Assembly: GCA_015232855.1 (NCBI GenBank)
Contig: JADFYW010000004.1
Span: 21,488-85,487 of the forward strand
Direction: 5' to 3'
Source: Fibrobacteria bacterium
Lineage (GTDB): Bacteria; Fibrobacterota; Fibrobacteria; UBA11236; JADFYW01
DNA length: 64,000 bases
Shown: positions 1 through 64,000 of the stretch, piece by piece
Layout: each line of letters opens with the position of its first letter
Numbering within the stretch: the stretch's first letter is position 1
Notes under the pieces: model-generated
Told to the model about the DNA's origin: nothing
Databases searched by the model: none
The model's input: the letters and a program-made list of their open reading frames with translations, nothing else
Translations under genes and position numbers: made by a program

Positions 1-1
1 A

Positions 2-238
2 AGAAAAGAGGGTCTGGTTACCGTACAGTGTGACCCACACAATTTTGAACAAAGTTGGATTTGGGTACTTGCTCATCCATACGCTTCTGTAACGGATATT
101 AATGGAGATTTTAAGATAGATAGCATACCAACAGGCCCTTATAAATTAAAAATATGGCACGAGCGGTTTGGTTATAAATATATTGATATTACCGTAAAAC
201 CTGATAAAAATACAAACATAACTATTGAGTATGAATGA
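2..238 (+). CDS. 3' fragment of a secreted protein (carboxypeptidase-regulatory-like beta-sandwich C-terminus); partial, start outside window
   Basis: Open frame 2 running from the window edge to TGA at 236-238; C-terminus ...DINGDFKIDSIPTGPYKLKIWHERFGYKYIDITVKPDKNTNITIEYE resembles CarboxypepD_reg-like domains. Confidence 0.35.
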   Translation, partial: RKEGLVTVQCDPHNFEQSWIWVLAHPYASVTDINGDFKIDSIPTGPYKLKIWHERFGYKYIDITVKPDKNTNITIEYE

Positions 239-257
239 TAAACAGTAAGAGGACCTT

Positions 258-761
258 ATGGAAATGCGTATAAGTAATTTTTTTCTTTTTTCGTTCCTGG
301 CATTTTGTTTATCAGGTTGTGTGGCACTTCAGGATGTCCTTAAAACCACATCAGTGCAGCCACCACAAGGTACTCTTTCAAAACTAAGGTTAAATGTACT
401 GGACTCGTATATAAGTGGGAACCTGGAAGTCTCGAACCCGAATGCTTTTGACTTGCCTATGCCGAAATTTAGTGTAGATATTTCCCTGTCTGGCAAAGCG
501 ATTGGAAAAGCTTACAACGAGTTTTCTGGTACCATTAAAGGTAATAATAAGGTGGATATCCCTATTCGTATAAATGTAGATTTCTTTACCAGTATTATTT
601 CTCAACTTTCAAGTTTTGTTGTTACTCAGAGGGGTAATGTGAAATATACCATTGAACTGGGAAATTTTTATTTAGCTCTGGAATCTCCCTGGGAACTCAC
701 ATCAGGGAAAGCTACCATTAAGAAACCTGATTTTGGAACTATGAAGTTCCTTCAGAAATAA
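258..761 (+). CDS. Small lipoprotein (LEA/NDR1-like?), function unknown
   Basis: N-terminal signal peptide with lipobox LSGC; 167 aa; RBS-like AGAGGA upstream. Confidence 0.45.
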   Translation: MEMRISNFFLFSFLAFCLSGCVALQDVLKTTSVQPPQGTLSKLRLNVLDSYISGNLEVSNPNAFDLPMPKFSVDISLSGKAIGKAYNEFSGTIKGNNKVDIPIRINVDFFTSIISQLSSFVVTQRGNVKYTIELGNFYLALESPWELTSGKATIKKPDFGTMKFLQK

Positions 762-775
762 CAATGAACATCTTT

Positions 776-3250
776 TTATAAAAGGCCCAGAGCCTTATCA
801 AGCAGGAGAGACAGACTGAAAGGTTTAGGGATACTATCAGTCAGGCTATTTTTAAAATCAGGACAGCTATAATTTTCTATTTCCTGGTTAGTCAAAAATA
901 GAGTCGAGGGACAGGGGAATATTATTTCTTGCAATTTGTGGCAAAAATCAGGACCAATATTTTCTGATATCTCACAATCAACAATAATAAGTTTCAAAAG
1001 ATCTTTTTTTGATTTTCCTATATATTCTAAGGCGGCCCTTATTGTTTGCTCTGTCACCACATTGTAACCACGGATTTCAAATGCGGAATAGAGCATGTCG
1101 GTGATGTTATTATCGTTATTTAACAGTAAAACGGTTTCCTTTTTAAAATTCCCTTCCTGCAAATTTGCTGTTTTGTCCGCACTAAAAATTCGGCCTCGTC
1201 CACTCTCCTTTGCCGCATACAAGGCAATATCTGCCATAGTAACCAGTCCATCCATGGTGGAATCATCTGTGGGATATGATGAAACACCTCCACTGAAGCT
1301 TATCTCTACATCCGGATGCCCAGGTACTTCGATATTGTTTCTGATGTATTCCATTAACGATGCCAGTACAAATTTCGCGCGAACAGCAGGCAGGCCTTCA
1401 AATAAAACAAGAAATTCTTCACCACCCCAACGAAAGGATATATCCGATTGTCTGAATGAACTCCTTAGGGTTTGCCCGAATTGAATAAGGACACTATCAC
1501 CAGCGTTATGGCCAAACCGATCATTAATTGATTTAAATAAATCCAGATCAAGAATCGCAAGGGTAAGGTTTTTTCGTTCTCTGTGACAACGGGAAAAAGA
1601 AACCTCAAATAATTCATTAAACGACCGACGATTGTAAAGACCTGTTAGAGAGTCATGTTTTACATAAAAGTGTAGCTGCTTTTGTTTTTTTATTTCATTG
1701 CTTATTTTTGCCCTGATAAGTTCATTGGATATTGGCTTTACCAGAAAATCATCGGCTCCTTTTAAGTATGTGGTTTCAATAACATCTGGATTGTTTTCAA
1801 AGGTGATTACAATCAGGGGAATATCCTTATAACGGTAATCTGTTTTGATACTTTCAAGTAATACCATACCAGAAAATCCAGGCAGGTGTAAATCAAGCAG
1901 TACCAGATCGGGAACAAAATTTTCAAGTTCTTCCATAAGGTTATTGCCATTATAGAGATGTTGTATGTCAGCGGGAATTCCTTTTAACATTTCCTTCAGA
2001 AGTCCGCCCAAACTCCGGTCACCGTCTACTAAAATTATTTGAAATTTTTTTTTGTCTTCATTGTCCAGAGCGATTTTAAGGTCTTCCACCACTTTATTAA
2101 ATGAAAAAGGTTTTTCTATAAAAAGGTCTATCCCGTAACGGACCGCTTCAATGCGGTTTTCCATACTACGGTCAGACGAGGTAAGTGCCATCATCGTATG
2201 ATTTTCCAGAGCATGGCTGTTGCGGAATAACTTGATTAATTCAAACCCGGTTACGGAACTATCAGGGAAATTTTTATCAACTATCATGATATCAGGTTTT
2301 GTATCCGGGTTACTTACCAGGTTAACAGCTGTTTCAATATTAGATTCGCATCTTATAGTAATGCCGGCCTTTTCTCCGACTTCGGATAGATTATTGATGA
2401 GCGTGGAATCATCATCAATAATTAAAACCTGGTAGTTCTGGGTTCCCCAATCTTTTTGGCTTTGTGTGGTGGTAATACCTGGTTCTCTGTCTTTAGATAA
2501 TGTGGTATTGACATGTTCTTCATCGGAATCGATCTGAAAAGCATTTTTTATCTTGAGATAATAGCCCGTCAATGAATCCAGCCATGGTTGGGGTATTAAT
2601 TTCCCTGATTCCGAAAATAGTTTTAATCTACTCTCTAATTCTCTGGCTATCCGGCTGACATCATGGAATCCATAAGAGCCTGCACTTCCCGCAAGCAAGT
2701 GAATGTCGTCTTTTAGGGAGCGTATCGTATCGGGATTAGGGGTCGACTGGAGTCGGGTGATGAGTTTTTCAAGTTTACTGAGCTTATTGTATAACGTTTT
2801 AACATACTCTTTGCGCAGATCATTGAGAAATGGGGTATCTTGAATTTCAGATGCTTTTATTTGTGATGTTGTTCTTGAAATATTAGTAAAGAAATTTTTC
2901 AAATCTTGATTATCAAGAGGCTTATTGAGAATGTAATCTATTTTATGGGTTTCTTTTAAAAGGTTATAAGACTTTGCATCGGAATACCCCGAAGAAATAA
3001 ATGCAGTTATCGGTTTGATTGGTAACCGCTCCAGTATCCATTGTGATAGATCTATACCTGAGCCATCTGGCAGGTAACCATCTAGGATTACAACATCATA
3101 ATTTCTTTCCCGTAGTAACTGTTTGGCCTGGACAACCCTGTGTACTATTTCAAGGTCGATAGAGAATTCACCGGAAAGTTTTTTAAAAATGAAACAGAAA
3201 TCGGTGTCATCATCAACCATCAAAACGTTTATCTTATTCGGTTTATTCAT
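776..3250 (-). CDS. Multidomain response regulator / diguanylate cyclase: REC - Hpt - REC - REC - GGDEF - C-terminal REC-like
   Basis: N-terminal VLMVDDD receiver; Hpt-like HLLAGSAGSYGF; further receivers (VLIIDDD, ILVDGD); GGDEF domain with RWGGEEF active-site motif and upstream HDSLTGLYNRR. Confidence 0.8.
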   Translation of the reverse strand: MNKPNKINVLMVDDDTDFCFIFKKLSGEFSIDLEIVHRVVQAKQLLRERNYDVVILDGYLPDGSGIDLSQWILERLPIKPITAFISSGYSDAKSYNLLKETHKIDYILNKPLDNQDLKNFFTNISRTTSQIKASEIQDTPFLNDLRKEYVKTLYNKLSKLEKLITRLQSTPNPDTIRSLKDDIHLLAGSAGSYGFHDVSRIARELESRLKLFSESGKLIPQPWLDSLTGYYLKIKNAFQIDSDEEHVNTTLSKDREPGITTTQSQKDWGTQNYQVLIIDDDSTLINNLSEVGEKAGITIRCESNIETAVNLVSNPDTKPDIMIVDKNFPDSSVTGFELIKLFRNSHALENHTMMALTSSDRSMENRIEAVRYGIDLFIEKPFSFNKVVEDLKIALDNEDKKKFQIILVDGDRSLGGLLKEMLKGIPADIQHLYNGNNLMEELENFVPDLVLLDLHLPGFSGMVLLESIKTDYRYKDIPLIVITFENNPDVIETTYLKGADDFLVKPISNELIRAKISNEIKKQKQLHFYVKHDSLTGLYNRRSFNELFEVSFSRCHRERKNLTLAILDLDLFKSINDRFGHNAGDSVLIQFGQTLRSSFRQSDISFRWGGEEFLVLFEGLPAVRAKFVLASLMEYIRNNIEVPGHPDVEISFSGGVSSYPTDDSTMDGLVTMADIALYAAKESGRGRIFSADKTANLQEGNFKKETVLLLNNDNNITDMLYSAFEIRGYNVVTEQTIRAALEYIGKSKKDLLKLIIVDCEISENIGPDFCHKLQEIIFPCPSTLFLTNQEIENYSCPDFKNSLTDSIPKPFSLSLLLDKALGLL

Positions 3251-3318
3251 TAATAAGATGGTACAATTCGATGGGGTAAAAGGGTATAAAAATATGGAGG
3301 GTATCTGTAATAGTACTC

Positions 3319-3493
3319 AGTTATCAGTCATCAGTTATCAGTTAAAAAAAATGCGCTTCGCGATTTTACATCCTTTTACTTCAATTCTTTTCTTTTTATG
3401 TCACTTTAAGAGAAACGCATGTAAATAATTTTAAGTAAGTACCAATTGTACAGTATTATTAAACTGAAAAGTGAAAACTGATAACTGACAAAT
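3319..3493. repeat. Heptanucleotide (CAGTNNT)n MITE-like element
   Basis: CAGTTAT CAGTCAT CAGTTAT CAGTT at 3319-3344 and inverted AACTGATAACTGAC at 3470-3490; a related single arm ACTGACAACTGACGACTGAAAACTCGAAACTG at 7705-7736 shares the flanking TTGTACAGYATTATTAAACTGA. Confidence 0.55.
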
Positions 3494-3645
3494 TTGGGGT
3501 CAGACCAAAAATGGTGAAATTGAGCTGTTTTCAGTAATTTTAGACTTGATATAGGGGTTAGATGGTCAAAAAATGAATTAAAATGCCCCGATAAGCTAAC
3601 TGGTGTGAATTTATATGCTGTTTGTTTGCTGTTGCGTAATAGCGA

Positions 3646-4188
3646 TTATAGATATCCCAATGAAAGTTCACCAATAATTAGCAAAACGGAAAGCAACATA
3701 CCAATAAGAAAAATCCGGTAACTGTATCCTAAATAACGGTATTTTTTATGTTGGAGAACCTGTCCCAACTGATAAATATCATTGAGAATAGTTTTGAAAA
3801 TAGTCTCATCTTTTTTGATTAAGGTCTCCATATGTTCGTAGTATTCCTCAAAACTTTGCCTGGAATAAAAAGAAAAGAATAACGGATTATAATGGGGAGT
3901 GTTTGGTTGAATATGTTTCTTTTTTGGAATGGAGGGCATGACTGCCATTAAAGCGCAGGCAGCAGCTGCCAGGGTGAAAATACTGAGAACCAGTAATCCG
4001 GCAGACACACCTGCTGATTGCATACGGCTGATCGCAACAGTTAAAACCAGGAATGCTGCACCCATGAGAATATTTGCTTTTTGGTCCGCCATTATACTCA
4101 ACTGAACATGATGCTGGTGGGTAGAACGTAACATATGTACGACATTCAGGCGTCCATGGAAACTCACTGGTGGGATATCTTCATTCAT
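3646..4188 (-). CDS. Two-TM membrane protein of unknown function (possible SLATT/Pycsar-type 2TM effector-like N-domain)
   Basis: Conserved-looking ADQKANIL segment followed by two hydrophobic helices, plus a C-terminal TM; 180 aa; no recognisable enzymatic motif. Confidence 0.3.
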   Translation of the reverse strand: MNEDIPPVSFHGRLNVVHMLRSTHQHHVQLSIMADQKANILMGAAFLVLTVAISRMQSAGVSAGLLVLSIFTLAAAACALMAVMPSIPKKKHIQPNTPHYNPLFFSFYSRQSFEEYYEHMETLIKKDETIFKTILNDIYQLGQVLQHKKYRYLGYSYRIFLIGMLLSVLLIIGELSLGYL

Positions 4189-4512
4189 AAAATATGGCTT
4201 TTTTTCACTATTTTAAGTTAAAATTGATGATTAATAATATACCAAGACAAACAGGATGTAAAGTTAATAATCAACTAATTAAGAATAAAAAGTATAACTT
4301 TAAGCCGTTATTTTTCAAAGTTATCTACAGCTTTGTTGAGTTGCCCAGACATTTCAGTCTGATTGGTTGTGTGTAGATTTTCCTGATTAATTGCCTTAGT
4401 TATTTCACTGCTTCTTTTTCATAATTTAAAGTTAGGCGCAACTAAAAAAAAGTTGTAATAAATTCGTAATTCCATCGACAAATAGGGAAATCAATAAGAG
4501 GATTATGGGATA

Positions 4513-5376
4513 ATGACGCAAAAATGGAAGATAGGAGTTGGGCTGAGGGTTCCTCATTATGGGGAAATCTTCTCTGAATGGCCAGATGTTGATTTCTTTG
4601 AGATTATCTCCGAGAATTACCTTTCCCTTTCCGGCACCCCCAAAAAGAACCTGGATAAAGCTCTTAGTAAATATCCATTGGTGATGCATGGGGTCTCCAT
4701 GAACCTTGGGTCTACGGATGAGCTTGATACCCGTTATCTGGATAAGATAAAAAAACTGGCAAGTTATACGGGGGCTCCTTATCTCACTGACCATTTATGC
4801 TGGACCGGGGTAGATGGCGTTAATTATCATGATTTACTACCTATGCCCTATACAAGGAAAAACGCTGTTCATTTTGCTGAGAAAATTAAACAGGTCCAGG
4901 ATTATATCAATATACCTTTTGGTATAGAAAACCTTTCAAGTTATGCCACATTCAGCTCTTCTGAAATGACCGAATGGGAATTCTTTAATTTAGTTGTGGA
5001 ATTGTCGGGATGCTCCTATATGCTGGATATTAACAATGTTTATGTATCCTCTGTTAATGCCGGTTTTTCTCCTGAAGAGTATCTCAAATCAATTAAATGG
5101 GAAAAGGTATTGCAGTGTCATATTGCAGGACACTCCAAACAGGACGATGGTTCATTAATAGATACCCATGATAACCCCGTATGTGATGAAGTCTGGCAGC
5201 TTTATCAAAAGGCGTGGGAAATGAGTGGCGGTTTTCATACTCTGCTTGAGTGGGATGCCAATTTCATGAGTTTTAAAGATACCCACGCAGAAGCACAAAA
5301 AGCAAGATTGTACCAGCCGGAAGTTCAACACTCTTTTGTTCCGGACTCTTTTAAATCCCGGGAGGTTTTAATATGA
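4513..5376 (+). CDS. DUF692 / MNIO family (multinuclear non-heme iron oxidative enzyme; MbnB/TglH/BufB-like) RiPP-modifying enzyme
   Basis: Hallmark N-terminus KIGVGLRVPHYGEIFSEWPDVDFFEIISENY; TIM-barrel (xylose-isomerase-like) length 287 aa; stop overlaps next start (ATGA). Confidence 0.8.
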   Translation: MTQKWKIGVGLRVPHYGEIFSEWPDVDFFEIISENYLSLSGTPKKNLDKALSKYPLVMHGVSMNLGSTDELDTRYLDKIKKLASYTGAPYLTDHLCWTGVDGVNYHDLLPMPYTRKNAVHFAEKIKQVQDYINIPFGIENLSSYATFSSSEMTEWEFFNLVVELSGCSYMLDINNVYVSSVNAGFSPEEYLKSIKWEKVLQCHIAGHSKQDDGSLIDTHDNPVCDEVWQLYQKAWEMSGGFHTLLEWDANFMSFKDTHAEAQKARLYQPEVQHSFVPDSFKSREVLI

Positions 5377-6203
5377 GTCAGGAAAAATTACATCGTTTTC
5401 AGAATATGTTTGGGAATACTCTGAGCACTCCCTTTAGTTTTTTGACAGGAGAAGCAACCTGTCAGACTGAATTATATGACGAGGATATTAAAACAGAAGT
5501 ACAGATGACCCCATTTAAAAATGCGGTACAATCATTAACCGTCTATAATCAACAATATTGGTATCGCCTGTTCAAAATAGTCCAGGACAGTTTTCCGCTA
5601 TTAAATAAATTGATAGGTCCGTGGCAGTTAAATCAGTTAACCACATCCTATGTAAAGGCTCATCCATCTTCTTCTCCGGTTTTAGATACCCTGGGGGCAG
5701 AGTTGCCCGAATATATTCAAATGGGAAGTTGGACAGAAGGCCTTTACCCAGATGCAGCCTATACTAAACGGGACCTAAAGCTGCTGTACCAGGCAGCAGA
5801 ACTTGAAAATATTTATAATGAACTTTTATACCTCGCCAATGTGAATGAAATGTCCGACAGCGTAGTTTCGGGTAACCCGAGGATTAAGCCCCAGGTAAAA
5901 CTCTATGCAGAAAACTGGCCGCTTCTTTCACTGAGAAACGAATTGGACCAGGTGAAAGAAGGTATTAAAGATATTGAATATAAACAATCACATTGGGCAA
6001 TTTGTAAACAGAACAATAATATTGGTTTTTACCATCTTGCCACAACGGCTTATAAACTCATGAAAGAAATAATCCGTTTCGGTGGATTAAACGAGGGTAT
6101 CGAACATATAGAATCTGTTCTCAGCGTATCAGAACTCAAAGAAGCTGAAGTTCATCTGGAACAGTGGTGTTATCAGTGGGGTAAACGGGGATGGTTCTAT
6201 TAG
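5373..6203 (+). CDS. DUF2063-family partner protein of MNIO enzymes (MbnC/TglI/BufC-like)
   Basis: Translationally coupled to the DUF692 gene; LTVYNQQYWYRLFKIVQDSFPLLNKLIGPWQLNQL matches the DUF2063 YxNxYxxRL...FP core. Confidence 0.65.
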   Translation: MSQEKLHRFQNMFGNTLSTPFSFLTGEATCQTELYDEDIKTEVQMTPFKNAVQSLTVYNQQYWYRLFKIVQDSFPLLNKLIGPWQLNQLTTSYVKAHPSSSPVLDTLGAELPEYIQMGSWTEGLYPDAAYTKRDLKLLYQAAELENIYNELLYLANVNEMSDSVVSGNPRIKPQVKLYAENWPLLSLRNELDQVKEGIKDIEYKQSHWAICKQNNNIGFYHLATTAYKLMKEIIRFGGLNEGIEHIESVLSVSELKEAEVHLEQWCYQWGKRGWFY

Positions 6204-6233
6204 AATTTTTTCAACAAAAACAAAGGAGAAACC

Positions 6234-6554
6234 ATGGTAGTAAAAAAAAGTAAACTCAGAAATCTTGCAATTGCAGGGATAATAGCCGGTTCAACTTCAC
6301 TTGGGGGGTGTTTCACCGACAGTGATTCGGATTCTAAAACCGAGGACACCAATAACATGAATCAGGCTGCTCTTACCACAGAAGCAGATTTTAAAGCCGA
6401 TTGCGAAGCAAAGGGCGGTATGCTGGAAAGTATTGCAAGCTGTAATGGTCATGCAACCTGTGCGGGGCAATCATTTTTTAACGGAGAGGTAAAAGTACAT
6501 GACTGCGCGGGTAAAAATGATTGTGCAGGACTTAACTGTAAAATCAGCTCATAA
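6234..6554 (+). CDS. Cys-rich DUF2282-like precursor peptide (bufferin BufA-like) with lipoprotein-type signal peptide
   Basis: 106 aa; signal peptide ending in lipobox LGGC; C-terminal half carries HATCAGQS and DCAGKNDCAG motifs reminiscent of DUF2282 (KAGxNDCA...HSCAGQ); 6 Cys after the lipobox; sits directly after the MNIO/DUF2063 pair. Confidence 0.6.
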   Translation: MVVKKSKLRNLAIAGIIAGSTSLGGCFTDSDSDSKTEDTNNMNQAALTTEADFKADCEAKGGMLESIASCNGHATCAGQSFFNGEVKVHDCAGKNDCAGLNCKISS

Positions 6555-6649
6555 TTGATTTTTCCATATCTTGAGAATACAAAAGGCTAAGCGCTGCCTG
6601 CTATCGCGGGCAGCTTCTTAGAACACATAAAATAAAATTGAAGTGAAAA

Positions 6650-7552
6650 ATGGACCATCTTAAAAAAATATTCTTATACGTTACTGTTGTATTGTTTGTC
6701 TGGCCAGGGTTAGCTGCAGCAGAACGGAAAGGTAAGATCAACTGGTTATATGTGTCAGCTGGGACCTTGCTTGACCGTTGGCAGGGGAAAACACTGACAA
6801 GCTGGGAAAGCAGAGTGGGGCGACCATATCCTCCGGCTAATACACCGCCTCAGAACTTTTATGGAATCAACATTGGCGCTATGTGGCAATGGCACTTTAA
6901 TCTCAAGACCGGCGTACATCTTAATTTGTTTTACAATCGCATTGGAACTTATGAAGCCTATCAAAGTGGTTATATTGTTACGCTTGAAGACGGGGTGGCG
7001 GGTATGGGTGACATATGGATTCAGAACGTTTTTAATTTGAAATTGATCCCAGGTGAAGGAGAGGTTAACTTTTATATCCCTGGTATATATCAAAAGAGTA
7101 ATACAAACATTTCTCCACAGGGGACGACGGTTGATCCGTGGACAGGTCTGGGAGCATACCATCTGGGGATTGCCTACCAATTAAATTTCCCCAAGTTTTA
7201 TGGGTATATATATGGCAAGTGGGCACTGCCCTCTGGAAGGCGTTCTCAGGTTGAAGTCGGGGACCAGGATATTGGCGCCAGGGTCGAACTAAAACATCAA
7301 TTCGGTACTTTGTATCAATTTAAGGCAGGGCTCCTTAGTGAATATCGTAGTTATCATTGGAAGCAGTTAACAGGAGATTTACGAAGAGACTTTTCGGTGA
7401 GTCCCGTTTTGGTAATTGGGCACCCGGTTAAATCTAATTCTGAAATATCATTGTCTATGGGTTTCTCCGCTTTCAGTTGGATAGATGATAGTTTGCTAGA
7501 TAAGCCGTTAGGGAAGGTCTTTTTCGGAATTTACTATGGGATATATCTTTAG
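6650..7552 (+). CDS. Secreted hypothetical protein, possible outer-membrane beta-barrel
   Basis: N-terminal signal peptide (LFVWPGLAAA); Gly/aromatic-rich alternating strands; C-terminus ...FFGIYYGIYL. Confidence 0.35.
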   Translation: MDHLKKIFLYVTVVLFVWPGLAAAERKGKINWLYVSAGTLLDRWQGKTLTSWESRVGRPYPPANTPPQNFYGINIGAMWQWHFNLKTGVHLNLFYNRIGTYEAYQSGYIVTLEDGVAGMGDIWIQNVFNLKLIPGEGEVNFYIPGIYQKSNTNISPQGTTVDPWTGLGAYHLGIAYQLNFPKFYGYIYGKWALPSGRRSQVEVGDQDIGARVELKHQFGTLYQFKAGLLSEYRSYHWKQLTGDLRRDFSVSPVLVIGHPVKSNSEISLSMGFSAFSWIDDSLLDKPLGKVFFGIYYGIYL

Positions 7553-7740
7553 CCATTGTTCTTCTGCAGAAATCAGCTTTCCGTTAATATATGTGCATAG
7601 CGATGGTAATAACTTTATCCTGTTTCATACTTTTTCCGTTATGTTACTCCAGAAGAAGGACGTTCCCTTTTCTGAGGTAAGCGCCATTTGTACAGCATTA
7701 TTAAACTGACAACTGACGACTGAAAACTCGAAACTGTTAG

Positions 7741-8454
7741 CTACATCTTTATCATCATCGGTATCCTGATATTCATCATTAAATAAATCTGACCCATTAA
7801 CCAAAGATTGTCGTTGTTGAAGTCACCAATTTCAAAAATTTTGGAATCAACACTCATTTCCTGAGGTACATAACCGATACCTTCAAAGCCGCTGGATAGT
7901 TGAAAAATACGTGAAAATTTAAATTGAAAGTTAAGCTTCGCATTGAGACCCGGTCGGAGAAAATGCATTACCGTTCCTTTTTCATCTTCGAATAATTTGT
8001 CAGAATGTATAAAGAGATAACTGAGATTTAACCCAAGGTTCAAGTTTACGTCCAGGAAGGCACCGGATACGAGCCCCAAACCTGCTCCCACGGGACGGAA
8101 GTTTATGCCGTAGATACCGGTGTTCTTAATCTTTGGGGAGAAAATAATCGATTCCGGGATATACACCTTGCCAATTTTCACAGAACTTAGTTTTTGAACC
8201 TGTTTTCGAAACTTCTTAGGAATTTTATTCTTGTTTTTTTCTAAAACGGTTTTATCGATAAATGCATGCATATCGATTTTAATGCCATAATGAATGGCCT
8301 GGTCTTTGCCAATGACGCCATTATAATAGTTGAACTCTGGTCCCACACCGACATTGAGGGGGATACTGAACTCCTGCTTGCCTGCAGAAAGGTGTGAAAA
8401 GAAACAGGTGAGTAGAACAATAGTAGTTGTGAAATTGAATAAAACGGCATTCAT
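7741..8454 (-). CDS. Secreted hypothetical protein (possible OM beta-barrel)
   Basis: Signal peptide (IVLLTCFFSHLSAG); alternating hydrophobic pattern; no catalytic motifs. Confidence 0.3.
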   Translation of the reverse strand: MNAVLFNFTTTIVLLTCFFSHLSAGKQEFSIPLNVGVGPEFNYYNGVIGKDQAIHYGIKIDMHAFIDKTVLEKNKNKIPKKFRKQVQKLSSVKIGKVYIPESIIFSPKIKNTGIYGINFRPVGAGLGLVSGAFLDVNLNLGLNLSYLFIHSDKLFEDEKGTVMHFLRPGLNAKLNFQFKFSRIFQLSSGFEGIGYVPQEMSVDSKIFEIGDFNNDNLWLMGQIYLMMNIRIPMMIKM

Positions 8455-8961
8455 ACTTTTCCTTTTTCCTGGTTTGATGTCTGTTCCAAGATAAATTTTA
8501 TGTAAGCAAGTTACTTGTTTTCATAAGATTGTAAGGGGCTGTTCTTTGCTTTTTGAACTTAAACTGGATTTGAAAAGAAATGAAATCAATAAAAAGTAAA
8601 ATAATATAGAACACCTGGTATTAGTAAGGTTATCAATAAATGCCTTATAAACCGTAAATAAGCTAAATAATGGTGTTTAAAAAATGTTTAAAAATAATGA
8701 ACGATATATAAATAAATAAATTACCAAAATGTTGCTTGACTATTGAACAATTTCGACTAACTTAAGAATCACAGGCTTATTGAATCTTTTGGAATATATG
8801 CCGGGAGGTCTGGAATGAGAGTATTCTGGAATAGATGGGGGGAAGCTTCGGGCTTAATACTTGTTGTTTCTGGCATGGTGAAATTGAACAGAGCTTTTTC
8901 AGGGTGTTCATACACATCCTGAAACGAGTAATACTTTTGGATTGTTCTTTAGAGGGCGGTT

Positions 8962-10635
8962 ATGTGGAACGGTAAACAAACAGCTTTTATACTCGTTATC
9001 TTTCTAATGGCAGGGCATGGTTTATGTGGTAAGATAATCTATCCCTGGCGGGCAACTACAGCAATTGTAAAAGCAGGAGAGAGCTTTACTGTATTTTTTG
9101 ATGCAGAAAGTGGTGAATCAATAGATTCTGTGGTTCTTGTTGGACCTTATAATCGTATTACTCAATCTTCTCTAAATATTGAAACAGGAGACTTTGTATA
9201 TGATGCGTTAACCAGTGCAGCGTATAATACACAGATAACGGTTCCTGTTGAGGCTTCTGCTCCATCAGAATTATATACCCTGATTTTATACACTACCAAA
9301 GGTGAACAATTTTCAAAAAGTGCGGTTAAGGTTGTTAAAGCTTATAAAACCAGCTATACCATAATGCATATGTCTGATACTCATATCAGCAGGCATAAAA
9401 AAAACGGATATGCTCAGGAGCTTGAATGGTTCACCAATTTAGTTGATATAGCTAATATTATAGGGCCTGACTTAGTGTTTATCACCGGTGATTGCAGTAA
9501 TGAACTTACTGAAAATGGCGATTTTTCCGCAGAGGAGCGATGGGATTTTGTTTATAATGGACATGAAAATTTACAGGGCTTTCATGGTATTCATTCACCG
9601 GTATTTACACTCCCCGGTAATCACGACTACTATAAAACCAGTAATGGAGCAGCCTACTGGAATACCCATAACGGAATAAGGATGCACCATTTTACTTTTG
9701 GAGAGAGTAGATACATGGTGCTTGATAACTCACAAGGCGATGATCTTGCTGCACAATTAAGTCATCATCAATCCTGGTTGGATAGTGTTGGCCCTGGCAG
9801 TTTTCGTGGAATGGCAGAACATAAAACAGACCGGGTCGATCATGATTTTCTGGATAACAATAATGTACAACTTATTATGGAAGGACATACCCATTTAGTC
9901 TGGCAAATGCCTGATCAAAGTAGTACGGGTTTCCGGGGAACAACTCCCACACTCTATTCAATACCCGGGAGTGCCAGTAATATTACTTCTGCTACTGGTC
10001 GTGATAATATCGGATGGTTTCGTTTGCTTTATGTAAATGGTGCTTCTGTTGATACGATTACACGATTACAGTATGCCGATAACACTGAAGAAGACCCATC
10101 ACAACATAACGTAAAATTGAGAATTGAATATAGTGGAGATGGTGAAGGCAATCAAACGGGGAACCAGGCTTCAATTATAAATGAATTTGATCAGGAATTC
10201 CCAAATTGTCTGGTACGGTTTGTGTTGCCCAAAGGAAATTATGATGTGTCAGCAGGCACCATCGAACAAGTCATTCAAAATGATACCGTAACTGTTTTAG
10301 ATGTAAGAATGGACATACAAGCAAATAGTACGGTTCAATGTTCAGTTTCGGTGTCTGATGTTCAATCTGTTTCTGATCAGAGTGGTGTACCTGAATCATT
10401 TACCCTGTTTAGTTTTAAAGGGGAAATCGTCTCAATACCTGGTTCGGTGGGGGCCCGGGAACCGGTGAGTATTTTTGATATTAATGGAACGCTTATAAAG
10501 CGTATTAAAAAATCAGGGGAGTATCTTACCTGGGATCTTACCAACAAGTATAACAACCAGGTGCAGGAAGGCCTTTATGTTATTATGCCATTTAAGAAAA
10601 AGCTGTATGTAACTGCAGACGATGTTGTGTTTTAA
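8962..10635 (+). CDS. Secreted calcineurin-like metallophosphoesterase with T9SS-like C-terminal sorting domain
   Basis: Signal peptide; motifs HMSDTHIS, ITGDCSNE, LPGNHDYY, EGHTH (metallophosphoesterase signature blocks); C-terminal beta-rich domain ending ...GLYVIMPFKKKLYV. Confidence 0.65.
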   Translation: MWNGKQTAFILVIFLMAGHGLCGKIIYPWRATTAIVKAGESFTVFFDAESGESIDSVVLVGPYNRITQSSLNIETGDFVYDALTSAAYNTQITVPVEASAPSELYTLILYTTKGEQFSKSAVKVVKAYKTSYTIMHMSDTHISRHKKNGYAQELEWFTNLVDIANIIGPDLVFITGDCSNELTENGDFSAEERWDFVYNGHENLQGFHGIHSPVFTLPGNHDYYKTSNGAAYWNTHNGIRMHHFTFGESRYMVLDNSQGDDLAAQLSHHQSWLDSVGPGSFRGMAEHKTDRVDHDFLDNNNVQLIMEGHTHLVWQMPDQSSTGFRGTTPTLYSIPGSASNITSATGRDNIGWFRLLYVNGASVDTITRLQYADNTEEDPSQHNVKLRIEYSGDGEGNQTGNQASIINEFDQEFPNCLVRFVLPKGNYDVSAGTIEQVIQNDTVTVLDVRMDIQANSTVQCSVSVSDVQSVSDQSGVPESFTLFSFKGEIVSIPGSVGAREPVSIFDINGTLIKRIKKSGEYLTWDLTNKYNNQVQEGLYVIMPFKKKLYVTADDVVF

Positions 10636-10646
10636 AAATAAATCTG

Positions 10647-12182
10647 ATGAAAAGTAATAAAGGGGGAAATATGTATCTTGTAAAAAAAATCCATACCAAA
10701 AGAAATTTTTGGTTAATTGTGGTGTTTTGTATTTTAGCCATGCTGGCGATTGGCGACCGGCCGGTTTATGCCCAGGCAGATACAACGTTATATCTTCACG
10801 GGCAACTGGTCCCAAATCCCCAATACCCAAAATGGTTGGTGAGATGGGATTCGGTATCACATAACCATGAACCGGTTATGATTGTGGGCCCGGGTGATCC
10901 CGAAAGTTTTCTTTTTCTGGACAAACGGGAAGAAATGATCGATCGTATTGCAGAATACGGTGGTGATTGTCTCTATATAATGGCTGATGCTACCGGAGAT
11001 ACCAAGGGTGCAGAAGCATATGTTAACGGTGATGCCCGACAAGGGTATGAACCAGAAACTCTGGACGATTGGGAAAGGGTTTTAAGCAAAGCGGATTCTA
11101 ATAATATTGTCATTGTATTCTTTTTTTATGATGATGATATTAATCCCTTTGGTACCAGTTATACTGTTTCTGAAGATGAAGAAAGAAATATTAAGCAATT
11201 GGTACAGCGATTTGACCATTTGAAAAACCTTGTTTGGGTCCAGGGAGAAGAGGCAACTGAAAAGAAAAACCACTTGCGCGGCAAAGACTGGGCAGACAAG
11301 GTTCGTCAATATGACCGGCATGACCATATTATAGGTATGCATGCTTTTTCTATGATGGATGGGAGCCAATTTCGGGAAGCGGTAAAATATTTTGGTGCTG
11401 CTGATGCCAGTAATGTTGAGCAGTTAACAGCAAAGTGTTCAACTGCTGATGAGGATGCATATCATAATTGCATAGTGAATATGTTTGAGCAATTCCGTCC
11501 CGATATGCATGTAAATATTTCCGAAAATACCCGCTCAGGTCGCGATGATGAATGGAGAACATTAATGTGGTCAGGAACTATGGGTGGAGCTGCTATCCAT
11601 ATGCAATTGCGTACAGACATTCTTAATGCCAAAGATCAGGAACTCATCGATTATCGAAATATGAAAAACTTTTTTGAAGCTACAGATTTCACCCTCACCG
11701 TGCCCAAAGACGAGGTTATAAGTGGTGATACCAAATACGCTCTCGCCGGTGGTGACAGTGTATTTATCGGATGGTCTAAAACGGCAAGCAGTGCTATGGG
11801 CTTTTCGGGTATGAAAACCGGAGTGTATAGCTTAAAATGGTATGATGTGGTTACAGGCGAAATGAGTTATGAAGACAGTGTGGAGGTCACTTCTGCTGAA
11901 ACGACATTTCCACTGCCTGATGGATTGAGTGGAGAAGTTGCTCTTTACGCTCGTCTGGGTGTATTTGCCGATACCGCAGAAGTGGTTGGAGTTAGTCAAA
12001 TAGGTATAAATAAGCATGTTCAATCCAATGGGTACCAGAAAGCCGTTTTTATGAACGGTGCAACAATAGACGTAAAGGATCAGAATATAATGCTCTATGA
12101 CATTGAGGGAAAAGCTGTACCTGCATCGGTGGTGCACAATGGAAAGTTAAACGGTGTGTATTTTATTAAACAGAATAAATAG
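10647..12182 (+). CDS. Secreted hypothetical protein with T9SS-like C-terminal domain (likely start at 10671 MYLVKK)
   Basis: Signal peptide after internal Met; C-terminal ~80 aa beta domain ending GKLNGVYFIKQNK typical of Por-secretion tails. Confidence 0.45.
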   Translation: MKSNKGGNMYLVKKIHTKRNFWLIVVFCILAMLAIGDRPVYAQADTTLYLHGQLVPNPQYPKWLVRWDSVSHNHEPVMIVGPGDPESFLFLDKREEMIDRIAEYGGDCLYIMADATGDTKGAEAYVNGDARQGYEPETLDDWERVLSKADSNNIVIVFFFYDDDINPFGTSYTVSEDEERNIKQLVQRFDHLKNLVWVQGEEATEKKNHLRGKDWADKVRQYDRHDHIIGMHAFSMMDGSQFREAVKYFGAADASNVEQLTAKCSTADEDAYHNCIVNMFEQFRPDMHVNISENTRSGRDDEWRTLMWSGTMGGAAIHMQLRTDILNAKDQELIDYRNMKNFFEATDFTLTVPKDEVISGDTKYALAGGDSVFIGWSKTASSAMGFSGMKTGVYSLKWYDVVTGEMSYEDSVEVTSAETTFPLPDGLSGEVALYARLGVFADTAEVVGVSQIGINKHVQSNGYQKAVFMNGATIDVKDQNIMLYDIEGKAVPASVVHNGKLNGVYFIKQNK

Positions 12183-12224
12183 AACGTGAGCACTAAGAAT
12201 TTAAAGCTAGTAAAACAGTCATTC

Positions 12225-12358
12225 CGGCTTGCACCCCTAGGGCAGGCTTCGCGCTCCGGAATCAAGGCTATAGCCAGTTTATTCCATATTTTACCAAATT
12301 AAAAATTGAAAAATCATATCCGCTATTTTCCTGATTCCGGACAAGCTGGAATGACAGG
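12225..12358. repeat. REP-family palindromic elements (two copies, one with an expanded loop)
   Basis: CAGTCATTCCGGCTTGCACCCCTAGGGCAGGCTTCGCGCTCCGGAATC and CCTGATTCCGGACAAGCTGGAATGACAGG. Confidence 0.7.
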
Positions 12359-12417
12359 AATAATAACTATAACTTATCGAATTAATAAGTAACAGAGATA
12401 CAATTTAGGAGGAAAAA

Positions 12418-13749
12418 ATGATCAGAGTACTTGTTTTAACAATAATGCTTTTGCCTGTTTCAATGCTGGCATTAGAATATACCTTTCCGGGAACAACCTG
12501 GGAAACAGCAACTCCTGAAGAAGTTGGGCTTGATGCAGGGGCCGTCAATACAGCTGCTTCTCAGCTAGGCGGGCATGGGGCTATTATTCGTTACGGATAT
12601 GTAGTTAAAGTATGGGGTAGTAGCGGTTTAGCTGCTTCTACTGATTGGGCTTCATCATGTAAACCTATTTTCTCATTGATGATCTGGAAGGCTATTCATG
12701 ACGGTAAAGTAGAAAGCTTTCAGACTCTGGTAAAAGACATTATGACCGACCAAACCTTTAATGAAAAAGATTCAAAAATTCAACTGTACCATCTTGCTCA
12801 TATGACATCAGGGTGGGGCAGGGCGGAGGACCCCGGTGATGCTTTTTCGTATAACGACTGGGCTATTAATCTTTATGGTAAGGCTGTGTACCATTATATT
12901 TTTAAAGAATCCGGGACGACGCCATCTGAAATTATGCAGAGCGAACTTTCTATGCTTCAGTTTGAACATGATCCCGGCTTACATGAAACCAAAGTTGGTC
13001 GTTGGGCTGATGTTTCTGTTGGCGATGCTGGTCGCATGGCTCATTTGTTTTTGAATGATGGTAACTGGAATGGAACACAGGTGATAAATAAAGGAGAAAT
13101 TTATAATATGTTAGGTCAGGTTGTTCCCGCTGATTTGCCCATAACCAAAGCTGAAGGTGATATGAGTTTTAATTCCGGAACTCTGGGTGGCCGGAGTACG
13201 TATCAAAACGATGGTAATATGGGGCCGGGAAGTTATTCCTTTAACTTTTGGTTAAATGCGAACAAAAAATTATGGCCGGATCTTGATACCAATGTATTTC
13301 AGGGTAATGGGCATTTTGGAAGGGAAAATTATACCATTTTCCCCAATGAACAGCTCATCGTCATTCATTATGGTAATACGTTCAGTAACTCACAAATGAA
13401 TTCCAGATACAAACCTCTTCTCGAAGGAGTAACGAGTAATCCTATTGAACCCATAAATGAAATTGGGCCGGCACCGGTTAATATTCAAGAGACGCAAGCA
13501 GCCAAAAATAAGACCATTAATATATATTCAACCTCCCAAAAGTCAGGGCTTGTTCTTGGTCTGCCTGTGTTCTCTGGTATTGGAAAACTGAGAATCGTTA
13601 ATACCCAGGGGTTAACTCTTGTACAGGAACGTGTACATTCCGGGGATAAATTCAACTGGGATACCAAACAAATAAAACCAGGTGTGTATTTTGCAGAACT
13701 GAATGCAGAAGGACTAAAGGTTCGTCGAAAACTTACTTTGACTCATTAA
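12418..13749 (+). CDS. Secreted serine-hydrolase-like (beta-lactamase fold?) protein with T9SS-like C-terminal domain
   Basis: Signal peptide; possible SxxK motif (SSCK) near residue 78; C-terminal tail KPGVYFAELNAEGLKVRRKLTLTH strongly resembles the T9SS CTD consensus. Confidence 0.4.
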   Translation: MIRVLVLTIMLLPVSMLALEYTFPGTTWETATPEEVGLDAGAVNTAASQLGGHGAIIRYGYVVKVWGSSGLAASTDWASSCKPIFSLMIWKAIHDGKVESFQTLVKDIMTDQTFNEKDSKIQLYHLAHMTSGWGRAEDPGDAFSYNDWAINLYGKAVYHYIFKESGTTPSEIMQSELSMLQFEHDPGLHETKVGRWADVSVGDAGRMAHLFLNDGNWNGTQVINKGEIYNMLGQVVPADLPITKAEGDMSFNSGTLGGRSTYQNDGNMGPGSYSFNFWLNANKKLWPDLDTNVFQGNGHFGRENYTIFPNEQLIVIHYGNTFSNSQMNSRYKPLLEGVTSNPIEPINEIGPAPVNIQETQAAKNKTINIYSTSQKSGLVLGLPVFSGIGKLRIVNTQGLTLVQERVHSGDKFNWDTKQIKPGVYFAELNAEGLKVRRKLTLTH

Positions 13750-13769
13750 TATCAATTCAAAGCACACAC

Positions 13770-13925
13770 AACTCAACGCAAAGGCGCAAAGAACGCGAAG
13801 GTTTCGCAAAGGTACTTGAAATAAAATTAAATGATATCCTAATATTTTATATAATGTTATGATTTTTACCATTTCTTTTTTCTTTGCGAATACTTTGCGT
13901 CCTCTGCGCCTTTGCGGTGAAAAGG
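13770..13925. repeat. MITE-like element, CGCAAAG-arm family, copy 1
   Basis: CAACGCAAAGGCGCAAAGAACGCGAAGGTTTCGCAAAGG ... CTTTGCGAATACTTTGCGTCCTCTGCGCCTTTGCGGTG around an AT-rich 70-bp core. Confidence 0.75.
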
Positions 13926-13943
13926 GTTCGTTTTGAACGGTAA

Positions 13944-14471
13944 CTAACTCGTCTGGTTTGCAGCAATTGCTATTTTTGCACAGGCCAGCGCATCACTCAT
14001 GGCATCATGATGATTTAACGGGATACCAAGGAAATCACATACATCCGGCAATTTGGTGGGATAGAGGTTCCAGGTATTCCTTGCCAGTTTTACGGTACAT
14101 TCAAAGGGAATATCTGGTGGCGCTAGATCTGCACTACGACAGCAGGCTTTGAGGACCGACTTATCAAATGATGCATTATGAGCAGCAAGATAATCCGCTC
14201 CTTCGAGTAAAGGTGACAGTTCTGGCCATATTTCTGCGAAGACAGGCTCATCGGCTACCTGTGGCCAGGTAATGCCGTGAATATAGGTGAACAGTATTTT
14301 TTTACGTGGCGGCCTGATAAGGCGATAGTCTGTTTGAACTATCTGGTTGTTTTCAACCTTTACCAGGGCCACGGCACAGGCACTGTCCCGATAACGATCT
14401 GCAGTCTCAAAATCAATGGCTACAAAATTATTTGGTGTTGTTTCTGATTTTGCTTTTGACACATCAGTCAA
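13944..14471 (-). CDS. DEDDh 3'-5' exonuclease (DnaQ/epsilon-like, stand-alone)
   Basis: Exo I FVAIDFETAD, Exo II HNASFDKSVL, Exo III HHDAMSDALACAKI motifs in correct order; 175 aa. Confidence 0.8.
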   Translation of the reverse strand: MTDVSKAKSETTPNNFVAIDFETADRYRDSACAVALVKVENNQIVQTDYRLIRPPRKKILFTYIHGITWPQVADEPVFAEIWPELSPLLEGADYLAAHNASFDKSVLKACCRSADLAPPDIPFECTVKLARNTWNLYPTKLPDVCDFLGIPLNHHDAMSDALACAKIAIAANQTS

Positions 14472-14830
14472 TATAATAATAAAGCAACCATATTCTCTTT
14501 GCAGGATAGAGTCTTATCAAAAAACCGTAAACAAAAACCTATGGGAAAAGATGGTTCTGCTTTAAACTGAGTTACGGCGTGTGGATGGTAAGATATGATT
14601 TTATTGTTTTGAGCTAATCAAATCACCATATATTTCCGATAAATTGAGGAGTATTTGAATTAGGTAGTAATATTTTAGGATAATTAAAATAAACACCAAA
14701 GCACTAGTACAACTTGAGTTGTTTAAAGGATTGTAACTTGTTTAAGACAAAAGACTTACTATCTAAAATAGGTTTCAGGTATTTGATTCTTTGTTTTATT
14801 TGTTTCAGAATGCTGGCTGGAGATTAATAG

Positions 14831-15820
14831 TTGAACTTCGAAAATAACGATCAGAACTCACATCCAGGTATTGTAGACAAGGCCTATCCAACCGGTGCAT
14901 CTCCCTTTCTTGACCGTGAAAACTCTGAAAATTTCAGGAATGACGAGTCTGGATCGGAAAATTCATTTTATCCCCATGATACTAAACAACAGAACCAAAA
15001 TCCCTTATCAGCAATTTTTGGGCGATTCATGAAAAGAATCTGGAAGTTGGCTCTTAGCTGGCTGCTTGTCCTCAGCGCCCTTTTTGTTGTATTTATAATG
15101 GTTGATTTTGAATATAAGGTCTCTGGTCATGTAAAAATTATGCCCATGAAAACATGGAAAGTGTATGCTCATGCAGATGGTATCATTGCAAAAGTACCGT
15201 TCAATCCCGGAAAGGTGGTAATGAAAGGGGATACCCTGTTTAGTTTTAAAAGGGATGAACTTTTGCGGGAACACAAAAAGCAGGAAAATAACCTGGCTAT
15301 TTTAAGTGGAAAGTACGGAAAGAACCCAAATAAAATGCAACGATTGAAAATTGATAAAGAGAAACTTGTTTTATCAGATATCGAAGCCGATTTACGAGCT
15401 ACCGTAGTATGTGCCCCGATTTCCGGGAGATTACGAAAGGGAAATACCAGAGTTCTGGCAGGCAAAAAGGTTAGAAGAGGTGATGAGCTGGCCGAGGTAG
15501 TGGCCTTGACTCGTTTGAAGCTGAAAATATTGGTACCGGAAGATGATATTAATTTGGTGAAAACCGGGCAAACACTGGCCTTCAGGTTGCGGGCTATGCC
15601 CGAACAACTGTATTATGGGATAATCAAACAGATTTCTTATGAAACAGTCATCATAAATGGAGATACTTTTTATGAGGTCTTTGCGGCGATACAAAAAAAT
15701 GCGATTGGTTTACGGGCCGGGCTGACCGGTCGCGGGAAGATTACTACGGATAAGCGTTCTGTTCTTTCACGGCTTATTGAAAAACCGAAAAGGTTTTTTT
15801 TGCTGTACTTTAAACTGTGA
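14831..15820 (+). CDS. HlyD-family membrane fusion / secretion adaptor protein
   Basis: Single N-terminal TM (LALSWLLVLSALFVVFIMV) followed by biotinyl/lipoyl-like hairpin (GIIAKVPFNPGKVVMKGDTLF), coiled coil and beta-barrel segments. Confidence 0.5.
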   Translation: MNFENNDQNSHPGIVDKAYPTGASPFLDRENSENFRNDESGSENSFYPHDTKQQNQNPLSAIFGRFMKRIWKLALSWLLVLSALFVVFIMVDFEYKVSGHVKIMPMKTWKVYAHADGIIAKVPFNPGKVVMKGDTLFSFKRDELLREHKKQENNLAILSGKYGKNPNKMQRLKIDKEKLVLSDIEADLRATVVCAPISGRLRKGNTRVLAGKKVRRGDELAEVVALTRLKLKILVPEDDINLVKTGQTLAFRLRAMPEQLYYGIIKQISYETVIINGDTFYEVFAAIQKNAIGLRAGLTGRGKITTDKRSVLSRLIEKPKRFFLLYFKL

Positions 15821-15913
15821 TTTTGGAATAAATTTATTGCCTGAAGTCACTGTTTTTTACATAATCTCACTTTCTAATCTGCCAAATATTGTTACTATTA
15901 CCGTGGCTATTAA

Positions 15914-16657
15914 TTGAGCAGCAACATGAAAATTTTATATAAGCTTTGGGTCGTAACAATTATACTGACATATCTGTTTGCTCAGTATCTCTGGTTTCGT
16001 TGCATTCAAATCTTTAAAGAACGAAAATTTCAGCAGGACTGGATTGAACATAATGTTATCATCTGGGGACTAGCCTGCTCAAAGTTACTTCGTCTGGACT
16101 GTAAAGTATATGGCCATGATGTTCTGAGTCGTCTAAAATGGGAACGGAATATATTCCTGGTTGCAAATCACCAGTCCTATGCTGATATACCAGCCCTATA
16201 CGTGGCTTCACAGAAAATGTATGGTTTTGTTGCCAAGTACGAACTTAAACGTATTCCTTTTCTCAGTTTCTGGATGCGTGTACAAGGTTGTGTTTTTATT
16301 AACCGGTCCAAATCAATCCAGACGATCAAAAAATTGCGGCGACTCGAAAAGCAGGGTAAATCATGTAACCTCGCTATCTTCCCCGAAGGTACTCGCAGTA
16401 AAGACGGGCAGCTTGGACCGTTTAAACCCGGAATTCTTAGAATCGCCTGGCAGCTTGATGCGGTGCTTGTCCCGGTTGTTATTAAAGGTACCAGGGCTGC
16501 CTGGGAAAACAGGGAAAAAATAAACCAGGACTATCCGGTAAACGTCCGTTTCAATACTGAAATTGATCTCAGAGTCGAAAAGAAAACAAAGAAATTTGAC
16601 CAATGGCAAAAAGAATTCTACGAGCAATATCAGATCCTGCACGCCAGTTTGAATTAG
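15914..16657 (+). CDS. plsC: 1-acyl-sn-glycerol-3-phosphate acyltransferase
   Basis: Acyltransferase motif I NHQSYADIP (HX4D) and motif III FPEGTRS; N-terminal membrane anchor. Confidence 0.8.
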   Translation: MSSNMKILYKLWVVTIILTYLFAQYLWFRCIQIFKERKFQQDWIEHNVIIWGLACSKLLRLDCKVYGHDVLSRLKWERNIFLVANHQSYADIPALYVASQKMYGFVAKYELKRIPFLSFWMRVQGCVFINRSKSIQTIKKLRRLEKQGKSCNLAIFPEGTRSKDGQLGPFKPGILRIAWQLDAVLVPVVIKGTRAAWENREKINQDYPVNVRFNTEIDLRVEKKTKKFDQWQKEFYEQYQILHASLN

Positions 16658-16874
16658 TCCTTTATTAATTAAGAAGACAGGGATAGGATCCCGGCATCTT
16701 TTGTTTTTTTGCGGCAGGCCAGACCTGTAACTTGTGTCCTTAGAGAAAATTGTTAATACTGTTATTTTGGGCTAAAAAAACTGCTGCGTAGTCTCTCAAA
16801 TTTTGCTAAATTGCCAAAGAAGCGTGAGCTGATTAATTAACCATTAATAGTGAATAAACAGGAGTCAATATTAA

Positions 16875-19800
16875 ATGATCAATATTTCCATTACCCTCGA
16901 TGGCCAGAAACTATCAATTGAGAATAATCAAACCATTCTTGATGTATGCCGTCAAAACGGGAAAGAAATTCCAGCTTTCTGTGATAGCGACCAATTAGAA
17001 CCTATAGGTACTTGCCGGATATGTGTTGTAGAAGCTGTTGGAGAGGGACTGATAACATCCTGCAACACTAAGGTTCGTGATGGCATGATCATTTTAACAG
17101 ATAGTGAAAAAGTTATTGAATCCCGTAAAAAAACGCTGGAAACGCTTTTATCCCGGCATTATGCTGATTGTACGGCTCCTTGCCAGGATGCTTGCCCAGC
17201 CGGTATCGATATTCAGGGTTATCTTGCCCTCATTCGCAGGGGATCCTTTGCCGAGGCTGTTCAGCTTATCAAAGAACGCTTGCCATTACCGGGCATTATA
17301 GGACGCGTTTGCCCCCGTCCCTGTGAATCCGCGTGTCGTCGTACTCTGGTAGACGAACCTATTGCTATTTGTCAGCTCAAACGCTTTGTAGCTGATTCTG
17401 AATTATTAAACCAAGGTATACCAACACCTGACTCTGTTACTTCCAGCGGAAAAAAGGTAGCCATTATTGGTTCGGGCCCGGCAGGGCTTTCTGCTGCCTA
17501 TTATCTTAGGCGTAATGGGCATGATGTAACCATTTACGAGTCGCTTCCAAAACCCGGTGGAATGCTTAGATACGGTATTCCTGATTATCGCCTTCCACCC
17601 GATATTCTGGATAAAGAAATTAATGCCATAACTGACATGGGGGTAGAGCTCATTACCGGAAAATCTTTGGGTAGTGACTTCAGTGTTGAGTCATTGAAGA
17701 AAGATGGCTTTAATGCTGTGTTCCTGGCAATAGGGGCCCATAACAGTTATAAGCTTAAATTAGAGGGCGAAGAGTCAGAGGGCGTGTTTCCCGGAACAGA
17801 TTTTTTGCGTCAGTTCACCATGGGTGAATCCATTGAAATTGGTGATAAGGTTGCCGTATTGGGAGGTGGCAATACCGCTATTGACGCTGCACGTACCGCG
17901 CTTCGCATGGGAGCAGCGGAGGTTACCATTGTTTATCGTCGTACCCGTGCAGAGATGCCCGCCAGCAGCTGGGAAATTGATGAGGCTGAGGAAGAAGGCG
18001 TTAAACTGCATTTTCTCACAGGCCCGATCCGGATTGTTACTGAAGAAGGGCGGGCAACTGGTATCGAATGCATTAAAATGGAATTGGGACAAGCTGATAA
18101 AAGTGGTCGCCCACGTCCACAGCCCGTTGAGGGCTCCGAATTCATTATTCCTGTTACCGCTGTCATTCCAGCTATTGGTCAGGGGCCGGATATATCTCCG
18201 GTTAAGGATACAGAACTGCAATTTTCCAGATGGGGAACCATTGATGCTGATGAACATTCTCAGGTCACTAATATTGAAGGTGTTTTTTCTGGTGGTGATT
18301 GTCAGACCGGCGCTGCAACCGCAGTAGAAGCTATTGCTGCTGGTAGACGTGCAGCTAACGGTATTCATGCTTATCTTAAAGGAAAAACACTGGTCCCAGA
18401 AAAGGTGTACAACGCTTCAAAGGGAAAGCTAAATGAACTTGAAGGCAGAGAAGAATTTGCTCAAATAGAAAAAAAATCCAGGCTTGCAATGCCTTTGAAC
18501 CATCCAAAATCACTCAAAAATAATTTTGAAGAATTAGAAAAGGGTTTTGCTGAGGCGGGAGCTATAGAGGAAGCTGGCCGTTGTCTGGAATGTGGTTGTA
18601 AGGCTAACTATTATTGTGATTTACGTCGGTGGTCTGCAGAATATGGTATGACTACCCAACCTGAACCGGTTGATGTAAATTCATATCCCAGGCTTAATCC
18701 TCACCCCTTTATTGAAGCTGACAGGAACAAGTGCATCTCCTGTACTCTTTGCCAAAGAATGTGTCATGACGTAGAAGGTATAGGTGTACTTGGTATTGAT
18801 TACCGGATTGATCCTTTACCTTTTGAACAGCCACTAGGCTCAACAGCATGTGAATCCTGTGGGCAATGTGTTGGGAGTTGCCCAGTGGGGGCTCTGGTTG
18901 TCAAAAACGGCCTTAAGCCAGAAAGGGAAGTAAAAACGACCTGTACATTCTGTGGTTGTGGTTGCGGTATTTACCTTGGAGTGCGCGGCAATGAAGTTGT
19001 GTATGTAAGAGGGGATGAAGAAAACCCCGTAAACAAAGGAAATTTATGCGTAAAGGGGCGTTTTGGAAATGATTTTATAAATCACCCTGATCGTCTTACG
19101 ACTCCGCTTATTCGGGAGAACGGGAAACTTCGTGAAGCATCCTGGAAAGAAGCAATGACACTCATTGCCGAAAAGCTTCCCCAGTTTAAGGGTGAAGCCT
19201 TCGTGGGTTTCTCTTCTGCTCGATGTACAAACGAAGATAACTACATCTTCCAAAAATTTGTCCGCAAGGTAATGGGAACAAACAATATTGATCACTGTGC
19301 CAGGCTCTGTCATGCTCCGTCAGTGGCCGGTCTTGCGCAAAGTTTGGGAAGTGGTGCTATGACCAATTCCATGGGCGAGATAGGGAAGGCCTCTACGATT
19401 TTTGCTATTGGTACCAATACCACATCTGCTCATCCTATTATTGGCCTTGAAGTGAAAAAAGCAGTGAAAAATGGAGCAGTGCTTATTGTAGCGAATCCCA
19501 AGCGGATTGATTTATGTCGTTTTGCCGATGTATTTCTGCAGCATAAACCAGGCACTGATGTCGCACTGGTTATGGGGATGGCTAATGCTGTTATTGAAGC
19601 GGGACTTGCTGATGAATCATTTATAAAGGACCGTACAGAAAATTATGCGGCTTTTATGGAATCTCTTAAGGCTTTTACTCCCGAGTTTGTAGAAAAAACT
19701 ACGGGCGTTCCCTGGACACTGATACAAAAAGCAGCAAAAATATATGCATCCAGTAAACCATCTTCCATTTTGTACTCAATGGGAATTACCCAGCATACTC

Positions 19801-20948
19801 ACGGTACTGATAATGTACTGGCGGTCAGTAATCTGGCTTTACTTACAGGGAACATTGGTCTGCCCTCTACCGGAGTTAATCCGTTAAGAGGACAAAATAA
19901 CGTTCAGGGCGCCTGTGATATGGGGGCACTCCCGAACGTTTACCCAGGGTATCAGAAAGTAGATGCTGAAGACGCTCAAAAGAAATTTGAAGCCGCCTGG
20001 GGAAGTAAGCTAAGCGGTAGTGCCGGACTAACCCATTTGGAAGTGCTGGAAGGGATTGATAACGGAACGGTTAAAGCTTTGTATCTTATGGGCGAAAACC
20101 CAATCATTAGTGAAGCTAACTCGAACCATGTGAGTGAATCCCTTGGAAAACTGGAGTTTTTTATTGCCCAGGATATTTTCCTTACCGATACCGCCAAAAT
20201 GGCTGATGTGGTATTACCTGCAGCCTCCTTTGCCGAAAAGGACGGAACATTCACCAATACCGAACGTAGAGTCCAGAGAGTTCGCAAAGCGATTAAACCG
20301 GTTGGCGAATCCTGGTCTGACTGGGCTATTACCTGTGAAATGGCTAAATCCATGGGAGAGAATGGATTTGATTTTGAAAGTGCAGAAGAGGTGATGAAAG
20401 AGATTGCTTCACTTACTCCCAGTTATGGTGGCATAACATATGAACGCATTGATGAAGTGGGACTTCACTGGCCTTGCCCTGATGCCAAACATCCGGGTAC
20501 ACCAATCCTTCATTCTCAACAGTTCCCGAGACCGGAAGGAAAGGGAAAATTCCTGCCATTGGAATATCGCTCGCCTGATGAAAATGCCTGTAACGATTTT
20601 CCTCTGGTATTAACTACAGACCGCAGTCTGTATCAGTATCACACCTCTACCATGACTGGACGGGTTGAGGGACTTATGGAAATCGATGGCAAAGAACGGG
20701 TAAATATCCATCCAGATGATGCAGCCAAACTTGGTATAACAGATGCCTCTTCGGTGGAAGTCTCCTCACGTCGCGGTGTTGTGAAGGCGTATGCGAAGGT
20801 GACTGATGTTGTACCCGTTGGTGTAGTATCCATGACCTTCCATTATCCGGAAAGCCCGACCAATGTGTTGACAAACGCAGCCATGGACCCGGTAGCTAAA
20901 ATCCCTGAAACCAAGGTTTGTGCAGTAAGCATTAAAAAACTGGGATAA
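16875..20948 (+). CDS. Fused oxidoreductase: 2Fe-2S ferredoxin + GltD-like FAD/NAD(P)H subunit + 2x[4Fe-4S] + molybdopterin formate dehydrogenase alpha (Cys-type)
   Basis: N-terminus like NuoG/FdhA 2Fe-2S (CDSDQLEPIGTCRICVV); GltD/DPD-type Fe-S region (CTAPCQDACPAGIDIQGY...CPRPCESACRR); two Rossmann GxGxxG sites (IIGSGPAGLSAAYYL, VLGGGNTAIDAART); ferredoxin CxxCxxCxxxCP pairs; MopB N-terminal CTFCGCGCG; FDH active-site stretch HCARLCHAPSVAGL aligned to E. coli FdhF ARVUHGPSVAGL with Cys replacing Sec (no in-frame TGA). Confidence 0.85.
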   Translation: MINISITLDGQKLSIENNQTILDVCRQNGKEIPAFCDSDQLEPIGTCRICVVEAVGEGLITSCNTKVRDGMIILTDSEKVIESRKKTLETLLSRHYADCTAPCQDACPAGIDIQGYLALIRRGSFAEAVQLIKERLPLPGIIGRVCPRPCESACRRTLVDEPIAICQLKRFVADSELLNQGIPTPDSVTSSGKKVAIIGSGPAGLSAAYYLRRNGHDVTIYESLPKPGGMLRYGIPDYRLPPDILDKEINAITDMGVELITGKSLGSDFSVESLKKDGFNAVFLAIGAHNSYKLKLEGEESEGVFPGTDFLRQFTMGESIEIGDKVAVLGGGNTAIDAARTALRMGAAEVTIVYRRTRAEMPASSWEIDEAEEEGVKLHFLTGPIRIVTEEGRATGIECIKMELGQADKSGRPRPQPVEGSEFIIPVTAVIPAIGQGPDISPVKDTELQFSRWGTIDADEHSQVTNIEGVFSGGDCQTGAATAVEAIAAGRRAANGIHAYLKGKTLVPEKVYNASKGKLNELEGREEFAQIEKKSRLAMPLNHPKSLKNNFEELEKGFAEAGAIEEAGRCLECGCKANYYCDLRRWSAEYGMTTQPEPVDVNSYPRLNPHPFIEADRNKCISCTLCQRMCHDVEGIGVLGIDYRIDPLPFEQPLGSTACESCGQCVGSCPVGALVVKNGLKPEREVKTTCTFCGCGCGIYLGVRGNEVVYVRGDEENPVNKGNLCVKGRFGNDFINHPDRLTTPLIRENGKLREASWKEAMTLIAEKLPQFKGEAFVGFSSARCTNEDNYIFQKFVRKVMGTNNIDHCARLCHAPSVAGLAQSLGSGAMTNSMGEIGKASTIFAIGTNTTSAHPIIGLEVKKAVKNGAVLIVANPKRIDLCRFADVFLQHKPGTDVALVMGMANAVIEAGLADESFIKDRTENYAAFMESLKAFTPEFVEKTTGVPWTLIQKAAKIYASSKPSSILYSMGITQHTHGTDNVLAVSNLALLTGNIGLPSTGVNPLRGQNNVQGACDMGALPNVYPGYQKVDAEDAQKKFEAAWGSKLSGSAGLTHLEVLEGIDNGTVKALYLMGENPIISEANSNHVSESLGKLEFFIAQDIFLTDTAKMADVVLPAASFAEKDGTFTNTERRVQRVRKAIKPVGESWSDWAITCEMAKSMGENGFDFESAEEVMKEIASLTPSYGGITYERIDEVGLHWPCPDAKHPGTPILHSQQFPRPEGKGKFLPLEYRSPDENACNDFPLVLTTDRSLYQYHTSTMTGRVEGLMEIDGKERVNIHPDDAAKLGITDASSVEVSSRRGVVKAYAKVTDVVPVGVVSMTFHYPESPTNVLTNAAMDPVAKIPETKVCAVSIKKLG

Positions 20949-20977
20949 TTTTAATCTAGCTGAGAAGCCAAAACAGA

Positions 20978-21008
20978 GCGGATCCGTTTATCAGGATCCG
21001 TTTTTTTG
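20978..21008 (+). terminator. Rho-independent terminator after the FDH fusion gene
   Basis: GCGGATCCG-tttatca-GGATCCG hairpin followed by TTTTTTT. Confidence 0.6.
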
Positions 21009-21153
21009 TTCTGGGACTGTGGCGATTGGTTCAAGCCCTAAATTATTGATTAATGCAAATTACAATCAACTGTTAAGGCAAAATACCTGTATATATTTGA
21101 AATATCGTGCAAAATGCATTAAATTATGATAGGATAATGTACATAGGAGCAAA

Positions 21154-22485
21154 ATGACTGTATCAAATCTTGAACAGGCTAAACAGGAAACTATTCTAAA
21201 CTGTGTGGCTGATGGTGTATTTACTGTTGATAATGAGCGAAAAATCCAGTTTTTTAATCGTGCTGCGGAGAGAATTACGGGGTTTAAAGCCGGAGAAGCA
21301 ATAGGTAAAAAGTGCAGTGAAATTTTTCGTCCCAGTATATGTGGCAATGCCTGTACACTTGCACAAGTTGAGCAGACCGGAAGGGACATCATTAATCAAC
21401 CAGTTAAAATATACGCTAAGACAGGTCGTTCAGTGCATGTGAGTGTAAGTGCTGCAGTATTAAGAGATGAAGCGAACAATATAATTGGAGGTGTAGAAAC
21501 GTTTAGAGACTTATCTACCGAAGAAGATTTGCGACGGCAAATTAAAAAGTCATATACCTTTCAGGATATCATCAGCCGCCATCCCCGCATGCATGACATT
21601 TTTTCAATATTGCCGGATATTGCGGGTTCTGAGGTTTGTGTATTAATAGAAGGGGAGAGTGGGACCGGTAAAGAACTCTTTGCGAGGGCTATCCATAATC
21701 TGAGTCCCCGTAAGGAAAAGCCCTTTATAGCCATTAATTGCGGTTCTTTACCAGACAGTCTGCTGGAGTCCGAGTTATTTGGATATAAAAAAGGGGCCTT
21801 TACTGACGCTAAAAAAGATAAACCGGGACGTTTCGACCTGGCTAAAGGTGGCTCATTGTTTCTTGATGAAATCGGAGATGTTTCACCCGCTTTGCAAGTA
21901 AAATTACTGAGGGTTTTGCAAGAGAAAATGTATGAGCCGTTGGGCGCTATACAGTCGGTTCACGCCAATGCCCGCATTATTGCAGCCACCAATCAGAGTT
22001 TGCAGGAAAAAATGAAAGCAGGTGAGTTTCGTGATGATCTTTATTACCGTTTGAATGTGTTGCGTCTGGAAATCCCGCCTTTAAGAGAGAGACGTTGTGA
22101 TGTCCCTATCCTTATTGACCATTTTCGCAGGTGTTTAAATACAGAAACCGGTAAAAACATTGAAGCGGTGGATGAGACTGCAATAGATCTCTTAATGGGG
22201 TATGATTTCCCCGGGAATGTGCGAGAGCTGGAAAATGTGATACAACATGCATTTGTTTTATGTAAAAATTCTGTTATCCGTGTAGAGCATTTGCCCCGTG
22301 AATTAACGGGGGGGCATAGTGTAAAACTTGATATTGGAAACCTTTCACTGGAAGCCATAGAAAAACGGGCCATTAAAGAAGCACTGCTTAACAACAAGGG
22401 TAATCAGACTAAAGCTGCCAGGCAACTGAAGATTGACGCCAGTACGTTGTATAGGAAGATGAAGCGGTATAAGCTGAAACATTAG
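21154..22485 (+). CDS. Sigma-54-dependent transcriptional activator with N-terminal Cys-containing PAS sensor and Fis-type HTH (paralog 1)
   Basis: Walker A GESGTGKE, ESELFGYKKGAFTDA (GAFTGA variant), Walker B LFLDEIGD, arginine-finger region, C-terminal HTH_8 QTKAARQLKIDASTLYRKMKRY; PAS with KKCSEIFRPSICGNAC. Confidence 0.9.
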   Translation: MTVSNLEQAKQETILNCVADGVFTVDNERKIQFFNRAAERITGFKAGEAIGKKCSEIFRPSICGNACTLAQVEQTGRDIINQPVKIYAKTGRSVHVSVSAAVLRDEANNIIGGVETFRDLSTEEDLRRQIKKSYTFQDIISRHPRMHDIFSILPDIAGSEVCVLIEGESGTGKELFARAIHNLSPRKEKPFIAINCGSLPDSLLESELFGYKKGAFTDAKKDKPGRFDLAKGGSLFLDEIGDVSPALQVKLLRVLQEKMYEPLGAIQSVHANARIIAATNQSLQEKMKAGEFRDDLYYRLNVLRLEIPPLRERRCDVPILIDHFRRCLNTETGKNIEAVDETAIDLLMGYDFPGNVRELENVIQHAFVLCKNSVIRVEHLPRELTGGHSVKLDIGNLSLEAIEKRAIKEALLNNKGNQTKAARQLKIDASTLYRKMKRYKLKH

Positions 22486-22489
22486 TTAA

Positions 22490-22810
22490 AAGTTCAAAGT
22501 TGTGGACCCAACGCTCCCTCTTGTTAGTTCAAAGTTGTCAGTTCTACGTTCTTAGGTCACAGTTAAAATAATGTGCTTCGCGTAGATTAAGACGTTTAAA
22601 AGAGTAAATCTGTTTGGAATATTAATGTGGCATATAGTAATGTTGGTATGAGATATATGAATATTCCACTTTTTTAAACTATTTTTTACGCAGCGCACTT
22701 GGTAACAGACTGCTGAGACCTGTGACGTTAAAACTTATCGCTTAGTTCTGACAACCTTAAACTTTGAACTGAATTTCGGGCTGAGATTAGACAACTTTGA
22801 ACTCTGAATA
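22490..22810. repeat. MITE-like intergenic element with inverted AGTTCAAAGTTGTC-type arms
   Basis: Left arms at 22490-22565 (two copies of AGTTCAAAGTTGT...), right arms at 22745-22809 in inverted orientation (GACAACTTTGAACT); AT-rich 170-bp core. Confidence 0.4.
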
Positions 22811-23035
22811 CTTCCGCTATTGCATATTGCATGAGTTTAAAAATGTATAAGCTTATTGTTGATGAATTCAACTTATATTGCCCTGTTTTCAAAACTGGCA
22901 CGATAATTGATATAGGATACAACAGATAGCAGTTCGATACGAACATAGCTGCTACGTGTAATATATATGGTGAGGTATGTTATCCATAGATGTGGGTAAT
23001 AGTTTTATGGTGGTGCAAAAAAGGAAGGTCATAAT

Positions 23036-23425
23036 ATGAGTACCAATGGTAAAAAGATTCTTGTGGTTGATGATGAGCCGGATGTGGTTAAGTACATAAC
23101 CAGCCTTCTGGAGGACAATGGCTTTGAAACGGTTACCGCATGTAACGGCAAAGAAGGAATGGAGACGGCCATTAAGGAAAAGCCCGACCTTATCAGTCTG
23201 GATGTAACTATGCCGGGAGAGACTGGTGTTCGCATGTTACGCAATTTGAGTGAGCATGAAGCAACAAAAGAAATCCCTGTGATTCTAGTGACCGGAGTCG
23301 ATTTTTCTTTTAAAAGTTTTATTGAACAACGTAAACAGGTCGTTCCTCCTAAAGCCTATTTTGAAAAACCTATTGATAAGGATAAACTGCTGGCAGAAGT
23401 TAAGAGTTTATTGGGGGTTGGCTAG
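23036..23425 (+). CDS. Single-domain response regulator (CheY-like receiver)
   Basis: ILVVDDEPDV...DLISLDVTMPGETG...K motif set; 129 aa. Confidence 0.85.
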   Translation: MSTNGKKILVVDDEPDVVKYITSLLEDNGFETVTACNGKEGMETAIKEKPDLISLDVTMPGETGVRMLRNLSEHEATKEIPVILVTGVDFSFKSFIEQRKQVVPPKAYFEKPIDKDKLLAEVKSLLGVG

Positions 23426-23585
23426 ATACGGATTGAAACGAAATGATTATGGGTATAAAGTTCGGGTTCTCTATCCAGTTTCAGAAAAGCCCCCATCCCC
23501 TCAGTCCCCCTTCTCCATATTGGCGGGACTCTAAGGGGAAGGGGAAGGAAATAGACACCTTTACTCACAAAATTAAGGAACATCA

Positions 23586-24689
23586 TTGGCACCCTATAAC
23601 GGCAACATAGAAGACTTTCCCGGAGAGAGTGGTATCCTTTTTGAAAAGGTTCCATGCTATATAGCAATTTTGGATCGGGACTATAAAATTGTCCGTTCCA
23701 ATGAAAAATTAAGAAATACCTTTGGTTCTTGCCGTGGTCGTCATTGCTATGATGTCTATAAAAAACGCTCTGTAGTTTGTGAAAAATGCCCTACGGAAAT
23801 GACCTTTCATGATGGTCAAGAACACACTTCTACCCATGTTGGTATAAATAAGGTGGGTGATGAGACCCATTATATTGTTACCACTTCTCCATTAATGGGT
23901 GAAAACGGTAACGTTGACTACGTAATGGAAATTCTCACAGATATTACTCAGATAAAATCTCTGGAGAAAGATAAGTTAGAAGCGGAACGGTTGGCCGCTG
24001 TAGGTCAAACAGTGGCCGGATTGGCGCATAGTGTGAAAAATATCCTGATGGGGGTTGAGGGTGGAATGTACATGGTTGAGGTTGGCATAAATAAAGGTGA
24101 CCAGTCTCGTACAGCAGAGGGTTGGGACATGCTTCAGCGGAACATTACCAAGGTTTCAACTTTAGTTAAGGACTTTTTAAGTTTTGCCAAGGGGCGGAAG
24201 CCAGTGGTGAAATTAATTGACCCAAATGTTTTGCTCGATGATATTGTAGAGCTTTATGCGGATACAGCCAGCAAAATGGGGATAGAGCTTAAAAAAACCA
24301 GGAAAAAATATATGGCTTCTGCCCCTCTGGATCCTGATGCCATACATACCTGTCTAACAAATCTGGTGTCAAATGCTATTGATACGTGTCATATCAGTAG
24401 TAAAGATAAAAAAATAGTGATTTTGGATGCGGTTGAAGATGGCGGTAATATCACCATAAGCGTTTCAGACAATGGTTCAGGAATTGATTATGATATTCAG
24501 AAAAAAATATTTACCACATTTTTCACTACAAAGGGCGGTAATGGAACGGGATTAGGACTATTGACCACTCGCAAAATAGTTCAAGAACATGGCGGAAAAA
24601 TTGAAGTTGAATCCATTCCGGGGAAGGGTTCGGTTTTTAAAATAGTCTTGCCGCGAAAACAATTACCAGTAATGAATGATTCACCTTAA
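23586..24689 (+). CDS. Soluble sensor histidine kinase with Cys-rich PAS-like sensor (start may lie upstream)
   Basis: HisKA H-box AGLAHSVKNIL; HATPase N/G boxes (DNGSGID, GGNGTGLGL); N-terminal CRGRHCYDVYKKRSVVCEKCP. Confidence 0.8.
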   Translation: MAPYNGNIEDFPGESGILFEKVPCYIAILDRDYKIVRSNEKLRNTFGSCRGRHCYDVYKKRSVVCEKCPTEMTFHDGQEHTSTHVGINKVGDETHYIVTTSPLMGENGNVDYVMEILTDITQIKSLEKDKLEAERLAAVGQTVAGLAHSVKNILMGVEGGMYMVEVGINKGDQSRTAEGWDMLQRNITKVSTLVKDFLSFAKGRKPVVKLIDPNVLLDDIVELYADTASKMGIELKKTRKKYMASAPLDPDAIHTCLTNLVSNAIDTCHISSKDKKIVILDAVEDGGNITISVSDNGSGIDYDIQKKIFTTFFTTKGGNGTGLGLLTTRKIVQEHGGKIEVESIPGKGSVFKIVLPRKQLPVMNDSP

Positions 24690-24702
24690 AACAGGGTAGC
24701 TT

Positions 24703-25209
24703 ATGAGTAATGAATTAGGTAAAACAGTACTTATTGTGGATGATGAAGACGATGTTGTTCGTTATTTGAGCATGGTTCTTCAAGATGCAGGATTTACGGT
24801 AGTTACCGCTTTTGATGGTATTGAAGCAATAGAGAGACTCAAGGAAAAAACACCTGATCTTATATCGCTTGATATTGTGATGCCCAAAGGATCCGGCATT
24901 AAAATGCATCGGGAATTAAAGAAACATCCGGAATGGTCAAAAATACCCGTTATGATAGTTACCGGCCATGCGCGTGATGAGTTGGGAAAAACGGATTTTG
25001 ATGAAATGACGATGTCCGGGCCGGGGATATATCTGGAAAAGCCGGTGAATGCAATTAATTATGTGGCTGCAGTTAAAAAGATTCTTTGCTTAGAAGATGG
25101 CGACTGTGGTGGAGAAAAGGATTTGAAGTCAGAAGTGAAACAATTATTGGATACAGCTGATGCTGATATGCTGGAGAAGATTAAGAAGATGATGAGAGGG
25201 GAAGAGTAG
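24703..25209 (+). CDS. Response regulator receiver protein with acidic C-terminal extension
   Basis: VLIVDDEDDVVRYLS...DLISLDIVMPKGSG receiver motifs; 168 aa. Confidence 0.85.
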   Translation: MSNELGKTVLIVDDEDDVVRYLSMVLQDAGFTVVTAFDGIEAIERLKEKTPDLISLDIVMPKGSGIKMHRELKKHPEWSKIPVMIVTGHARDELGKTDFDEMTMSGPGIYLEKPVNAINYVAAVKKILCLEDGDCGGEKDLKSEVKQLLDTADADMLEKIKKMMRGEE

Positions 25210-25352
25210 GGATGTGCGTTCTTATGTTACGTAATTATCCAAAAACCAGTCATTCCGGCTTGTCCGGAATCAAAAGCATAAATTCTGAATCAGGAAGATA
25301 ATATGCAATCTGTTTTTTTTGCAAATGATTTTCTTTTCCAAATATTGGTTAC

Positions 25353-25617
25353 CATTCTAAAGCCTGATTCCAGACAAGCTGGAATGACTATCTCTCCCAT
25401 TCTAAAGCCTGATTCCAGACAAGCCGGAATGACTATCTCTCCCATTCTAAAGCCTGATTCCGGACAAGCCGGAATGACTGTGTCTACCATTCTAAAGCTT
25501 GATTCCAGACAAGCTGGAATGACTATCTCTCCCATTCTAAAGCTTGATTCCAGACAAGCTGGAATGACTATGTCTCCCATTCTAAAGCCTGATTCCGGAC
25601 AAGCCGGAATGACTGTT
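25353..25617. repeat. Tandem array of about 5.9 copies of a 45-bp REP-containing unit (not CRISPR)
   Basis: Unit CATTCTAAAGCCTGATTCCAGACAAGCTGGAATGACTATCTCTCC repeated head-to-tail with a few SNPs; each unit contains the palindrome ATTCCRGACAAGCYGGAAT; no unique spacers. Confidence 0.85.
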
Positions 25618-25654
25618 TTGAAACAAAAATAAGATAAACAAAGAAGAAGATGTT

Positions 25655-27007
25655 ATGACAATAAAAGAAAAACCAAAAAATAAGTACCCGTATTACATCG
25701 AAGCTCCCCTGGAGTATAAGCGGGTTGATGCATTTCTCAAGGCGTTTTCCGCTATATTGGAGCACTCCAATTACAAGTTTATCCTGGATTTATATACCCG
25801 GATATCTATGAAATGCGCTCGCTGTGCTTCGGGGTGCCAGATTTATCAGACTACCGGAAAACCTGAGGATATTCCCTGTTATCGCTCCAGCATATTGTTA
25901 CGGATATATAAAAGGCATTTTACGCTAGGTGGATGGATGAAGTCAAAACTCACCGGCGGAAGCGGAATTACCGAAAAGGATATCGATGAAATGCTCGAAT
26001 CCTATTACCAATGTACAGCTTGCAGGCGTTGCACGTTTTATTGCCCCATGGGAATAGAACATGGGATGATAACTCATCTAGGGCGGTATATCCTTGCTGA
26101 AATTGGCATCGTACCAAAGGCTTTGCAAGTGTCTGTTCGTGAGCAATTAGAGGGAGCTTCAAAAAACACATCCGCAATACCCGTACCTGCTTTGATAGAT
26201 ACGCTGGAATTTTTAGAAGAAGAGATAGAAGAGACAAAAGGTATTAAAGTTAAGTTTCCCATTGATGTTGAGGGGGCTGAATATGTGTTTTTTGCTCCTG
26301 TCAGTGATTACCTCCTTGAGGCTGACACCTTGATGGGTATGGCCTGTGTCTTACAAACGGCTGGTATCAGTTGGACTATTGGTACCGGTAATTATGATGG
26401 TATTAACTATGGACTATTTTATAGCGATGATTTTCTCGGTAAAATCGTACGAAATGAAATAGATGAAGTCAGACGATTAAAGGGTAAAAAAATATTAATA
26501 GGGGAGTGTGGACATGCTTCCCGTACGGCCAAAAATTTTGTTCCTACTTATAACGAAGGAAGTGAAATACCCGTAGTGAATCTGCTTGAGCTAACCCTCA
26601 AACTCCTTGAAGAAGGAAAAATTGAACTTGACCCTAATGTGATAACTGAGAAAGTTACCTATCATGACCCCTGTAACTATGTGCGATCGGGTTGGATTAT
26701 AGAGCAGCCACGGAAGATTATCAAGAGCTTTATTAAAAACTTTGTGGAAATGACTCCTAACGGCAAGTACAACCTCTGTTGCGGCGGCGGCGGCGGCACG
26801 GTATCAGTAGATGAAGTGAAAGACTTCCGGATGAACGCGGCCGGGAAAAAAAAGGCTGACCAATTGCGAGCTACCGGGGCCGATATTGTTATTACTCCTT
26901 GCGCTAACTGCAAAAAACAAATTGAGGAAGTAATAGAATATTTTGACTTGCCCATGAAGCGAATGGGCTTGCATGATTTGATTTTAAAAGCGATTAAACT
27001 GAAATAA
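25655..27007 (+). CDS. HdrD/DsrK-like Fe-S oxidoreductase (2x[4Fe-4S] + two CCG domains)
   Basis: CARCASGCQIY and CTACRRCTFYCPMG ferredoxin motifs; CCG-domain cysteines (HDPCNYV, CCGGGGG, CANC). Confidence 0.8.
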   Translation: MTIKEKPKNKYPYYIEAPLEYKRVDAFLKAFSAILEHSNYKFILDLYTRISMKCARCASGCQIYQTTGKPEDIPCYRSSILLRIYKRHFTLGGWMKSKLTGGSGITEKDIDEMLESYYQCTACRRCTFYCPMGIEHGMITHLGRYILAEIGIVPKALQVSVREQLEGASKNTSAIPVPALIDTLEFLEEEIEETKGIKVKFPIDVEGAEYVFFAPVSDYLLEADTLMGMACVLQTAGISWTIGTGNYDGINYGLFYSDDFLGKIVRNEIDEVRRLKGKKILIGECGHASRTAKNFVPTYNEGSEIPVVNLLELTLKLLEEGKIELDPNVITEKVTYHDPCNYVRSGWIIEQPRKIIKSFIKNFVEMTPNGKYNLCCGGGGGTVSVDEVKDFRMNAAGKKKADQLRATGADIVITPCANCKKQIEEVIEYFDLPMKRMGLHDLILKAIKLK

Positions 27008-27019
27008 AGGAAAAGGTTA

Positions 27020-27721
27020 ATGGAACAATTTCTTGAATTTGCGAAAGGCTCTTTGTTTGCGGGGAGTTTCGTTATAATGGTCTTAGGATTGGCACGCACT
27101 GCGTTTATTACGTTGTGGGGTACTAAAAATGCGTTGGATAAAGCAGGGGACAAAAATATTCCGTACAAAGCTCTTATAAAAGAAACCTTTGAATGGATGA
27201 TTCCCATTAAACATATTACCAATTCGAGATCTGCTATCAGCATAGTGTCAGTAGTCTTTCATATTGGCCTTATAATCGTCCCCCTGTTTTTGCTTGATCA
27301 TATTTTACTCTGGCAAAAATTAGGACTGTCCTGGCCTGGTATACCTGCAGCCATTGCTAATGTACTTACCATAACAACGATAGTAACCGGGGGTATTTTG
27401 CTTCTAAACCGTATCTTTCATCGCGATACCCGGTTTTTGAGTTCGGTGATTGATTATGCACTTTTAGTGCTTATTCTGGCCATATTTATAAATGGATTTA
27501 TTGCCTCCAAACCTTTTAATCCTATCCCTTATAACCTTGTAATGGTTATACATGTGATGGCTGGCAATTTGATACTTATCCTCGTACCCTTTTCAAAACT
27601 AGCGCATTGTTTTTTATACCCGATTATGAGAATTGCTTCAAACATTGCCTGGCATTTTCCTGCAAGAGCCGGAGAAGAAGTCAACAAAACACTTTATGGA
27701 GAAGAGAATAAAAAAGTATGA
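27020..27721 (+). CDS. NarI/DsrM/HdrE-like di-heme b membrane subunit
   Basis: Five predicted TM helices with conserved His residues; 233 aa; immediately follows the HdrD-like gene (12-bp gap) and overlaps the next gene. Confidence 0.65.
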   Translation: MEQFLEFAKGSLFAGSFVIMVLGLARTAFITLWGTKNALDKAGDKNIPYKALIKETFEWMIPIKHITNSRSAISIVSVVFHIGLIIVPLFLLDHILLWQKLGLSWPGIPAAIANVLTITTIVTGGILLLNRIFHRDTRFLSSVIDYALLVLILAIFINGFIASKPFNPIPYNLVMVIHVMAGNLILILVPFSKLAHCFLYPIMRIASNIAWHFPARAGEEVNKTLYGEENKKV

Positions 27722-28542
27722 TTGGAATACTCACAGATGTAACAAAGTGCATTGGCTGCCATAAATGCGTAGGCGCGTGTGTGGATGCTAATAAGCTGGA
27801 TAAGCATATTCCAGCACCCCAACATACCAGTGATGGCCTGGCCGCAAACCGCTGGACTTCCATTATTAAACAACCGGACAGCCATTATGTGCGAAAGCAA
27901 TGTCGGCATTGTCTGGAACCGGCCTGTGTTTCAGCCTGTATTGTAGGTGCTCTGAAGAAAACAAAATCAGGGCCGGTAGTATATGATAAAAAGAAATGTA
28001 TTGGTTGTCGCTATTGTATGATGGCTTGCCCCTATGGGGTGCCAAAATATGAATGGGATACTCCCGTACCCTATGTACGTAAATGCACTATGTGTTATGA
28101 ACGGGTCTCTGTTGGCAAACAACCAGCCTGCACGGAGGCTTGCCCAACAGGAGCTACCGTATTTGGGGACCGGGACAAGCTTATCGCTGAAGCAAAGCTG
28201 CGTATAACTAAAAACCCCGAAAAATATATTAACCGGGTTTTTGGTGAAGTTGAGGTTGGTGGAACTTCGGTATTGTATCTATCAGATATTCCACTTGGTT
28301 TCCTTGGCTGGAAAGACGACCTGGGCAAGGAGGCGTTACCCAAACTTACCTGGTCAGCATTAAGTAAGGTTCCGACAGAGTTTTTGGGCATGGGAGCAGC
28401 TATGACAGGGGCGTTTTGGATAATCGGTCGTAGAAACAAAATGCGGGCCATGAAGGTAAAAGAAGAAGCTGAAAAAAAAGCAGTTGAAAATGAAACCGGT
28501 GATGCAGGTACAGAAGAAAAAGGCGAGGACAGTAATGAATAA
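27718..28542 (+). CDS. DsrO/HybA/PsrB-like 4x[4Fe-4S] ferredoxin subunit with C-terminal TM anchor
   Basis: Four Cys clusters (CIGCHKCVGAC; CRHCLEPACVSAC; CIGCRYCMMACP; CTMCYERVSVGKQPACTEACP); C-terminal hydrophobic helix AMTGAFWIIG. Confidence 0.8.
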   Translation: MIGILTDVTKCIGCHKCVGACVDANKLDKHIPAPQHTSDGLAANRWTSIIKQPDSHYVRKQCRHCLEPACVSACIVGALKKTKSGPVVYDKKKCIGCRYCMMACPYGVPKYEWDTPVPYVRKCTMCYERVSVGKQPACTEACPTGATVFGDRDKLIAEAKLRITKNPEKYINRVFGEVEVGGTSVLYLSDIPLGFLGWKDDLGKEALPKLTWSALSKVPTEFLGMGAAMTGAFWIIGRRNKMRAMKVKEEAEKKAVENETGDAGTEEKGEDSNE

Positions 28543-30364
28543 ACGGCAAATGGTTAAATCCCTGCTTTGGTTATTAATTGGGTTTGGCGCAACCAGTGGT
28601 TTCTTGCGATTGGTACACGGTCTGGGAGCGACTACAGGTTTGTCAGACGCAACACCCTGGGGATTCTGGATTGGTTTTGATGTAATGGCCGGTGTGGCTC
28701 TGGCCGCAGGCGGTTTTACGATGGCCGCAGTGGTCTATGTATTTGGTCTGGAGCAGTTTCGGCCCATTGTACGGCCTGCAGTACTTACTGCGTTTTTGGG
28801 TTATGTGATAGTAGCTATAGGGCTCATGATGGACCTCGGGTTACCCTGGAATATATGGCATCCTATGGTGTTTTGGCAATACCGTTCCGTATTGTTTGAA
28901 GTGGGAACCTGTGTGACGCTTTATCTAACCGTACTTGCTCTTGAGGTCGCACCAATTGTACTTGAGCACCCGTTATTTTCGCACCCCATCTTTCATAAAG
29001 CATATAAAATATTAAAACATCTTTCGTTGCCATTGGTAATTTTAGGAATAATGCTTTCGACTCTGCATCAATCTTCTTTGGGATCATTGTTTCTTATCAT
29101 GCCTTTTAGAGTGCATGAATTATGGTATACTTCTAATATCTACATCCTCTATTTTATCTCGGCAGCAGGACTTGGGTGTGCAATGGTGATATTTGAATCA
29201 ACATTAACATCCCTTATTTATGATCATAAACCCCGGCAAGAGTTAATGCAGAAGCTGGGAAAAATAGCTTCAGTCATACTCGGTGTATATCTTGTTTTCC
29301 GTATAGGCGACCTTTTAGTAAAAGGGAAATTAGGTGTAGCATTTAATGGTACCGGTACCAGTACGCTCTTTATCGTGGAAATTCTGATTTCAACTATCAT
29401 TCCGAGTATCTTCTTTAATTGGAAAAAAATTAACGGTAATACCAAAGGATTGTTTTGGACGGCTGCTATGGTTGTATTTGGTTTTATTATGAACCGTCAG
29501 AATATTTTCCTGACCATGAGCAAAAAAGGCCCTGCTTATTTCCCCTGGGTCTCAGAATTGATGATAAGCCTTGCTCTGGTTGCCGGTGCTACCATGGTAT
29601 TTATATTCTTTGTGGAGCATTTTGATTTGTTTGGTGATGGCGCTCCGGATAACAAAAAAGAAATTGGTGAAAAATTAATAACAGGTCCTTTTTTTGGTGC
29701 AGATCGTTCTTTTGTTAAGGGTGTCGCAATCTTTACCGCTCCGGTTATTGCAGGGGTTGGTTTAGCTTTAATGTTATTACCCTCTTCAGCTATCAAAGGA
29801 TATCAATATCCCAATACTCCGGTAAAGGATGCAGTGGGATGGGATACCCTGTCCATTGATGGAAACCGTGCGCTGGAAAGTGTACTGTTTCCCCATGCTC
29901 AGCATCAGCAAATGATGGGTGTTTCTCGAGATTCATGCATGACATGTCACCATATGAGTCGACCTAAAGATGGGCCTACCTCCTGTTCAGAATGTCACCA
30001 GGATATGTATCTTGCTACCTCCATTTTTAGTCATGGGTATCACCAGACCTTAATGGGTGGAAACAAATCATGCGATTCCTGCCATGTGAACACGAAGGCA
30101 AAGGCCGAAGTCTTGTCTTGTAACACTGCCGAATGCCATAAGCTACTTCCCTCTGACACCACCTCTTACCTGGCAGATAGTTATGTGGATGCCATGCATA
30201 AAAAATGCAAGGACTGCCATGAGGAACAAGCTAAACAGGCGGACGGATTTATTGCAATGGGGGAACAGGCCAAAGCAGATTCTGTTAAAGCGCTTGGATA
30301 TTGTACTGCATGTCACCCGGGACTGCCGCCTGAGAGTAAGGTTAGGTTATCAGTGACCAGGTAA
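28535..30364 (+). CDS. NrfD/PsrC/DsrP-like quinone-interacting membrane subunit fused to a C-terminal multiheme cytochrome c domain
   Basis: About 10 TM helices in the first 400 aa; C-terminal ~200 aa with five CxxCH (CMTCHH, CSECHQ, CDSCHV, CKDCHE, CTACHP) plus one CX4CH (CNTAECH); probable start ATG at 28535 overlapping the upstream stop (ATGAATAA). Confidence 0.75.
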   Translation: MNKRQMVKSLLWLLIGFGATSGFLRLVHGLGATTGLSDATPWGFWIGFDVMAGVALAAGGFTMAAVVYVFGLEQFRPIVRPAVLTAFLGYVIVAIGLMMDLGLPWNIWHPMVFWQYRSVLFEVGTCVTLYLTVLALEVAPIVLEHPLFSHPIFHKAYKILKHLSLPLVILGIMLSTLHQSSLGSLFLIMPFRVHELWYTSNIYILYFISAAGLGCAMVIFESTLTSLIYDHKPRQELMQKLGKIASVILGVYLVFRIGDLLVKGKLGVAFNGTGTSTLFIVEILISTIIPSIFFNWKKINGNTKGLFWTAAMVVFGFIMNRQNIFLTMSKKGPAYFPWVSELMISLALVAGATMVFIFFVEHFDLFGDGAPDNKKEIGEKLITGPFFGADRSFVKGVAIFTAPVIAGVGLALMLLPSSAIKGYQYPNTPVKDAVGWDTLSIDGNRALESVLFPHAQHQQMMGVSRDSCMTCHHMSRPKDGPTSCSECHQDMYLATSIFSHGYHQTLMGGNKSCDSCHVNTKAKAEVLSCNTAECHKLLPSDTTSYLADSYVDAMHKKCKDCHEEQAKQADGFIAMGEQAKADSVKALGYCTACHPGLPPESKVRLSVTR

Positions 30365-30613
30365 TCCTCTTTCGTCACTTCGAGTAGTCATCCGAAGCTC
30401 CTGTAAGGAGTGAAGGATGGCATATCGAGAAGTTAATAAGGTAGCAAAGAGTTTTACAAACAGTGTCATAAGAATAAAAAAATGGTTCAACGATGTCATT
30501 CAACGGCTTGACTAGGGAATACACCAAAAGAAATAGCGATTTCCGTCTATTTTACTCACTTTCGTTCGTTGGATTGCCCGGTCAAGCCGGGCAATGACAA
30601 CATGAGGAACAAA

Positions 30614-31003
30614 TCAGTGACGGCAATTACCCGAGCCCTGGCAAACCTGGTTTTGCTCAATTAATGGTAATTTGCCTTCTATAAAAGCATCAACAACGAT
30701 ACCAATTTCAGCACTGGTATTATTAAAGTAGACACCTATTCCAACCTCATTAAAAGCGGAAAGCGGGCGTAATCCTATTCCTCCTACAATAATGGCTGTA
30801 ACGTTTTCCTGTGCAAGTAAATTCACAGGAACAAGACATCCACCTTGTGCATGTTCTTTGTTTCCCAATATAGAGACATTCTTAATTTCTCCATCTGCAA
30901 CGTCAACCAGAGTAAATGAATCACAATGGCCAAAATGATTTGAACGTATTCCCTCAAGACCTCCGATTCCTTTAGACGGAACAGCTATTTTTGCTTTTTG
31001 CAT
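30614..31003 (-). CDS. NifX/NifB-C-terminal-like dinitrogenase FeMo-cofactor-family small protein (non-nif context)
   Basis: 129 aa; KIAVPS...GHCDSFTLVD...AIIVGGIG pattern of the PF02579-type fold; C-terminal CQGSGNCRH. Confidence 0.65.
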   Translation of the reverse strand: MQKAKIAVPSKGIGGLEGIRSNHFGHCDSFTLVDVADGEIKNVSILGNKEHAQGGCLVPVNLLAQENVTAIIVGGIGLRPLSAFNEVGIGVYFNNTSAEIGIVVDAFIEGKLPLIEQNQVCQGSGNCRH

Positions 31004-31073
31004 TTGAGTGTAACTCCTCTTTGACTAATTAAAATTTATTGTATGTATATTAGTTGTAATATGTTTAAAAGAT

Positions 31074-31091
31074 AAGCGAAATTTGTGCCAA
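31074..31091 (-). promoter_or_regulatory. Candidate sigma-54 (-24/-12) promoter upstream of the NifX-like gene
   Basis: Minus-strand reads TTGGCACaaatttcGCtt: GG-N10-GC spacing satisfied, -24 TGGCAC perfect, -12 TCGC partial; about 60 bp upstream of the start at 31003. Confidence 0.4.
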
Positions 31092-31165
31092 TAAAAAGTT
31101 CTATTGATAAACAGTAATTGGATTCTTTTCAATATTGGCTGTTATTTGTAAATGTTAAGAACAAG

Positions 31166-31243
31166 TCATTACCCGGCTTGACCGGGTAATCCATCTAAAA
31201 TTCGACGATTTGCTGGATTGCCCGGTCAAGCCGGGCAATGACA
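31166..31243. repeat. REP-family variant copies (GTCATTACCCGGCTTGACCGGGTAAT / ATTGCCCGGTCAAGCCGGGCAATGAC)
   Basis: Two palindromic units in opposite orientation between the sigma-54 activator and the NifX-like gene; a third copy is at 30571-30598. Confidence 0.7.
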
Positions 31244-31361
31244 TATTGAGTGTATTTACCAATATATGCCAATACTGAACAGATACAAATTTAGTACATC
31301 TTATATTGATGTAAATGGTGCGTAATGAATCATGTTGCACCAATGTATTGCAATTCCGCAA

Positions 31362-32705
31362 TTATTGTAGCATTCCAAATTTTTTCATTTTACGCCAGAG
31401 CGTACTTTTATTTATCCCCAGGTATTCCGCAGTAAGTTTTTTACTGTTATTAAACTTCCTCAATGCTTTCCGGAGTGCCATTTCTTCTGCCTGGTGCAGG
31501 GGATGTTGAGGCTCTTGTGTGGCAAGGGGCTGGTCCGGTAAATTTTTAGTGAGTTCAGAAGGGAGATGACGGGGCTGAATTACAGAATTCCGGCACAGAA
31601 CGAACGCGTACTCAATGAAATTTTCAAGTTCACGCACGTTTCCGGGATAGTTATATCGCATAAGAAGATCCAGAGCGTCTTCAGAAACGTCCTCGATATC
31701 TTTACCTTTCTGAACATTAAACATTTGAATAAAATGGTCAATAAGGAGCGGAATGTCTTCGCGTCTTTTTGAAAGAGGGGGAAGGTAGAGGCGGATTACA
31801 TTGAGCCGGTAATAGAGGTCGTCTCTAAAGTCACCATTAGCGACCAGTTCTGAAAGCGGTCGGTTGGTTGCTGCAATAATCCGAACATTGGCTTTTACCG
31901 AACATTCTGAACCAAGGGGATCGTATTCTTTTTCTTGTAATACCCGAAGCAGTTTGGTTTGGAGAACCGTGGAAATATCTCCTATTTCATCCAGGAATAA
32001 TGTGCCTCCTTCAGCCAAAGCAAAGCGTCCGGGTTTATTTTTCTTAGCATCAGTAAAAGCGCCCTGTACATAGCCAAAAAGTTCAGACTCCAAAAGTGTA
32101 TCTGGTAAGGCCGTACAATTAAGGGCAATGTATTTACCTTTACGACCACTCAGGTTGTGGATTGCTTTCGCAAAGAGCTCTTTACCAGAGCCACTGGGAC
32201 CTTCAATGAGAACTGTACTGTTACTTTTTGCAAGATCGGGTAATATATCGATAATCTTATGGATCTCATGATTTTTGGAAATGATGTCTTCAAAAGAGTA
32301 TTTGTTTTTAATCTTTTTTCGTAGCAATTCAAGTTCGGAGAGATTACGGAAGGTTTCCACTCCACCTATTATTTTATTGGTTTGATTTCGAAGGGTAGAT
32401 GTGGAAATACTGATAGGGATTTTCTGACCGCTATTGTCCAGAATAGTTACTCTTCGATTAACTATGGACTCACCACTTTGCAGGGTTTGTTGAAGGGAAC
32501 ACCCCTTTTTACAAATATTAGCTCTGAAAACATCAGAACATTTTTTGGTTAACGCTTCTGTTTTAGACACCCCGGTGATTTGCTCCGCAGCTCGGTTAAA
32601 GAAGGTGATGTTGTAGTTGAGATCTATGGTAAAAACACCATCAGCAATAGAATCAAGAATGGTGTCTCTGGCTTCTTCGGGTGTGGGATTCTGAGTATCT
32701 TTCAT
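31362..32705 (-). CDS. Sigma-54-dependent transcriptional activator with Cys-containing PAS sensor (paralog 2)
   Basis: GPSGSGKE, ESELFGYVQGAFTDA, LFLDEIGD, C-terminal Fis HTH (KKLTAEYLGINKSTLWRKMKKFG); PAS with KKCSDVFRANICKKGC. Confidence 0.9.
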   Translation of the reverse strand: MKDTQNPTPEEARDTILDSIADGVFTIDLNYNITFFNRAAEQITGVSKTEALTKKCSDVFRANICKKGCSLQQTLQSGESIVNRRVTILDNSGQKIPISISTSTLRNQTNKIIGGVETFRNLSELELLRKKIKNKYSFEDIISKNHEIHKIIDILPDLAKSNSTVLIEGPSGSGKELFAKAIHNLSGRKGKYIALNCTALPDTLLESELFGYVQGAFTDAKKNKPGRFALAEGGTLFLDEIGDISTVLQTKLLRVLQEKEYDPLGSECSVKANVRIIAATNRPLSELVANGDFRDDLYYRLNVIRLYLPPLSKRREDIPLLIDHFIQMFNVQKGKDIEDVSEDALDLLMRYNYPGNVRELENFIEYAFVLCRNSVIQPRHLPSELTKNLPDQPLATQEPQHPLHQAEEMALRKALRKFNNSKKLTAEYLGINKSTLWRKMKKFGMLQ

Positions 32706-32826
32706 GTAAGAAATGTCTCAATTCGTATGGTCTATTCTATGAGTAAATTTAACAAAAAATAAAGGTTTTTGGGCTTATTTCGCGATTTATAAAGCCCTGA
32801 GTATACAAATCACAGGTGTAATAATC

Positions 32827-33330
32827 TTAATACATACAGATAGCCAAATACCCGACTATTGTCCCAAAAATTATGCCTGCTAGAATATCAGTAAGAAAAT
32901 GCATGGTTAGATAGATCCGGGAAAAACAAACCATCCCTGCAATAACCAATAAAAAAATAAAGATGTTGGGGAAGGACTGGGAAACAACCACCAAAAGCAT
33001 GGCTGATCGTAAGGCATGATGGGAGGGAAATGAATTTTTGTGCCAGGGAAAGGGTATCAAAAATTGAGGGTTTGTGCACGGTCGTTTTCTTTTTACTAAA
33101 CGTCGGAAAACCAGTATCACACAAAGACCAATAATTTCGCCTAACACAATTGTATAAACCACCCTTCGAAAGTTGGGAACAAATATCCAGGTACTCACAT
33201 AAATTATGACCATGCTGTGGCCAGCGCCCAGAGTGGAAATCATTCTAAAAAGAATACTGAGGTAGCGGCTTTGGTGGTTAATAAACCAATTGGATATGAC
33301 GGTATCTAAGTATTGCATCTTTGATATCAT
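32827..33330 (-). CDS. PAP2-family membrane phosphatase
   Basis: PAP2 motifs KRKRP, PSHH, SRIYLTMHFLTD; 4-5 TM helices. Confidence 0.7.
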   Translation of the reverse strand: MISKMQYLDTVISNWFINHQSRYLSILFRMISTLGAGHSMVIIYVSTWIFVPNFRRVVYTIVLGEIIGLCVILVFRRLVKRKRPCTNPQFLIPFPWHKNSFPSHHALRSAMLLVVVSQSFPNIFIFLLVIAGMVCFSRIYLTMHFLTDILAGIIFGTIVGYLAICMY

Positions 33331-33338
33331 AGATAATG

Positions 33339-34160
33339 TTATAACAACTTTTCGATTGCTATTCCTCTTTTTATAGCTGCCTTCATGCCTTTAATTATTT
33401 CATCCTGATATGCCGTTTTGTTGAAATAACTAAGTATACCGTCCTCTGATTTACCAAAACATATAGCCTGAAGCTTGGCTTCTTTGGATAGCGGGTTAGT
33501 ATTAATATTGTGTGATTTTAATGCATGGAGAATGTTTTTGTGGTCGTGAAAGCCGCTCTGGGGTTTAAGTTTAATACTAATAGGGGAATGGGGAATGGTT
33601 ATTACTTCACCATTAAGCATGTTGAAAGCAAGGTCACCCACTTTTTTCATTCTTTTAAAATCAACGGTATCTGCAAGTGTTCCGTTCCTATCACGGTCTA
33701 TGATACGTTGCCTGGTAAGTAACGGATCGATACTTAAATAAATAATAGCATCAAAAAATCGCAGATTTTGTGTTCTTATAAGCCGGATATTCTCGTATAC
33801 ATATCCCGGCCTGAAAATAAAACGTTCTCTCAGTTCTTTCCAGTAAAGAGTTCTCCATTTGAGACCTGTATTTTTTGCTAGACTTCGTCCCAGAGTACTT
33901 TTACCACTTCCGGGTAAACCGTCAATGGCGATAAGTTTTGGGGTGATATTATGGCTTTTCAGAATGTTTATAATTTGCCGGGCATGTTCCTCAGTTTCTG
34001 GTACTGTTCGATATTGTTTTTCTGTACTGCCTGTAGTCAACTTCCGAAATTGACTCCGTATAAGTGATTGAACAGTACGCTTTTTAAGCAAAGCTGCAGC
34101 AGTAACCCCTGCAAAAGTGAGGGTAGCTTCCGGCATAAAATTTTTGACTTTATATCCCAT
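33339..34160 (-). CDS. P-loop NTPase / putative small-molecule kinase of unknown specificity
   Basis: Walker A GLPGSGKST at residue ~82; no other family signature recognised; 8-bp gap to the PAP2 gene. Confidence 0.35.
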   Translation of the reverse strand: MGYKVKNFMPEATLTFAGVTAAALLKKRTVQSLIRSQFRKLTTGSTEKQYRTVPETEEHARQIINILKSHNITPKLIAIDGLPGSGKSTLGRSLAKNTGLKWRTLYWKELRERFIFRPGYVYENIRLIRTQNLRFFDAIIYLSIDPLLTRQRIIDRDRNGTLADTVDFKRMKKVGDLAFNMLNGEVITIPHSPISIKLKPQSGFHDHKNILHALKSHNINTNPLSKEAKLQAICFGKSEDGILSYFNKTAYQDEIIKGMKAAIKRGIAIEKLL

Positions 34161-34186
34161 TGAGTACCTTCTAAGCGAAAAAAACG

Positions 34187-34300
34187 AGTAATCAGTAATC
34201 AGTTGTCAGTCGTCAGTTTTTAATGAGAACTCCGCATTAATTATGATTTTCGAAGAACTTAATAATTCTGCTGAGGAACCTAATTCTGGTAACTGGGAAC
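34187..34300. repeat. Heptanucleotide (CAGTNNT)n MITE-like element
   Basis: CAGTAAT CAGTAAT CAGTTGT CAGTCGT CAGTT at 34193-34218 and inverted AACTGGGAACTGATAACT at 34281-34300. Confidence 0.5.
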
Positions 34301-34658
34301 TGATAACTATTCTCTTCTATTAATAAAATACGTAACCATATTTAAAACGCAAAATCTATGCCAATTAGGGTGATGGCCGAAAAGTTGGAACGGTAAAAGT
34401 TGGAACGCTTTTTGCAACATATATAGTAGAGCCTGAAACAGATTAAAAATGTTGCAAATATGCAATTGTATGTTGCAAAAGAGAGGTGGAAATAGGATAT
34501 GATGCACGTTAAGAAATTTTTTTATTTATCTGCAATTTTTGTTATAGTGGGCGTAGTCTTTCTTCAAGTCTTCTTTATTTTGCCTGGGGTTAGTTGGAAC
34601 GTCCGCACCACAGGTGTAGTGGCAATTTCAATTTTAATGTATTTGTCCTGCGCTCTGT

Positions 34659-36008
34659 TTGTCACATTATGGTATAAATACGTGGAATAAATTGTCTATT
34701 AAAGACATTATCCTCGATTCCATTGCTGAGGGGGTATTTACCGTTGATCGTGATTTTACCATTAATTATTTCAATCGACGGGCCGAGTTTATTACCGGCA
34801 TATCCAGAGAAAAGGCCATTGGTTGTAAATGTTATGATGTATTCCGTGTAAATATTTGTAATACTAATTGTGCCCTAAAAAATGCTATTAAAGATGATGC
34901 AAAATATGCTGTTAACAATGTGGATATCATAAACAGCAAGGGCAAGAAAGTACCTATCAGCATAAATGCTTCTGTACTTAAAGATGATAATGGAAACATT
35001 TTAGGTGGTGTAGAGACTTTTCTTGACCAAAGTGAAGTGAGTACCCTGAGAAAAACAATTAAGGCTGGATATAGTAGCGAAGATATCATTTCACAGAACA
35101 AGCAAATCCATGATATGCTTGATATTCTTCCTGATATCGCTGAAAGCACGAGCACTGTTTTAATAGAAGGTGATAGTGGAACGGGTAAAGAGCTGATAGC
35201 CAGAGCTATACATAATTTAAGTGGGAGAAAAGGTCGCTTTGTAGCTGTTAATTGTGCTTCCCTCCCTGAGTCACTTATAGAATCAGAACTTTTTGGGTAT
35301 GAAAAAGGTGCTTTTACTGATGCCAAGAAAAATAAACCTGGCAGGTTTGCATTGGCAAAAGGAGGAACACTTTTTCTTGATGAAATAGGAGAACTGCCTG
35401 GTACCGTTCAATCGAAATTATTGCGGGTGTTACAAGAAAAAGTATATGAACCGTTGGGAGGTGAAATACCAATACCAACTGATGCCCGCATCGTGTCTGC
35501 TACCAATAGAAATTTAAAACAGCGGGTAGAAGAAAAGGCTTTTAGACAGGACTTGTTTTATCGGCTTAATGTCATAAAGCTGTTATTACCGCCATTAAAT
35601 CAGAGAAAAGAAGATATACCTCTGTTAATAGAACATTTCATTAACAAAATGAATGCGATTACTGGCAAAAATATACAAAGTGTCTCAGAAGATGCTCTTG
35701 AACTATTGACTAACTATGATTACCCGGGTAATATTAGAGAATTGGAAAATGTGATTGAATATGCTTTTGTAATGTGTAAAGAGCGGGTCATAGAACCAAA
35801 ATACCTTTCAAAAGACATCATCACAAACCAAAAGACAGTAAACCACAATACTTTCTCAGAACAATACCCACGTTTTGGATTAATTGAAAAAGACCAGATT
35901 GTTGATGCACTCCACAGGTCATACGGAAAAAAATCAAAAGCCGCAGAACTGCTGGGCGTTAATCGGAGTACCTTGTGGAGACAGATGAAAAAACATCATA
36001 TGGTGTGA
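34659..36008 (+). CDS. Sigma-54-dependent transcriptional activator with Cys-containing PAS sensor (paralog 3)
   Basis: GDSGTGKE, ESELFGYEKGAFTDA, LFLDEIGE, Fis HTH (SKAAELLGVNRSTLWRQMKKH); PAS with GCKCYDVFRVNICNTNC. Confidence 0.9.
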   Translation: MSHYGINTWNKLSIKDIILDSIAEGVFTVDRDFTINYFNRRAEFITGISREKAIGCKCYDVFRVNICNTNCALKNAIKDDAKYAVNNVDIINSKGKKVPISINASVLKDDNGNILGGVETFLDQSEVSTLRKTIKAGYSSEDIISQNKQIHDMLDILPDIAESTSTVLIEGDSGTGKELIARAIHNLSGRKGRFVAVNCASLPESLIESELFGYEKGAFTDAKKNKPGRFALAKGGTLFLDEIGELPGTVQSKLLRVLQEKVYEPLGGEIPIPTDARIVSATNRNLKQRVEEKAFRQDLFYRLNVIKLLLPPLNQRKEDIPLLIEHFINKMNAITGKNIQSVSEDALELLTNYDYPGNIRELENVIEYAFVMCKERVIEPKYLSKDIITNQKTVNHNTFSEQYPRFGLIEKDQIVDALHRSYGKKSKAAELLGVNRSTLWRQMKKHHMV

Positions 36009-36094
36009 AACGGTTGCGCATCATTTGCATCACTTGCAACAAGCAGGGCAGGGGGATGTAAACCCAATTGCATTAATTTTCAACATTTCATACC

Positions 36095-36110
36095 TGGCAC
36101 ATAATTTGCA
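36095..36110 (+). promoter_or_regulatory. Consensus sigma-54 promoter (TGGCAC-N5-TTGCA) for the downstream NifX-like gene
   Basis: Exact TGGCACataatTTGCA at 36095-36110; the NifX-like ATG is at 36124, so a very short or absent leader. Confidence 0.6.
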
Positions 36111-36123
36111 ATAACTATGAGGT

Positions 36124-36582
36124 ATGGAGCACGATATAAAAATAGCAATTCCATTAACAGGTGAGCGTGTTGCTCATCGACTTGATTGCGCAGAGTCCAT
36201 TTTATGGATTACTTTTCGGGATGGACTTATTGTATATAAGAAAAAAAGCAAATATCCTTTTGAACAATGCAGGTTTTCTATCCAGCATTTTCTTGATTAT
36301 GGTGTGAGGGCACTCATTTGTGGAGCGTTAGAAAAACATATGGTCTATAAACTATCTGTCCATGGGATTACTGTATTCCAGTGGGTTACTGCAGATGCTG
36401 ATGATGCTGTTGTGGCTTTCCAGAAAGGGGAACTCTCACCATTTATGATAATTGAACCTGGAGGTCGAAAACGGGGAAGCTGGAGCGGAAAGAATAATCG
36501 GGACTATGATGTTCAAGATACAACAGCAATATACCGCAGTCAAGGTAGGGGACGAAGAAAAGGACGGCGAGGTAATGAGTAA
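36124..36582 (+). CDS. NifX/NifB-C-terminal-like FeMo-cofactor-family small protein with Arg/Gly-rich tail
   Basis: MEHDIKIAIPLTGERVAHRLDCAES...ALICGALE pattern; 152 aa. Confidence 0.6.
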   Translation: MEHDIKIAIPLTGERVAHRLDCAESILWITFRDGLIVYKKKSKYPFEQCRFSIQHFLDYGVRALICGALEKHMVYKLSVHGITVFQWVTADADDAVVAFQKGELSPFMIIEPGGRKRGSWSGKNNRDYDVQDTTAIYRSQGRGRRKGRRGNE

Positions 36583-36727
36583 AGTTTTCTAAAATATTTC
36601 TTTGGAGTACTGGTTGAAAAAATTAAATCATTCACTCCTTCATACCAGTATTCCAAAGATTTCAAAACAGATTTTCTCAGGTACAAGGAAAAAACACCAA
36701 GTTAACAATAACATCAGGAGGTAAATT

Positions 36728-37063
36728 ATGCCGAGAAATAATAAAACAGGCCCCCGGGGCCAGGGACCCGGTACGGGCAGGGGAATGGGAGCCTGCGAGG
36801 AAGGCGTTGGTTCAACTGCTACTATGACCGGAATACCAGGACATAACGCTGGATATGGTCGTGATGGTGGAAGACGCCGTGGCCGATGTGCGGGAAATGG
36901 ATACACTGGGAACGGTTATTCCTTCGATACCCCAAAAATGGAAAATAATCTGGAACAGTTAGAGTCAGAAATGAAGAGTCTTGAAGAAAGAATAAAGGAT
37001 ATACATAGTCACATAAATAAGCTGAAAGAAGACTCGTCAGAAGCAGATAACAATACTGACTGA
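36728..37063 (+). CDS. Gly/Arg-rich protein with C-terminal coiled coil (DUF5320-like)
   Basis: Low-complexity GPRGQGPGTGRGMG N-half and an LEQLESEMKSLEERIKDIHSHINKLKE heptad C-half; often found next to NifX-like genes. Confidence 0.4.
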   Translation: MPRNNKTGPRGQGPGTGRGMGACEEGVGSTATMTGIPGHNAGYGRDGGRRRGRCAGNGYTGNGYSFDTPKMENNLEQLESEMKSLEERIKDIHSHINKLKEDSSEADNNTD

Positions 37064-37179
37064 CCTGACAAGCCGGTAATTTGAGAATGCATCGTCCGAT
37101 TGTATTGGGCGATGCTATTGAGAAAAAAATACTCATTCACACATTGAGTACACTGCGGCCACTAGAATTTAATTGTTGA

Positions 37180-40100
37180 TTATGCTCTATCCTGTTTCAC
37201 CGATATCCCGTGTTTCTTTAAAATATGGTAAAAAGATGTCCGGTTCACTTTAGCGTGCTCTGCGCATAATGGGATATTATTGTTATAGCGTTTCAGGAGC
37301 TTAATCAGGTAATCTTTTTTCAATGATTCCAGGTAGCGATTTAAGCTGAGTTCTTCCGCTGAGGCTGGTTCTGCACAGGAGGTGTGGCATATAACTTTAA
37401 CAGGGAGGTCCACGGTAGTTGGCTCATTTTCGGTACAAAGAGAAAATACCTGATAAAGGGTTTGTTTTAATTCTTTTACATTTCCCGGCCATGAGTAATT
37501 TATCAGAGTCTTATATAAGTCATTATTTCCTTTTTTGATTTTTTTGTTATAGACCGTGTTATACTCAAGCCGGAAAAAATCAGTAAGATCAGGAATGTCT
37601 TCTTTTCGATCACAGAGACGGGGAAGGGTTAATCGTCTGGTGGCAATGCTGCAAAACAACTCTTCACTAAAATAATTATCCAATACCATATCCTCCAGAT
37701 TTCTAATGGATGAGGATATAATGCGTACATCAATATTTTGTTCTACGATAGAGCCGGTACGCTGTATTTTTTTCTTTTGCATACAATTAAGCACTCTTGC
37801 CTGGAGTTCATAATTAAGGTGATCTATTCCCTTGATATAGATGCTACCGGTATGGGCCAGCTCAAACAATCCTTTTTTTATATCATAGCTCCCATCAGGG
37901 AGTTTTCGTTCATAACCGAATAGTTCGTTTTCGAGAAGATTATCGGGAAGTGAAATACAGTTAATTGTCAAATATGGTGCATTACGACGTTTGCCCATAA
38001 AATGGAGCGTGTGGGCAAAAAGTTCTTTGCCTGTTCCCGCATCTCCATGAATATGAATATTATCGTCCTTTCTGGAGAATGTTTCCATTTGTTCTCTCAG
38101 TTCAATCATCAACTGACTCTTGCCCACGATGGTTACATGATTACCCGGCTCATGTACAGCACTACTTACCAATTGTTCACCAAAACATTCCTGCAATATG
38201 CTGCGCAATAAAGAAGTATCCAAAGGCTTTTTTAAGAAATATTGAAATCCGGCTTCTTTTGCGTTTTCTAATATACCATCCTCAAGTAACAGCCCTGTTA
38301 ATAATACTGCCTTTGATGGAGATTGAATTTTATTTAGGGCCAGCATTAATTCATTTCCATTCATCTGTTCCATATTATAATCGATAATAACCAGACGATA
38401 GGGATGTTCCGGCAGATTATCAAGCATATGCTCACCGCCAAAAAAGATGTCAGCTTTAAGTCCGATATCTTCTAAATATTCACCGATAAGTTTGGCCAGG
38501 GTACGATCGTCATCAACTACCGCAATAGAGGCGGGAATGGGTTCTTCTTCATTGACCGGTTTTGCCTGGATGGATGGTTTACTGGTACCGGTATCACTTT
38601 CTACAACCAATGCCATCTGGTTACCGATTTCCGTTAAGAGCTTTTCTGATTTTACAGGCTTGGTTAAGAAGGGGACTCCAAATTTCATTACTTCAAGTGC
38701 ATCTTGAGAAGGAGCATAGCCACTAATGAGTATTGTTTTAACATCATCGTTGATTTCCCGGAACTGAAAGAAACAATCCCGGCCGCCCATCTCCGGCATT
38801 ATCATATCAAGAACGACCACGCCTATCTGTTGGTAGTTATCTTTATAATAAGACATAGCGTCCTGGGAATTACTAAAGAGCTTATATTTATATCCGCTAT
38901 CCTCCATGGTACTATTGTACATTTTGAGCAATAATTCATCGTCATCAATTATGATAACCTCTTTATCTGCCTGAACGCCTGGTTTGATAGTAATGGTTTG
39001 ATGCTTATCTTGCTTTACTACCTCACATTCATGATAAGGCAAAAATATGTGGACCGAAGTACCATGGTTCACTTCACTTTCTATTTCAATTTTCCCTTTG
39101 TGGCTTTTGATACAACCATAAGAACTGGCCAGACCAAAACCGGTACCCTGTTCATTTTTTGTAGAGAAGAAGGGTTCAAAAATACGCTTCTTATCCTCTT
39201 CCTTAATTCCGTTGCCGGTATCTTTAACGGTTAGTTTGATATACTTACCCGCACCGAGATTGTCATCGGTGAGCCAGGTAAGGGATGTTTCTATACTCAA
39301 AGTGCCACCCTGGCTCATCGCGTGCCGTGAATTAGCCACCAGGTTGAGAATGACATTCTGTATCTGGGCCTGGTCGCATTTTAAAGTGGCTTTTTCTTTG
39401 GTGAAATGTTTAACTACAGTGATATTTTTTTCAAGGGTATGAGTAAGTAGGGCGAGGGTTTCTTCCAGAAGTTCATGGATATCTGTTTCTACAAATTTAT
39501 ACACACTCTTCCTGGCAAATGCCATTAATTTTTTAACCAGGTCGCCACCGCGTTCACAAGCCATGGTTACTATTTCCATACTTTCTTTTACTTTTTCCAG
39601 GTTGTAAGGATCACGCTCTACCTTTTCTGCAGACCCGAGTATAGCACCCAGCACATTATTGAAGTCATGGGCAATACCGCCCGCCAGGGTGCCTATTGAT
39701 TTCATCTTTTCCAGTTCAAATGCTCGCTTTTCAAAGGCTTTACGTTCAGTGATGTCAGTGAAATTTTCAATAATGCCTATAAGGTTATTTTGATGGTCTT
39801 TAAATGGAATACCCTTTAAAATGCATGTTAATTTACGGCCGTTACGAAGGCTCAGGTCGACTTCCTGATTTATCTTTTCATTACCGTTTAAAATCTGGGT
39901 GAGTGGACATTCTGATTTATTACAGAACGGTCCTTGCCAGATATCGTAACAGTTCGATCCTAAAACGTCTTCCTGTTTAAGGTCAAACAGAGAACAAAAG
40001 GTGTGATTTACCCGGAGTATCTTGAATGATTTACTGATAACACAAGAAGGTACTGCAAGATTAAACAGTTGGTGTAATTCAGATTGTGTTTGTTTAAGTG

Positions 40101-40482
40101 AGCTACTTAGTTGTTTCTGGTGGGTGATATCTATCCCGGTCAACAAGTATGTATCTGATATTTCACCGGTACCAGTACCATGGGTAAGTTTCCATTTACG
40201 CCAGTTGACGTTATGTTCCTTATCAGAAAGGGACGACTCAAATTCGGAACTGAAACCGTGTTGCTTCAAAGACGATATTCGTTTGGTAAAACTGCTCTGA
40301 TTTTCTTCAGGAAAAAGTTTGAAGACATTTTGCCTTTTACTGATTGGGGATGTGATTTCGAAGTAGTCTAAAAAGGCCTGGTTACTAAATTGGATTTGTC
40401 CGTCGTTGAAAAAACGGCAGATAGCTGTATCTACGACATCTAAAATTTCTTTATCATTTCTCATACTATGATTAAGAAGCAA
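37180..40482 (-). CDS. Hybrid sensor: PAS - PAS(Cys) - HisKA - HATPase - REC - REC - degenerate sigma-54-type AAA+ - Fis HTH
   Basis: H-box LAGGIAHDFNNVLGAILG; HATPase (DTGNGI, GTGFGL); two receivers (IIIDDDELL, AVVDDDRTL); AAA+ Walker A GDAGTGKE, with ELFGYERKLPDGSY where GAFTGA would be; C-terminal HTH AEHAKVNRTSFYHILKKHG; PAS with SNCYDIWQGPFCNKSEC. Confidence 0.8.
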   Translation of the reverse strand: MLLNHSMRNDKEILDVVDTAICRFFNDGQIQFSNQAFLDYFEITSPISKRQNVFKLFPEENQSSFTKRISSLKQHGFSSEFESSLSDKEHNVNWRKWKLTHGTGTGEISDTYLLTGIDITHQKQLSSSLKQTQSELHQLFNLAVPSCVISKSFKILRVNHTFCSLFDLKQEDVLGSNCYDIWQGPFCNKSECPLTQILNGNEKINQEVDLSLRNGRKLTCILKGIPFKDHQNNLIGIIENFTDITERKAFEKRAFELEKMKSIGTLAGGIAHDFNNVLGAILGSAEKVERDPYNLEKVKESMEIVTMACERGGDLVKKLMAFARKSVYKFVETDIHELLEETLALLTHTLEKNITVVKHFTKEKATLKCDQAQIQNVILNLVANSRHAMSQGGTLSIETSLTWLTDDNLGAGKYIKLTVKDTGNGIKEEDKKRIFEPFFSTKNEQGTGFGLASSYGCIKSHKGKIEIESEVNHGTSVHIFLPYHECEVVKQDKHQTITIKPGVQADKEVIIIDDDELLLKMYNSTMEDSGYKYKLFSNSQDAMSYYKDNYQQIGVVVLDMIMPEMGGRDCFFQFREINDDVKTILISGYAPSQDALEVMKFGVPFLTKPVKSEKLLTEIGNQMALVVESDTGTSKPSIQAKPVNEEEPIPASIAVVDDDRTLAKLIGEYLEDIGLKADIFFGGEHMLDNLPEHPYRLVIIDYNMEQMNGNELMLALNKIQSPSKAVLLTGLLLEDGILENAKEAGFQYFLKKPLDTSLLRSILQECFGEQLVSSAVHEPGNHVTIVGKSQLMIELREQMETFSRKDDNIHIHGDAGTGKELFAHTLHFMGKRRNAPYLTINCISLPDNLLENELFGYERKLPDGSYDIKKGLFELAHTGSIYIKGIDHLNYELQARVLNCMQKKKIQRTGSIVEQNIDVRIISSSIRNLEDMVLDNYFSEELFCSIATRRLTLPRLCDRKEDIPDLTDFFRLEYNTVYNKKIKKGNNDLYKTLINYSWPGNVKELKQTLYQVFSLCTENEPTTVDLPVKVICHTSCAEPASAEELSLNRYLESLKKDYLIKLLKRYNNNIPLCAEHAKVNRTSFYHILKKHGISVKQDRA

Positions 40483-40630
40483 TAGTTATGCCAGTGCTTA
40501 AATTATTGAAAAAAGATGAGTTTGCAACAGAAAATTGCATTCGTGCAATAGTTAGTGTTGTAAAAATGAAACCAAATGGTTGCGTTTAAACAAACATAGT
40601 GTACTTTCAAATAAGTCTTTTCAGGTTGTT

Positions 40631-40806
40631 CCTGATTCCGGACAAGCCCATTCGCGTCAAGCTAAGGGAAACTTCGCCCAAGCACAGTCATTCCAGCTTG
40701 TCTGGAATCCTGAACACCGTTGCTTACTACCGTTTTTTTTCAAGATTTGAAGTTTAGAAAATGTATATCAACAATGTTCCTGATTCCGAACAAGTCGGAA
40801 TGACTG
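40631..40806. repeat. Cluster of REP-family palindromic elements
   Basis: CCTGATTCCGGACAAGCC..., GTCATTCCAGCTTGTCTGGAATCCTGAACACC and CCTGATTCCGAACAAGTCGGAATGACTGG copies in both orientations. Confidence 0.7.
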
Positions 40807-40990
40807 GTTTTAAACACTTTTTTCAAAGAAGAAGCCTTAGCTTGACGCACATGGGAGCGCGAAGCCTGTCCGCCTTCCTTAGTACTGCTAAGTACGGAGG
40901 ACAGGCCCTAGAGGCACAAGCCGGAAAGACTACTTTAGGAGTATATAACATGAAAAAAAATAATCTGATAGCTCACTAGTGTGGGACAGG

Positions 40991-41902
40991 TTAAACCGTA
41001 CTATCAAGAAACAGCTCAACCTCTTCAATGTGCTCGCCTTTAAACAATGCGGTTGAGCGAATTTTTTCCATGTAATAGTCGAGCTGTTTCAGATTCCAGG
41101 TGTCTGGTGCATTAATCACAATTCCGGCCCAGTATTTCTGGCCTTTACGCTGGAGTTTTATAGAAGAGATCATGGCTTCCGGCATTTCGTCTTCAATAAG
41201 AACCTGTAGTTTATGTGCAAAATCAGGTTCCGGTTCTTTATCCAGAATGATATTAACGGGTTCTTTCCATTGGTGATAGGCGTCCCTGATAATAATAATC
41301 CCTACAATGGCTGCTGCCAGAGGGTCGAGGATCTGCCAGGCACCACCGAATTGTGATAATAGAATCCCAATAGAAACGCCACAAGAAGAGAGCATATCGG
41401 CCTTATTCTGGTATGCATTCGCTTTCATACCACCACTTTTAAGTTCTCTCCCTGCGCACAGACTGTATTTAAACATAATGTAATTCAGAAGAATAGAGAG
41501 GATCGCAACCGGGAAGGTGATAAAAGAAGGCGGATAAAACCCGCCCCTGAGTAATTGGGTGATATTGGTAACAAAAATAAAGATACCCAGCGCAAAAAGG
41601 ATGCTGTAAACGAGCAGAGAGGTAATAAATTCGGCTTTTCGATAGCCGAAAGGATGAGAAAAATCAGGGTCTTTTTTAGAAGCATGTATACTGTACAGTA
41701 TAATAAGGCCACCGACCACGCAGGAAAATGATTGCAGGCCATCTGCCATGAGACCATTACTATTAAACCACATACCCATGAGGAATTTCAAAACAGCGAG
41801 AAATAGATTTGCTGCTATACTCCAAATCATGATGCGGTTGCCGCAGCTTGGGCAACGGTGGGTACTTGCACAAACACCCGGGTTAAATAGTGTTTTAAAC
41901 AT
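40991..41902 (-). CDS. Cation diffusion facilitator (CDF) transporter, MamB-like (N-terminal CxxC motif)
   Basis: Six TM helices, HPFGYRKAEF TM2 signature, C-terminal cytoplasmic domain; N-terminal CASTHRCPSCGN as seen in MamB; last gene of a seven-gene operon. Confidence 0.6.
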   Translation of the reverse strand: MFKTLFNPGVCASTHRCPSCGNRIMIWSIAANLFLAVLKFLMGMWFNSNGLMADGLQSFSCVVGGLIILYSIHASKKDPDFSHPFGYRKAEFITSLLVYSILFALGIFIFVTNITQLLRGGFYPPSFITFPVAILSILLNYIMFKYSLCAGRELKSGGMKANAYQNKADMLSSCGVSIGILLSQFGGAWQILDPLAAAIVGIIIIRDAYHQWKEPVNIILDKEPEPDFAHKLQVLIEDEMPEAMISSIKLQRKGQKYWAGIVINAPDTWNLKQLDYYMEKIRSTALFKGEHIEEVELFLDSTV

Positions 41903-42773
41903 GACGCCCCTTAACGTTTACATAGCAGTTTGATTGGCCAGCAATGGCTCCCTGAATATTTGCAATAATTGAACGTATAATTGTTTTTGATTGCTTGACT
42001 GAGGTGGTTTCAGAGAGAGAAATAGAACTGTAAATTTCCATACTATTTTTTTGCTTAACAATTTTTAAAGCAATAAGGCGTATATCTTTGTGTGCCCTAA
42101 GAATATGAGGTTTAAGTAGAGAGCGGGAGACCGTAGGCAGGCTGGTGTCCATTAAACTCTGATATGCTTTACTCAAGCTGTAAATACTGTAGATGAGAAC
42201 ACCTAACGCCATAGCCGCGGCAGCCAGGTAATCGGTAATAAATGGACCGCTTCTGGAAATGATAATGATAAAGATGGAAGCCGCAGTGCATAAGAAATCA
42301 AAGCCGGTGATAAAGATAAGCTTTTTGTAATGTTTACTCGTATGCAGGCTCGTATGGGACTGTAAATAGTTTAGGAGAATAAAATTAATGGCCATAAAAA
42401 TAACTGCTATCCAGGCAGAAGCCATGGCAGGAGGGTATATCATATGAAAAAACATGACATGGGCAAAGGCATACAACAATGCACAGGTGGCGAGAACAAT
42501 AATAAGAGAAAGTCCCGCCAGTAGGAAAAAGGAAAGTTTATCATAGGAAAATATGGCCTTTTTATGGCTTTTCTTTTTGTGTTTTGCCTGGAACTCAATA
42601 ATGCAAAGCAGTGCGGTAAATGCACCAAATAAAGAGGGCAGTCCGGCCACCAGTAACGATTTTGCATTATAGATAGCGCCAAAAGCTACCTTAGAAATAA
42701 ACAGGCATACATAAATAATAAGCGCCTGGTAGAGAATGGCAGCAGCAGTGTTTTGGTTTGACCTTTTTGCCAT
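41895..42773 (-). CDS. Divergent CDF-family transporter paralog (MamM-like?), metal-site residues degenerate
   Basis: CDF-like TM topology plus C-terminal cytoplasmic domain, but the TM2 motif is FSYDKLSF instead of PFGY-type; 8-bp overlap with the downstream CDF gene. Confidence 0.45.
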   Translation of the reverse strand: MAKRSNQNTAAAILYQALIIYVCLFISKVAFGAIYNAKSLLVAGLPSLFGAFTALLCIIEFQAKHKKKSHKKAIFSYDKLSFFLLAGLSLIIVLATCALLYAFAHVMFFHMIYPPAMASAWIAVIFMAINFILLNYLQSHTSLHTSKHYKKLIFITGFDFLCTAASIFIIIISRSGPFITDYLAAAAMALGVLIYSIYSLSKAYQSLMDTSLPTVSRSLLKPHILRAHKDIRLIALKIVKQKNSMEIYSSISLSETTSVKQSKTIIRSIIANIQGAIAGQSNCYVNVKGRHV

Positions 42774-42774
42774 T

Positions 42775-43506
42775 TTACATACTCACGCCTGCTGGCGTTC
42801 CCATAATTGCATGACAATTAGAACAGACTCCCCGGTATTCATGTATCATTTGGGCGGTAAAAGAAATGGCAATATCAGGATGAATCTGGTGGCAACTGGC
42901 GCATACCCCCCGGTATTCGTGGGGGAGTATGGCATCCCTGAAGATAGGCGGGGCCAGGTTATTTAAATTATACGATTGTACACCGGGATGTGTGGATGCA
43001 TTCCAATGCCGGTTATTTTCGTTTGGGATAGTTGAGGGTGGGGTATAGGCTACTGCAGCACCTTGAGGAGTGGCCCCCGGGAAACAATTAGCCACACTGG
43101 GACAAGTTGCGCAACCGGGAGGAATGGTAGCCGCAACGGTTTGCCCTTGAGGAGTGGCCCCTGGGAAGCAATTAGCCACACTGGGACAAGTAACACATCC
43201 GGGAGGAATGGTAGCCGCAACGGCTTGACCTTGAGGAGTAGCTCCCGGGAAGCAATTAGCCACACTGGGACAAGTAACGCAACCGGGAGGAATAGTAGCA
43301 GCGACGGTTCTTCCCTGAAGGGGAGCTGTAATACCCGTGTTTGCTTCTACCCGTTCTTCGATAGTAAGGAATATGGCAAAAACAATAACCAGAAGTGCAA
43401 TCCCCCCGCCTATAAGTATTGGTTTTTGGTTTGTTTTGGAAATCTTAGGAAATAATTTTTGAGGAGCCTCACCTTCAAGCATATCGTCGAGTTCATTGTC
43501 TGTCAT
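42775..43506 (-). CDS. Membrane-anchored protein with three 28-aa Cys-rich tandem repeats and two magnetochrome-type c-heme motifs (MamT/MamP-like)
   Basis: N-terminal TM; 3x TVAATIPPGCVTCPSVANCFPGATPQGQ; C-terminal LPHEYRGVCASCH and MIHEYRGVCSNCH both fit the magnetochrome HxxRGxCxxCH consensus. Confidence 0.6.
   Translation of the reverse strand: MTDNELDDMLEGEAPQKLFPKISKTNQKPILIGGGIALLVIVFAIFLTIEERVEANTGITAPLQGRTVAATIPPGCVTCPSVANCFPGATPQGQAVAATIPPGCVTCPSVANCFPGATPQGQTVAATIPPGCATCPSVANCFPGATPQGAAVAYTPPSTIPNENNRHWNASTHPGVQSYNLNNLAPPIFRDAILPHEYRGVCASCHQIHPDIAISFTAQMIHEYRGVCSNCHAIMGTPAGVSM
43085..43340. repeat. Three near-identical 84-bp in-frame tandem repeats inside the magnetochrome gene
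   Basis: DNA-level repeat GCAACCGGGAGGAATGGTAGCCGCAACGG... encoding the 28-aa Cys-rich unit three times; produces spurious antisense ORFs. Confidence 0.85.
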
Positions 43507-43525
43507 TATTTCTCCTTAACGGTTT

Positions 43526-43972
43526 TTAGAATGCGCCCGGCCTCACACCGGGGACCAGGGCAGCGATAACCTGTTGTCCCTGTCTGTTTATGGTTAATCT
43601 GATTGTTTTGTTATTTGCGGTATTACTGAGATTCTTGCCGAACTGCTTTTGGCTGGTAATGCTTTTACCGTTCCATTTGCTGATGATATCCCCGTTTTTG
43701 ATGTTTGCCGCAGCAGCGGGAGATCCGATAAAGACCCTGGTCACCAGTAATCCCCGGGAAGCTGTGATGTTATATTGTTTTTTAATGGTGCGGTTAAGTT
43801 CAACAGTTTCTATTCCCAGCCATTTTCCCTGCATGCCGGGTTCGCTGTTTGTACGGTGCATCCTGGAAGCCATAAGCAAAAAGGTAAGGGATAGTAAACC
43901 TGCAATAAAGAAAAACATATTACGCTTCATCGTATCATACCGTTCTAATTGTGCTTTACGTGTTTTGTTCAT
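43526..43972 (-). CDS. Single-TM PDZ-domain protein (MamP/MamE N-terminus-like)
   Basis: N-terminal TM (FFFIAGLLSLTFLLMA), then a PDZ core GLLVTRVFIGSPAAAANIKNGDIISKWNG...IRLTINRQGQ. Confidence 0.6.
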   Translation of the reverse strand: MNKTRKAQLERYDTMKRNMFFFIAGLLSLTFLLMASRMHRTNSEPGMQGKWLGIETVELNRTIKKQYNITASRGLLVTRVFIGSPAAAANIKNGDIISKWNGKSITSQKQFGKNLSNTANNKTIRLTINRQGQQVIAALVPGVRPGAF

Positions 43973-44859
43973 GTTTCGTCAGTTTCTGGTTGTGGCAGAA
44001 CTCTGGTCTGATTTTTTTCAGGACCCACCCGCATGGACACGTTTTCACATTTCAAACATTTTAAGCAGCGTACACAGGCAGAATGATTGGGATCGTGGCT
44101 TACATTAAGCTCAACCAAACAGTCACCGACACATTTATTGCAATCTTTACAATGGCCGGTGTCTACTTGCAGCCGTACAAGACTGAAGCGATTGAAAAAC
44201 CCCATTATGGCGCCAAGAGGGCAAATAACCCTGCAGAATGGTCTTTTGGCAATAACAAATAGGCAGAGGAAGCTAAGAAGGATTACCAGTTTAATAAGAA
44301 ACATGGTCCCAATAGCGCTGGCAGAAACTGCAGGGATATTATCAACAGGCATCATAGGATTCCAGATAATCCAGGGGAGACCTGCCTGAAGAGTACCCAT
44401 AGGACAGAGTTTTGAAAACCAGGTTTCCTGCGTAAAAAAGGGTATAAGGAAAATCAGGAATAGCAAGACAAAGTATCGGAAAGACGTCAACTGATTGGGT
44501 ATGGTGATTTTAAAACTTTTGATTTTGTACATCAGGTCTTGTAAAAGACCAAAAGGACATAACCAGCCACAAGCCATGGCCCCCACTGTCATAGATATGG
44601 CAAGTAGATATCCGATAACTGTAAAAGGAATTTTATGGATGGTAACAAAATGCTGGATGGCCCCGATAGGACAGGTGAAAAATGAAGTAGGGCAGCTGTG
44701 GCAATTCAAAAAAGGTACGCAAACACTTTTAAGGGAACCCTGATAAATCTTTTTGGTTTTGAGGAAGCCCATATAGGCATTTGGAATAATAAACGAAAGC
44801 CATTGGGAAATAACGCGTGCCCGTTCTATCATGTTCAACTGTTTCAGGTCTTTCTCCAT
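43969..44859 (-). CDS. NapH/MauN-like membrane polyferredoxin (4 TM + 2x[4Fe-4S])
   Basis: Conserved CHSCPTSFFTCPIG and CGWLCPFGLLQD (NapH-type motifs), C-terminal CKDCNKCVGDC and CVRCLKCLKC clusters. Confidence 0.6.
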   Translation of the reverse strand: MEKDLKQLNMIERARVISQWLSFIIPNAYMGFLKTKKIYQGSLKSVCVPFLNCHSCPTSFFTCPIGAIQHFVTIHKIPFTVIGYLLAISMTVGAMACGWLCPFGLLQDLMYKIKSFKITIPNQLTSFRYFVLLFLIFLIPFFTQETWFSKLCPMGTLQAGLPWIIWNPMMPVDNIPAVSASAIGTMFLIKLVILLSFLCLFVIAKRPFCRVICPLGAIMGFFNRFSLVRLQVDTGHCKDCNKCVGDCLVELNVSHDPNHSACVRCLKCLKCENVSMRVGPEKNQTRVLPQPETDET

Positions 44860-45000
44860 GAGATTATTCCAGACCTATACAGGCAAGACACATTGATGCA
44901 CCGTCATCCTGGATTTCCAGAACATCGTTGTTTAAATCACCCAACAGAAGAAATAGGAAGGCAAAGAGGTAGAGGATGGTGATAAATTTCCAGTTTGAAT

Positions 45001-45333
45001 TCATAGACTTTCTATCCATTTCATAAAGTTTTTACAACGTGGGCAGCTTGGGAAGCCCGTCTGACCACAGGATTCACAAATAAATGCCCCCTGATATCCG
45101 TTCCAGTACATGCTCACATTACATTGAGTACAGCGGGGAAGAGCTTTGGTGCCACATTGGGGACAGACGCATTTGACCTTGTGGTTGATTATTTTCATCT
45201 CAATATGACCTTGTACCAACGACCGGGAAGCAAGGGAATCATATTTTGCCAGGGAGTAGGTTATATACACCGCAATAAAGGCAGTATAGATTACACCGGC
45301 AAGAATCAGAATAAACAGAGAACGGTTATTCAT
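45001..45333 (-). CDS. Small membrane protein with four CxxC pairs (zinc-ribbon-like)
   Basis: N-terminal TM; CVCPQCG, CTQC, CESCGQ, CPRC. Confidence 0.45.
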   Translation of the reverse strand: MNNRSLFILILAGVIYTAFIAVYITYSLAKYDSLASRSLVQGHIEMKIINHKVKCVCPQCGTKALPRCTQCNVSMYWNGYQGAFICESCGQTGFPSCPRCKNFMKWIESL

Positions 45334-45334
45334 C

Positions 45335-46048
45335 TTAGAATACTTTCATGCCAGAAGTAATGGTTTGTACGTTCACCGGCACTGCAACCGATACTACCTG
45401 ATGCAGGCTGTTACTGCAGTGGGGACAGGTCATACCTGAGCCCGGAGGGATTTTTGAACTGGCAATTTTGTATCCGCAGTTGTAGCAGATTGAAAATGTC
45501 CCCTGTACGATTTCCGCCACATTGGCCTGGGCGTCAAAAGATGAACAGGATATGAGTTTTTTGCTGCCGGTGATGCCGTAATGCTGGGGTACGGTCATTT
45601 TATCAACCTTTACCATGGCTTCGGGGAACGACTGTATGGTTTGCAGCACCGTTCCTTTGATATCGGTATACATCTCAACATTGGAGGACTTGAAAATACG
45701 TGCCGGTTCAAAACCAAAATTATTTCCGCAGACCGCGTCTATATTTTTTTTAACCAGCATTTCACTAACCCGTAAACCCACCGCATGGGGCTGGTCCATG
45801 AATTTATTGGCAATGATTTTATAGGTGAGATTTGAACGGTCACAAACAAGGAAATAGGGTGCTCTTCCGAAAAGATAAGCTACCGGACTATTGATATCTG
45901 CTCCGGTGGAGGCTACCGCTACAAACCGGGCGTTATTTCCAGATAAAACGACCGGATGCCTTTTTTCATAGATAAAGCGAAACAGCAAAGCCGTTACCGC
46001 TAAAAGCAGTGTAATAACAAATATATTTTGTCCCGGTAGTTTCATCAT
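45335..46048 (-). CDS. Membrane-anchored NifX/NifB-like FeMo-cofactor-family domain protein with C-terminal zinc ribbon
   Basis: N-terminal TM; VAVASTGADINSPVAYLFGRAPYFLVCD...IDAVCGNNFG (PF02579-like); C-terminal CYNCGYKI...CPHCSN; first gene of the operon. Confidence 0.5.
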   Translation of the reverse strand: MMKLPGQNIFVITLLLAVTALLFRFIYEKRHPVVLSGNNARFVAVASTGADINSPVAYLFGRAPYFLVCDRSNLTYKIIANKFMDQPHAVGLRVSEMLVKKNIDAVCGNNFGFEPARIFKSSNVEMYTDIKGTVLQTIQSFPEAMVKVDKMTVPQHYGITGSKKLISCSSFDAQANVAEIVQGTFSICYNCGYKIASSKIPPGSGMTCPHCSNSLHQVVSVAVPVNVQTITSGMKVF

Positions 46049-46608
46049 GCCATGCTAAAGCAAAGAACGTACCAGATTTTAAATAGCTGTGATTATTATA
46101 GTAATAAGGGAAATAATTAATAAGATTGCAATAATGCAATTTAAGTGCGCGGAAAAAGATTGCTAAAATGCAATTTATTTGTTTTAAGTTTGCGATTGTC
46201 TTGTGAAAAGCACATTCAAACGGTTTCTTGTCTGGTAATTGAGAAAGTTGAAAGCCCTCTGTTTGGTTAATGAGAATAATGTGTTGTGATTGCGACTATA
46301 TTGTATGGGAAGTATCGTAGTTACATGGATAGTAATAGAAAACAATTGTGTGACAAGGTTATGTACCAAAATAGCCTTGGTTTTATCTCTCTAAGAAAAA
46401 GAAAATGTTAAAAAATGTCATTTTTATATTTTTAACTGGAACCCCCAATTCCCCAATCCAGCCCCCAATTTACTGGTGGATATCGCCAGGATATTACCCT
46501 CAATTGCCTGTGAAGATGCAGGTTAGAATTGTCAATTAGTGTCGTAAAACAAAAAAAAATATAGATTTTGCTTGTATTCATTACGATTAGTTGGGATAAT
46601 ACATTTGA

Positions 46609-46682
46609 TGACTACTGACTACTGACTACTGACTACTGACTACTGACTACTGACTACTGACTACTGACTACTGATTACTGAA
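46609..46682. repeat. Heptanucleotide tandem repeat (ACTGACT)x~10.5, same CAGTNNT family in reverse orientation
   Basis: gactactgactactgac... continuous for 74 bp, ending 11 bp before the ATG of the histidine kinase gene at 46693. Confidence 0.9.
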
Positions 46683-46692
46683 AGTTGGAATT

Positions 46693-49053
46693 ATGCCCTC
46701 TGATCTGGAAAACATACTGGCAAGAGATGATGTGCCAGATAATGTAAAATGCGCAATTAAAGCAGAGTGTGAAAAAAGAGCGTTAACTGAAGCACAGCTT
46801 CAGGAAAAAACGCAGCTTTGTAATCAGATTATTACAACGCTACCATTTCCTTTTTATATCATTGATGTAGATACCTATGAAATTTTAGATACCAATGCAA
46901 TTACATCAGATGTCTTGGATATCAATACTGCCAAGCACTGTTATGAAGTTTCTCATAACCACAGCGAGCCCTGTTTGGGTGACAATCATCCCTGTCCAAT
47001 TGCCGAAGCAAAAAAGACTAAACAACAGGTAAGGGTCGAACATATTCATATCGATCAATATGGCAAAGAACACATTGTAGATGTTCATTGTTGTCCGATC
47101 ATAGATACCCGGGGTGATGTGTCCAGGGTTATAGAATATGCTATTGATCAAACAGAAAAAATATTAACACATAAACAGCTTAAGGAAATAGAATCAAAGT
47201 ACCTTGACTTATTTCTTTCCAGCACCGACGGTATTGTTATCGCGGATATTGAAACAAAAAAGATTGTGGATGTAAACCCTGCTATATGTGAGATGCTTGG
47301 TTATATCAGAAAAGAATTATTGGAACTGAGTATTAAGGATATTCATCCAAAAGATAAATGGGAGTATATAAAAAGTGAGTTTATGGCACAGGCAAAAGGA
47401 GCCAAGCGCCTTTCCTCAGAGATGCCGTGCCTTAAAAAGAACGGTGAAGTTTTTTATGCGGATGTGAATGCCCATAAACAAATCATCAATGGGAGAGGTT
47501 GTAACATTGGTATTTTTAGAGATGTTACCGAAAAAAGAAAAGCAAGAGCAAAAATCAATTTCCAGGCATCTCTTTTAGATCAGGTGCATAACGCAGTTAT
47601 TACTGTTGATTTGAATAATGTTATCCTTTCCTGGAACCATCATGCTGAAAGTTTATACTTATGGAAGAGTAGCGAAGCAGTAGGGCAAAATATTATTGAG
47701 TTACTTTGTCCTGAAGAAATGAAGGGTGTGGTCAAGGAAAATTTTGACCAGTTGAATAGAGATGGCCATTGGGAAGGCGCCTTTGATGTAAAAAGAAAAG
47801 ATGGTACTACTATTCCTGCCTATATTATTCAAACTTATCTGAAAGACCAGGATGGTGAAATTATTGGGATTATTGGTGTGAGTTATGATATCTCTGAAAG
47901 AAAGAAAAACGAACAGAAATTGATTAAAGCCAAAGAAAAGGCACAAGCGGCTGATAGACTTAAAACCGCTTTTCTGGCATCCATTTCCCATGAAATCAGG
48001 ACACCCTTAAACCATATATCAATGGGTACAGAGCTGATAAAGGATAGCATCGAGGAAAATCTAGATGAAGACCAGCAGGAAATTTTTGATGATATGAAGA
48101 CTTCAGAAGTAATGCTTTTGCGATTACTGGATGATATTGTAGACACTTCTATGATAAGTAGCGGATTACTTACCATAAAGCCTCGCGAATGTTCGCTTCA
48201 TGCTATACTGGAGCCTCTCTTTAATAATTTTTCCAATGTGATCAAGGCAGAAAAACCGGAACTTAGGCTTAACTATGTTAAAACAGATGATGTTTACCTG
48301 TATACTGATCCGGGTAGATTTGAACAAGTGATTTCTAATCTTCTTAATAACGCCTTTAAATTTTCTACTACGGGTGAAATCCGCTTTGGATATCAGCGGA
48401 TAAGTGGAAACCGGGTAGAAATGTATGTCGAAGATGAAGGTATTGGCATTGCCAAAGAACGTCAGCAGGAGATATTTAATAAGTTTACTCAGATTGATAA
48501 TGACCTGGAGCGCAAGTATGGTGGCATAGGGTTGGGGCTCACCATAGCCCAATCACTGGTAGAGATGCTTGGAGGGCAATTACAGGTAGAATCAGAATTA
48601 GGTAAAGGAACCCGGTTTTATTTTTCTTTAGCAGTAGCAGAAGAGTATTCCCCACAAAAACAAACATCGGAGGAAACGAATACTGTTGGGGCATCAAGTA
48701 AGTGTATTCTTATAGCTGAAGATGATATGATCAGTGAAAAAATGTTGGAAACTTATTTGGACTCCAAAGGCTTTCATGTATTGCATGCTGAAAACGGCGA
48801 AAAAGCGGTTGTGTTGGTTAAGGAACATAAAGTTGGTATGGTTTTTATGGATATTAACATGCCGGTGATGAATGGGGTGGAGGCTACGAGACTCATTAAA
48901 CAATTTGACAGTACTATTCCGATTGTGGCCATGACCAGCCTGGCTATGAAAGGTGATAAAGAAACCTTTATGGCGGCCGGGTGTGATGATTATATCGCTA
49001 AGCCAACCAAACTGGAAATAGTGATGGAGAAGGTTGGGAAGTATATGGGATAG
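46693..49053 (+). CDS. Hybrid sensor histidine kinase (PAS x3 - HisKA - HATPase - REC) with Cys-triad sensor
   Basis: H-box LASISHEIRTPLN, HATPase (DEGIGI, GGIGLGL), C-terminal receiver (ILIAEDDMIS...MDINMPVMNG); N-terminal HCYEVSHNHSEPCLGDNHPC. Confidence 0.85.
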   Translation: MPSDLENILARDDVPDNVKCAIKAECEKRALTEAQLQEKTQLCNQIITTLPFPFYIIDVDTYEILDTNAITSDVLDINTAKHCYEVSHNHSEPCLGDNHPCPIAEAKKTKQQVRVEHIHIDQYGKEHIVDVHCCPIIDTRGDVSRVIEYAIDQTEKILTHKQLKEIESKYLDLFLSSTDGIVIADIETKKIVDVNPAICEMLGYIRKELLELSIKDIHPKDKWEYIKSEFMAQAKGAKRLSSEMPCLKKNGEVFYADVNAHKQIINGRGCNIGIFRDVTEKRKARAKINFQASLLDQVHNAVITVDLNNVILSWNHHAESLYLWKSSEAVGQNIIELLCPEEMKGVVKENFDQLNRDGHWEGAFDVKRKDGTTIPAYIIQTYLKDQDGEIIGIIGVSYDISERKKNEQKLIKAKEKAQAADRLKTAFLASISHEIRTPLNHISMGTELIKDSIEENLDEDQQEIFDDMKTSEVMLLRLLDDIVDTSMISSGLLTIKPRECSLHAILEPLFNNFSNVIKAEKPELRLNYVKTDDVYLYTDPGRFEQVISNLLNNAFKFSTTGEIRFGYQRISGNRVEMYVEDEGIGIAKERQQEIFNKFTQIDNDLERKYGGIGLGLTIAQSLVEMLGGQLQVESELGKGTRFYFSLAVAEEYSPQKQTSEETNTVGASSKCILIAEDDMISEKMLETYLDSKGFHVLHAENGEKAVVLVKEHKVGMVFMDINMPVMNGVEATRLIKQFDSTIPIVAMTSLAMKGDKETFMAAGCDDYIAKPTKLEIVMEKVGKYMG

Positions 49054-49210
49054 TCCTCAGTTTGTTCTTCTCATGCTCTTTTTAATTATTTTCGTACAAA
49101 AGAGTCTTTTTTAATCAAAAACCAAACAAGTCATTAATGTTTACCTTATACTAAGCTTTGTTTTTCTTATTTTAACAGTTGATTTTTCGAGAAAAAAGAG
49201 GTATTCTATA

Positions 49211-49241
49211 AATATAGATCTGATCGGATCCGATCTATATT
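49211..49241. promoter_or_regulatory. 31-bp imperfect palindrome; candidate operator of the toxin-antitoxin operon
   Basis: AATATAGATCTGATCGGATCCGATCTATATT immediately upstream of the RBS AAGAGGAGG and the antitoxin ATG at 49257. Confidence 0.5.
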
Positions 49242-49256
49242 AAAGAGGAGGCTTTT

Positions 49257-49493
49257 ATGGTTTTTATAAACATTTCAGAGGCAAAAGCCAGTTTGTCGCG
49301 GCTGATAGAAATGGTAAGGAAGGGAGAAGATGTAATTATTGGCAAAGCGGGTAAACCGGTTGTAAAAATCATTCCATTTGACCAGGATACCCGGCAAAGA
49401 ACGGGCGGCCAATGGAAAGGTAAAATAAAAATTTCCGCTGACTTTGATGTATTGCCTGATGATATTATGAAAACATTTACCTTAGGTTCCTGA
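49257..49493 (+). CDS. Phd/YefM-family type II antitoxin
   Basis: 78 aa; ISEAKASLSRLIEMVRKGEDVIIGKAGKPVVKIIP is typical of the Phd/YefM N-terminus; stop overlaps the toxin start. Confidence 0.75.
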   Translation: MVFINISEAKASLSRLIEMVRKGEDVIIGKAGKPVVKIIPFDQDTRQRTGGQWKGKIKISADFDVLPDDIMKTFTLGS

Positions 49494-49870
49494 TGAACCT
49501 TCTTCTGGATACCCATATATTGCTTTGGTGGCTTGATAACCCATCCCTTATAAAAAGAGACGCTGCAAATTTAATAACGGATGGAAAAAACGGTGTTTAT
49601 ATAAGTTCAGCTACTATTTGGGAAATTGTATTAAAAAAATCATTAGGCAAATTATGTATACCAGATAATTTAGAAGAGGTCATTACGAGTAACCGGTTTT
49701 TATACTTACCTATAGCTCCACATCATGCATTCAGGCTTGAGTGTCTTCCACACATCCACCGGGACCCTTTTGACCGTATCCTTATCGCTCAAGCACTTTG
49801 CGAAAAATATACCCTGGTAACAAGGGATAAGATAATCCCCCAATATGATCTTGATGTTATTGAAGGTTAG
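49493..49870 (+). CDS. vapC: PIN-domain ribonuclease toxin
   Basis: LLDTHILLW (Asp5), conserved E/D residues (TIWEIV, DPFDRILIAQA, TRD); 125 aa. Confidence 0.75.
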   Translation: MNLLLDTHILLWWLDNPSLIKRDAANLITDGKNGVYISSATIWEIVLKKSLGKLCIPDNLEEVITSNRFLYLPIAPHHAFRLECLPHIHRDPFDRILIAQALCEKYTLVTRDKIIPQYDLDVIEG

Positions 49871-49909
49871 TATCTGTTCAAGACAACACCTTTCAACGAA
49901 GTGGCAGCC

Positions 49910-52543
49910 TTACCAATGATATACACATCCAAAAAACAAAAAGGGAAAGGGAAGGTTCAGGTCAAGTAATTTTAATTCTTGTGTTTTACTGTCGCGCAAA
50001 AAGTAATTGGGGCGGTTAAAGGCGTTCCAGACTTCAAAATAAGTCTCAATATGGTGCCCTGCAAATGACACTCCTTTGAATAGGCGAATATCAAAGCGGT
50101 TATAGGGGGCGTACCGGGCGCTGTTACGTGCTCCTATCATGATTAAATCACTACCTGTTCCTGCGTCATTTAAGGTGCCGTTGTATGGGGTATAGGCCTG
50201 GCCGGCGGCATAGCGGTATTTCAGGCTTAGGTTATAATGGTTGGGGAGTTCAATAATGTTTTCCCAGTTTATGTTCCAGGGGCGGTGGGATGCGTAAGGG
50301 TAGAATGTTTCTGATTGGTCCTGCCTTTTTGAAATACTGTAGTCGGCAGATACTCTGCCGGTCCAGTTGTCCATGAGACGGTAAAAGCAGGTGATTTCGG
50401 TTCCTCCAATAATTGCGGTACCCGTGTTCCCATAAGCAAGATTGTAATCACCAAATAATACCGTTGCCTTCTGTCTTGTTTCATCGTCCAGGGCATCTGG
50501 CGAAGGGTTAGACTCAAGAAGGGTTCTGATTGCTTCAATTTCTTCTTCCGGGATGCCTGTATTAGGAGTTGGCAACAGGAGGCTGCTGAGATTTATGTTC
50601 CCATTGGGAACAAGCCGGGAGGATATTAAATCATAATTGTATTTACCGTAATTGCTCCAGCCAAATTCCCAGTTTTCTCCGGCCTTGAATTGCCATGAGA
50701 GGGAGGTGTAGAGAGATTTTTCGGCAAGCAGATTTGGGTTAGCGTTATTTTGATAGAATGTTGGATTATCTCGCAGGTATTGACCGAGACTTAAGTAAAA
50801 CAAATTCTTACTATTGAGTTGGTAGGTAATCTTTGCCCGTGGTTCCGGTTGAAATTCATGGTTTGACAGGTTGTAACCACTGCGCAAACCAGTGAGTAAA
50901 GAAACGGAAGGTGATAGTTCCCATTCATCAGAAACAAAGATGGCTAATTTTTGGTTGAGATGCTCTCCTTCGTGGTCAAAGCGGAGTCGGCGGGTGTATT
51001 CTCCCAGGTAGGCCATAGCAGATTGAGAGGGGTCTTCTTTTTCAATCTGGAAACCTTCACCGGCAAAGTATCCAAGTCCTGAGAGCATATTAATATTATT
51101 GTTAGCAATCATCTCATACAAGGGGAGGGGAAGACTGGTGTTGTAGGCCATATGATGCCGACTATAGGCTAATCCGAAGGTTAAGAGCCGGGAGCCGAAA
51201 CCCGAGTAGACTGCTTTTTGTTTAATATCCAGAACTTCCTGTGAAAAATCCAGATTAAAACTGCTTGCGTCAAGGCCGGTATACCAGTTTGCATCTTGTT
51301 CTTCAGGTGAAAGAGAGAGTGATTTAAGATCCTCTCCATTGGCAAAAGCAACATCCCAGCTCTGCCATTGCATTCCAAAAGCAGTCTCAATCCACCAGTC
51401 TTCAGACAGGGTAAAAGGGATATTGATAATATGTACCTGGTTGTTGAGGTGTACCAGAGAAAGACTGTCGAGGCCGATGGACTCTGCCTGACGAAAGCTC
51501 TCTGCCGGGAATACATTTACCTGGGGCGCAAAGGGAATGGCCCGTTCCCGGATGATGTTTTGCTCTTCGGGGATGGTAATATTGTAAAAATCTTTTGATG
51601 AGATTCCCGTGTAATAGACGGACAGTTGAGTATTTACTTTCAATTCGGCACCATATTGAAAATCACTGAAATTGGGTAGATTCACATACTTTTTATATTC
51701 ATTCATTTCTACTTCATAAGCACTGTCTCCGGCGATATTATTTAATAATTGTTTTACGGTATAGTCATACCAGAGGTCCTGATAGGCAATATGGACCGCA
51801 AGGGTATTTTTAAAAATCGGGGCTTCAAGGTACCCGGTTCCTTTCAGGAGGGAAACATTCGCAAGAACATACATAGAATCGGGAGAGGGTCTGCGGGAGT
51901 TTATATATAAAGCTCCTGACAGCACATCTCCGCCTTCGGTGGGAAATGCACTGTTGTAAAACCGCATATCCTCAATGGACTCGGTGTTTAAAATTGAAAA
52001 AATACTGCCGAAATGATAGGGGTAGAGCAGGGGAATACCATCAAGAAAGACCTGGTGCTCTTCACTCCCGCCGCCCCTTACCTGGGGTCTGGCATTAAAA
52101 TCATTTTGGATGGAAACTCCGGGTAACGCGTTCATCGCCCGGATAGGGTCTCCCATGGAAGCGGGCAGATTTTTTATAGTTTCTCTGGTCATTCTTTGTG
52201 ACCCGTCATGGAGTCTCCCTTCTACACGACGGGTTTTGGAGATAACTTTTTCAGGTAATTCGAGAATGAGCGAATCGGGAATGGAATACGACGTGGTGTC
52301 TGGGGGGATAGGGAAAGTGTAGGGCGATGGAATGAGAAATATTATGGTAAGAAACACTTTTATTGAGAAAAGCCCCCATGCCTTCCATTTCAATGGTATG
52401 AGTTTTATTGATTTATAGTTCGAATATCGAACAAGGAACACCGATATTTGATTTAAGAAGTTTAAAAAGAAGATTAAGGCAAGGATGAGATGTTTTTTTC
52501 CACTTCTAAAATCGCTATTTGGTGTTCCTTGTTCGATATTCAT
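49910..52543 (-). CDS. TonB-dependent outer-membrane receptor (start probably internal, near 52363)
   Basis: Plug-domain motifs (DPIRAMNALPGVS, VRGGGSEE, VFLDGIPL), long beta-barrel, C-terminal ...GCVYHW aromatic terminus. Confidence 0.75.
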   Translation of the reverse strand: MNIEQGTPNSDFRSGKKHLILALIFFLNFLNQISVFLVRYSNYKSIKLIPLKWKAWGLFSIKVFLTIIFLIPSPYTFPIPPDTTSYSIPDSLILELPEKVISKTRRVEGRLHDGSQRMTRETIKNLPASMGDPIRAMNALPGVSIQNDFNARPQVRGGGSEEHQVFLDGIPLLYPYHFGSIFSILNTESIEDMRFYNSAFPTEGGDVLSGALYINSRRPSPDSMYVLANVSLLKGTGYLEAPIFKNTLAVHIAYQDLWYDYTVKQLLNNIAGDSAYEVEMNEYKKYVNLPNFSDFQYGAELKVNTQLSVYYTGISSKDFYNITIPEEQNIIRERAIPFAPQVNVFPAESFRQAESIGLDSLSLVHLNNQVHIINIPFTLSEDWWIETAFGMQWQSWDVAFANGEDLKSLSLSPEEQDANWYTGLDASSFNLDFSQEVLDIKQKAVYSGFGSRLLTFGLAYSRHHMAYNTSLPLPLYEMIANNNINMLSGLGYFAGEGFQIEKEDPSQSAMAYLGEYTRRLRFDHEGEHLNQKLAIFVSDEWELSPSVSLLTGLRSGYNLSNHEFQPEPRAKITYQLNSKNLFYLSLGQYLRDNPTFYQNNANPNLLAEKSLYTSLSWQFKAGENWEFGWSNYGKYNYDLISSRLVPNGNINLSSLLLPTPNTGIPEEEIEAIRTLLESNPSPDALDDETRQKATVLFGDYNLAYGNTGTAIIGGTEITCFYRLMDNWTGRVSADYSISKRQDQSETFYPYASHRPWNINWENIIELPNHYNLSLKYRYAAGQAYTPYNGTLNDAGTGSDLIMIGARNSARYAPYNRFDIRLFKGVSFAGHHIETYFEVWNAFNRPNYFLRDSKTQELKLLDLNLPFPFLFFGCVYHW

Positions 52544-52575
52544 TTTTTTGATAACAGTTCTTTAGCTAATAATTA

Positions 52576-53250
52576 TTAAAAACGCCATGCCATACCTATG
52601 TTCACATTAAATTGTGGTTTCCATATGGTTTCATCGGTTTCCAGTCCTGCCGGGATTTCGGGGTAGGAAGTGATAAACTGTGGTATGACATAATCAGGGA
52701 AAAGAAAAATATCATAGACCCGGAAGTAAAGTCCAAGGCTTGATTGATAGACCATACGCTGCCGGTGGGTAAAGGGGCTATCGATATCTTCTTCAAATAC
52801 TTTGAAAAACTGGGTGGCAATATAGCTGGCCCGGAAATTTGCAAAGAGGATATGCATCCCAAGGAGGGTAGAGGCGCCATATTCCATAAACAGCGTATTA
52901 TCCGCCCACATACCGATACCCCAACCTGCGCTGAGGCTATGCCGGTACCAGGTTTCGTGACCTCCCGGCATGGCAAGTTTCATATCAAATTCCATGGTAC
53001 CCGGGTTTGTGGGGACTTCAAGGTGCAGACCGATATCTCCTCCCGGGAAGGGCCCCCATTTATCAAAAATACCCAGGCGGTAATCAAGGCTGGTTTTTAT
53101 CAAGTCTGACTGGTTATAGCGCTGGTGACCAAGCCCTAAAGTCACACGGGTTTTACCCGGGGATAGTGTTTTCCCGGTATTAAAATGATGGGTGGTGTAC
53201 AGGCAGGATGAAAAGATGATTGCTGGTGCCAATATCCAGAAAAACCGCAT
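52576..53250 (-). CDS. Outer-membrane beta-barrel protein, unknown function
   Basis: Signal peptide; alternating beta pattern; classic C-terminal signature NVNIGMAWRF. Confidence 0.5.
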   Translation of the reverse strand: MRFFWILAPAIIFSSCLYTTHHFNTGKTLSPGKTRVTLGLGHQRYNQSDLIKTSLDYRLGIFDKWGPFPGGDIGLHLEVPTNPGTMEFDMKLAMPGGHETWYRHSLSAGWGIGMWADNTLFMEYGASTLLGMHILFANFRASYIATQFFKVFEEDIDSPFTHRQRMVYQSSLGLYFRVYDIFLFPDYVIPQFITSYPEIPAGLETDETIWKPQFNVNIGMAWRF

Positions 53251-53380
53251 ATTATCCTCGTTAATTGCGAAAAGTCATACCTAAATAGCGGGCCTGCCTC
53301 TATTCCAGTAAACTACTACATTCTGAAAAATTAGTGTCACAGTTGTGTAAAATCTATTTGTTTTGGCCAGAAGAAAATAA

Positions 53381-53998
53381 TTGACTGATTACTTAGTTGA
53401 TGAAAATAACGGACTGGGGTATATTATTAGATATTCAAACTACTACCAACAGGGAAATTTTATGAGCACAAACGATAAAATGGAGATTCCAGGCCTTTAT
53501 AAATTGATTCCTTTAACGAGTTTTCGTGAAACAGAAGGAGTGTCTTTTGATATCCTTTCACCGAAAAATTTTCCTGCAATTCATTCTATAGACCGGGTTA
53601 TTCACAAAAGCCGGGCAGTTTCACCGGGTAGAGTAGGGGATGTGGAAAAAGCCTGGTATTTGCACCAATCTCAGGACGACAATCTCATGGTAATGCACGG
53701 TGTAAGATATGTTGACCTGTATAATAAAGAATATGGAAAAGTCTTAAGTTTTAAAGTAACAGCAGATGAAATTATTTTGGATGGTGAGAAAATTAACACT
53801 GCTCCTGCCATGCTTACCTGGCCCAGAGGCGTGTTTCATAGAGTTATGAGTGGAGATGAAGGCTCAATTTCAATAAATCTTGCCACACATTATGATAACT
53901 TTGACATTAAAACTAATTTCAGTATTTATGATCTCAATGTAGAGACCGGTGAATATAAGGTGATTAGAAAGGGTGAGCTGGATCAGCACAATGTTTAA
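53381..53998 (+). CDS. Hypothetical protein, possible cupin fold (start likely at internal MSTNDK, 53462)
   Basis: WYLHQSQDDNLMVMHG...PRGVFHRV resembles a cupin metal-site pattern; no stronger assignment. Confidence 0.3.
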   Translation: MTDYLVDENNGLGYIIRYSNYYQQGNFMSTNDKMEIPGLYKLIPLTSFRETEGVSFDILSPKNFPAIHSIDRVIHKSRAVSPGRVGDVEKAWYLHQSQDDNLMVMHGVRYVDLYNKEYGKVLSFKVTADEIILDGEKINTAPAMLTWPRGVFHRVMSGDEGSISINLATHYDNFDIKTNFSIYDLNVETGEYKVIRKGELDQHNV

Positions 53999-54161
53999 GG
54001 GGAATCTTGTCCAAAGTAAATTCTAATTTTTAAATACACCGCCTTACCAGCATCCTGCTTTCGGCGGCACTCCCAACTTCCTGTTGGTCGTAAATTCTAA
54101 ATCCTAAAAAAATCATAACAGTTAGTAATTAAAAAGAATTATTGCATTACCAAAAGGTACA

Positions 54162-54731
54162 ATGAATATGAAAAAAGTAGTGGTTCTGTTAGCTGAAGGC
54201 TTTGAAGAAATTGAAACGGTAACCCCGGTTGATCTCTTAAGACGGGGTGGGATCCAGGTTGATATTGCCGCTGTTGGCAAAGATAAAATTATCTCTGGTG
54301 GGCAGAAAATAACTTTGCAGGCAGATATCTTTCTGAGTGAAGTTGAGTCATCGTCTTATGATTTATTGTTTATTCCCGGTGGTGGTCTGGGTGTACAGAA
54401 TCTTTTAGCTGATGAAGATGTTCCAACACTTATCCGCGACTTTAGTGCTGCCGGGAAATGGATAGCCTCTATCTGTGCAGGTCCAAAAGTACTGGTAAAT
54501 GCCGGTGTGCTTCAGGATAGTTGTATTACTTCTTATCCTACTGTTAAAAACGAGGTGTTATCCGGGATTAAATCTTACAGCGAAGACCGGGTTGTGGTGG
54601 ATGGAAATATTATCACCTCCCGGGGTGCTGGTTGCGCTGAAGCCTTTGGTTTGATGGTACTGGAAAAGCTTGTTGGCCCGGAAGAAGCCAGGCGAGTGGC
54701 TGAAGCTATTATTACCGGCCTGGTTTTGTAA
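54162..54731 (+). CDS. DJ-1/PfpI-family protein (YajL/ThiJ-like)
   Basis: KVVVLLAEGFEEIE N-terminus, nucleophile elbow SICAGPKVL with the conserved Cys, correct 189-aa length. Confidence 0.8.
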   Translation: MNMKKVVVLLAEGFEEIETVTPVDLLRRGGIQVDIAAVGKDKIISGGQKITLQADIFLSEVESSSYDLLFIPGGGLGVQNLLADEDVPTLIRDFSAAGKWIASICAGPKVLVNAGVLQDSCITSYPTVKNEVLSGIKSYSEDRVVVDGNIITSRGAGCAEAFGLMVLEKLVGPEEARRVAEAIITGLVL

Positions 54732-55061
54732 TGCTTCGGGTTTAGAATCGGAAAAACGAAATGAGTCCTTATTTTTTGAAGATAATTCTCGCCTGATTAT
54801 TTTCTAACCTGGTGACTCCCAGTTTTTCCAGGCAAGCTGGAATAACACCTTTCATAATGAACTCCTTGTAAGTTGACGTAATTCAGTTTGGGTTCTTTGT
54901 AAAAGATAATAAGACCTCCTCAAATTTTTTGTGGCCTATTCGAAAAGTTACCCTTTAAGGGGGCGTTTCACAGATGGTAATATATTGTTATTTTTCGACG
55001 ATTAGAAAAAAAACAATGATATTTACTTGCTTAAAAGGGATTTGAAAAAAAGCCGATAAAA

Positions 55062-55799
55062 ATGAATACCGAAAGAGATACTGATAAAATCTACGAGCAG
55101 CCTCAGTCAAAAATAACGCCCTTTTCATTTACTGATGAAGTGGCGAGTGTATTTGACGATATGGCGCGCCGATCCATTCCGTGCTATGCTCAGGTCCAGG
55201 ATGCAATAGCGTCTGTTGCAGGCAAGTGTTACAAATACAATGGTGTAATTTATGACCTGGGCTGCTCCACCGGTACTTCTCTTTACAATATTGCCCGGCG
55301 GCTGCAATCAAACAAATTAAAATTAACGGGTATAGATGACGCACCTGCAATGGTAAAACAATGTCGTCAAAAGCTGGGACAATTCAACCTTAAAGGACAG
55401 ATTGAAATCCTCCAGGGTGACATAAGTAATTTTAACTACACTCATGCAGAAATGTTTATCCTGAATTATGTGTTACAGTTTATTTCTCCGGATAAAAAAC
55501 CGGTTTTATTAGATACCCTTTATAGGGCCTTACCTAAGGGTGGTGTGTTATTCTTATCTGACAAAACCATACAGGAAACCGAGCAGCTGAATACTCTTTT
55601 TACCGATGTGTATTATGAATTCAAGGTTAATCAGGGATACTCAGAACTTGAAATTTCTCAAAAACGGGAAGCCCTTGAAAACGTATTGACCCCATGTACC
55701 GATAAGGAACTTATGGGGTTGTTAAAGAACGCGGGGTTCTCATCTATGGAAATAATTGTTAAACATCTTAATTTCACTTCAATTGTAGCAGTTAAATAA
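55062..55799 (+). CDS. cmoA: Carboxy-S-adenosyl-L-methionine synthase
   Basis: FDDMARRSIPCY, YDLGCSTG, and GYSELEISQKREALEN nearly identical to the E. coli CmoA GYSELEISQKRSMLEN block. Confidence 0.85.
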   Translation: MNTERDTDKIYEQPQSKITPFSFTDEVASVFDDMARRSIPCYAQVQDAIASVAGKCYKYNGVIYDLGCSTGTSLYNIARRLQSNKLKLTGIDDAPAMVKQCRQKLGQFNLKGQIEILQGDISNFNYTHAEMFILNYVLQFISPDKKPVLLDTLYRALPKGGVLFLSDKTIQETEQLNTLFTDVYYEFKVNQGYSELEISQKREALENVLTPCTDKELMGLLKNAGFSSMEIIVKHLNFTSIVAVK

Positions 55800-55825
55800 T
55801 CCTTTCCAGTAGTAGAACTAAAAAT

Positions 55826-56842
55826 ATGAGTACCGATACACCGCAAATAATCAAAGAGTTAAAAAAACAGTTTTATGCAAGTTTTGTTGATGTGTTGGCA
55901 TCCCCAGAAAAAGAGTGCTTTGCTTCTTTGACATCGAAAATTACTGCTTTTGAAAACAAAGAATTTGCACGGCATGATATGCAACCTGCAATAAAAAGTT
56001 TTTTAAATCTGCCTGCTCTCAATGTGTCTGAATCCGTTTTTTATCAGGATGTGGTACAAATTGGTAACGAAACGGATCCTGGTGCTACTGGGTTTCCATT
56101 GGAACTTGAAACGCATTTGCAAAACCTTATTATCTGGCGCAAAGGTCCATTTAAATTATTTGGGCGGGATATTGATGCTGAGTGGCGGTCTAATCTTAAA
56201 TGGGATCGTCTTATCTCTGCGGTGGGGACCCTTACCAATGAACGGGTACTTGATGTGGGGGCAAGCTCCGGGTATTATATGTTTCGCATGAAGAGCTTAA
56301 ACCCGAAATGGGTGTTGGGCATTGACCCTTCTGCTCGTTTTAAATTGCAGTTTGAGACCTTGCAAAAATATGCTCAGGTAGCCGGACTCTATTATGAGAC
56401 TCTTATGATGGAAGATATGGATGTCTTGCCTGATTTTTTTGATACGGTTTTTTGTATGGGCATACTTTATCACCAACGGAGCCCCTTTGACGCCCTGACA
56501 ATCCTACGGAAGTGTATAAGGCCGGGGGGGAGGTTGTTCCTGGAAACACTTATTATTGAGAATGATGAGTTTCTGGCACTTTCTCCGGTAACCACTTATG
56601 CTAAAATGAGAAACGTCTACTTTATCCCAAGTGTAGCCTGTCTCAAAGGCTGGCTGCAAAGGGCGGGATTCAATAAGGTTGAGGTTATCTCAATTGATGT
56701 GACCACTCCTGAAGAACAGCGTAACACGCCTTTTTGTCCTCAACCGGCAGAGAGTCTTATTCATGATCTGGACCCGGATGATAACACCCGAACGGTTGAA
56801 GGATATCCTGCTCCGGTACGGGTATGTTTATTGGCCCGATAA
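55826..56842 (+). CDS. cmoB: tRNA U34 carboxymethyltransferase
   Basis: IWRKGPFKLFGRDIDAEWRSNLKWDRL versus E. coli [27 protein letters not shown]; C-terminal TVEGYPAPVR matches CmoB. Confidence 0.85.
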   Translation: MSTDTPQIIKELKKQFYASFVDVLASPEKECFASLTSKITAFENKEFARHDMQPAIKSFLNLPALNVSESVFYQDVVQIGNETDPGATGFPLELETHLQNLIIWRKGPFKLFGRDIDAEWRSNLKWDRLISAVGTLTNERVLDVGASSGYYMFRMKSLNPKWVLGIDPSARFKLQFETLQKYAQVAGLYYETLMMEDMDVLPDFFDTVFCMGILYHQRSPFDALTILRKCIRPGGRLFLETLIIENDEFLALSPVTTYAKMRNVYFIPSVACLKGWLQRAGFNKVEVISIDVTTPEEQRNTPFCPQPAESLIHDLDPDDNTRTVEGYPAPVRVCLLAR

Positions 56843-56849
56843 AAAGAAG

Positions 56850-57082
56850 TTTTCACCGCAAAGGCGCAAAGGACGCAGAGGACTCGCAAAGATTTTAAAA
56901 AAAGTTTGCTTTCTCAACAAAATCTGTGGGTAATGTTGGAGTTATGGAGCCTGTCTTTGATATCCTCAATAATTCCAATATACCAAACTAAGACAAACCA
57001 CCGCAGTTGAGGTTACCTACATAACAGTGTTTATTATTACCCTTTGCGTAACCTATGCGTCCTTTGCGCCTTTGCGGTTAAT
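56850..57082. repeat. MITE-like element, CGCAAAG-arm family, copy 2
   Basis: Left arm TCACCGCAAAGGCGCAAAGGACGCAGAGGACTCGCAAAG, inverted right arm CCTTTGCGTAACCTATGCGTCCTTTGCGCCTTTGCGGTTA, AT-rich core. Confidence 0.75.
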
Positions 57083-57093
57083 TTTTTTTCTTA

Positions 57094-57528
57094 TTAATTA
57101 AAAATATTTATTAAGCGGACATCAATAATCAGGGTGGCAAAAGGACCTATTTTCGAACCTGCTCCCCGAGCGCCCCAGGCGAGGTCCGGCGGGATAAATA
57201 ATTTGTATCGGCTGCCCTTTCCCATCATCTTCAGGCCTTCCCGGTAACCGGTAATCGCCTCTGTTAAACTAAAAGAAACGGTGTCTGGCCGTTTGTAACT
57301 GTCATCGATAATCGTACCATCAATGAGGGAAATGCGTTGTTCAACTTCTACAGAATCATCAGGTGCGGGAGAGGTTCCTTTTATATCGTCGATGATTTCA
57401 TATTGCAGACCGGATTTGGTTTCGCAGACACCTGTTTTTTTCTTGTTTTTTTGTAGAAAATCGTCAGTGTTTTTTTTGTTGAAGCCTTTTGATCCCTTTC
57501 CTTTTTTTGATGTACTTTTTCGTCCCAT
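57094..57528 (-). CDS. FKBP-type peptidyl-prolyl cis-trans isomerase with Lys-rich N-terminal tail
   Basis: C-terminal FKBP core (YKLFIPPDLAWGARGAGSKIGPFATLIIDVRLINI); basic N-terminus KKGKGSKGFNKKN. Confidence 0.75.
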   Translation of the reverse strand: MGRKSTSKKGKGSKGFNKKNTDDFLQKNKKKTGVCETKSGLQYEIIDDIKGTSPAPDDSVEVEQRISLIDGTIIDDSYKRPDTVSFSLTEAITGYREGLKMMGKGSRYKLFIPPDLAWGARGAGSKIGPFATLIIDVRLINIFN

Positions 57529-57929
57529 TAATCCGGCCTTGTTATGGTGAAGGTTTTATCTGCGATGATAGTGTTATCAATGTATGATGTTAAACGCCAT
57601 TCACCAATTTTATCTTCAATGGGTTCCCATACATAATCACCAAGAAAAAAGTCCCAGTCGTTTGTTTTAACAAACACCTCCCCGGTGAACGGGGGACGTA
57701 TGTTCCCTTTATCGTCTTTAAAGGGTGGGTGATCAATTTTGAATGTTAATCGTCTCCCTTTAGCTTTGGTGATGTTAAGTATATATCCAAATTCTATGCC
57801 AGTCTGTGCCGGAACTGTAAGGAAAAAATTTTTAATGGACGGAAGTTCTTTTTTGGCATGGTCCCATGGGGAATAAATACCATAGCTGGTCATTATAATG
57901 TTGAACTTCTTTTTTCCTCGGCTTTTCAT
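57528..57929 (-). CDS. Hypothetical conserved small protein
   Basis: 133 aa, no signal peptide; co-oriented and abutting the FKBP gene. Confidence 0.3.
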   Translation of the reverse strand: MKSRGKKKFNIIMTSYGIYSPWDHAKKELPSIKNFFLTVPAQTGIEFGYILNITKAKGRRLTFKIDHPPFKDDKGNIRPPFTGEVFVKTNDWDFFLGDYVWEPIEDKIGEWRLTSYIDNTIIADKTFTITRPD

Positions 57930-58080
57930 AATGTCTTATACATAAAATATATAAAAGCGGATACCTTGTGGGAATCTCTAATAATTTAAAGAATTAAAAA
58001 GGTCCTTGAATTCTCTAATTTTTGGTGGTATAATAAAATGAGAACCGGGCAATCGCGCTCTTTGGTATACAGGGGGTATT

Positions 58081-58494
58081 ATGGCGGATTCAGAAAACCT
58101 GAATGTTCTTCTTGTTGAAGATAATTTTGGGGATGTTCTTTATATACATAAATTACTGGAGTATTCTTCAGCAAAAATCGAACATAACTTCGAAATCAAA
58201 ACCTGTGTTTGTCTGGAAGAGGCTTTAGAAGTAATATCTCTGGAAGATATCCGTATTGTGTTATTGGATTTGAATCTTCCAGATAGCAAAGGGCTTGAAA
58301 CCTTCAAGCGGCTCCATAGGGTTTACCCTCATCTTCCGGTGATTATTCTCACCGGGATTAATGATGAACATCTCTCATTTGAAGCGGTTAATGAGGGGGC
58401 TTCTGATTATCTGGTAAAAGGCGAAATTGATGACGAATTCTTAATGGTTAGCCTGGTTGAAGCCCTGCAAACCAATACTATCGGATACGATTAG
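58081..58494 (+). CDS. Orphan single-domain response regulator
   Basis: VLLVEDNFGD...IVLLDLNLPDSKG...LTGIND...K receiver motifs. Confidence 0.8.
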   Translation: MADSENLNVLLVEDNFGDVLYIHKLLEYSSAKIEHNFEIKTCVCLEEALEVISLEDIRIVLLDLNLPDSKGLETFKRLHRVYPHLPVIILTGINDEHLSFEAVNEGASDYLVKGEIDDEFLMVSLVEALQTNTIGYD

Positions 58495-58544
58495 CTGGCT
58501 GGTTGGGCTGAGACGTCTAGCTAGTTACTGTTTAAAACTACTCC

Positions 58545-58697
58545 TTTTTCACCGCAGAGACGCAAAGAACGCAAAGTTTACGCAAAGAAGAAGGGTAATC
58601 CTTTTTTTTAATCACATACATATCAATATGTTACATTAAAATTTATTTTTAATATCCTTTGCGAAACCTCTGCGTTCTTTGCGCCTTTGCGGTGAAT
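58545..58697. repeat. MITE-like element, CGCAAAG-arm family, copy 3
   Basis: TCACCGCAGAGACGCAAAGAACGCAAAGTTTACGCAAAG ... CCTTTGCGAAACCTCTGCGTTCTTTGCGCCTTTGCGGTGA. Confidence 0.75.
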
Positions 58698-58807
58698 TTT
58701 GAACCGATACGAATTAGTTTTATAAACTCAATATTCAAGTATGAGTATGAGCATAAAAAAAACGGCGGAAAGAATCCGCCGTTTTAAATTACCGTTTTTG
58801 GCGGAAA

Positions 58808-60415
58808 CTATTCATCCCATTTGATAAAGGGTTCTTTAATATCAACCATGGCATTAACGATAAGTTCTACCAGGCCGCCATAAATAAGATTCGACTTTTC
58901 TTTTGCATCGTAATACTCAAGAATGTCGCGAATCTGTCCCTTACAGTTTGAGCAGGGGGCGCAAACATATTTTTTTGTTTCCGGGCCTGGTTTGTCTTGA
59001 AATGCATTTATAATCTGGCGGAATTTTTTCCGGCCGGAAAGAGAAATACGCCAGTCAGCAAAATTATTACCAGACATAATTGCAAAACCACTTCCTCCAC
59101 CACAACAATAATTCTCCACGCCATGGGGAGTCATTTCGCGGAACTGCGGGCAGATATGCCTGAGAATGCGGCGTTGTGGTTCAATGATTCCCAGGTTTCT
59201 GGTGATATTACAGGGGTCATGCAAGGTGACGGGAAAATCGTTTTTAGACGGGTCGAGTTTAATTTTGCCACTAAAGACTATTTCTTCTAAGAATGGTATG
59301 CAGCTTTCTTTGCGAACATTCATATCACCAATCAGGATACGATCAGAGATAGTCATCATCGCTTTGTGCTGATGACCACATTCACCCATGAGTACTTTCT
59401 TTACTTTTAATTTTTTGGCGGTTGCCGCATGTTTAAGAGCAATACGGGCCAACTGAAAATCATCATAAAAAAGGCCGTAATTAACTCCGTCGTAACCGGG
59501 GGACTCAGATGACAGGGTCCAATTAACACCCGCAGCATTCATAATGATAGCAAAGGCAGCAGGGTTTTCTGGCCAGGCCATAATTTCACCTGCGTTATGA
59601 AGCATAAGTACGTCAGCACCTTCCACATCCCATTTTGAATTCGCATCTAATCCACTGAGTTCTGAAAAATCTTCATCAACGAATTCCATGTTATCTTTTA
59701 CAACAAGAGGGCTCATACCGGTAGAAGAGCCTACTTTGAGCTGCTGCACAGTTCCTTTTTCATGTAACTCAGAAGGGGCCCAACCGAGTTCCTGGCTGAA
59801 CATTTTACGGAGTTCATGAGTGACCAGAGCATTATCTACTCCCATTGGGCAGGCCTGAGCACAGCGACGACACATGGTACAGCGGTAAGCAAGCTCATAC
59901 AGACGGGAAATGGTGGTCCAGTTAAGGTCAATATCACCATGTTTGAATTTGGTCATGAGTGGATGACTCTTTTTGGCGTATTTATACACAAGACGACGCC
60001 ATATTTCAGCCCGATAGGTAGGACGGTAAACGTCATTTTTTCCACTTTCAGTATATACCGGACAGGAATCGTTACAGGTCTGGCATTTGGCACAGTATTC
60101 TAGTGTAAGGCTAAGGGGTTGTAAAAAGCCCCAGTTATTTTCTTTGGTCAGGAGTTTTTGTAGCCCTGAAACAAATTTATCAACCAGTTCTTTTTCTTCT
60201 TCCGCTGAAGCCGGTTTTGGCAGGCTGAGACCTACAAAGCCATCGAGATTACAGGCCATGTCTTTTTTCTTTTCTTCCGGGATTTCTTTCCAGGTGGGTT
60301 GTTCCTCCAGTTTATCGTAAGGAGGAGGAAGTGGTGGAAGGTCTTCAAGTTTTACCTCTGTGAGTGGCTGCTCAGGGTTTTTGCCAAAATCTTCTATTTT
60401 TTGTGATTTTTTCAT
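58808..60415 (-). CDS. HdrD/DsrK-like Fe-S oxidoreductase with N-terminal extension (paralog of 25655-27007)
   Basis: CAKCQTCNDSCPVY, CTMCRRCAQACPMG, CCG cysteines (HDPCNIT, CCGGGSG, CSNC). Confidence 0.8.
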   Translation of the reverse strand: MKKSQKIEDFGKNPEQPLTEVKLEDLPPLPPPYDKLEEQPTWKEIPEEKKKDMACNLDGFVGLSLPKPASAEEEKELVDKFVSGLQKLLTKENNWGFLQPLSLTLEYCAKCQTCNDSCPVYTESGKNDVYRPTYRAEIWRRLVYKYAKKSHPLMTKFKHGDIDLNWTTISRLYELAYRCTMCRRCAQACPMGVDNALVTHELRKMFSQELGWAPSELHEKGTVQQLKVGSSTGMSPLVVKDNMEFVDEDFSELSGLDANSKWDVEGADVLMLHNAGEIMAWPENPAAFAIIMNAAGVNWTLSSESPGYDGVNYGLFYDDFQLARIALKHAATAKKLKVKKVLMGECGHQHKAMMTISDRILIGDMNVRKESCIPFLEEIVFSGKIKLDPSKNDFPVTLHDPCNITRNLGIIEPQRRILRHICPQFREMTPHGVENYCCGGGSGFAIMSGNNFADWRISLSGRKKFRQIINAFQDKPGPETKKYVCAPCSNCKGQIRDILEYYDAKEKSNLIYGGLVELIVNAMVDIKEPFIKWDE

Positions 60416-61317
60416 TTGTCCATCTCCTCGGTTGCGATGTCAACCCATGTTTTTTTGCCGTCTGCCTTAAGATGTGGAGCAGACCAGGTTGGCGATTGGC
60501 TTAGTAATTCACCAACCTCTTTTTCCATTTTATCGTTCCCTGGCATGGGAGTATCATTCCATCTGATTTCGTGATAAGTAAAGTATTTTGCAACAAAGTG
60601 CATCATATATGTGAAAGGCAGGTATATGAGAAATGCAGAAGCAAGTATAACATGCAGACCCATGATTCCAGGAAGGGCGGGTGGGCTAAAAGTAACCATG
60701 CCCTGGATAAAACCGGTCATTTGAGCTGCATAATTTGAGATGCTAAAAATTGCTGCAAGACCAGATACGTATATGCTCCCAAGAAATACAAGATTGATAA
60801 TATGGGAAGGGGTTGTAAAAGGTTTTAAAACAGGGTCGGTGAGACGCTGAATGCATAATCCAATCACACCAAATGCTCCCAGACCGTAAGCTATTACACT
60901 TACTCCAATCGCCAATGATGCAATCGCGCTGGTATTTGTACCCGTAAAGCCAATAAAGGCGCTGAGTTTAAAAAGGGCAACCGCTACAACAACCAGATAG
61001 AGTCCACCAAAATGAAAGGGAAAAGAAAAATACCACATACGGCGGTTATTTTCCCAGACACCCTTTAGGAAGATTATTTCAAGGAACATATACCAAAATT
61101 CATTCAATAAGGACTTTTCTCTGGGTTTGGTCCACCATTCAAATTCTTCGAGGTAAGAACCACCATAAGAAGCCTTGCCCTTTTCGTGGGGCACCGGGGA
61201 CAATTCCCAACGTAAGTGTATTGGTAACTTTGCGATTTTAAGCCCTCGTTTAATAAGACCAACCACAAATACTGCTACCGCTAGATAGAGTATTATCATG
61301 AGTAAAGAACCTGGCAT
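60412..61317 (-). CDS. NarI/DsrM-like membrane cytochrome b subunit
   Basis: About 6 TM helices with conserved His; 4-bp overlap with the downstream HdrD-like gene. Confidence 0.65.
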   Translation of the reverse strand: MPGSLLMIILYLAVAVFVVGLIKRGLKIAKLPIHLRWELSPVPHEKGKASYGGSYLEEFEWWTKPREKSLLNEFWYMFLEIIFLKGVWENNRRMWYFSFPFHFGGLYLVVVAVALFKLSAFIGFTGTNTSAIASLAIGVSVIAYGLGAFGVIGLCIQRLTDPVLKPFTTPSHIINLVFLGSIYVSGLAAIFSISNYAAQMTGFIQGMVTFSPPALPGIMGLHVILASAFLIYLPFTYMMHFVAKYFTYHEIRWNDTPMPGNDKMEKEVGELLSQSPTWSAPHLKADGKKTWVDIATEEMDK

Positions 61318-61327
61318 AATTTCCTCC

Positions 61328-61846
61328 TTATTGTTCTTGTGTCCAATTGTTTGTCATTTCTTCAAGTTTATTTCGAAGCTCTTCTTTGCTGGTGCCATGT
61401 ACAAGCTGTTTTACATCTTCTGTACATTGTGAACCAAATCGGTAAACGATGCAGGTACGGCAGTTTTTTGCATTATTGCCATCGCCTTCCTTATTTTTAA
61501 TCATCCAACAGGGTTTGGTGGTTTCTTTAAAAGCCGGGCAAGTCCGCGTTGTATTTTTTTGAGGACAAGAAATAATATCCCAACAAGGTAAAAAGGATTG
61601 CAACCGGCGTATTCCTTCCACATTGAGTCCTACGACCTGAATCATATGCTGGATTATCCGAAGTCGCTCTATATCTTCAAGTGAAAATAATCTATGGCCG
61701 GATTCAGCTCTAAAAGGGATAATAAGGCCATCAGCTTCATATTTCCGTATAGTAGAAACCGAAACCTTAAGTCTTTCTGCTACGGTACCAATTGAAATTA
61801 CCGGATCAGTTATGATATGTTTGGGATGAGCCATAACTTTTGTCAA
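61328..61846 (-). CDS. MerR-family transcriptional regulator with Cys-rich C-terminal sensor domain
   Basis: N-terminal MerR HTH (ISIGTVAERLKVSVSTIRKYEADGLI); C-terminal CWDIISCP...CPAFK...CWMIK...CRTC. Confidence 0.65.
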   Translation of the reverse strand: MTKVMAHPKHIITDPVISIGTVAERLKVSVSTIRKYEADGLIIPFRAESGHRLFSLEDIERLRIIQHMIQVVGLNVEGIRRLQSFLPCWDIISCPQKNTTRTCPAFKETTKPCWMIKNKEGDGNNAKNCRTCIVYRFGSQCTEDVKQLVHGTSKEELRNKLEEMTNNWTQEQ

Positions 61847-61946
61847 ATTATAGGATATCTATATTTTAAAATCAAGGTATTCTCTTTGGCATATTTGGCA
61901 AAAAACTCAATTTGACTTTCAATATTTTAGTAATTACACTTAACTT

Positions 61947-62360
61947 ATGATTAAATTTTCAACAAAAGGCCGATATGCTTTACGTGCACTGGTTGATTTA
62001 GCTGAGTGCTCCGAAAGCCAGGGAAATGTAAAAAAGAACGTAACCATTAAAGAAATTGCCGAACGCCAGGATATTTCTATAAAATATCTGGAAGCACTCT
62101 TTCACACCTTGAAATCTGCTGGCATTATCAAAAGCCGGAGAGGGGCTCAAGGGGGTTATATTCTCGCCAGACCACCCGCAAAGATTTCTGCATTTGAGGT
62201 GGAAAAAGCAATCGAAGGTCCAATTTCGGTTGTGGAGTGTTGCACGAGTAAAAATTTTTGTGGAAGGTCAAAAAAATGCAAGACAAAAAATCTATGGAAT
62301 GAAATTAATGAAAGTATTATTTCTATCCTAAAAAAAACAACCGTTGCAGATTTACTGTAA
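61947..62360 (+). CDS. Rrf2-family (IscR-like) transcriptional regulator with Cys ligands
   Basis: KGRYALRALVDLA N-terminus, winged-helix region, CC-x6-C-x6-C cluster (VECCTSKNFCGRSKKC). Confidence 0.75.
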   Translation: MIKFSTKGRYALRALVDLAECSESQGNVKKNVTIKEIAERQDISIKYLEALFHTLKSAGIIKSRRGAQGGYILARPPAKISAFEVEKAIEGPISVVECCTSKNFCGRSKKCKTKNLWNEINESIISILKKTTVADLL

Positions 62361-62384
62361 TTGTTTTTTTTGAGTGTCGGATCG

Positions 62385-63701
62385 CTAAAATATTTTATCC
62401 GCGTTTGTCTTTTTTATATCCTTAAAAACATCTTTTACATTAAAAAAAGAGTCTACCAATTCAGGTGCGAATTGTCTCTTGCTTGCTTCGATAATTGTGG
62501 TGGCTTTATCATGGCTCATCTTTGGCCGGTAGGGCCTGTCTGATGTTAATGCGTCATAGGTGTCGCATAATCTGATGGCACGGGCTGAGAAGGGGATTTC
62601 CTTACCTTTACGCCGTTGTATGTAACCCTGACCGTCCCATTGCTCATGATGAAATCTGGCGCCTTGCTCGGCAAGATCAAAAATGGATCGGGTACCGGGG
62701 TAAATGGCAGACCATTTTTCTTTTAAGGTAGATAAGAGATCTGCACCAATAATTACATGCTGTTTAATGGCGTTCATATCGTCTCCACTCAACCGTGCTT
62801 TTTTATTTAACAAATTTGCGTCAAGGCCCATATTGCCGATGTCATGCAGCATACTAGCGAGTTTGATGTCTCTGATATAATCAGCAGAGAAATAATTTTC
62901 ACATTGCGGATCTTTGCTTTTAAGGTTTTGGCAAAGTTCTTCAACATAGAGCGGCATACGATGGAGGTGGTTGGTAAGATATTTGGTATTAAAAAGAAAT
63001 ATATCTGCCCAATTAAGTATGGTCTGATAAAACAAGTGGTAAAAAGCTGTATTTTTTTTTGAAAGATCGTTGTCTTTCGTCTTGGAAAATTCAACACAGC
63101 TTCCGCCTAAACTATGTTTAATATAATCCATGTGTTTTTTTGTGTAAGCAATACCACCACTCGATTTCTTTGATAAAACATCAAAACCCATACCTTCATC
63201 CTGAATTTTGATTTTAATACTTTCATAATTAATAAAGCAAGTAGTGGTGATTTTCTTGTTATCACTGTTTTTATTCCCGTGTTCCAGGGCATTTTTGTAC
63301 AACCTTGAAAAGCAGTCAAGAATGAGTTTGATGTCATCATGGTTAAATCGATATTGTTGACAAACATTTTCAATATTTGAATTTATCCAGATAGCATCGT
63401 CAATATCAGAAGATTTATAGGTTTGATGAAAAACTTCAACATTTGAATAAATATGATCAATGATATTGGAAATATTAGGTAATTCTATTTCTCTGAAAAG
63501 GTCTACTATTTTTATGTTTAGAGTGTTTGCAATGCGGACAATAATATCTAAAGTGGGATTGTTGCTTTTTGCCCCGGATTCAATAGCGGCGTAATAACCA
63601 GAAGAAATACCGGCTTTTTGAGAAAAATCCAGCTGAGAATAACCGGCAGCCTTACGCAACTTTTTAATTTGTTGCCGGAACTCTTCATTGATGTTTAACA
63701 T
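62385..63701 (-). CDS. XRE-HTH / HD-GYP domain protein (putative c-di-GMP phosphodiesterase or regulator)
   Basis: N-terminal HTH_XRE (QLDFSQKAGISSGYYAAIESG); HD motif MLHDIGN and HHEQWDGQGY (HD-GYP signature). Confidence 0.7.
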   Translation of the reverse strand: MLNINEEFRQQIKKLRKAAGYSQLDFSQKAGISSGYYAAIESGAKSNNPTLDIIVRIANTLNIKIVDLFREIELPNISNIIDHIYSNVEVFHQTYKSSDIDDAIWINSNIENVCQQYRFNHDDIKLILDCFSRLYKNALEHGNKNSDNKKITTTCFINYESIKIKIQDEGMGFDVLSKKSSGGIAYTKKHMDYIKHSLGGSCVEFSKTKDNDLSKKNTAFYHLFYQTILNWADIFLFNTKYLTNHLHRMPLYVEELCQNLKSKDPQCENYFSADYIRDIKLASMLHDIGNMGLDANLLNKKARLSGDDMNAIKQHVIIGADLLSTLKEKWSAIYPGTRSIFDLAEQGARFHHEQWDGQGYIQRRKGKEIPFSARAIRLCDTYDALTSDRPYRPKMSHDKATTIIEASKRQFAPELVDSFFNVKDVFKDIKKTNADKIF

Positions 63702-64000
63702 GGCGACCCAAAACTCCTTCTGGTGTGCTTACCGGCGTTATTGCAGTATTGCTTTTGTGATTATCTAATCTTGGTGCTAATTTTTACTTTATAACAGGTT
63801 CGTATTGATAACACCACATAAAAACTAATATTTACGGATAGTCATGTAAAGAATAATTGAAAATTAGGTTTCTTGTTTTCTATACATCTGTTGAATATGT
63901 ATTTGTTGCTTTTATTGAGTGAAAGATGAAATTACTCAATAACTCCTGGTTAAAGACGGAAGGCTGTTCTGTGTGGTTAAATTAATTGTGTGTATGTATA

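Follow-up and report, generated by a model that had tools for sequence, protein, structure and literature searches.

The region at positions 4513 to 6554 of the window, by which we mean the whole 64-kb stretch of Fibrobacteria DNA that was analysed, is probably a bufferin/captophorin-type RiPP operon in which the genes for an MNIO and its DUF2063 partner are followed by the gene for the precursor, a lipoprotein of a family related to BufA2. The original prediction had proposed a bufferin-like cluster, and this type of RiPP cluster, with an MNIO and a DUF2063 protein, is supported. For the chemistry, the choice of modified cysteines, the lipidation, the metal binding, and the role of a downstream gene, called gene X here, we infer what follows by analogy with BufA1 and BufA2. 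The features are:

4513..5376, + strand: MNIO (DUF692) peptide-modifying enzyme, BufB-like, 287 aa, MBF0429981.1, matching PF05114
5373..6203, + strand: DUF2063 partner (PME-type 1, BufC/HvfC-like), 276 aa, matching PF09836
6224..6228, + strand: Shine-Dalgarno-like AGGAG read from the sequence, 5 nt ahead of the precursor ATG
6234..6554, + strand: precursor, 106 aa, MBF0429983.1, assigned from the ORF, the lipobox pattern, and the family alignment
Precursor residues 1-25: predicted signal peptide, ending in the lipobox L-G-G-C26
Precursor residues 27-42: acidic/Ser-rich linker
6360..6551, + strand (precursor residues 43-106): six-Cys domain (core), delimited with 82 aligned copies from 69 proteins
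6587..6621, + strand: stem-loop directly 3' of the precursor gene, from RNA folding
6650..7552, + strand: gene X, a 300-aa signal-peptide protein, MBF0429984.1, conserved after the precursor in four independent loci

The assignment of the first gene to the DUF692 (MNIO) family was confirmed by a Pfam search (PF05114, E 1.7e-96, 322.9 bits at a cut-off of 25), the match covering profile positions 2-261 of 263. MNIO_BufB (NF050167) is the best-scoring NCBIfam model with 308.5 bits, which misses the equivalog cut-off of 310 by 1.5, and HvfB is second with 243.9 bits (cut-off 360). The best PDB relative in a sequence search is 3bww (E 3.7e-42). The enzyme groups with other MNIOs that adjoin the same precursor family, and a single clade, separate from the Buf2-linked MNIOs, unites the enzymes associated with this family. 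The nearest relatives outside the clade are partnered with BufA2-type precursors. At the residue following the catalytic Asp, which corresponds to Phe250 of FonB and Asp251 of BufB2, the window enzyme has an Ala, and this position is uninformative about specificity because both Ala and Asp are found across the MNIO groups. The coupling of the MNIO to a DUF2063 gene was correctly recognised: the MNIO stop and the partner start share an ATGA at 5373-5376, and the partner matches PF09836 with 52 bits (E 8.4e-14, cut-off 27.2). Its match to HvfC in NCBIfam (residues 50-272, E 4.3e-6) reaches 26.8 bits, far under the cut-off of 142, and a PDB sequence search with the partner returned no relative.

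The 106-residue Cys-rich ORF after the enzyme genes exists as proposed and has a good ribosome-binding site. The concern that the true start codon might exclude the lipobox is met by this site and by the N-terminus, which is conserved in two homologues (P0002 and P0003). Residues 1-26 consist of a basic n-region (K4, K5, K7), a hydrophobic core, and a lipobox, as in a predicted Sec-type signal peptide, with IIAGST ahead of S-L-G-G-C26. L23-G-G-C26 matches the PROSITE PS51257 pattern (applied as a regular expression with the Cys at 15-35 and a basic n-region), which is typical of the family and found in 52 of the 69 members, while the closest homologue, P0002, has F-T-D-C in place of the canonical lipobox. 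By these signatures the window precursor is a prolipoprotein, and its lipidation is predicted with it. The lipobox is thus real, but the contrast that had been drawn to bufferins with signal peptidase I signals was overstated, because about 16% of the Buf2 precursors are predicted lipoproteins, too (PMC12452194). In addition to the lipobox C26 the precursor contains six Cys, all in the domain (C57, C70, C76, C91, C97, and C102). An AF2 model is of moderate confidence (pLDDT 74), and a Foldseek search of the PDB with this model gave no match.

Word-index protein searches with the precursor yielded only two and then seven matches, and an exhaustive HMM search of 1.84 billion proteins was needed to assemble the family, providing relatives in 68 cluster representatives at E<=1e-3. 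The shared domain comprises about 60 residues with six Cys and is present in one to three copies per protein. Its consensus is F..xC.a.GG..e.ha.C.G.N.C.G.S....l.eH.C.G.N.C.G..C with the Cys and Gly invariant or nearly so, and the Cys are spaced C-x12-C-x5-C-x14-16-C-x5-C-x4-C. What had been described as an extra C-terminal repeat is an integral and conserved part of this domain in the 82 aligned copies. About 18 relatives also carry a cytochrome c domain as a fusion. The family is small, undescribed, and without a Pfam or NCBIfam model.

The BufA2 model NF050166 gives the window precursor 6.8-11.6 bits at a cut-off of 60. It weakly matches 20 of the 69 family members at E<=0.01 (best E in the family 2.1e-5), and the five relatives itemised reach 13-20 bits compared to 82-92 bits for true BufA2 proteins. 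In profile-profile comparisons with hhalign the family domain matched a verified BufA2 alignment at 95.3% with a score of 39, and a tandem copy of the same alignment at 96.5% with a score of 50, in this case over 51 columns across the junction. As controls, a reversal of the alignment and 20 shuffles of its columns did not exceed a score of 21 and 36%. The N-terminal segment of the family aligned alone to the C-terminal segment of Buf2 scored 21.1, and 30 shuffles scored at most 12.1. In the resulting order the "C-E-x-x-G-G" segment, which is C-terminal in Buf2, precedes the C-x-G-x-N-x-C repeats. The profile comparisons therefore show that the six-Cys domain is a remote and apparently circularly permuted relative of BufA2. 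It could also be that the family is a divergent subgroup of Buf2 (BUF_6/12Cys), maybe within the range of the specialists' HMM, with the permutation being an artefact of repeated motifs. The weak BufA2 matches would be consistent with this, as would the number of Cys per domain, the one to three tandem copies, and the lipoprotein signals, which are as in Buf2 (PMC12452194), and the registers of the domain alignments are ambiguous because the C-x-G-x-N-x-C motifs are repetitive. Nevertheless, we regard this explanation as unlikely. All 69 proteins remain well under the NF050166 cut-off (best E 2e-5), the Cys spacing differs, and the associated MNIOs form their own clade. In addition, with the tandem template the alignment is 14 columns longer and scores 11 units higher than with the single one, and the match between the terminal segments is better than those of the shuffles.

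The order bufABC has been called strictly conserved (PMC12452194), and Buf2 precursors are located upstream in 57 of 59 placements. In the window, the permuted order that had been proposed is real, with the precursor after the enzymes and no precursor-like ORF upstream of the MNIO gene in 4189-4512. A family member adjoins MNIO and DUF2063 genes in all twelve loci with enough flanking DNA. In four independent loci including the window it is located downstream of the enzymes (the others are L001, L086, and L087), and in eight it is found upstream in the canonical order (L006, L082, L084, L085, L090, L091, L092, and L093), the domain being encoded directly before the MNIO gene, which is the canonical precursor slot. 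In L090 the MNIO and its partner are fused. A metagenome scan with close family members revealed no further enzyme-first loci. Neither the cluster nor the 64-kb window contains another candidate precursor, and no copper-homeostasis, DoxX, or sigma/anti-sigma genes are found near the cluster within the window. A promoter scan was uninformative because the sites were no more common than in shuffled sequence. The neighbours in relatives include a thioredoxin, a rhodanese, an ArsR-type regulator (L091), and CutA1 (L093).

Directly behind the precursor gene the RNA is predicted to fold into a hairpin (-24.6 kcal/mol, z -2.83, with none of 200 shuffles equally stable) whose G+C-rich core stem has 9 bp (6593-6601/6606-6614) and which lacks a full U tract. 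A simple terminator scan did not pick it up. Strong hairpins, mostly with U tracts, occupy the corresponding position in L086, L087, L001, and L089, and the element is likely an operon terminator or stabilises the transcript. The product of gene X shares 34% identity (E 1e-48) with that of the gene following the precursor in L086, and homologues are also present in L087, L088, and L089. It has no match in Pfam, PADLOC, or the PDB, a word search retrieved nothing but the protein itself, a metagenome scan found none, and the AF2 single-sequence model is unusable (pLDDT 29). Its signal peptide and aromatic C-terminus suggest that it is possibly an outer-membrane beta-barrel. A protein of about 280 residues encoded ahead of the precursor in L091 and L092 (protein Y) was tested as a homologue of gene X and rejected.

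BufB and BufC turn Cys into 5-thiooxazoles and the products bind copper; BufA1 has four conserved Cys, of which I and IV form a disulfide and II and III are modified (PMC11626156). Lipidated MNIO-modified peptides have been demonstrated experimentally for DybA and the oxazolin NedA (PMC13056109). By analogy, the complex of MNIO and partner would bind the window precursor in the cytoplasm, with the signal peptide perhaps being part of the recognition element, and would oxidise some of the six Cys in the domain, each becoming a 5-thiooxazole with a loss of 4 Da. The precursor would then be exported by Sec, diacylglycerylated by Lgt at Cys26, and cleaved by signal peptidase II, and the Cys left unmodified would pair into a disulfide. 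On the pattern of Buf2, C57 would take part in the disulfide and the majority of C70-C97 would be modified. The lipid-anchored domain could sequester copper or another soft metal at the periplasmic side of a membrane. The hairpin would terminate the operon or stabilise its 3' end, and gene X may cooperate with the lipoprotein. Both copper binding and thiooxazole formation are predictions for this precursor. An improbable variant is that the precursor is an MNIO substrate undergoing other chemistry, such as formation of an oxazolone-thioamide or another Cys rearrangement, or that it has another role in redox reactions or electron transfer or with another metal at the membrane. MNIOs catalyse many reactions, and thiooxazole versus oxazolone-thioamide has been debated. 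The cytochrome c fusions, the lack of copper genes near the window cluster, and the thioredoxin, rhodanese, ArsR-type regulator, and CutA1 genes of the relatives could be read in the same way. However, the enzyme is nearest to the BufB and HvfB models and almost at the BufB equivalog cut-off, the nearest neighbouring MNIO clades pair with BufA2, and the products of MNIO-PME1 pairs have been unified as thiooxazole metallophores (PMC13097082).

It is quite improbable that the lipoprotein is an accessory Cys-rich passenger, forming disulfides or binding metal, and that the true MNIO substrate is encoded elsewhere or was missed. Lipoproteins that are not RiPPs do occur in the bufferin clusters V-IX (PMC13056109), the slot after the partner gene is atypical, and a cytochrome c fusion as in about 18 relatives would be unusual for a peptide substrate. 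However, the alternative precursor that this would require was found neither in the cluster nor elsewhere in the window, eight relatives carry the domain in the slot before the MNIO gene, and the domain shares homology with BufA2, a family of proven substrates. Moreover, fusions of Buf1 with cytochrome c have already been reported as bufferin-domain-containing fusion proteins (PMC12452194).

The original identification of the precursor as a DUF2282 (BufA1-type, PF10048) protein to which a lipobox and a further C-terminal repeat were added is hardly credible: the enzymes form a bufferin-type pair and the short motif resemblances are real, but Pfam including DUF2282 gave no match at E<=10 with either the whole precursor or the core, the DUF2282 HMM matched none of the 69 relatives at E<=0.01 while BufA2 gave its 20 weak matches, six instead of four Cys are conserved, the supposed extra repeat belongs to all 82 copies, and the nearest MNIO relatives outside the clade go with BufA2-type precursors. 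The two motifs named in the prediction, HATCAGQS (residues 73-80) and DCAGKNDCAG (residues 90-99), are present, and HATCAGQS and AGKNDCA(G) recall what we take to be the DUF2282-logo motifs "HSCAGQ" and "AGKNDCA", although presumably in reversed order relative to that logo; the membership deduced from them does not hold.

Among MNIO-modified peptides, the bufferin-type systems make up the largest group. Their substrates were sought in the main survey only among ORFs preceding the MNIO gene (PMC12452194). The window cluster breaks the bufABC rule, and substrates whose genes follow that of the partner would therefore escape such surveys. An alignment of the family could be turned into an HMM, with which annotation pipelines could name these "hypothetical proteins". 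A permuted family that nearly always consists of lipoproteins also offers a natural test of whether MNIO and partner recognise local C-x-G-x-N-x-C motifs together with the signal peptide or the overall topology. Tentatively, the family could represent a third bufferin class, namely a circularly permuted cousin of Buf2 whose lipid anchor is obligate and which has a separate MNIO clade and one to three domains or a cytochrome c fusion. In a Fibrobacteria-like subclade this class would have adopted an enzyme-first operon and paired the lipoprotein with a dedicated outer-membrane protein, the product of gene X. If this were true, that protein would serve to position the metal-binding domain, or to make use of it, at the outer membrane or the cell surface. 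The GenBank accessions of the cluster had no match in the searched parts of the published supplements. Bufferins that are lipoproteins and MNIO peptides that carry lipids have both been described before (2025-26), and the conceptual gain is incremental because published work already leads one to expect the chemistry, the route of lipidation, and the role with copper.

Compared to known systems, the cluster resembles bufferin 2 of Caulobacter vibrioides (BufA2B2C2; NF050166/NF050167; PMC11626156), with which it shares the MNIO and DUF2063 partner, the N-terminal export signal in place of a leader peptide, and the six-Cys domain of about 60 residues that is in tandem in some members and has homology detectable by profile-profile comparison. 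The C-x-G-x-N-x-C and C-E/D-x-x-G-G motifs are also common to both, and a subset of the Buf2 precursors are predicted lipoproteins. In contrast, the window precursor scores 7-12 instead of 60 bits, the MNIOs belong to a separate clade, the order of the segments is apparently permuted, Cys III of Buf2 is absent and a new last Cys is present, the lipobox is the rule instead of a minority trait, and the genes are in the order B-C-A without a DoxX gene. Bufferin 1 (BufA1, PF10048) is similar in the enzyme pair, the export signal, the small folded Cys-containing domain, short motifs such as AGKNDCA, and the occurrence of cytochrome c fusions (PMC12452194), but differs by the failed DUF2282 HMM, by having four conserved Cys instead of six, and by sigma/anti-sigma genes, which are missing here.

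In the HvfABC and FonABC clusters of oxazolins, fontiphorins, and gonophorins ("captophorins") the MNIO-PME1 pair is the same (PMC11252979, PMC13097082), HvfB is the second-best NCBIfam match of the window enzyme, and 3bww is its best PDB relative. However, the enzyme is well under the HvfB cut-off (243.9 versus 360 bits), and the precursors of those clusters are EGKCG repeat proteins without a folded six-Cys domain. DybA with its ChrH-type MNIO and the NedA hybrids are MNIO-modified peptides with a signal peptidase II lipobox (PMC13056109), as is predicted for the window precursor in both modification and lipidation. The MNIO subfamily and the core motifs differ (CPACGMG in DybA, EGKCG repeats in NedA), and lipidation is a prediction for the window protein. 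The route proposed for both peptides, modification in the cytoplasm followed by processing through Lgt, LspA, and Lnt, would be the same in our model.

Gene identities, a translational overlap, a lipobox, membership of the precursor in a protein family, the association of this family with MNIO genes, and remote homology to BufA2 characterise the cluster, which comprises the following features.

4513-5376, + strand: MNIO ORF, 287 aa (PF05114, E 1.7e-96, profile positions 2-261 of 263)
5373-6203, + strand: DUF2063 partner ORF, 276 aa (52 bits against a cut-off of 27.2)
6234-6554, + strand: small ORF (precursor), 106 aa, with AGGAG 5 nt before the ATG
6587-6621, + strand: stable hairpin after the precursor gene (z -2.8)
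6650-7552, + strand: gene X, next gene after the precursor, encoding a 300-aa signal-peptide protein

In line with the predicted translational coupling of the MNIO and DUF2063 genes, the partner ATG and the MNIO stop codon overlap as ATGA. Among NCBIfam models the MNIO scores best with that of the bufferin maturase BufB (308.5 bits, cut-off 310), followed by HvfB (243.9 bits, cut-off 360), and the nearest solved structure is 3bww (E 3.7e-42). The enzyme contains VMHG, TDHL, IEN, LDINN, HIAGH, DTH, and LEWD, which, read by eye, look like the His/Asp/Glu iron-binding motifs of MbnB-type enzymes. The partner protein has a weak, full-length HvfC match in NCBIfam. At another locus (L090, 1082-2779) MNIO and DUF2063 partner are a single fused protein of 565 aa, encoded directly after P0004, a three-domain lipoprotein precursor with 18 domain Cys.

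The N-terminus of the small ORF, MVVKKSKLRNLAIAGIIAGSTSLGGC, satisfies the PROSITE lipobox pattern, so that the predicted lipobox stands, and six more Cys follow downstream. The window belongs to a MAG of the Fibrobacteria, and in GenBank both the small ORF and the gene after it are annotated as hypothetical proteins. The original prediction had regarded the ORF as a DUF2282 precursor with a DUF2282/BufA-like C-terminal half. This assignment has to be abandoned because neither the ORF nor its core has any Pfam match even at E ≤ 10, the outcome named by the prediction itself as refuting it, and a DUF2282 match is found in none of the 69 proteins of its family. The only NCBIfam match of the small ORF is to BufA2 and is sub-threshold (6.8-11.6 bits against a cut-off of 60). 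The supposed extra C-terminal repeat beyond the canonical core turned out to be the conserved last third of a six-Cys domain.

An exhaustive HMM search for relatives of the small ORF, covering 1.84 billion cluster representatives, yielded 68 proteins at E ≤ 1e-3; for nine, E was at most 1e-10. The 69 family proteins hold 82 copies, one to three per protein, of a domain of about 60 aa with six conserved Cys (F..xC.a.GG..e.ha.C.G.N.C.G.S....l.eH.C.G.N.C.G..C). A lipobox is present in 52 of the 69, and several of those lacking it resemble N-terminal fragments. The AF2 model of the window domain (pLDDT 74) has one helix and four strands and matches none of the solved structures. Eighteen family proteins carry a C-terminal CxxCH motif, and 14-15 of these proteins match Pfam cytochrome c models, which hints that the putative metal-binding domain is linked to redox chemistry. 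The cytochrome c-type fusions (about 18 members) include the protein at L006 4273-4965 and P0013, P0029, P0030, P0035, P0036, and others. In the closest homologue (L001/L002, contig CAZRWX010000167.1, 2199-2513; 57% identity) F-T-D-C replaces the canonical lipobox. The label of its MAG, 'uncultured Bifidobacteriales', agrees badly with a G+C content of 44% and a lipoprotein cluster of Gram-negative type, and the contig is therefore possibly mis-binned.

BufA2 is matched weakly by 20 of the 69 family proteins (best E 2e-5). For profile comparison with hhalign, the alignment of the 82 domains was used as query against a BufA2 alignment made from ORFs upstream of related MNIO genes, of which three representative six-Cys ORFs (L032, L033) score 82-92 bits on NF050166. 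The comparison gave 95.3% (score 39, 37 columns), and 96.5% (score 50, 51 columns across the junction) with a tandem-duplicated BufA2 alignment, against 3.6% (score 14.9) with the reversed alignment and at most 36% (score ≤ 21) with 20 column shuffles. In the tandem alignment the N-terminal 'F..xCExxGG' of the family pairs with the C-terminal 'xxCExxGGK' of Buf2, and C2, C3, C4, and C5 of the family correspond to Buf2 Cys I, II, IV, and V. The terminal segments alone reach a score of 21.1, whereas none of 30 shuffles exceeds 12.1. The simplest reading of these profiles, which derive from short, repetitive sequences, is that the family domain would be a circular permutation of a Buf2-like domain, and this is plausible because tandem-domain forms occur in both families.

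Wherever a locus includes enough flanking DNA, a family member adjoins MNIO and DUF2063 genes, and in a rough neighbour-joining tree the family-linked MNIOs form one clade separate from the Buf2-linked enzymes. With precursor, MNIO, and partner denoted A, B, and C, eight loci have the order A-B-C (L006, L082, L084, L085, L090, L091 with two precursor genes, L092, L093), and the window, L001, L086, and L087 have B-C-A. The predicted position of the precursor after and not before the enzymes thus holds, and the 64 kb of the window contain no precursor-like ORF, whether before the MNIO gene or anywhere else. The Buf2 precursors of the collected loci (about 59 placements overall) lie upstream in 57 cases and downstream in one (L005). 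Given these numbers and the four B-C-A loci, the permuted order is real, conserved, and rare. The L005 locus (Planctomycetota) has Buf2-like lipoprotein ORFs with 12/13 Cys both before the MNIO (4141-4920) and after the partner (6667-7065).

Hairpins equivalent to that of the window are found at the same place, mostly with U tracts, in L086, L087, L001, and L089. Homologues of X follow the precursor in L086 (6437-7312; 34% identity, E 1e-48), L087 (4662-5528), L088, and L089 (396-587). X (about 290-300 aa) is located immediately 3' of the precursor in four independent enzyme-first loci, and L001 lacks it. It has no relatives in Pfam, PADLOC, or PDB. Since X has a signal peptide and an aromatic C-terminus (its orthologues end in …GFY), we would guess that X is an outer-membrane beta-barrel, and it may act with the lipoprotein. 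In two canonical-order loci a different protein, Y, of about 280 aa is encoded directly upstream of the precursor (L091 4062-4901, ending in ...SKYF; L092 4124-4972). The two Y proteins are homologous (E 1e-16); no homology of Y to X is detectable.

In the window the cluster neighbours a PycTM-like protein, a REC-GGDEF protein, X, and a metallophosphoesterase, and copper-related genes are absent from its vicinity. The neighbours of relatives are ECF sigma factors in L082 and L084, an ArsR-type regulator together with thioredoxin and rhodanese genes in L091, and CutA1 in L093. L087 (2429-5528) and L086 (4327-7312) share a divergent beta-carbonic anhydrase gene upstream, an HDOD-domain gene beyond it, and a conserved, convergent gene of about 311-315 aa after X, none of which is present in the window. 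No pyrimidine cyclase gene adjoins that of the PycTM-like (Pycsar effector) transmembrane protein (3646-4188, - strand; Pfam 2.6e-21, PADLOC 1e-14); the next gene on the same strand (776-3250, -) encodes an 824-aa protein that combines four receiver domains with an Hpt domain and a GGDEF diguanylate cyclase domain. The window also encodes a calcineurin-like phosphoesterase of 557 aa (8962-10635, +), a protein that matches the type IX secretion C-terminal sorting domain below threshold (12418-13749, +; 25.5 bits, cut-off 27), and a 1357-aa protein in which ferredoxin, pyridine-nucleotide-disulfide oxidoreductase, and molybdopterin oxidoreductase domains are fused (16875-20948, +).

BufB and BufC turn central Cys into 5-thiooxazoles, at a loss of 4 Da per residue, a disulfide links the outer Cys, and copper is bound by the product (PMC11626156). 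Products of related MNIO-PME1 systems have been unified as thiooxazole metallophores (PMC13097082), and lipobox-bearing MNIO-modified peptides are lipidated via Lgt, LspA, and Lnt (PMC13056109). By analogy with published work, the Cys of the precursor would first be modified in the cytoplasm, the modified precursor would then be exported by Sec and lipidated at Cys26, and the membrane-anchored domain would bind metal. One might speculate that placing the precursor last ensures that the enzymes exist before their substrate, which Sec would otherwise export unmodified.

The system type of the cluster is already published, as are bufferin-cytochrome c fusions and the lipoprotein signals that about 16% of Buf2 precursors bear (PMC12452194), and experimentally lipidated MNIO peptides (PMC13056109). 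The main survey called the bufABC order strictly conserved and looked for candidate substrates solely among ORFs located before MNIO genes (PMC12452194), a design that would have overlooked the B-C-A arrangement. Compared with these systems, the precursor family as a defined unit, for which there is no HMM, its near-obligate lipoprotein nature, its putative permuted relation to Buf2, and the conserved B-C-A(-X) arrangement are apparently new.

Follow-up and report, generated by a model that had tools for sequence, protein, structure and literature searches.

The closest described system is the sigma-54 activator OrpR (DVU2106) of Desulfovibrio vulgaris Hildenborough, which has an Fe–S PAS domain (Fievet et al., 2021; PMC8359166). 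OrpR has conserved C52, C61, and C65 (C-x8-C-x3-C) and a conserved acidic residue (D/E54). The protein purifies brown, and UV-vis and EPR spectra indicate a [4Fe–4S]2+ cluster that converts to [3Fe–4S]1+; redox control is lost in the C52S/C61S/C65S mutant, the triple Cys-to-Ser and delta-PAS variants being constitutive (PMC8359166). The D. vulgaris regulon comprises the two orp operons only, and OrpR was described as seemingly restricted to the Deltaproteobacteria (PMC8359166).

Among histidine kinases, NreB of Staphylococcus carnosus has a PAS domain with an O2-labile [4Fe–4S]2+ cluster on the motif CX2CX11CX2C (Mullner et al., 2008, as cited in PMC10468136 and PMC13478379). NreB of Bacillus licheniformis, a sulfide sensor, has a three-Cys [2Fe–2S] PAS domain (CX2CX11C) with a labile sulfur ligand (PDB 9WEX; PMC13478379, 2026).

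Recurrence of the cysteine triad

The window (the whole 64,000-nucleotide stretch of a Fibrobacteria metagenome-assembled genome (MAG) that was analysed) encodes six signalling proteins that have three Cys at one common position of the PAS pocket. These are three sigma-54 activators (EBP1–EBP3) and three kinases (HK4–HK6), with domains assigned by Pfam, and their genes are grouped within 28 kb:

21154–22485, + strand: EBP1, 443 aa, activator with PAS, sigma-54 AAA+, AAA lid, and HTH_8 domains, and a GAFTDA loop (loop check)
21313–21354, + strand: EBP1 triad, OrpR-type, C54-x8-C63-x3-C67, with E56; PAS at 21187–21522
31362–32705, − strand: EBP2, 447 aa, activator with PAS, sigma-54 AAA+, and HTH_8 domains
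32499–32540, − strand: EBP2 triad, C56-x8-C65-x3-C69, with D58; PAS at 32331–32669
34659–36008, + strand: EBP3, 449 aa, activator with PAS, sigma-54 AAA+, and HTH_8 domains
34830–34871, + strand: EBP3 triad, C58-x8-C67-x3-C71, with D60 and an additional C56; PAS at 34710–35036
23586–24689, + strand: HK4, 367 aa, PAS and HATPase_c histidine kinase
23745–23789, + strand: HK4 triad, C54-x10-C65-x2-C68-P, with D56; PAS at 23640–23951
23655–23657, + strand: C24 of HK4 (in VPCY), candidate fourth ligand, located where the first beta strand begins
23036–23425 and 24703–25209: two single-domain response regulators (RR) flanking HK4
46693–49053, + strand: HK5, 786 aa, hybrid kinase with three PAS domains, HisKA, HATPase_c, and REC; identical to NCBI MBF0430018.1 (Fibrobacteria bacterium MAG)
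46939–46995, + strand: HK5 triad, C83-x10-C94-x6-C101-P, with E85; PAS1 at 46825–47172
37180–40482, − strand: HK6, 1100 aa, fusion of PAS, PAS (triad), HisKA, HATPase_c, REC, REC, sigma-54-type AAA+, and lid; GAFTGA-like loop absent (loop check)
39907–39951, − strand: HK6 triad, C178-x8-C187-x4-C192-P, with D180; PAS2 at 39739–40062

All six sites claimed in the original prediction exist; the triads are in frame and lie inside Pfam PAS matches, and their reported coordinates were off by a few bases at most. The pattern in which the motif had been written, K-x-C-[SY]-[ED]-[VI]-[FYW]-x(5-9)-C-x(3)-C, needed correction: taken literally, it matches none of the six sites in the six-frame translation of the window, because the activators have four residues after the aromatic position, x3 separates the last two Cys in the activators only, and HK5 has Ser in place of the aromatic residue. 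The corrected pattern, C-[SY]-[DE]-[VI]-x(5,7)-C-x(2,6)-C, has exactly six matches in the same translation, all of them the reported sites, against a chance expectation of 0.03 (nucleotide shuffles) or 0.005 (residue-shuffled ORFs). When the nine PAS domains of the window were aligned with MAFFT, a check proposed along with the prediction, the six triads fell in the same three columns. All six domains keep C-[SY]-[DE]-[VI], with Asp or Glu two residues past the first Cys throughout. The remaining three domains in this alignment (HK5 PAS2, HK5 PAS3, and HK6 PAS1) have none of the three Cys, and beyond these proteins no ORF in the window has a PAS match.

The triad motif is confirmed as real. 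That the motif recurs by chance, or reflects the general composition of this organism's PAS domains, is hardly conceivable: no evidence was found in favour of this reading, and it is refuted by the pattern counts, by the sister PAS domains, and by the conservation of the triad in homologues across phyla. The concern that the motif might be generic to PAS domains is further dispelled by the bimodal number of Cys at the site over 421 PAS domains (none in 60, one in nine, two in 29, and three or more in 323). The six sites had nevertheless been presented as one uniform motif, and in this respect the prediction did not hold, as they fall into four spacing classes with extra conserved ligands that differ by class.

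OrpR-type activators and their genomic context

EBP1, EBP2, and EBP3 resemble OrpR in their N-terminal PAS, AAA+, and HTH domains (Pfam order PAS_9/PAS_4, Sigma54_activat, AAA_lid_14, HTH_8, along with a GAFTDA loop), in the C-x8-C-x3-C spacing, and in the acidic residue two positions past the first Cys, such that all three share C-x-[DE]-x6-C-x3-C. Neither this architecture nor this spacing occurs in HK4 (x10/x2), HK5 (x10/x6), or HK6 (x8/x4), and the kinases also differ from OrpR in extra ligands and output. Because spacing, acidic residue, and domain order are identical, we place the three activators in the existing OrpR subfamily, which the original prediction had been unable to name. They are OrpR-type proteins, and from the published OrpR residue numbers and spacing they are predicted to be new members of this family of Fe–S redox-sensing sigma-54 activators.

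The motif C-x8-C-x3-C is present in 120 of the 120 best activator homologues, with Asp or Glu at the second position past the first Cys in 117 of 122 motif copies. In an alignment of 121 homologues, the triad accounts for three of only 10 invariant columns. Among 80 related activator loci that were kept, a set that lies outside D. vulgaris and draws on many phyla, the triad is retained in 79. The host of the window and these homologues indicate that the OrpR family, together with the candidate operator described below, ranges far beyond the Deltaproteobacteria, unlike the apparent restriction reported earlier (PMC8359166).

By homology to D. vulgaris OrpR, EBP1–EBP3 would hold a redox- and O2-sensitive [4Fe–4S]2+ cluster. 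At low redox potential, the intact cluster would let the PAS domain permit remodelling of the sigma-54 RNA polymerase by the AAA+ ATPase, and hence transcription; as the potential rises, the cluster would be oxidised or lost and the PAS domain would block activation, with DNA binding persisting.

EBP2 and EBP3 may also resemble OrpR in their setting, with adjoining ORP-type genes, sigma-54 promoter-like sites, and a palindromic operator candidate. The ORP-type genes are as follows:

30614–31003, − strand: ORP-type gene downstream of EBP2, Nitro_FeMo-Co (Pfam E 9e-17), like the C-terminal domain of MrpORP (NCBIfam MrpORP)
36124–37063, + strand: ORP-type pair downstream of EBP3, Nitro_FeMo-Co-like (36124–36582) and DUF5320 (36728–37063) (Pfam, NCBIfam)
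45335–46048, − strand: Nitro_FeMo-Co gene (Pfam E 2e-12), first of the operon running from 46048 to 40991, divergent from HK5

A gene of the Nitro_FeMo-Co/DUF5320 type adjoins 46 of the 80 related activator genes, and two related loci (L059 and L070) have a gene order identical to that of EBP3 and its ORP-type pair.

With at most one mismatch allowed, sigma-54 −24/−12 sites number six in the window against 2.0 expected, and all are intergenic and co-oriented with the downstream gene; with at most two mismatches they are not enriched in the window (28 against 29 expected). The palindrome ATTGCA-N4-TGCAAT, the candidate operator, has five sites in the window against 0.44 expected:

22896–22911, + strand: sigma-54-like site, one mismatch, past the end of EBP1 and 124 nt ahead of the RR-HK4-RR genes
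31075–31090, − strand: sigma-54-like site, one mismatch, 71 nt upstream of the ORP-type gene at 30614–31003
34401–34416, + strand: sigma-54-like site, one mismatch, 242 nt upstream of EBP3
36095–36110, + strand: perfect sigma-54 −24/−12 site, 13 nt upstream of the ORP-type gene at 36124
40478–40493, − strand: sigma-54-like site, one mismatch, at the 5' end of HK6
46059–46074, − strand: sigma-54-like site, one mismatch, 10 nt upstream of the gene at 45335–46048
31347–31362, no strand: candidate activator operator, one mismatch, overlapping the EBP2 stop codon
34451–34466, no strand: the same palindrome, one mismatch, in the divergent region that precedes EBP3
40534–40549, no strand: perfect copy of this palindrome, 41 nt ahead of the −24 element of HK6
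46125–46174, no strand: two copies, perfect at 46125–46140 and with one mismatch at 46159–46174, 51 and 85 nt ahead of the −24 element of the operon from 46048 to 40991

The palindrome is absent between EBP3 and the gene at 36124. In other phyla, it is again found where the activator gene has just ended, ahead of ORP-type genes. It differs from the operator of the OrpR system, GGGCGYRTTTTGCGCCC, and copies of it are further found ahead of HK6 and of a magnetochrome/CDF operon, while the D. vulgaris regulon is confined to the two orp operons. The promoter-like sites and the common palindrome are predicted to tie the regulators to ORP-type and metal-handling operons nearby, in agreement with the link to adjacent operons that had been proposed. 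EBP2 and EBP3 are predicted to act as OrpR-family regulators of the adjoining ORP-type genes. Unlike the OrpR system, the window has three paralogues in one 15-kb stretch, of which EBP1 lies apart from ORP genes. EBP1 is a paralogue that lies ahead of a sigma-54-like promoter of the RR-HK4-RR genes; these genes follow it in place of orp genes, with an Hdr/Dsr-like complex farther downstream.

The triad site in the PAS fold

AlphaFold2 (AF2) models and Foldseek indicate a PAS fold of the cofactor-pocket type (a five-stranded sheet with helices C-alpha to F-alpha), and Foldseek matches at TM 0.7–0.8 are to cofactor-binding PAS domains (the NifL FAD-PAS, LOV, and DosP). In the EBP1 model (pLDDT 87.3), C54 opens helix 54–57, C63 closes helix 59–63, and C67 is just ahead of helix 68–75; confidence is lowest at the site itself (residues 61–70, mean 67). 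The HK4 model (pLDDT 95.2), which has very high confidence at the triad, places the Cys at the start of helix 43–48, in the next loop, and just ahead of helix 58–65 (model numbering). In both models, these positions correspond to the start of E-alpha, the E–F loop, and the start of F-alpha. By sequence, the nearest relative of solved structure is a LOV domain (6rhg, E 3.8e-6), in which the first triad Cys aligns with the flavin-adduct Cys of GRNCRFLQ. The LOV alignment and the modelled Cys positions argue for a site in the cofactor pocket, not in a knuckle at the periphery, and the triad and the acidic residue would probably line this canonical pocket and form a metal-cofactor site.

Membership of the LOV family itself was rejected, as the Cys position alone aligns and the GXNCRFLQ motif is lacking: GRNCRFLQ is replaced by KKCSEIFR in EBP1 and HCYDVYKK in HK4, and nothing in LOV domains corresponds to the other two Cys. 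NreB membership was likewise rejected. The NreB motif (CX2C then x11) occurs in none of the six window domains, and 9WEX matches the OrpR-type profile solely at positions 13–49 (the N-terminal strands; E 0.0065), so that the alignment stops before the Cys region; for the kinase-type profile, 9WEX is absent from the best 60 of 84 matches (E up to 1).

Thiol switches are common redox sensors, and the Cys are near one another in sequence and on adjoining structural elements, as a metal-free thiol/disulfide or persulfide switch that senses oxidants by disulfides would need. Such a switch is nonetheless very unlikely here, because the three Cys are co-conserved with acidic or His ligands, beyond what a disulfide needs, and because OrpR purifies brown with Fe–S spectra.

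Kinase-type classes, cofactors, and signals

While the activators are explained by the known OrpR type, the sites of HK4, HK5, and HK6 represent large uncharacterised variants of the triad site. For these, an exhaustive HMMER search was used, as a word-index homologue search was too insensitive (one match for HK5 and none for HK4). Among the top 150 of 63,950 HMMER matches, 145 proteins have at least one triad domain, for 314 triad domains altogether, and 701 database representatives at E ≤ 1e-30 show how abundant the classes are. The domains are often in tandem, with 2–5 per protein, and their outputs are histidine kinases and, in at least one case, a chemoreceptor. No solved structure was found for these classes, and the freely accessible literature yielded nothing on them beyond OrpR and the two NreB proteins.

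The extra ligands are specific to each class: HK4 has C24, HK5 has several His and an Asp, and HK6 has just the acidic residue. An acidic residue two positions past the first Cys is not general across the HK4 and HK5 classes, and a fourth Cys or an Asp is frequent in the HK4 class. The HK5 class has the consensus C-[YH]-x-[LVI]-[TS]-H-x4-P-C-x4-H-x-C-P, with E-H-x-H and D-x-H on the sheet (H88, H99, H117, H119, D130, and H132 in HK5); His is present five residues past the first Cys in 95%, the two His of E-H-x-H in 95% and 97%, and the Asp/Glu in 98% of this class.

The kinase triads occupy the same three structural positions as those of the activators (start of E-alpha, E–F loop, and start of F-alpha). 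Fe–S binding is likely in the kinases, whose PAS domains would hold an Fe–S or other thiolate-ligated metal centre, the state of which would control autokinase activity. A three-Cys Fe–S site in a kinase PAS domain has been seen in one crystal structure, that of B. licheniformis NreB (PDB 9WEX; PMC13478379), in which only three protein Cys ligate the cluster and lie in the helical stretch that connects beta strands two and three, as the triad Cys do here. Unlike in the window, its short and long spacers are in the reverse order, and there is no Asp, Glu, or His near its cluster, where the classes described here conserve Asp/Glu, His, or a fourth Cys. S. carnosus NreB, also a cytoplasmic histidine kinase with a PAS Fe–S cluster on helical-segment Cys, works in the way proposed for HK4–HK6, but has four Cys as CX2C…CX2C rather than C…C-x(2-6)-C, and its site lacks sequence similarity to theirs. 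The proposed cofactor site in the PAS pocket is supported, and of the options that had been named for it, Fe–S is the one shown by experiment for the exact motif of the activators, in OrpR.

Structural or regulatory zinc in place of Fe–S, whether in the kinases or, conceivably, in each of the six proteins, is unlikely. The C-x2-C-P element of the HK4 class is zinc-knuckle-like, and the frequent fourth Cys or Asp, the conserved His of the HK5 class, the very confident modelling of the HK4 site, and the tandem arrays would all suit zinc, as would the WalK PAS domain, which reportedly binds Zn via His/Asp/Glu ligands. On the other hand, the OrpR-type site is Fe–S by spectroscopy, and the triad is in the cofactor pocket rather than in a peripheral knuckle; a weak further point is that the two named hosts of kinase-type matches are a Fibrobacteria MAG and an Elusimicrobiota genome.

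Taken over all six proteins, the best explanation is probably a metal-cofactor site in the PAS pocket, with an OrpR-type [4Fe–4S] cluster in the activators and an Fe–S or thiolate-ligated metal centre in the kinases. It is quite possible, however, that the classes share the position of the site and not the ligand, with the activators sensing redox via [4Fe–4S], and the HK4 (often four Cys), HK5 (three Cys and His-rich), and HK6 classes sensing O2, NO, sulfide, iron, or something else. The four spacing classes with their class-specific ligands are consistent with this, and near-identical NreB motifs bind [4Fe–4S] for O2 in S. carnosus and [2Fe–2S] for sulfide in B. licheniformis (PMC13478379). 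When Cys were masked in both profile and targets, no extra similarity remained: against the OrpR-type profile, kinase-type triad domains score a median of 10.4 bits, below the 18.0 bits of Cys-less PAS domains from the same proteins, although indel penalties at the site may contribute to the lower scores. Within the window, the masked scores are 41 bits for the Cys-less HK5 PAS3, 31 for HK6 (the nearest kinase triad domain to the OrpR type), 13 for HK4, and 1 for HK5 PAS1. Against different cofactors stand C-[SY]-[DE]-[VI] and the identical three columns in all six domains, the superposition of all three Cys columns by hhalign (HK4 class against activator class, probability 98.3%), and the location of the genes within 28 kb under common sigma-54/palindrome wiring.

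An exclusive clade of triad PAS domains is unsupported by the masked scores, which do not thereby prove convergence. As masking of the Cys leaves the kinases with no special kinship to the OrpR type, a single origin of the site across the classes is unproven, and the sites may have converged. Together with the differing spacing classes and ligands, this also leaves unproven the proposal that one ligand or redox signal feeds many outputs; the clusters or metals held, and the signals read, may differ from class to class.

If the kinase classes bind Fe–S or another metal, it would become possible to predict a cofactor and a class of signal for a sizeable share of the "PAS domain S-box proteins" of these lineages. 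A tentative and rather doubtful extension is that kinase- and chemoreceptor-linked triad PAS domains, the HK5 class above all, form a large unrecognised family of metallocofactor sensors, that the mixed Cys/His/carboxylate site of HK5 holds an Fe–S or heterometal centre undescribed in PAS domains, and that the kinases and OrpR-type activators form a redox-gated sigma-54 circuit that controls the magnetochrome/CDF (magnetosome-like) iron-handling operon through the common ATTGCA-N4-TGCAAT operator. The link to this operon suggests a route for redox gating of iron biomineralisation genes in an uncultured lineage.

Cysteine Triads in Six PAS Domains

The original prediction, that a Cys triad recurs in six signaling proteins, is borne out: all six sites are in frame and lie within Pfam PAS matches, in three sigma-54 activators (EBP1, EBP2, and EBP3), a PAS histidine kinase (HK4), a hybrid kinase (HK5), and a kinase/sigma-54 fusion (HK6), as follows:

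21313-21354, forward strand: EBP1, C54/C63/C67
32499-32540, reverse strand: EBP2, C56/C65/C69
34830-34871, forward strand: EBP3, C58/C67/C71
23745-23789, forward strand: HK4, C54/C65/C68
46939-46995, forward strand: HK5, C83/C94/C101
39907-39951, reverse strand: HK6, C178/C187/C192

The regular expression originally written for the motif matches none of the six sites literally (0/6), because its spacer counts are wrong. A corrected pattern, C-[SY]-[DE]-[VI]-x(5,7)-C-x(2,6)-C, retrieves exactly these six from the six-frame translation of the window, for a chance expectation of 0.03 and 0.005 matches under two kinds of shuffle. Alignment of all nine PAS domains in the window places the six triads in three common columns, with HK5 PAS2, HK5 PAS3, and HK6 PAS1 being without all three Cys; no PAS match was found in any other ORF of the window. 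The triad is not a generic PAS feature, and the motif is real and functional. The HK5 protein has the same sequence as NCBI MBF0430018.1, which comes from a contig of 85.6 kb in a Fibrobacteria bacterium MAG.

Of the solved structures, a LOV domain (6rhg; E 3.8e-6) is nearest in sequence to the EBP1 PAS domain; its flavin-adduct Cys aligns with the first triad Cys. In AlphaFold2 models built with deep alignments (PAS pLDDT 87.3 for EBP1 and 95.2 for HK4), helix E-alpha begins with the first Cys, the short E-F segment holds or ends with the second, and the third comes immediately before helix F-alpha. In PAS domains, these elements wall the canonical cofactor pocket. Both models have structural matches among cofactor-binding PAS domains (e.g., NifL FAD-PAS, LOV, and DosP).

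OrpR-Type Activators

The Pfam domains of EBP1-3 run PAS, Sigma54_activat, AAA_lid_14, HTH_8; the proteins also have a GAFTDA loop and a triad spaced C-x8-C-x3-C with Glu or Asp at +2 from the first Cys. This spacing and the D/E at C+2 are shared with OrpR, an Fe-S PAS sigma-54 activator of Desulfovibrio vulgaris Hildenborough (DvH), so the motif, at first not placed in a named PAS subfamily, is of the OrpR type in EBP1-3. In OrpR, C52, C61, and C65 show full conservation, D/E54 is conserved as well, and Cys-Cys distances are 5-8 Å in the authors' own model; anaerobically purified OrpR gives [4Fe-4S]2+ spectra, and mild oxidants convert the cluster to [3Fe-4S]1+ (Fievet et al., 2021; PMC8359166). 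Wild-type OrpR is active near -455 mV and inactive near -280 mV, the orp genes are constitutive in triple Cys-to-Ser and delta-PAS strains, and oxidation leaves DNA binding unchanged (PMC8359166). From these sequence matches, we infer that the EBP1-3 triad is this already described Fe-S redox-sensing site, and that the proteins are new members of the family.

A profile of the three activator PAS domains recovered 1,673 homologues; among the best 120, all have C-x8-C-x3-C, and 117 of 122 motif copies have D/E at C+2. Only ten columns are invariant in an alignment of 121 activator-type sequences, and the triad Cys occupy three of them. A scan that sampled one genome per species gave at least 572 matches to OrpR-type activator loci; those listed include Desulfobacterota, Lentisphaerota, Planctomycetota, Spirochaetota, Acidobacteriota, Zixibacteria, Nitrospirota, Ignavibacteriales, Fibrobacterota, and Firmicutes. 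Therefore, the family is far wider than the delta-Proteobacteria, to which OrpR was stated to seem restricted (PMC8359166). In 80 loci kept from the scan, the triad is retained in 79, and a Nitro_FeMo-Co-type gene is within 4 kb of the activator in 46. Among the matches listed, Lentisphaerales MAGs hold the sequences nearest to the EBP1 PAS domain (63-64% identity).

Kinase Triad Classes and the Question of a Shared Signal

The HK4 class (database PAS domains sharing the HK4 Cys spacing) aligns with the activator class by profile-profile alignment (98.3% probability) with all three Cys columns superposed and two indels, of two residues and one residue. Exhaustive HMMER searching with a kinase-type profile gave 63,950 proteins at E ≤ 1e-3, a figure that takes in generic PAS matches, and 701 at E ≤ 1e-30. 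Among the best 150 of the 63,950, 145 have one or more triad domains, often two to five in tandem. The 421 PAS domains of these 150 proteins that span the site are bimodal in their number of site Cys (none in 60, one in 9, two in 29, three or more in 323), the pattern that co-acting residues would show. The spacing classes are as follows:

C-x10-C-x2-C-P: 166 domains; window member HK4
C-x10-C-x6-C-P: 61 domains; window member HK5
C-x8-C-x4-C: 27 domains; window member HK6

Each class has its own additional residues. At the start of the first strand, the HK4 class has a fourth Cys ("VPCY") in 34% and Asp in 31% (C24 in HK4 itself). The HK5 class has His at C1+5 (95%), His two residues before the third Cys (~60%), E-H-x-H (95% and 97%), and D/E (98%), represented in HK5 by H88, H99, H117, H119, and D130. 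Across HK5 PAS1 (46825-47172), a database homologue (P0001), and the 61 database domains, conservation beyond the three Cys extends to four or five His and a single acidic residue, most of them on two adjacent strands (E-H-x-H, D-x-H); judged from these residues, the ligand set looks larger than one [4Fe-4S] cluster needs. The HK6 class has D/E at C+2 in 81%, as does OrpR.

Most of the sampled kinase-class proteins have a histidine kinase output; one is a chemoreceptor that carries five triad domains. No close solved structure was found for these classes (the best, LOV2, E 2e-3, covers the sheet half only), and literature searches found no published work on them; a 2023 PAS survey mentions NreB as the sole Fe-S example (PMC10468136). 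The kinase triads mark uncharacterised site variants that would hold a metal centre, most likely Fe-S, with zinc a serious alternative as the metal.

After Cys were masked in both the OrpR-type profile and its targets, kinase-type triad domains scored a median of 10.4 bits (n=235), below their Cys-less sister PAS domains (18.0; n=50). Among the window's own domains, HK5 PAS3, which lacks the Cys, scored 41, HK6 PAS2 31, HK4 13, and HK5 PAS1 1. This masked profile gave no exclusive-subfamily signal for the six domains beyond the cysteines. The triad site may be an old one that evolves quickly, or it may have been gained on more than one occasion. With no special kinship beyond the Cys, and with ligands that differ between classes, the proposal of one ligand and one signal for all six proteins is therefore not established. 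Two NreB proteins illustrate that motifs with a similar Cys pattern need not share a cluster or a signal: that of S. carnosus has a [4Fe-4S] cluster and senses O2, and that of B. licheniformis, whose [2Fe-2S] cluster sits on three Cys, is a sulfide sensor (PDB 9WEX; PMC13478379). NreB itself was not alignable over the triad site by profile alignment.

Two homologues from the activator-type search (P0002 and P0004) each have two tandem OrpR-like triad PAS domains, with the "C-P" ending of the kinase classes in three of the four triad copies; they are possible intermediates between activator and kinase types. HK6 (37180-40482, reverse strand; 1100 aa) comprises two PAS, HisKA, HATPase_c, two receiver domains, and a sigma-54-type AAA+ module with "RKLPDGSYD" in place of the GAFTGA loop, so sigma-54 activation may be absent.

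Genomic Setting

Genes of the ORP type adjoin EBP2 and EBP3, and a further Nitro_FeMo-Co gene is divergent from HK5:

30614-31003, reverse strand: Nitro_FeMo-Co gene, next after EBP2
36124-37063, forward strand: Nitro_FeMo-Co-like gene then DUF5320 gene, next after EBP3
45335-46048, reverse strand: third Nitro_FeMo-Co gene, first in the operon divergent from HK5

In NCBIfam, the small Nitro_FeMo-Co proteins beside EBP2 and EBP3 match MrpORP, which is part of the ORP complex, in its C-terminal domain; the protein at 45335-46048 has no NCBIfam match. Sigma-54 -24/-12-like sites with at most one mismatch number six in the window vs. 2.0 expected (22896, 31075, 34401, 36095, 40478, and 46059), all intergenic and in the same orientation as the downstream gene. 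Three of them end only 10-13 nt before an ATG (36095-36124, 46048-46074, and 40464-40493, the ATG being Met7 in HK6), which would give almost leaderless transcripts with no space for a ribosome-binding site, unless translation in fact starts further downstream.

A palindrome, ATTGCA-N4-TGCAAT, first spotted by reading upstream DNA and then counted at ≤1 mismatch, occurs five times vs. 0.44 expected (five reached in 0/100 shuffles):

31347-31362: at the EBP2 stop codon
34451-34466: EBP3 divergent region
40534-40549: 41 nt upstream of the HK6 promoter-like site
46125-46140 and 46159-46174: two copies upstream of the 46059 sigma-54-like site

Related loci have 13 copies in 554 kb (L055, L059, L068, L070, and others), 10 of them directly 3' of the activator stop codon; in L059 and L070 the palindrome is upstream of Nitro_FeMo-Co, Nitro_FeMo-Co, and DUF5320 genes. 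It is conserved in related loci of other phyla, just after OrpR-type activators and upstream of ORP-type genes. The palindrome makes a good candidate for the operator of this activator family; it differs from the published DvH OrpR site.

Between EBP2 and its ORP-type gene, a GC-rich hairpin unit that resembles REP elements (ATTGCCCGGCTTGACCGGGCAAT and variants; 31116-31291) forms an 83-nt inverted repeat. The same ATTGCCCGGCTTGACCGGGCAAT-type unit is apparently in tandem at 25303-25632, judged from the repeated translation, where a spurious ORF of "ILKPDSRQAGMT" repeats lies between the HK4 genes and an Hdr/Dsr-like complex.

Behind the sigma-54-like site at 46059-46074 is a magnetosome-like operon (40991-46048, reverse strand) that encodes, in order, the Nitro_FeMo-Co protein, a Cys-rich Zn-ribbon-like protein, a NapH-like Fer4_5 membrane protein, a PDZ protein, a protein with two magnetochrome domains (PF18509, E 1e-13), and two CDF transporters. 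The best specific NCBIfam models for the transporters are MamM/MamB, below the equivalog cut-off, and for the first the generic CDF superfamily model ranks above the specific MamM/MamB-type model. Magnetotactic Fibrobacterota MAGs have been reported (Lin et al., 2020; PMC7602337). The magnetochrome protein (42775-43506, reverse strand) has three near-identical "AATIPPGCVTCPSVANCFPGATPQGQ" repeats, with three Cys each, upstream of the magnetochrome domains.

Directly upstream of EBP1, a 1357-aa fusion (16875-20948, forward strand) joins a 2Fe-2S domain to a GltD-like NAD(P)H flavin oxidoreductase, to ferredoxin domains, and to a catalytic subunit of the molybdopterin formate-dehydrogenase type. 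A MerR-family regulator (61328-61846, reverse strand) has a C-terminal tail rich in Cys (CPQKNTTRTCPAFKETTKPCW...CRTC) and may be a further sensor of metal or redox state; it adjoins a second pair of HdrD/DsrK-like and membrane-subunit genes (58808-61317).

Follow-up and report, generated by a model that had tools for sequence, protein, structure and literature searches.

A probable OrpR/orp-type sigma-54 regulatory system near a magnetosome-like operon in a Fibrobacteria bacterium

The window, i.e., the whole 64-kb stretch of DNA analysed here, carries three paralogous PAS/AAA+/HTH sigma-54 activators (EBP1, EBP2, and EBP3), genes with a Nitro_FeMo-Co (NFM) domain, and a magnetosome-like operon (Table 1). 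EBP2 and EBP3 are both composed of the Pfam domains PAS, Sigma54_activat, AAA_lid_14, and HTH_8, and EBP3 is identical (100%) to NCBI MBF0430006.1. In all three paralogs Pfam places the PAS domain, the sigma-54 AAA+ domain, and the Fis-type HTH in one protein from which a receiver domain is absent. They have in common the Cys-PAS motif K-C-x-[DE]-x6-C-x3-C, in line with the Cys-PAS activators named in the first-pass annotation of this DNA, and a GAFTDAKK loop, which is a GAFTDA variant of the sigma-54 contact loop GAFTGA. Judged from the gene spacing, the P-loop kinase-like gene, the PAP2 gene, and EBP2 may form one operon. Response-regulator and kinase genes as well as DsrMK-like genes are found further 3' of EBP1.

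Table 1. Coordinates of genes and predicted control sites in the window.
Feature	Position	Strand	Description
EBP1	21154-22485	+	OrpR-type sigma-54 activator, third paralog (Pfam)
TTGCATATTGCAT and TGGCACGATAATTGA	22820 and 22896		weaker candidate pair downstream of EBP1
REP-like hairpin	30574-30594		third copy, past NFM129
NFM129	30614-31003	-	Nitro_FeMo-Co, ORP/MTH1175 family; PF02579 E = 8.7e-17, 61.7 bits
Sigma-54 promoter candidate TGGCACAAATTTCGCT	31090-31075	-	GG-N10-GC kept; predicted start ~31064
REP-like GC-rich hairpins, two	31169-31238		between EBP2 and NFM129 promoter
Palindrome TTGCGGAATTGCAA	31348-31361		1 mismatch, R/Y flanks kept; abuts EBP2 stop codon
EBP2	31362-32705	-	OrpR-type sigma-54 activator, 447 aa; HTH ...LGINKSTLWRKMKK; NCBI MBF0430003.1
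PAP2 phosphatase gene	32827-33330	-	upstream of EBP2, same strand (Pfam)
P-loop kinase-like gene	33339-34160	-	upstream of EBP2, same strand (Pfam)
Sigma-54-like site TGGCATAGATTTTGCG	34348-34363	-	faces P-loop/PAP2/EBP2 genes
Palindrome G-TTGCAAATATGCAA-T	34452-34465		exact; centre 96 bp upstream of 34363 site
EBP3	34659-36008	+	OrpR-type sigma-54 activator, 449 aa; HTH ...LGVNRSTLWRQMKK (Pfam)
Palindrome TTGCA-N5-TGCAA	36025-36039		candidate enhancer; centre 64 bp upstream of -24 GG of TGGCACATAATTTGCA
Predicted sigma-54 promoter TGGCACATAATTTGCA	36095-36110	+	exact TGGCAC-N5-TTGCA; predicted transcription start ~36121
NFM152	36124-36582	+	divergent Nitro_FeMo-Co, MTH1175/ORP-like, basic Arg/Gly tail
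DUF5320 gene	36728-37063	+	Pfam E = 1.7e-17; usual second gene of conserved cluster
Sigma-54-like site TGGCATAACTATTGCT	40493-40478	-	15 nt ahead of ATG 40464, hybrid kinase/receiver/AAA+ gene
Palindrome	40535-40548		exact; upstream of hybrid kinase gene
Rest of magnetosome module	40991-45333	-	110-aa Cys-rich membrane protein, NapH/Mad6-like Fer4_5, PDZ, magnetochrome, two CDF (MamM/MamB-like)
NFM237	45335-46048	-	N-terminal membrane anchor, Nitro_FeMo-Co domain, C-terminal CxxC...CxxC region
Sigma-54-like site TGGTACGTTCTTTGCT	46074-46059	-	12 or 15 nt ahead of two ATGs, operon head
Palindrome	46126-46139		exact; head of magnetosome-like operon
Palindrome	46160-46173		1 mismatch; 34 bp from 46126-46139 copy

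The arrangement of an activator followed by an NFM gene is conserved. Among 80 loci collected from many phyla, in which 73 such activators were considered for gene order, 42 activators are directly followed by an NFM gene on the same strand, and the typical order is activator, NFM, DUF5320, MinD, MinD, NFM. The unit of Cys-PAS activator, NFM, and DUF5320 genes is found in Planctomycetota, Zixibacteria, Ignavibacteria, Fibrobacterota, KSB1, Nitrospirota, and others, and other loci contain fusions of NFM to DUF5320 or to a CDF transporter. No MinD-type ORF was found in the 64-kb window, though MinD/Mrp ATPases occur in most homologous loci. [quoted passage not shown] Work on OrpR/orp has concerned a single Desulfovibrio, and the system had been taken as limited to Deltaproteobacteria. 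Judged by domain composition, sequence motifs, predicted promoters and palindromes, and the way these are conserved across many loci, the region is likely to be an OrpR/orp-type regulatory system outside Deltaproteobacteria, without the ATPases in the window. This identity was missed in the first-pass annotation, which had described a repeated module. The unit of activator and NifX-like gene is real, but it is not a recent repeat: the three activators are 51-57% identical to each other, and EBP2 is 66-68% identical to proteins of other genomes, so local duplication is discounted and the modules are, by sequence comparison, old paralogs.

Each activator would then be a one-component sigma-54 enhancer-binding protein. 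By analogy with DvH OrpR, the Cys triad and the Asp/Glu residue of the N-terminal PAS domain are expected to ligate a redox-labile [4Fe-4S] cluster, which, intact at low redox potential, would relieve PAS inhibition of the AAA+ domain. The PAS cysteines of OrpR are C52, C61, and C65 with Asp/Glu at 54 (PMC8359166), and GAFTDA is given for OrpR in a regulator table (Kazakov, 2015; PMC4641369). The C-x8-C-x3-C spacing is kept in 119 of the 120 best homologues, and GAFTDA in 57 of 77 Cys-PAS activators of the collected loci. It is possible, but unlikely, that the triad binds another cofactor or a metal, or forms disulfides, and that the signal is a metal, sulfide, NO, or O2. Cluster binding has been established for the DvH protein only, where three Cys ligands are defined, and the presence of three paralogs in the window suggests divergent inputs. 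On the other hand, OrpR has exactly this triad spacing and this acidic C+2 residue, and both are almost invariant family-wide, which favours a redox-labile [4Fe-4S] cluster.

The palindrome RTTGCA-N4-TGCAAY is a conserved enhancer-like element directly 3' of the activator gene that covaries with the activator HTH. Its density is 2.58 per kb in the spacers between activator and NFM genes and 0.11 per kb over all loci, a spacer-specific difference of about 25-fold, and its R/Y flanks are conserved across the family. Palindromes are often paired 33 bp apart, with centres ~105 and ~138 bp from the -24 GG. The HTH class TLWRKMKK co-occurs with the N4 palindrome, and a DTLRRKI helix is present in two of three activators at loci with DvH-type GGGCG...CGCCC matches (L081, L060). 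The DvH motif GGGCGYRTTTTGCGCCC, to which the window contains no match at ≤3 mismatches, characterises the Desulfovibrio branch and not the whole family. There are three exact copies of the N4 palindrome in the window (0.2 expected), all of them intergenic and each with a sigma-54-like site downstream, and TTGCGGAATTGCAA is placed at the family's usual site position. The palindrome at 36025-36039 is one base longer than the N4 motif and has a non-family 5' flank; N5 sites are without enrichment, and it is a weak candidate for the enhancer site of the exact promoter. No exact IHF consensus (WATCAR-N4-TTR) was found in the five palindrome-promoter intervals, but this is a low-information consensus, and AT-rich DNA may be bent intrinsically.

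From this conservation and covariation the Fis-type HTH is predicted to bind RTTGCA-N4-TGCAAY just 3' of its own gene, the pairing of individual paralogs with sites being likewise presumptive. The FNR box, TTGAT-N4-ATCAA, has the same 5-4-5 geometry, and the palindromes could alternatively be bound by another regulator, e.g., of the CRP/FNR type, with the activators using sites not recognised here. In its favour, the palindrome-promoter distances in the window (50-96 bp) fall short of the 105 and 138 bp common in the family. However, in 19 of 39 loci, which come from many phyla, the palindrome lies just 3' of the activator gene, its type shifts together with the activator recognition helix, and no CRP/FNR-family gene is present among the scanned ORFs of the window, which leaves little probability for this explanation. 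The activators themselves are thus the preferred candidates for binding the palindromes.

Once bound, an activator would remodel sigma-54 RNA polymerase at a -24/-12 promoter. In the window, GG at -24 and GC at -12 are found exactly 10 nt apart with a candidate activator site upstream. TGGCACATAATTTGCA is the sole exact TGGCAC-N5-TTGCA in 64 kb (0.04 expected; present in 4 of 100 shuffles), and the NFM152 start codon at 36124 is 15 nt past its -12 C. TGGCACAAATTTCGCT is situated 73 nt ahead of the NFM129 ATG at 31003 and has TCGC where TTGC is expected. Both observations agree with the first-pass annotation, in which EBP3 is followed by an exact promoter abutting a NifX-like gene and EBP2 by a GG-N10-GC candidate and a second such gene. 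Its further proposal, that each NifX-like gene is transcribed via sigma-54 under control of the activator next to it, is well supported by the conserved gene order, by the HTH-covarying palindrome, and by a GG-N10-GC site ≤50 nt ahead of the start codon in ~35 N152-type genes of the collected loci. The predicted transcripts would encode the small ORP/MTH1175-family proteins and DUF5320 on almost leaderless mRNAs, and a rise in potential would lead to decay of the cluster and turn transcription off.

It is very unlikely that the sigma-54-like sequences have arisen by chance and that the NFM genes are expressed by read-through from the activators or from sigma-70-type promoters. Enrichment of relaxed sigma-54 matches in the window is moderate (8 against 3.4 expected), the NFM129 site deviates from the consensus as noted, and rpoN was not found in the 64-kb window. 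Against this stand the low expectation for the exact site and the dozens of homologous loci with an equivalent site in the corresponding place. Sigma-70-like matches are weak and not in excess of the shuffled expectation. The REP-like hairpins between EBP2 and NFM129, which stretch the palindrome-to-promoter distance for EBP2 to 265 bp, may terminate the EBP2 transcript, and four sigma-54-type AAA+ genes within 20 kb imply that sigma-54 is present. Expression from the predicted sigma-54 promoters is therefore the preferred explanation.

NFM152, the conserved first gene 3' of OrpR-type activators, is named 'hypothetical protein' by NCBI. Scored alone its match to PF02579 (E = 6e-4, 20.4 bits) is under the curated Pfam cut-off of 26.3 bits; PF02579 is matched by 26 of the 27 members of its subfamily, and the subfamily profile matches eight solved MTH1175-like chains. 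The nearest relatives of NFM129 are NFM genes 3' of MinD-type ATPases in full clusters. NFM237 matches PF02579 at residues 54-141 (E = 1.7e-12, 47.9 bits) behind a hydrophobic N-terminal segment, in line with the membrane-anchored NifX-like domain first described at the head of the magnetosome-like operon, and belongs to a rare, distinct family of 235-aa membrane-anchored proteins of which 17 were found. Searches of solved structures with NFM129, the NFM237 domain, and the NFM152 subfamily profile returned the MTH1175/TM1290/PH0822/ORP group only, and NCBIfam places the NFM proteins with the MrpORP C-terminal domain. By sequence, the NFM proteins of the window fall within the MTH1175/ORP branch and not within NifX/NafY, and of the NifX/NifB-C-like identity given originally only the PF02579 superfamily stands. 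No nitrogenase or nif genes were found among the window ORFs scanned against Pfam, as had been stated; the accompanying view that a nif cluster elsewhere would make the NifX-like genes nif accessories does not hold, since they are in the MTH1175/ORP branch. That they are ordinary NifX/NafY/NifB-C nitrogenase accessories with nif partners elsewhere in the genome, as PF02579 and the NCBI name 'NifB/NifX family' for two of them might suggest, is highly improbable in view of the structure searches, the NCBIfam placement, and conserved partners that are the activator, DUF5320, and MinD-type ATPases. The target proteins of the activators probably handle Fe-S or other metal-sulfide clusters. A role as Fe-S or metallocluster carriers is plausible because published homologues hold such clusters, i.e., Mo/Cu-sulfide in Orp8 homologues, Fe-S in the Di-Nase domain of MrpORP, and [2Fe-2S] in Orp5 homologues.

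NFM237 heads a conserved magnetosome module in which magnetochrome (MCR domain, Pfam E = 1.1e-13), a CDF pair, PDZ, and Mad6-like genes are found in conserved order. The gene order is repeated in L085, L086, L088, and L089, of which L085 is an Omnitrophica MAG whose flank also contains LemA, TauE, and further CDF genes, and the remaining three are other contigs. From the palindromes and sigma-54-like sites it is tempting to speculate that the magnetosome module, and apparently also the hybrid kinase/AAA+ gene, have been recruited into the OrpR-type regulon of this magnetotactic Fibrobacteria bacterium; this is a realistic possibility, with somewhat less than even odds. These signals are absent from the orthologous magnetosome modules of five other contigs, and the wiring, if real, is therefore lineage-specific. 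Through an Fe-S PAS activator, it would limit transcription of the iron and redox genes of the magnetosome to conditions of low redox potential. It would thereby show in concrete terms how magnetosome genes of a deep-branching lineage could be put under redox control, and it would link the enigmatic ORP/MTH1175 family with iron handling. To our knowledge, no dedicated transcriptional switch has previously been proposed for a magnetosome operon.

More generally, the OrpR/orp-type unit is found in many phyla beyond Deltaproteobacteria, and the comparison adds a well-defined enhancer-like motif and a promoter abutting the start codon. What ORP/MTH1175-like proteins do has been an open question ever since their structures first became available. 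A role in metal or iron handling when the redox potential is low is suggested by three contexts, i.e., the membrane NFM protein heading the magnetosome module, the NFM-CDF fusions elsewhere, and the placement of both under the same predicted redox switch.

The activators share with OrpR (DVU2106), which has already been studied in an E. coli reporter system, the one-component PAS/AAA+/HTH architecture, C-x8-C-x3-C with an acidic C+2 residue, and GAFTDA. In both systems the activator gene adjoins sigma-54 promoters of Nitro_FeMo-Co genes (predicted promoters here), and palindromes bound, or predicted to be bound, lie beside the activator's own gene. The motifs differ (RTTGCA-N4-TGCAAY in the window, the 17-bp palindrome in DvH), as do the HTH recognition helices. 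There are three paralogs in the window but one in DvH, the units of the window are minimal (NFM and DUF5320, or NFM alone) and without the Mrp/MinD ATPases Orp3, Orp4, and Orp9, the host is an uncultured Fibrobacteria MAG, and the same control signals are also found ahead of a magnetosome module. NFM129, the NFM152 subfamily profile, and the NFM237 domain match by sequence the ORP/MTH1175 group (D. gigas ORP 2WFB, MTH1175 1EO1, TM1290 1RDU, TM1816 1O13, and PH0822 2YX6) and the MrpORP Di-Nase domain; NFM152 differs in its basic Arg/Gly tail, and NFM237 in its membrane anchor and extra CxxC...CxxC region. With NifX, NafY, and the NifB C-terminal domain the window proteins have PF02579 in common, but they are without nif context, nearer to MTH1175/ORP, and have other conserved neighbours. 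Finally, FmpB (DMR_41100) of the Desulfovibrio magneticus RS-1 magnetosome island combines magnetochrome, PDZ, and NifX/NifB domains (PMC4287615). Likened by description, both clusters contain a NifX/NifB-type domain near PDZ, magnetochrome, Mad6, and MamB genes, whereas in the window NFM, PDZ, and magnetochrome are encoded by separate genes.

The first-pass annotation described EBP3 and EBP2 as Cys-PAS sigma-54 activators, and the domains and cysteine motif of both were confirmed (EBP3 is 100% identical to NCBI MBF0430006.1; locus tags HQK83_019xx). All three paralogous activators (3/3), EBP1 included, have a PAS domain with K-C-x-[DE]-x6-C-x3-C and an AAA+ domain with GAFTDAKK. In OrpR (DVU2106), the redox activator of the orp ("orange protein") operons of Desulfovibrio vulgaris Hildenborough (DvH), the PAS domain has three conserved cysteines (C52, C61, and C65) and an Asp/Glu at position 54, which are needed for sensing, and carries a redox-sensitive [4Fe-4S] cluster (PMC8359166); the loop is GAFTDA and the regulon comprises two orp operons (PMC4641369). 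Set against these published features, the window modules share the cysteine triad, the Asp/Glu and GAFTDA, and thus carry every sequence-level hallmark of OrpR/orp that was compared. From this likeness we infer that the PAS domains bind an Fe-S cluster and that redox state is the signal sensed; that the Cys-PAS domain senses another signal is less likely. PrdR, NifA, NorR, and other NCBIfam equivalogs were rejected, with scores far under the cut-offs. A repeated module had also been proposed. The activator/NFM pairs are indeed present, but the paralogs do not stem from recent duplication, since EBP2 is 66–68% identical to proteins of other genomes and 55–57% identical to EBP1 and EBP3.

A further protein of about 1094 aa combines PAS, histidine kinase, two receiver, AAA+, and HTH domains. 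Its PAS domain holds a C-x8-C-x4-C variant, and contact with sigma-54 is improbable because KLPDGSYD takes the place of the GAFTGA loop. Of two DsrMK-like sets, each with CCG/Fer4 and a NarI-like membrane subunit, the first lies downstream of EBP1 and of a response-regulator/kinase trio and has in addition a 4Fe-4S protein and an NrfD-like/multihaem cytochrome fusion. Elsewhere a gene for a Pycsar effector-like membrane protein (PycTM) adjoins RiPP genes, and a MbnB/TglH/ChrH RiPP-modifying enzyme gene with its DUF2063 partner stands beside it.

Features of the window, with positions and strand
Feature	Position	Strand	Remark
EBP3	34659-36008	+	PAS + Sigma54_activat + AAA_lid_14 + HTH_8
EBP2	31362-32705	-	PAS + Sigma54_activat + AAA_lid_14 + HTH_8
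EBP1, third paralog	21154-22485		
NFM129	30614-31003	-	
NFM152	36124-36582	+	
NFM237	45335-46048	-	
Promoter after EBP3	36095-36110		TGGCACATAATTTGCA; -12 C to start codon 36109-36124
Promoter candidate after EBP2	31090-31075		TGGCACAAATTTCGCT
Sigma-54-like site near 34452 palindrome	34363-34348		faces P-loop/PAP2/EBP2 genes
Sigma-54-like site near 40535 palindrome	40493-40478		15 nt 5' of ATG of 1094-aa PAS-kinase-receiver-AAA+ protein; -12 C to start codon 40479-40464
Sigma-54-like site near 46126/46160 palindromes	46074-46059		12 or 15 nt 5' of the two ATGs of NFM237; -12 C to start codon 46060-46045
Sigma-54-like site before 63-aa ORF	34401-34416	+	TGGAACGCTTTTTGCA
63-aa ORF	34499-34690	+	
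~1094-aa protein	37180-40464	-	
REP-like hairpins	30574-30594, 31169-31189, 31218-31238		TTGCCCGGCTTGACCGGGCAA
(TGACTAC)x10	46609-46681		
CAGTAAT/CAGTTGT heptamers	about 34185-34215		
Magnetochrome gene repeat	43060-43309		84 bp x3
PycTM and RiPP genes	3646-4188, 4513-6203		
DsrMK-like sets	25655-30364, 58808-61317		

A Cys-PAS domain alignment, run against one genome per species, found 80 loci, annotated by ORF calling and HMMs made from the window's proteins, in Planctomycetota, Thermodesulfobacteriota, Zixibacteria, Ignavibacteria, Fibrobacterota, KSB1, Nitrospirota, a Clostridia MAG, and others. Downstream sequence of 700 bp or more was available for 73 Cys-PAS activators, and 42 of them are followed within 900 bp, on the same strand, by a gene for an NFM (Nitro_FeMo-Co, PF02579) protein. 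The usual cluster is EBP > NFM (NFM152 type) > DUF5320 > NFM > MinD > MinD > NFM (NFM129 type), with recurrent NFM-DUF5320 fusions. By this order EBP3 > NFM152 > DUF5320 is its front part, and EBP2 > NFM129 joins an activator with the NFM type normally found at the back; the window has no MinD-type gene.

When the spacers of these loci were read, TTGCA-N4-TGCAA palindromes were found directly 3' of the activator stop codon. With up to one mismatch their density in the 80 loci rises from 0.11 per kb overall to 2.58 per kb in EBP > NFM spacers. Exact copies number 36 for N4 and 0–2 for each of the rare N5 to N8 spacings, and an N3 spacer is in use in five regions. Many sites form pairs with a 33-bp offset, their centres some 105 and 138 bp away from the -24 GG, and the extended motif is R-TTGCA-N4-TGCAA-Y. 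The window contains three exact N4 palindromes (34452, 40535, and 46126; 0.2 expected, three reached by 0 of 100 shuffles), all intergenic (0.018 expected in 9.0 kb of intergenic DNA), each region having its palindrome upstream of a sigma-54-like site. Together with one-mismatch copies at 31348, touching the EBP2 stop codon, and 46160, the R/Y flanks are retained in 5/5. The 46126/46160 pair, 34 bp apart, fits the family geometry but lies nearer to its promoter than usual (59 and 93 bp), and the insertion of two REP-like hairpins stretches the palindrome-to-promoter distance of NFM129 to 265 bp. The promoter after EBP3 has beside it just an N5 palindrome (36025-36039) whose 5' flank is atypical; as N3 and N5 palindromes in the window show no excess over chance, this site and that at 22820 are weak on their own. 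No exact match to the IHF consensus was found in the five palindrome-to-promoter intervals.

The GC-rich REP-like hairpins flank NFM129 and its promoter and together resemble either a small cassette or paired terminators. Tandem heptamers occur between the head of the magnetosome-like operon and the divergent kinase gene, and related ones in the P-loop gene's long leader; both arrays lie in sigma-54-associated intergenic regions.

Activators adjoining N4 sites have in common the recognition helix ...LGI.K(S/T)TLWRKMKK, a type present in EBP2 (LGINKSTLWRKMKK) and EBP3 (LGVNRSTLWRQMKK). The DvH OrpR motif GGGCGYRTTTTGCGCCC (GGGCG...CGCCC) has no match in the window and is confined to three loci, L042, L081, and L060, where the activators of the latter two end in ...LGISKDTLRRKI instead and the C-terminus of the called ORF in L042 is unrelated. 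That helix and palindrome covary is the strongest argument for taking the palindromes as the activators' own sites; binding by another protein is the less probable reading, and a pairing of particular paralogs with particular sites we likewise infer. The DvH motif copies in the three loci are near-perfect (GGGCGTTTTTTGCGCCC; L042 11569, L081 11643-11764, L060 4450-4858) and adjoin multi-PAS Cys-PAS activators, of which those with readable C-termini (L081 and L060) have the distinct helix SKDTLRRKI. All proteins found in a search with the L081 activator core were multi-PAS and of Desulfobulbales type, and Desulfovibrio OrpR was not among them.

Both promoters proposed earlier are present: the TGGCAC-N5-TTGCA after EBP3 is the sole exact copy in the window (0.04 expected), and the candidate after EBP2 retains GG-N10-GC. 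Sites with GG and GC retained and at most two mismatches occur in 26 of the 42 EBP > NFM spacers, and about 35 NFM152-type genes have a site no more than 50 nt upstream in a search centred on the conserved MK(I/V)A(I/V)P start; chance is a less likely source of the promoter matches. NFM152-type genes fall into two classes, with the -12 C either 14–19 nt or 25–32 nt before the ATG. The promoter after EBP3 belongs to the first (15 nt), so that its mRNA would be nearly leaderless. The 15-nt spacing is seen at three window genes, and spacings of 14–19 nt in about ten other loci, which suggests that these sigma-54 promoters yield mRNAs with little or no leader. Transcription is predicted to begin near 36121, 31064, 46048, 40467, and 34337 for the sites at 36095, 31090, 46074, 40493, and 34363, respectively. 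One more sigma-54-like site precedes a 63-aa ORF with two hydrophobic segments that overlaps the EBP3 start; here the palindrome falls downstream of the site. Scans of the window for sigma-70 promoters and terminators gave no excess over shuffled expectation, and an Rfam scan gave no matches.

The targets had been called NifX-like. Membership of the PF02579 superfamily holds for NFM129 (E = 8.7e-17) and for NFM237, the proposed third such domain (1.7e-12); NFM152 alone reaches just 6e-4, and 26 of 27 relatives from homologous loci match. The subfamily profile of these 27 matches PH0822, TM1290, TM1816, MJ0327, MTH1175, and D. gigas ORP, the same MTH1175/ORP-group structures are matched by NFM129 and NFM237, and NCBIfam aligns the MrpORP C-terminal domain to NFM129 and NFM152. 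The closer label does not stand, as structure and NCBIfam searches with NFM129, NFM237, and the NFM152 profile never returned NifX or NafY. Orp8 (the "orange protein") and MrpORP both belong to the Orp proteins, and domain 2 of MrpORP is a dinitrogenase Fe-Mo cofactor domain (PMC6345978). The NFM and DUF5320 proteins would handle Fe-S or metal-sulfide clusters; that the NFM genes are nif accessories is less likely, and no nif genes, nitrogenase included, were found among the window ORFs scanned, as first noted.

The magnetosome-type module headed by NFM237 includes genes of the magnetochrome, PDZ, and NapH/Mad6-like types as well as two for CDF proteins; Fibrobacterota have been reported as a new magnetotactic phylum (PMC7602337). 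A precedent for a NifX/NifB domain inside a magnetosome island is FmpB of D. magneticus RS-1 (PMC4287615). The NFM237 family is rare (about 235 aa; 17 proteins only among 5.8 billion), and its genes head the same string (NFM, 116-aa Cys-rich protein, 45-aa protein, Fer4_5, PDZ, magnetochrome, CDF-like, CDF) in the Omnitrophica MAG L085, whose flank also carries LemA, TauE, and further CDF genes, and in other contigs. Five contigs with orthologous modules (among L084-L089) have no upstream sigma-54 site or palindrome, so that among the genomes sampled this one alone has the sigma-54/palindrome head; an HTH_17 gene lies immediately upstream in L084 and L088 and about 230 bp upstream in L085. CDF transporters and a CDF-Nitro_FeMo-Co fusion do occur in OrpR-type operons elsewhere (L001 11058-12275; L002 8881-10053, 11885-13353), one of which has a MamS_MamX-domain gene beside an NFM pair that is driven by sigma-54 and has palindromes of its own. 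A special kinship of these CDFs to the window's MamB-like protein was rejected (26% identity, generic only), as was a general activator-magnetosome link: the best PAS match, from a Candidatus Magnetocorallium MAG, has no magnetosome-type gene within 10 kb of the activator. Within the magnetochrome gene the in-frame repeat specifies a 28-aa unit rich in Cys three times over (AATIPPGCVTCPSVANCFPGATPQGQ). A possible reading, and the most novel one, is that the OrpR-type redox regulon takes in both the magnetosome module and the hybrid kinase.

An OrpR-type switch is the best-supported reading of the domains, motifs, and sites observed here and of their conservation. The activator would bind the palindromes, the Fe-S PAS domain would keep the AAA+ domain inactive in the oxidised state, and at low potential the activator would open the sigma-54 promoter so that NFM and DUF5320 proteins are made. 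What is seen here is at its core a further instance of the known OrpR/orp system, with real differences. Unlike that of DvH, the window system has a different binding motif and HTH class, minimal targets without ATPases, and three old paralogs, and its host phylum lies outside the range given for OrpR in the literature.
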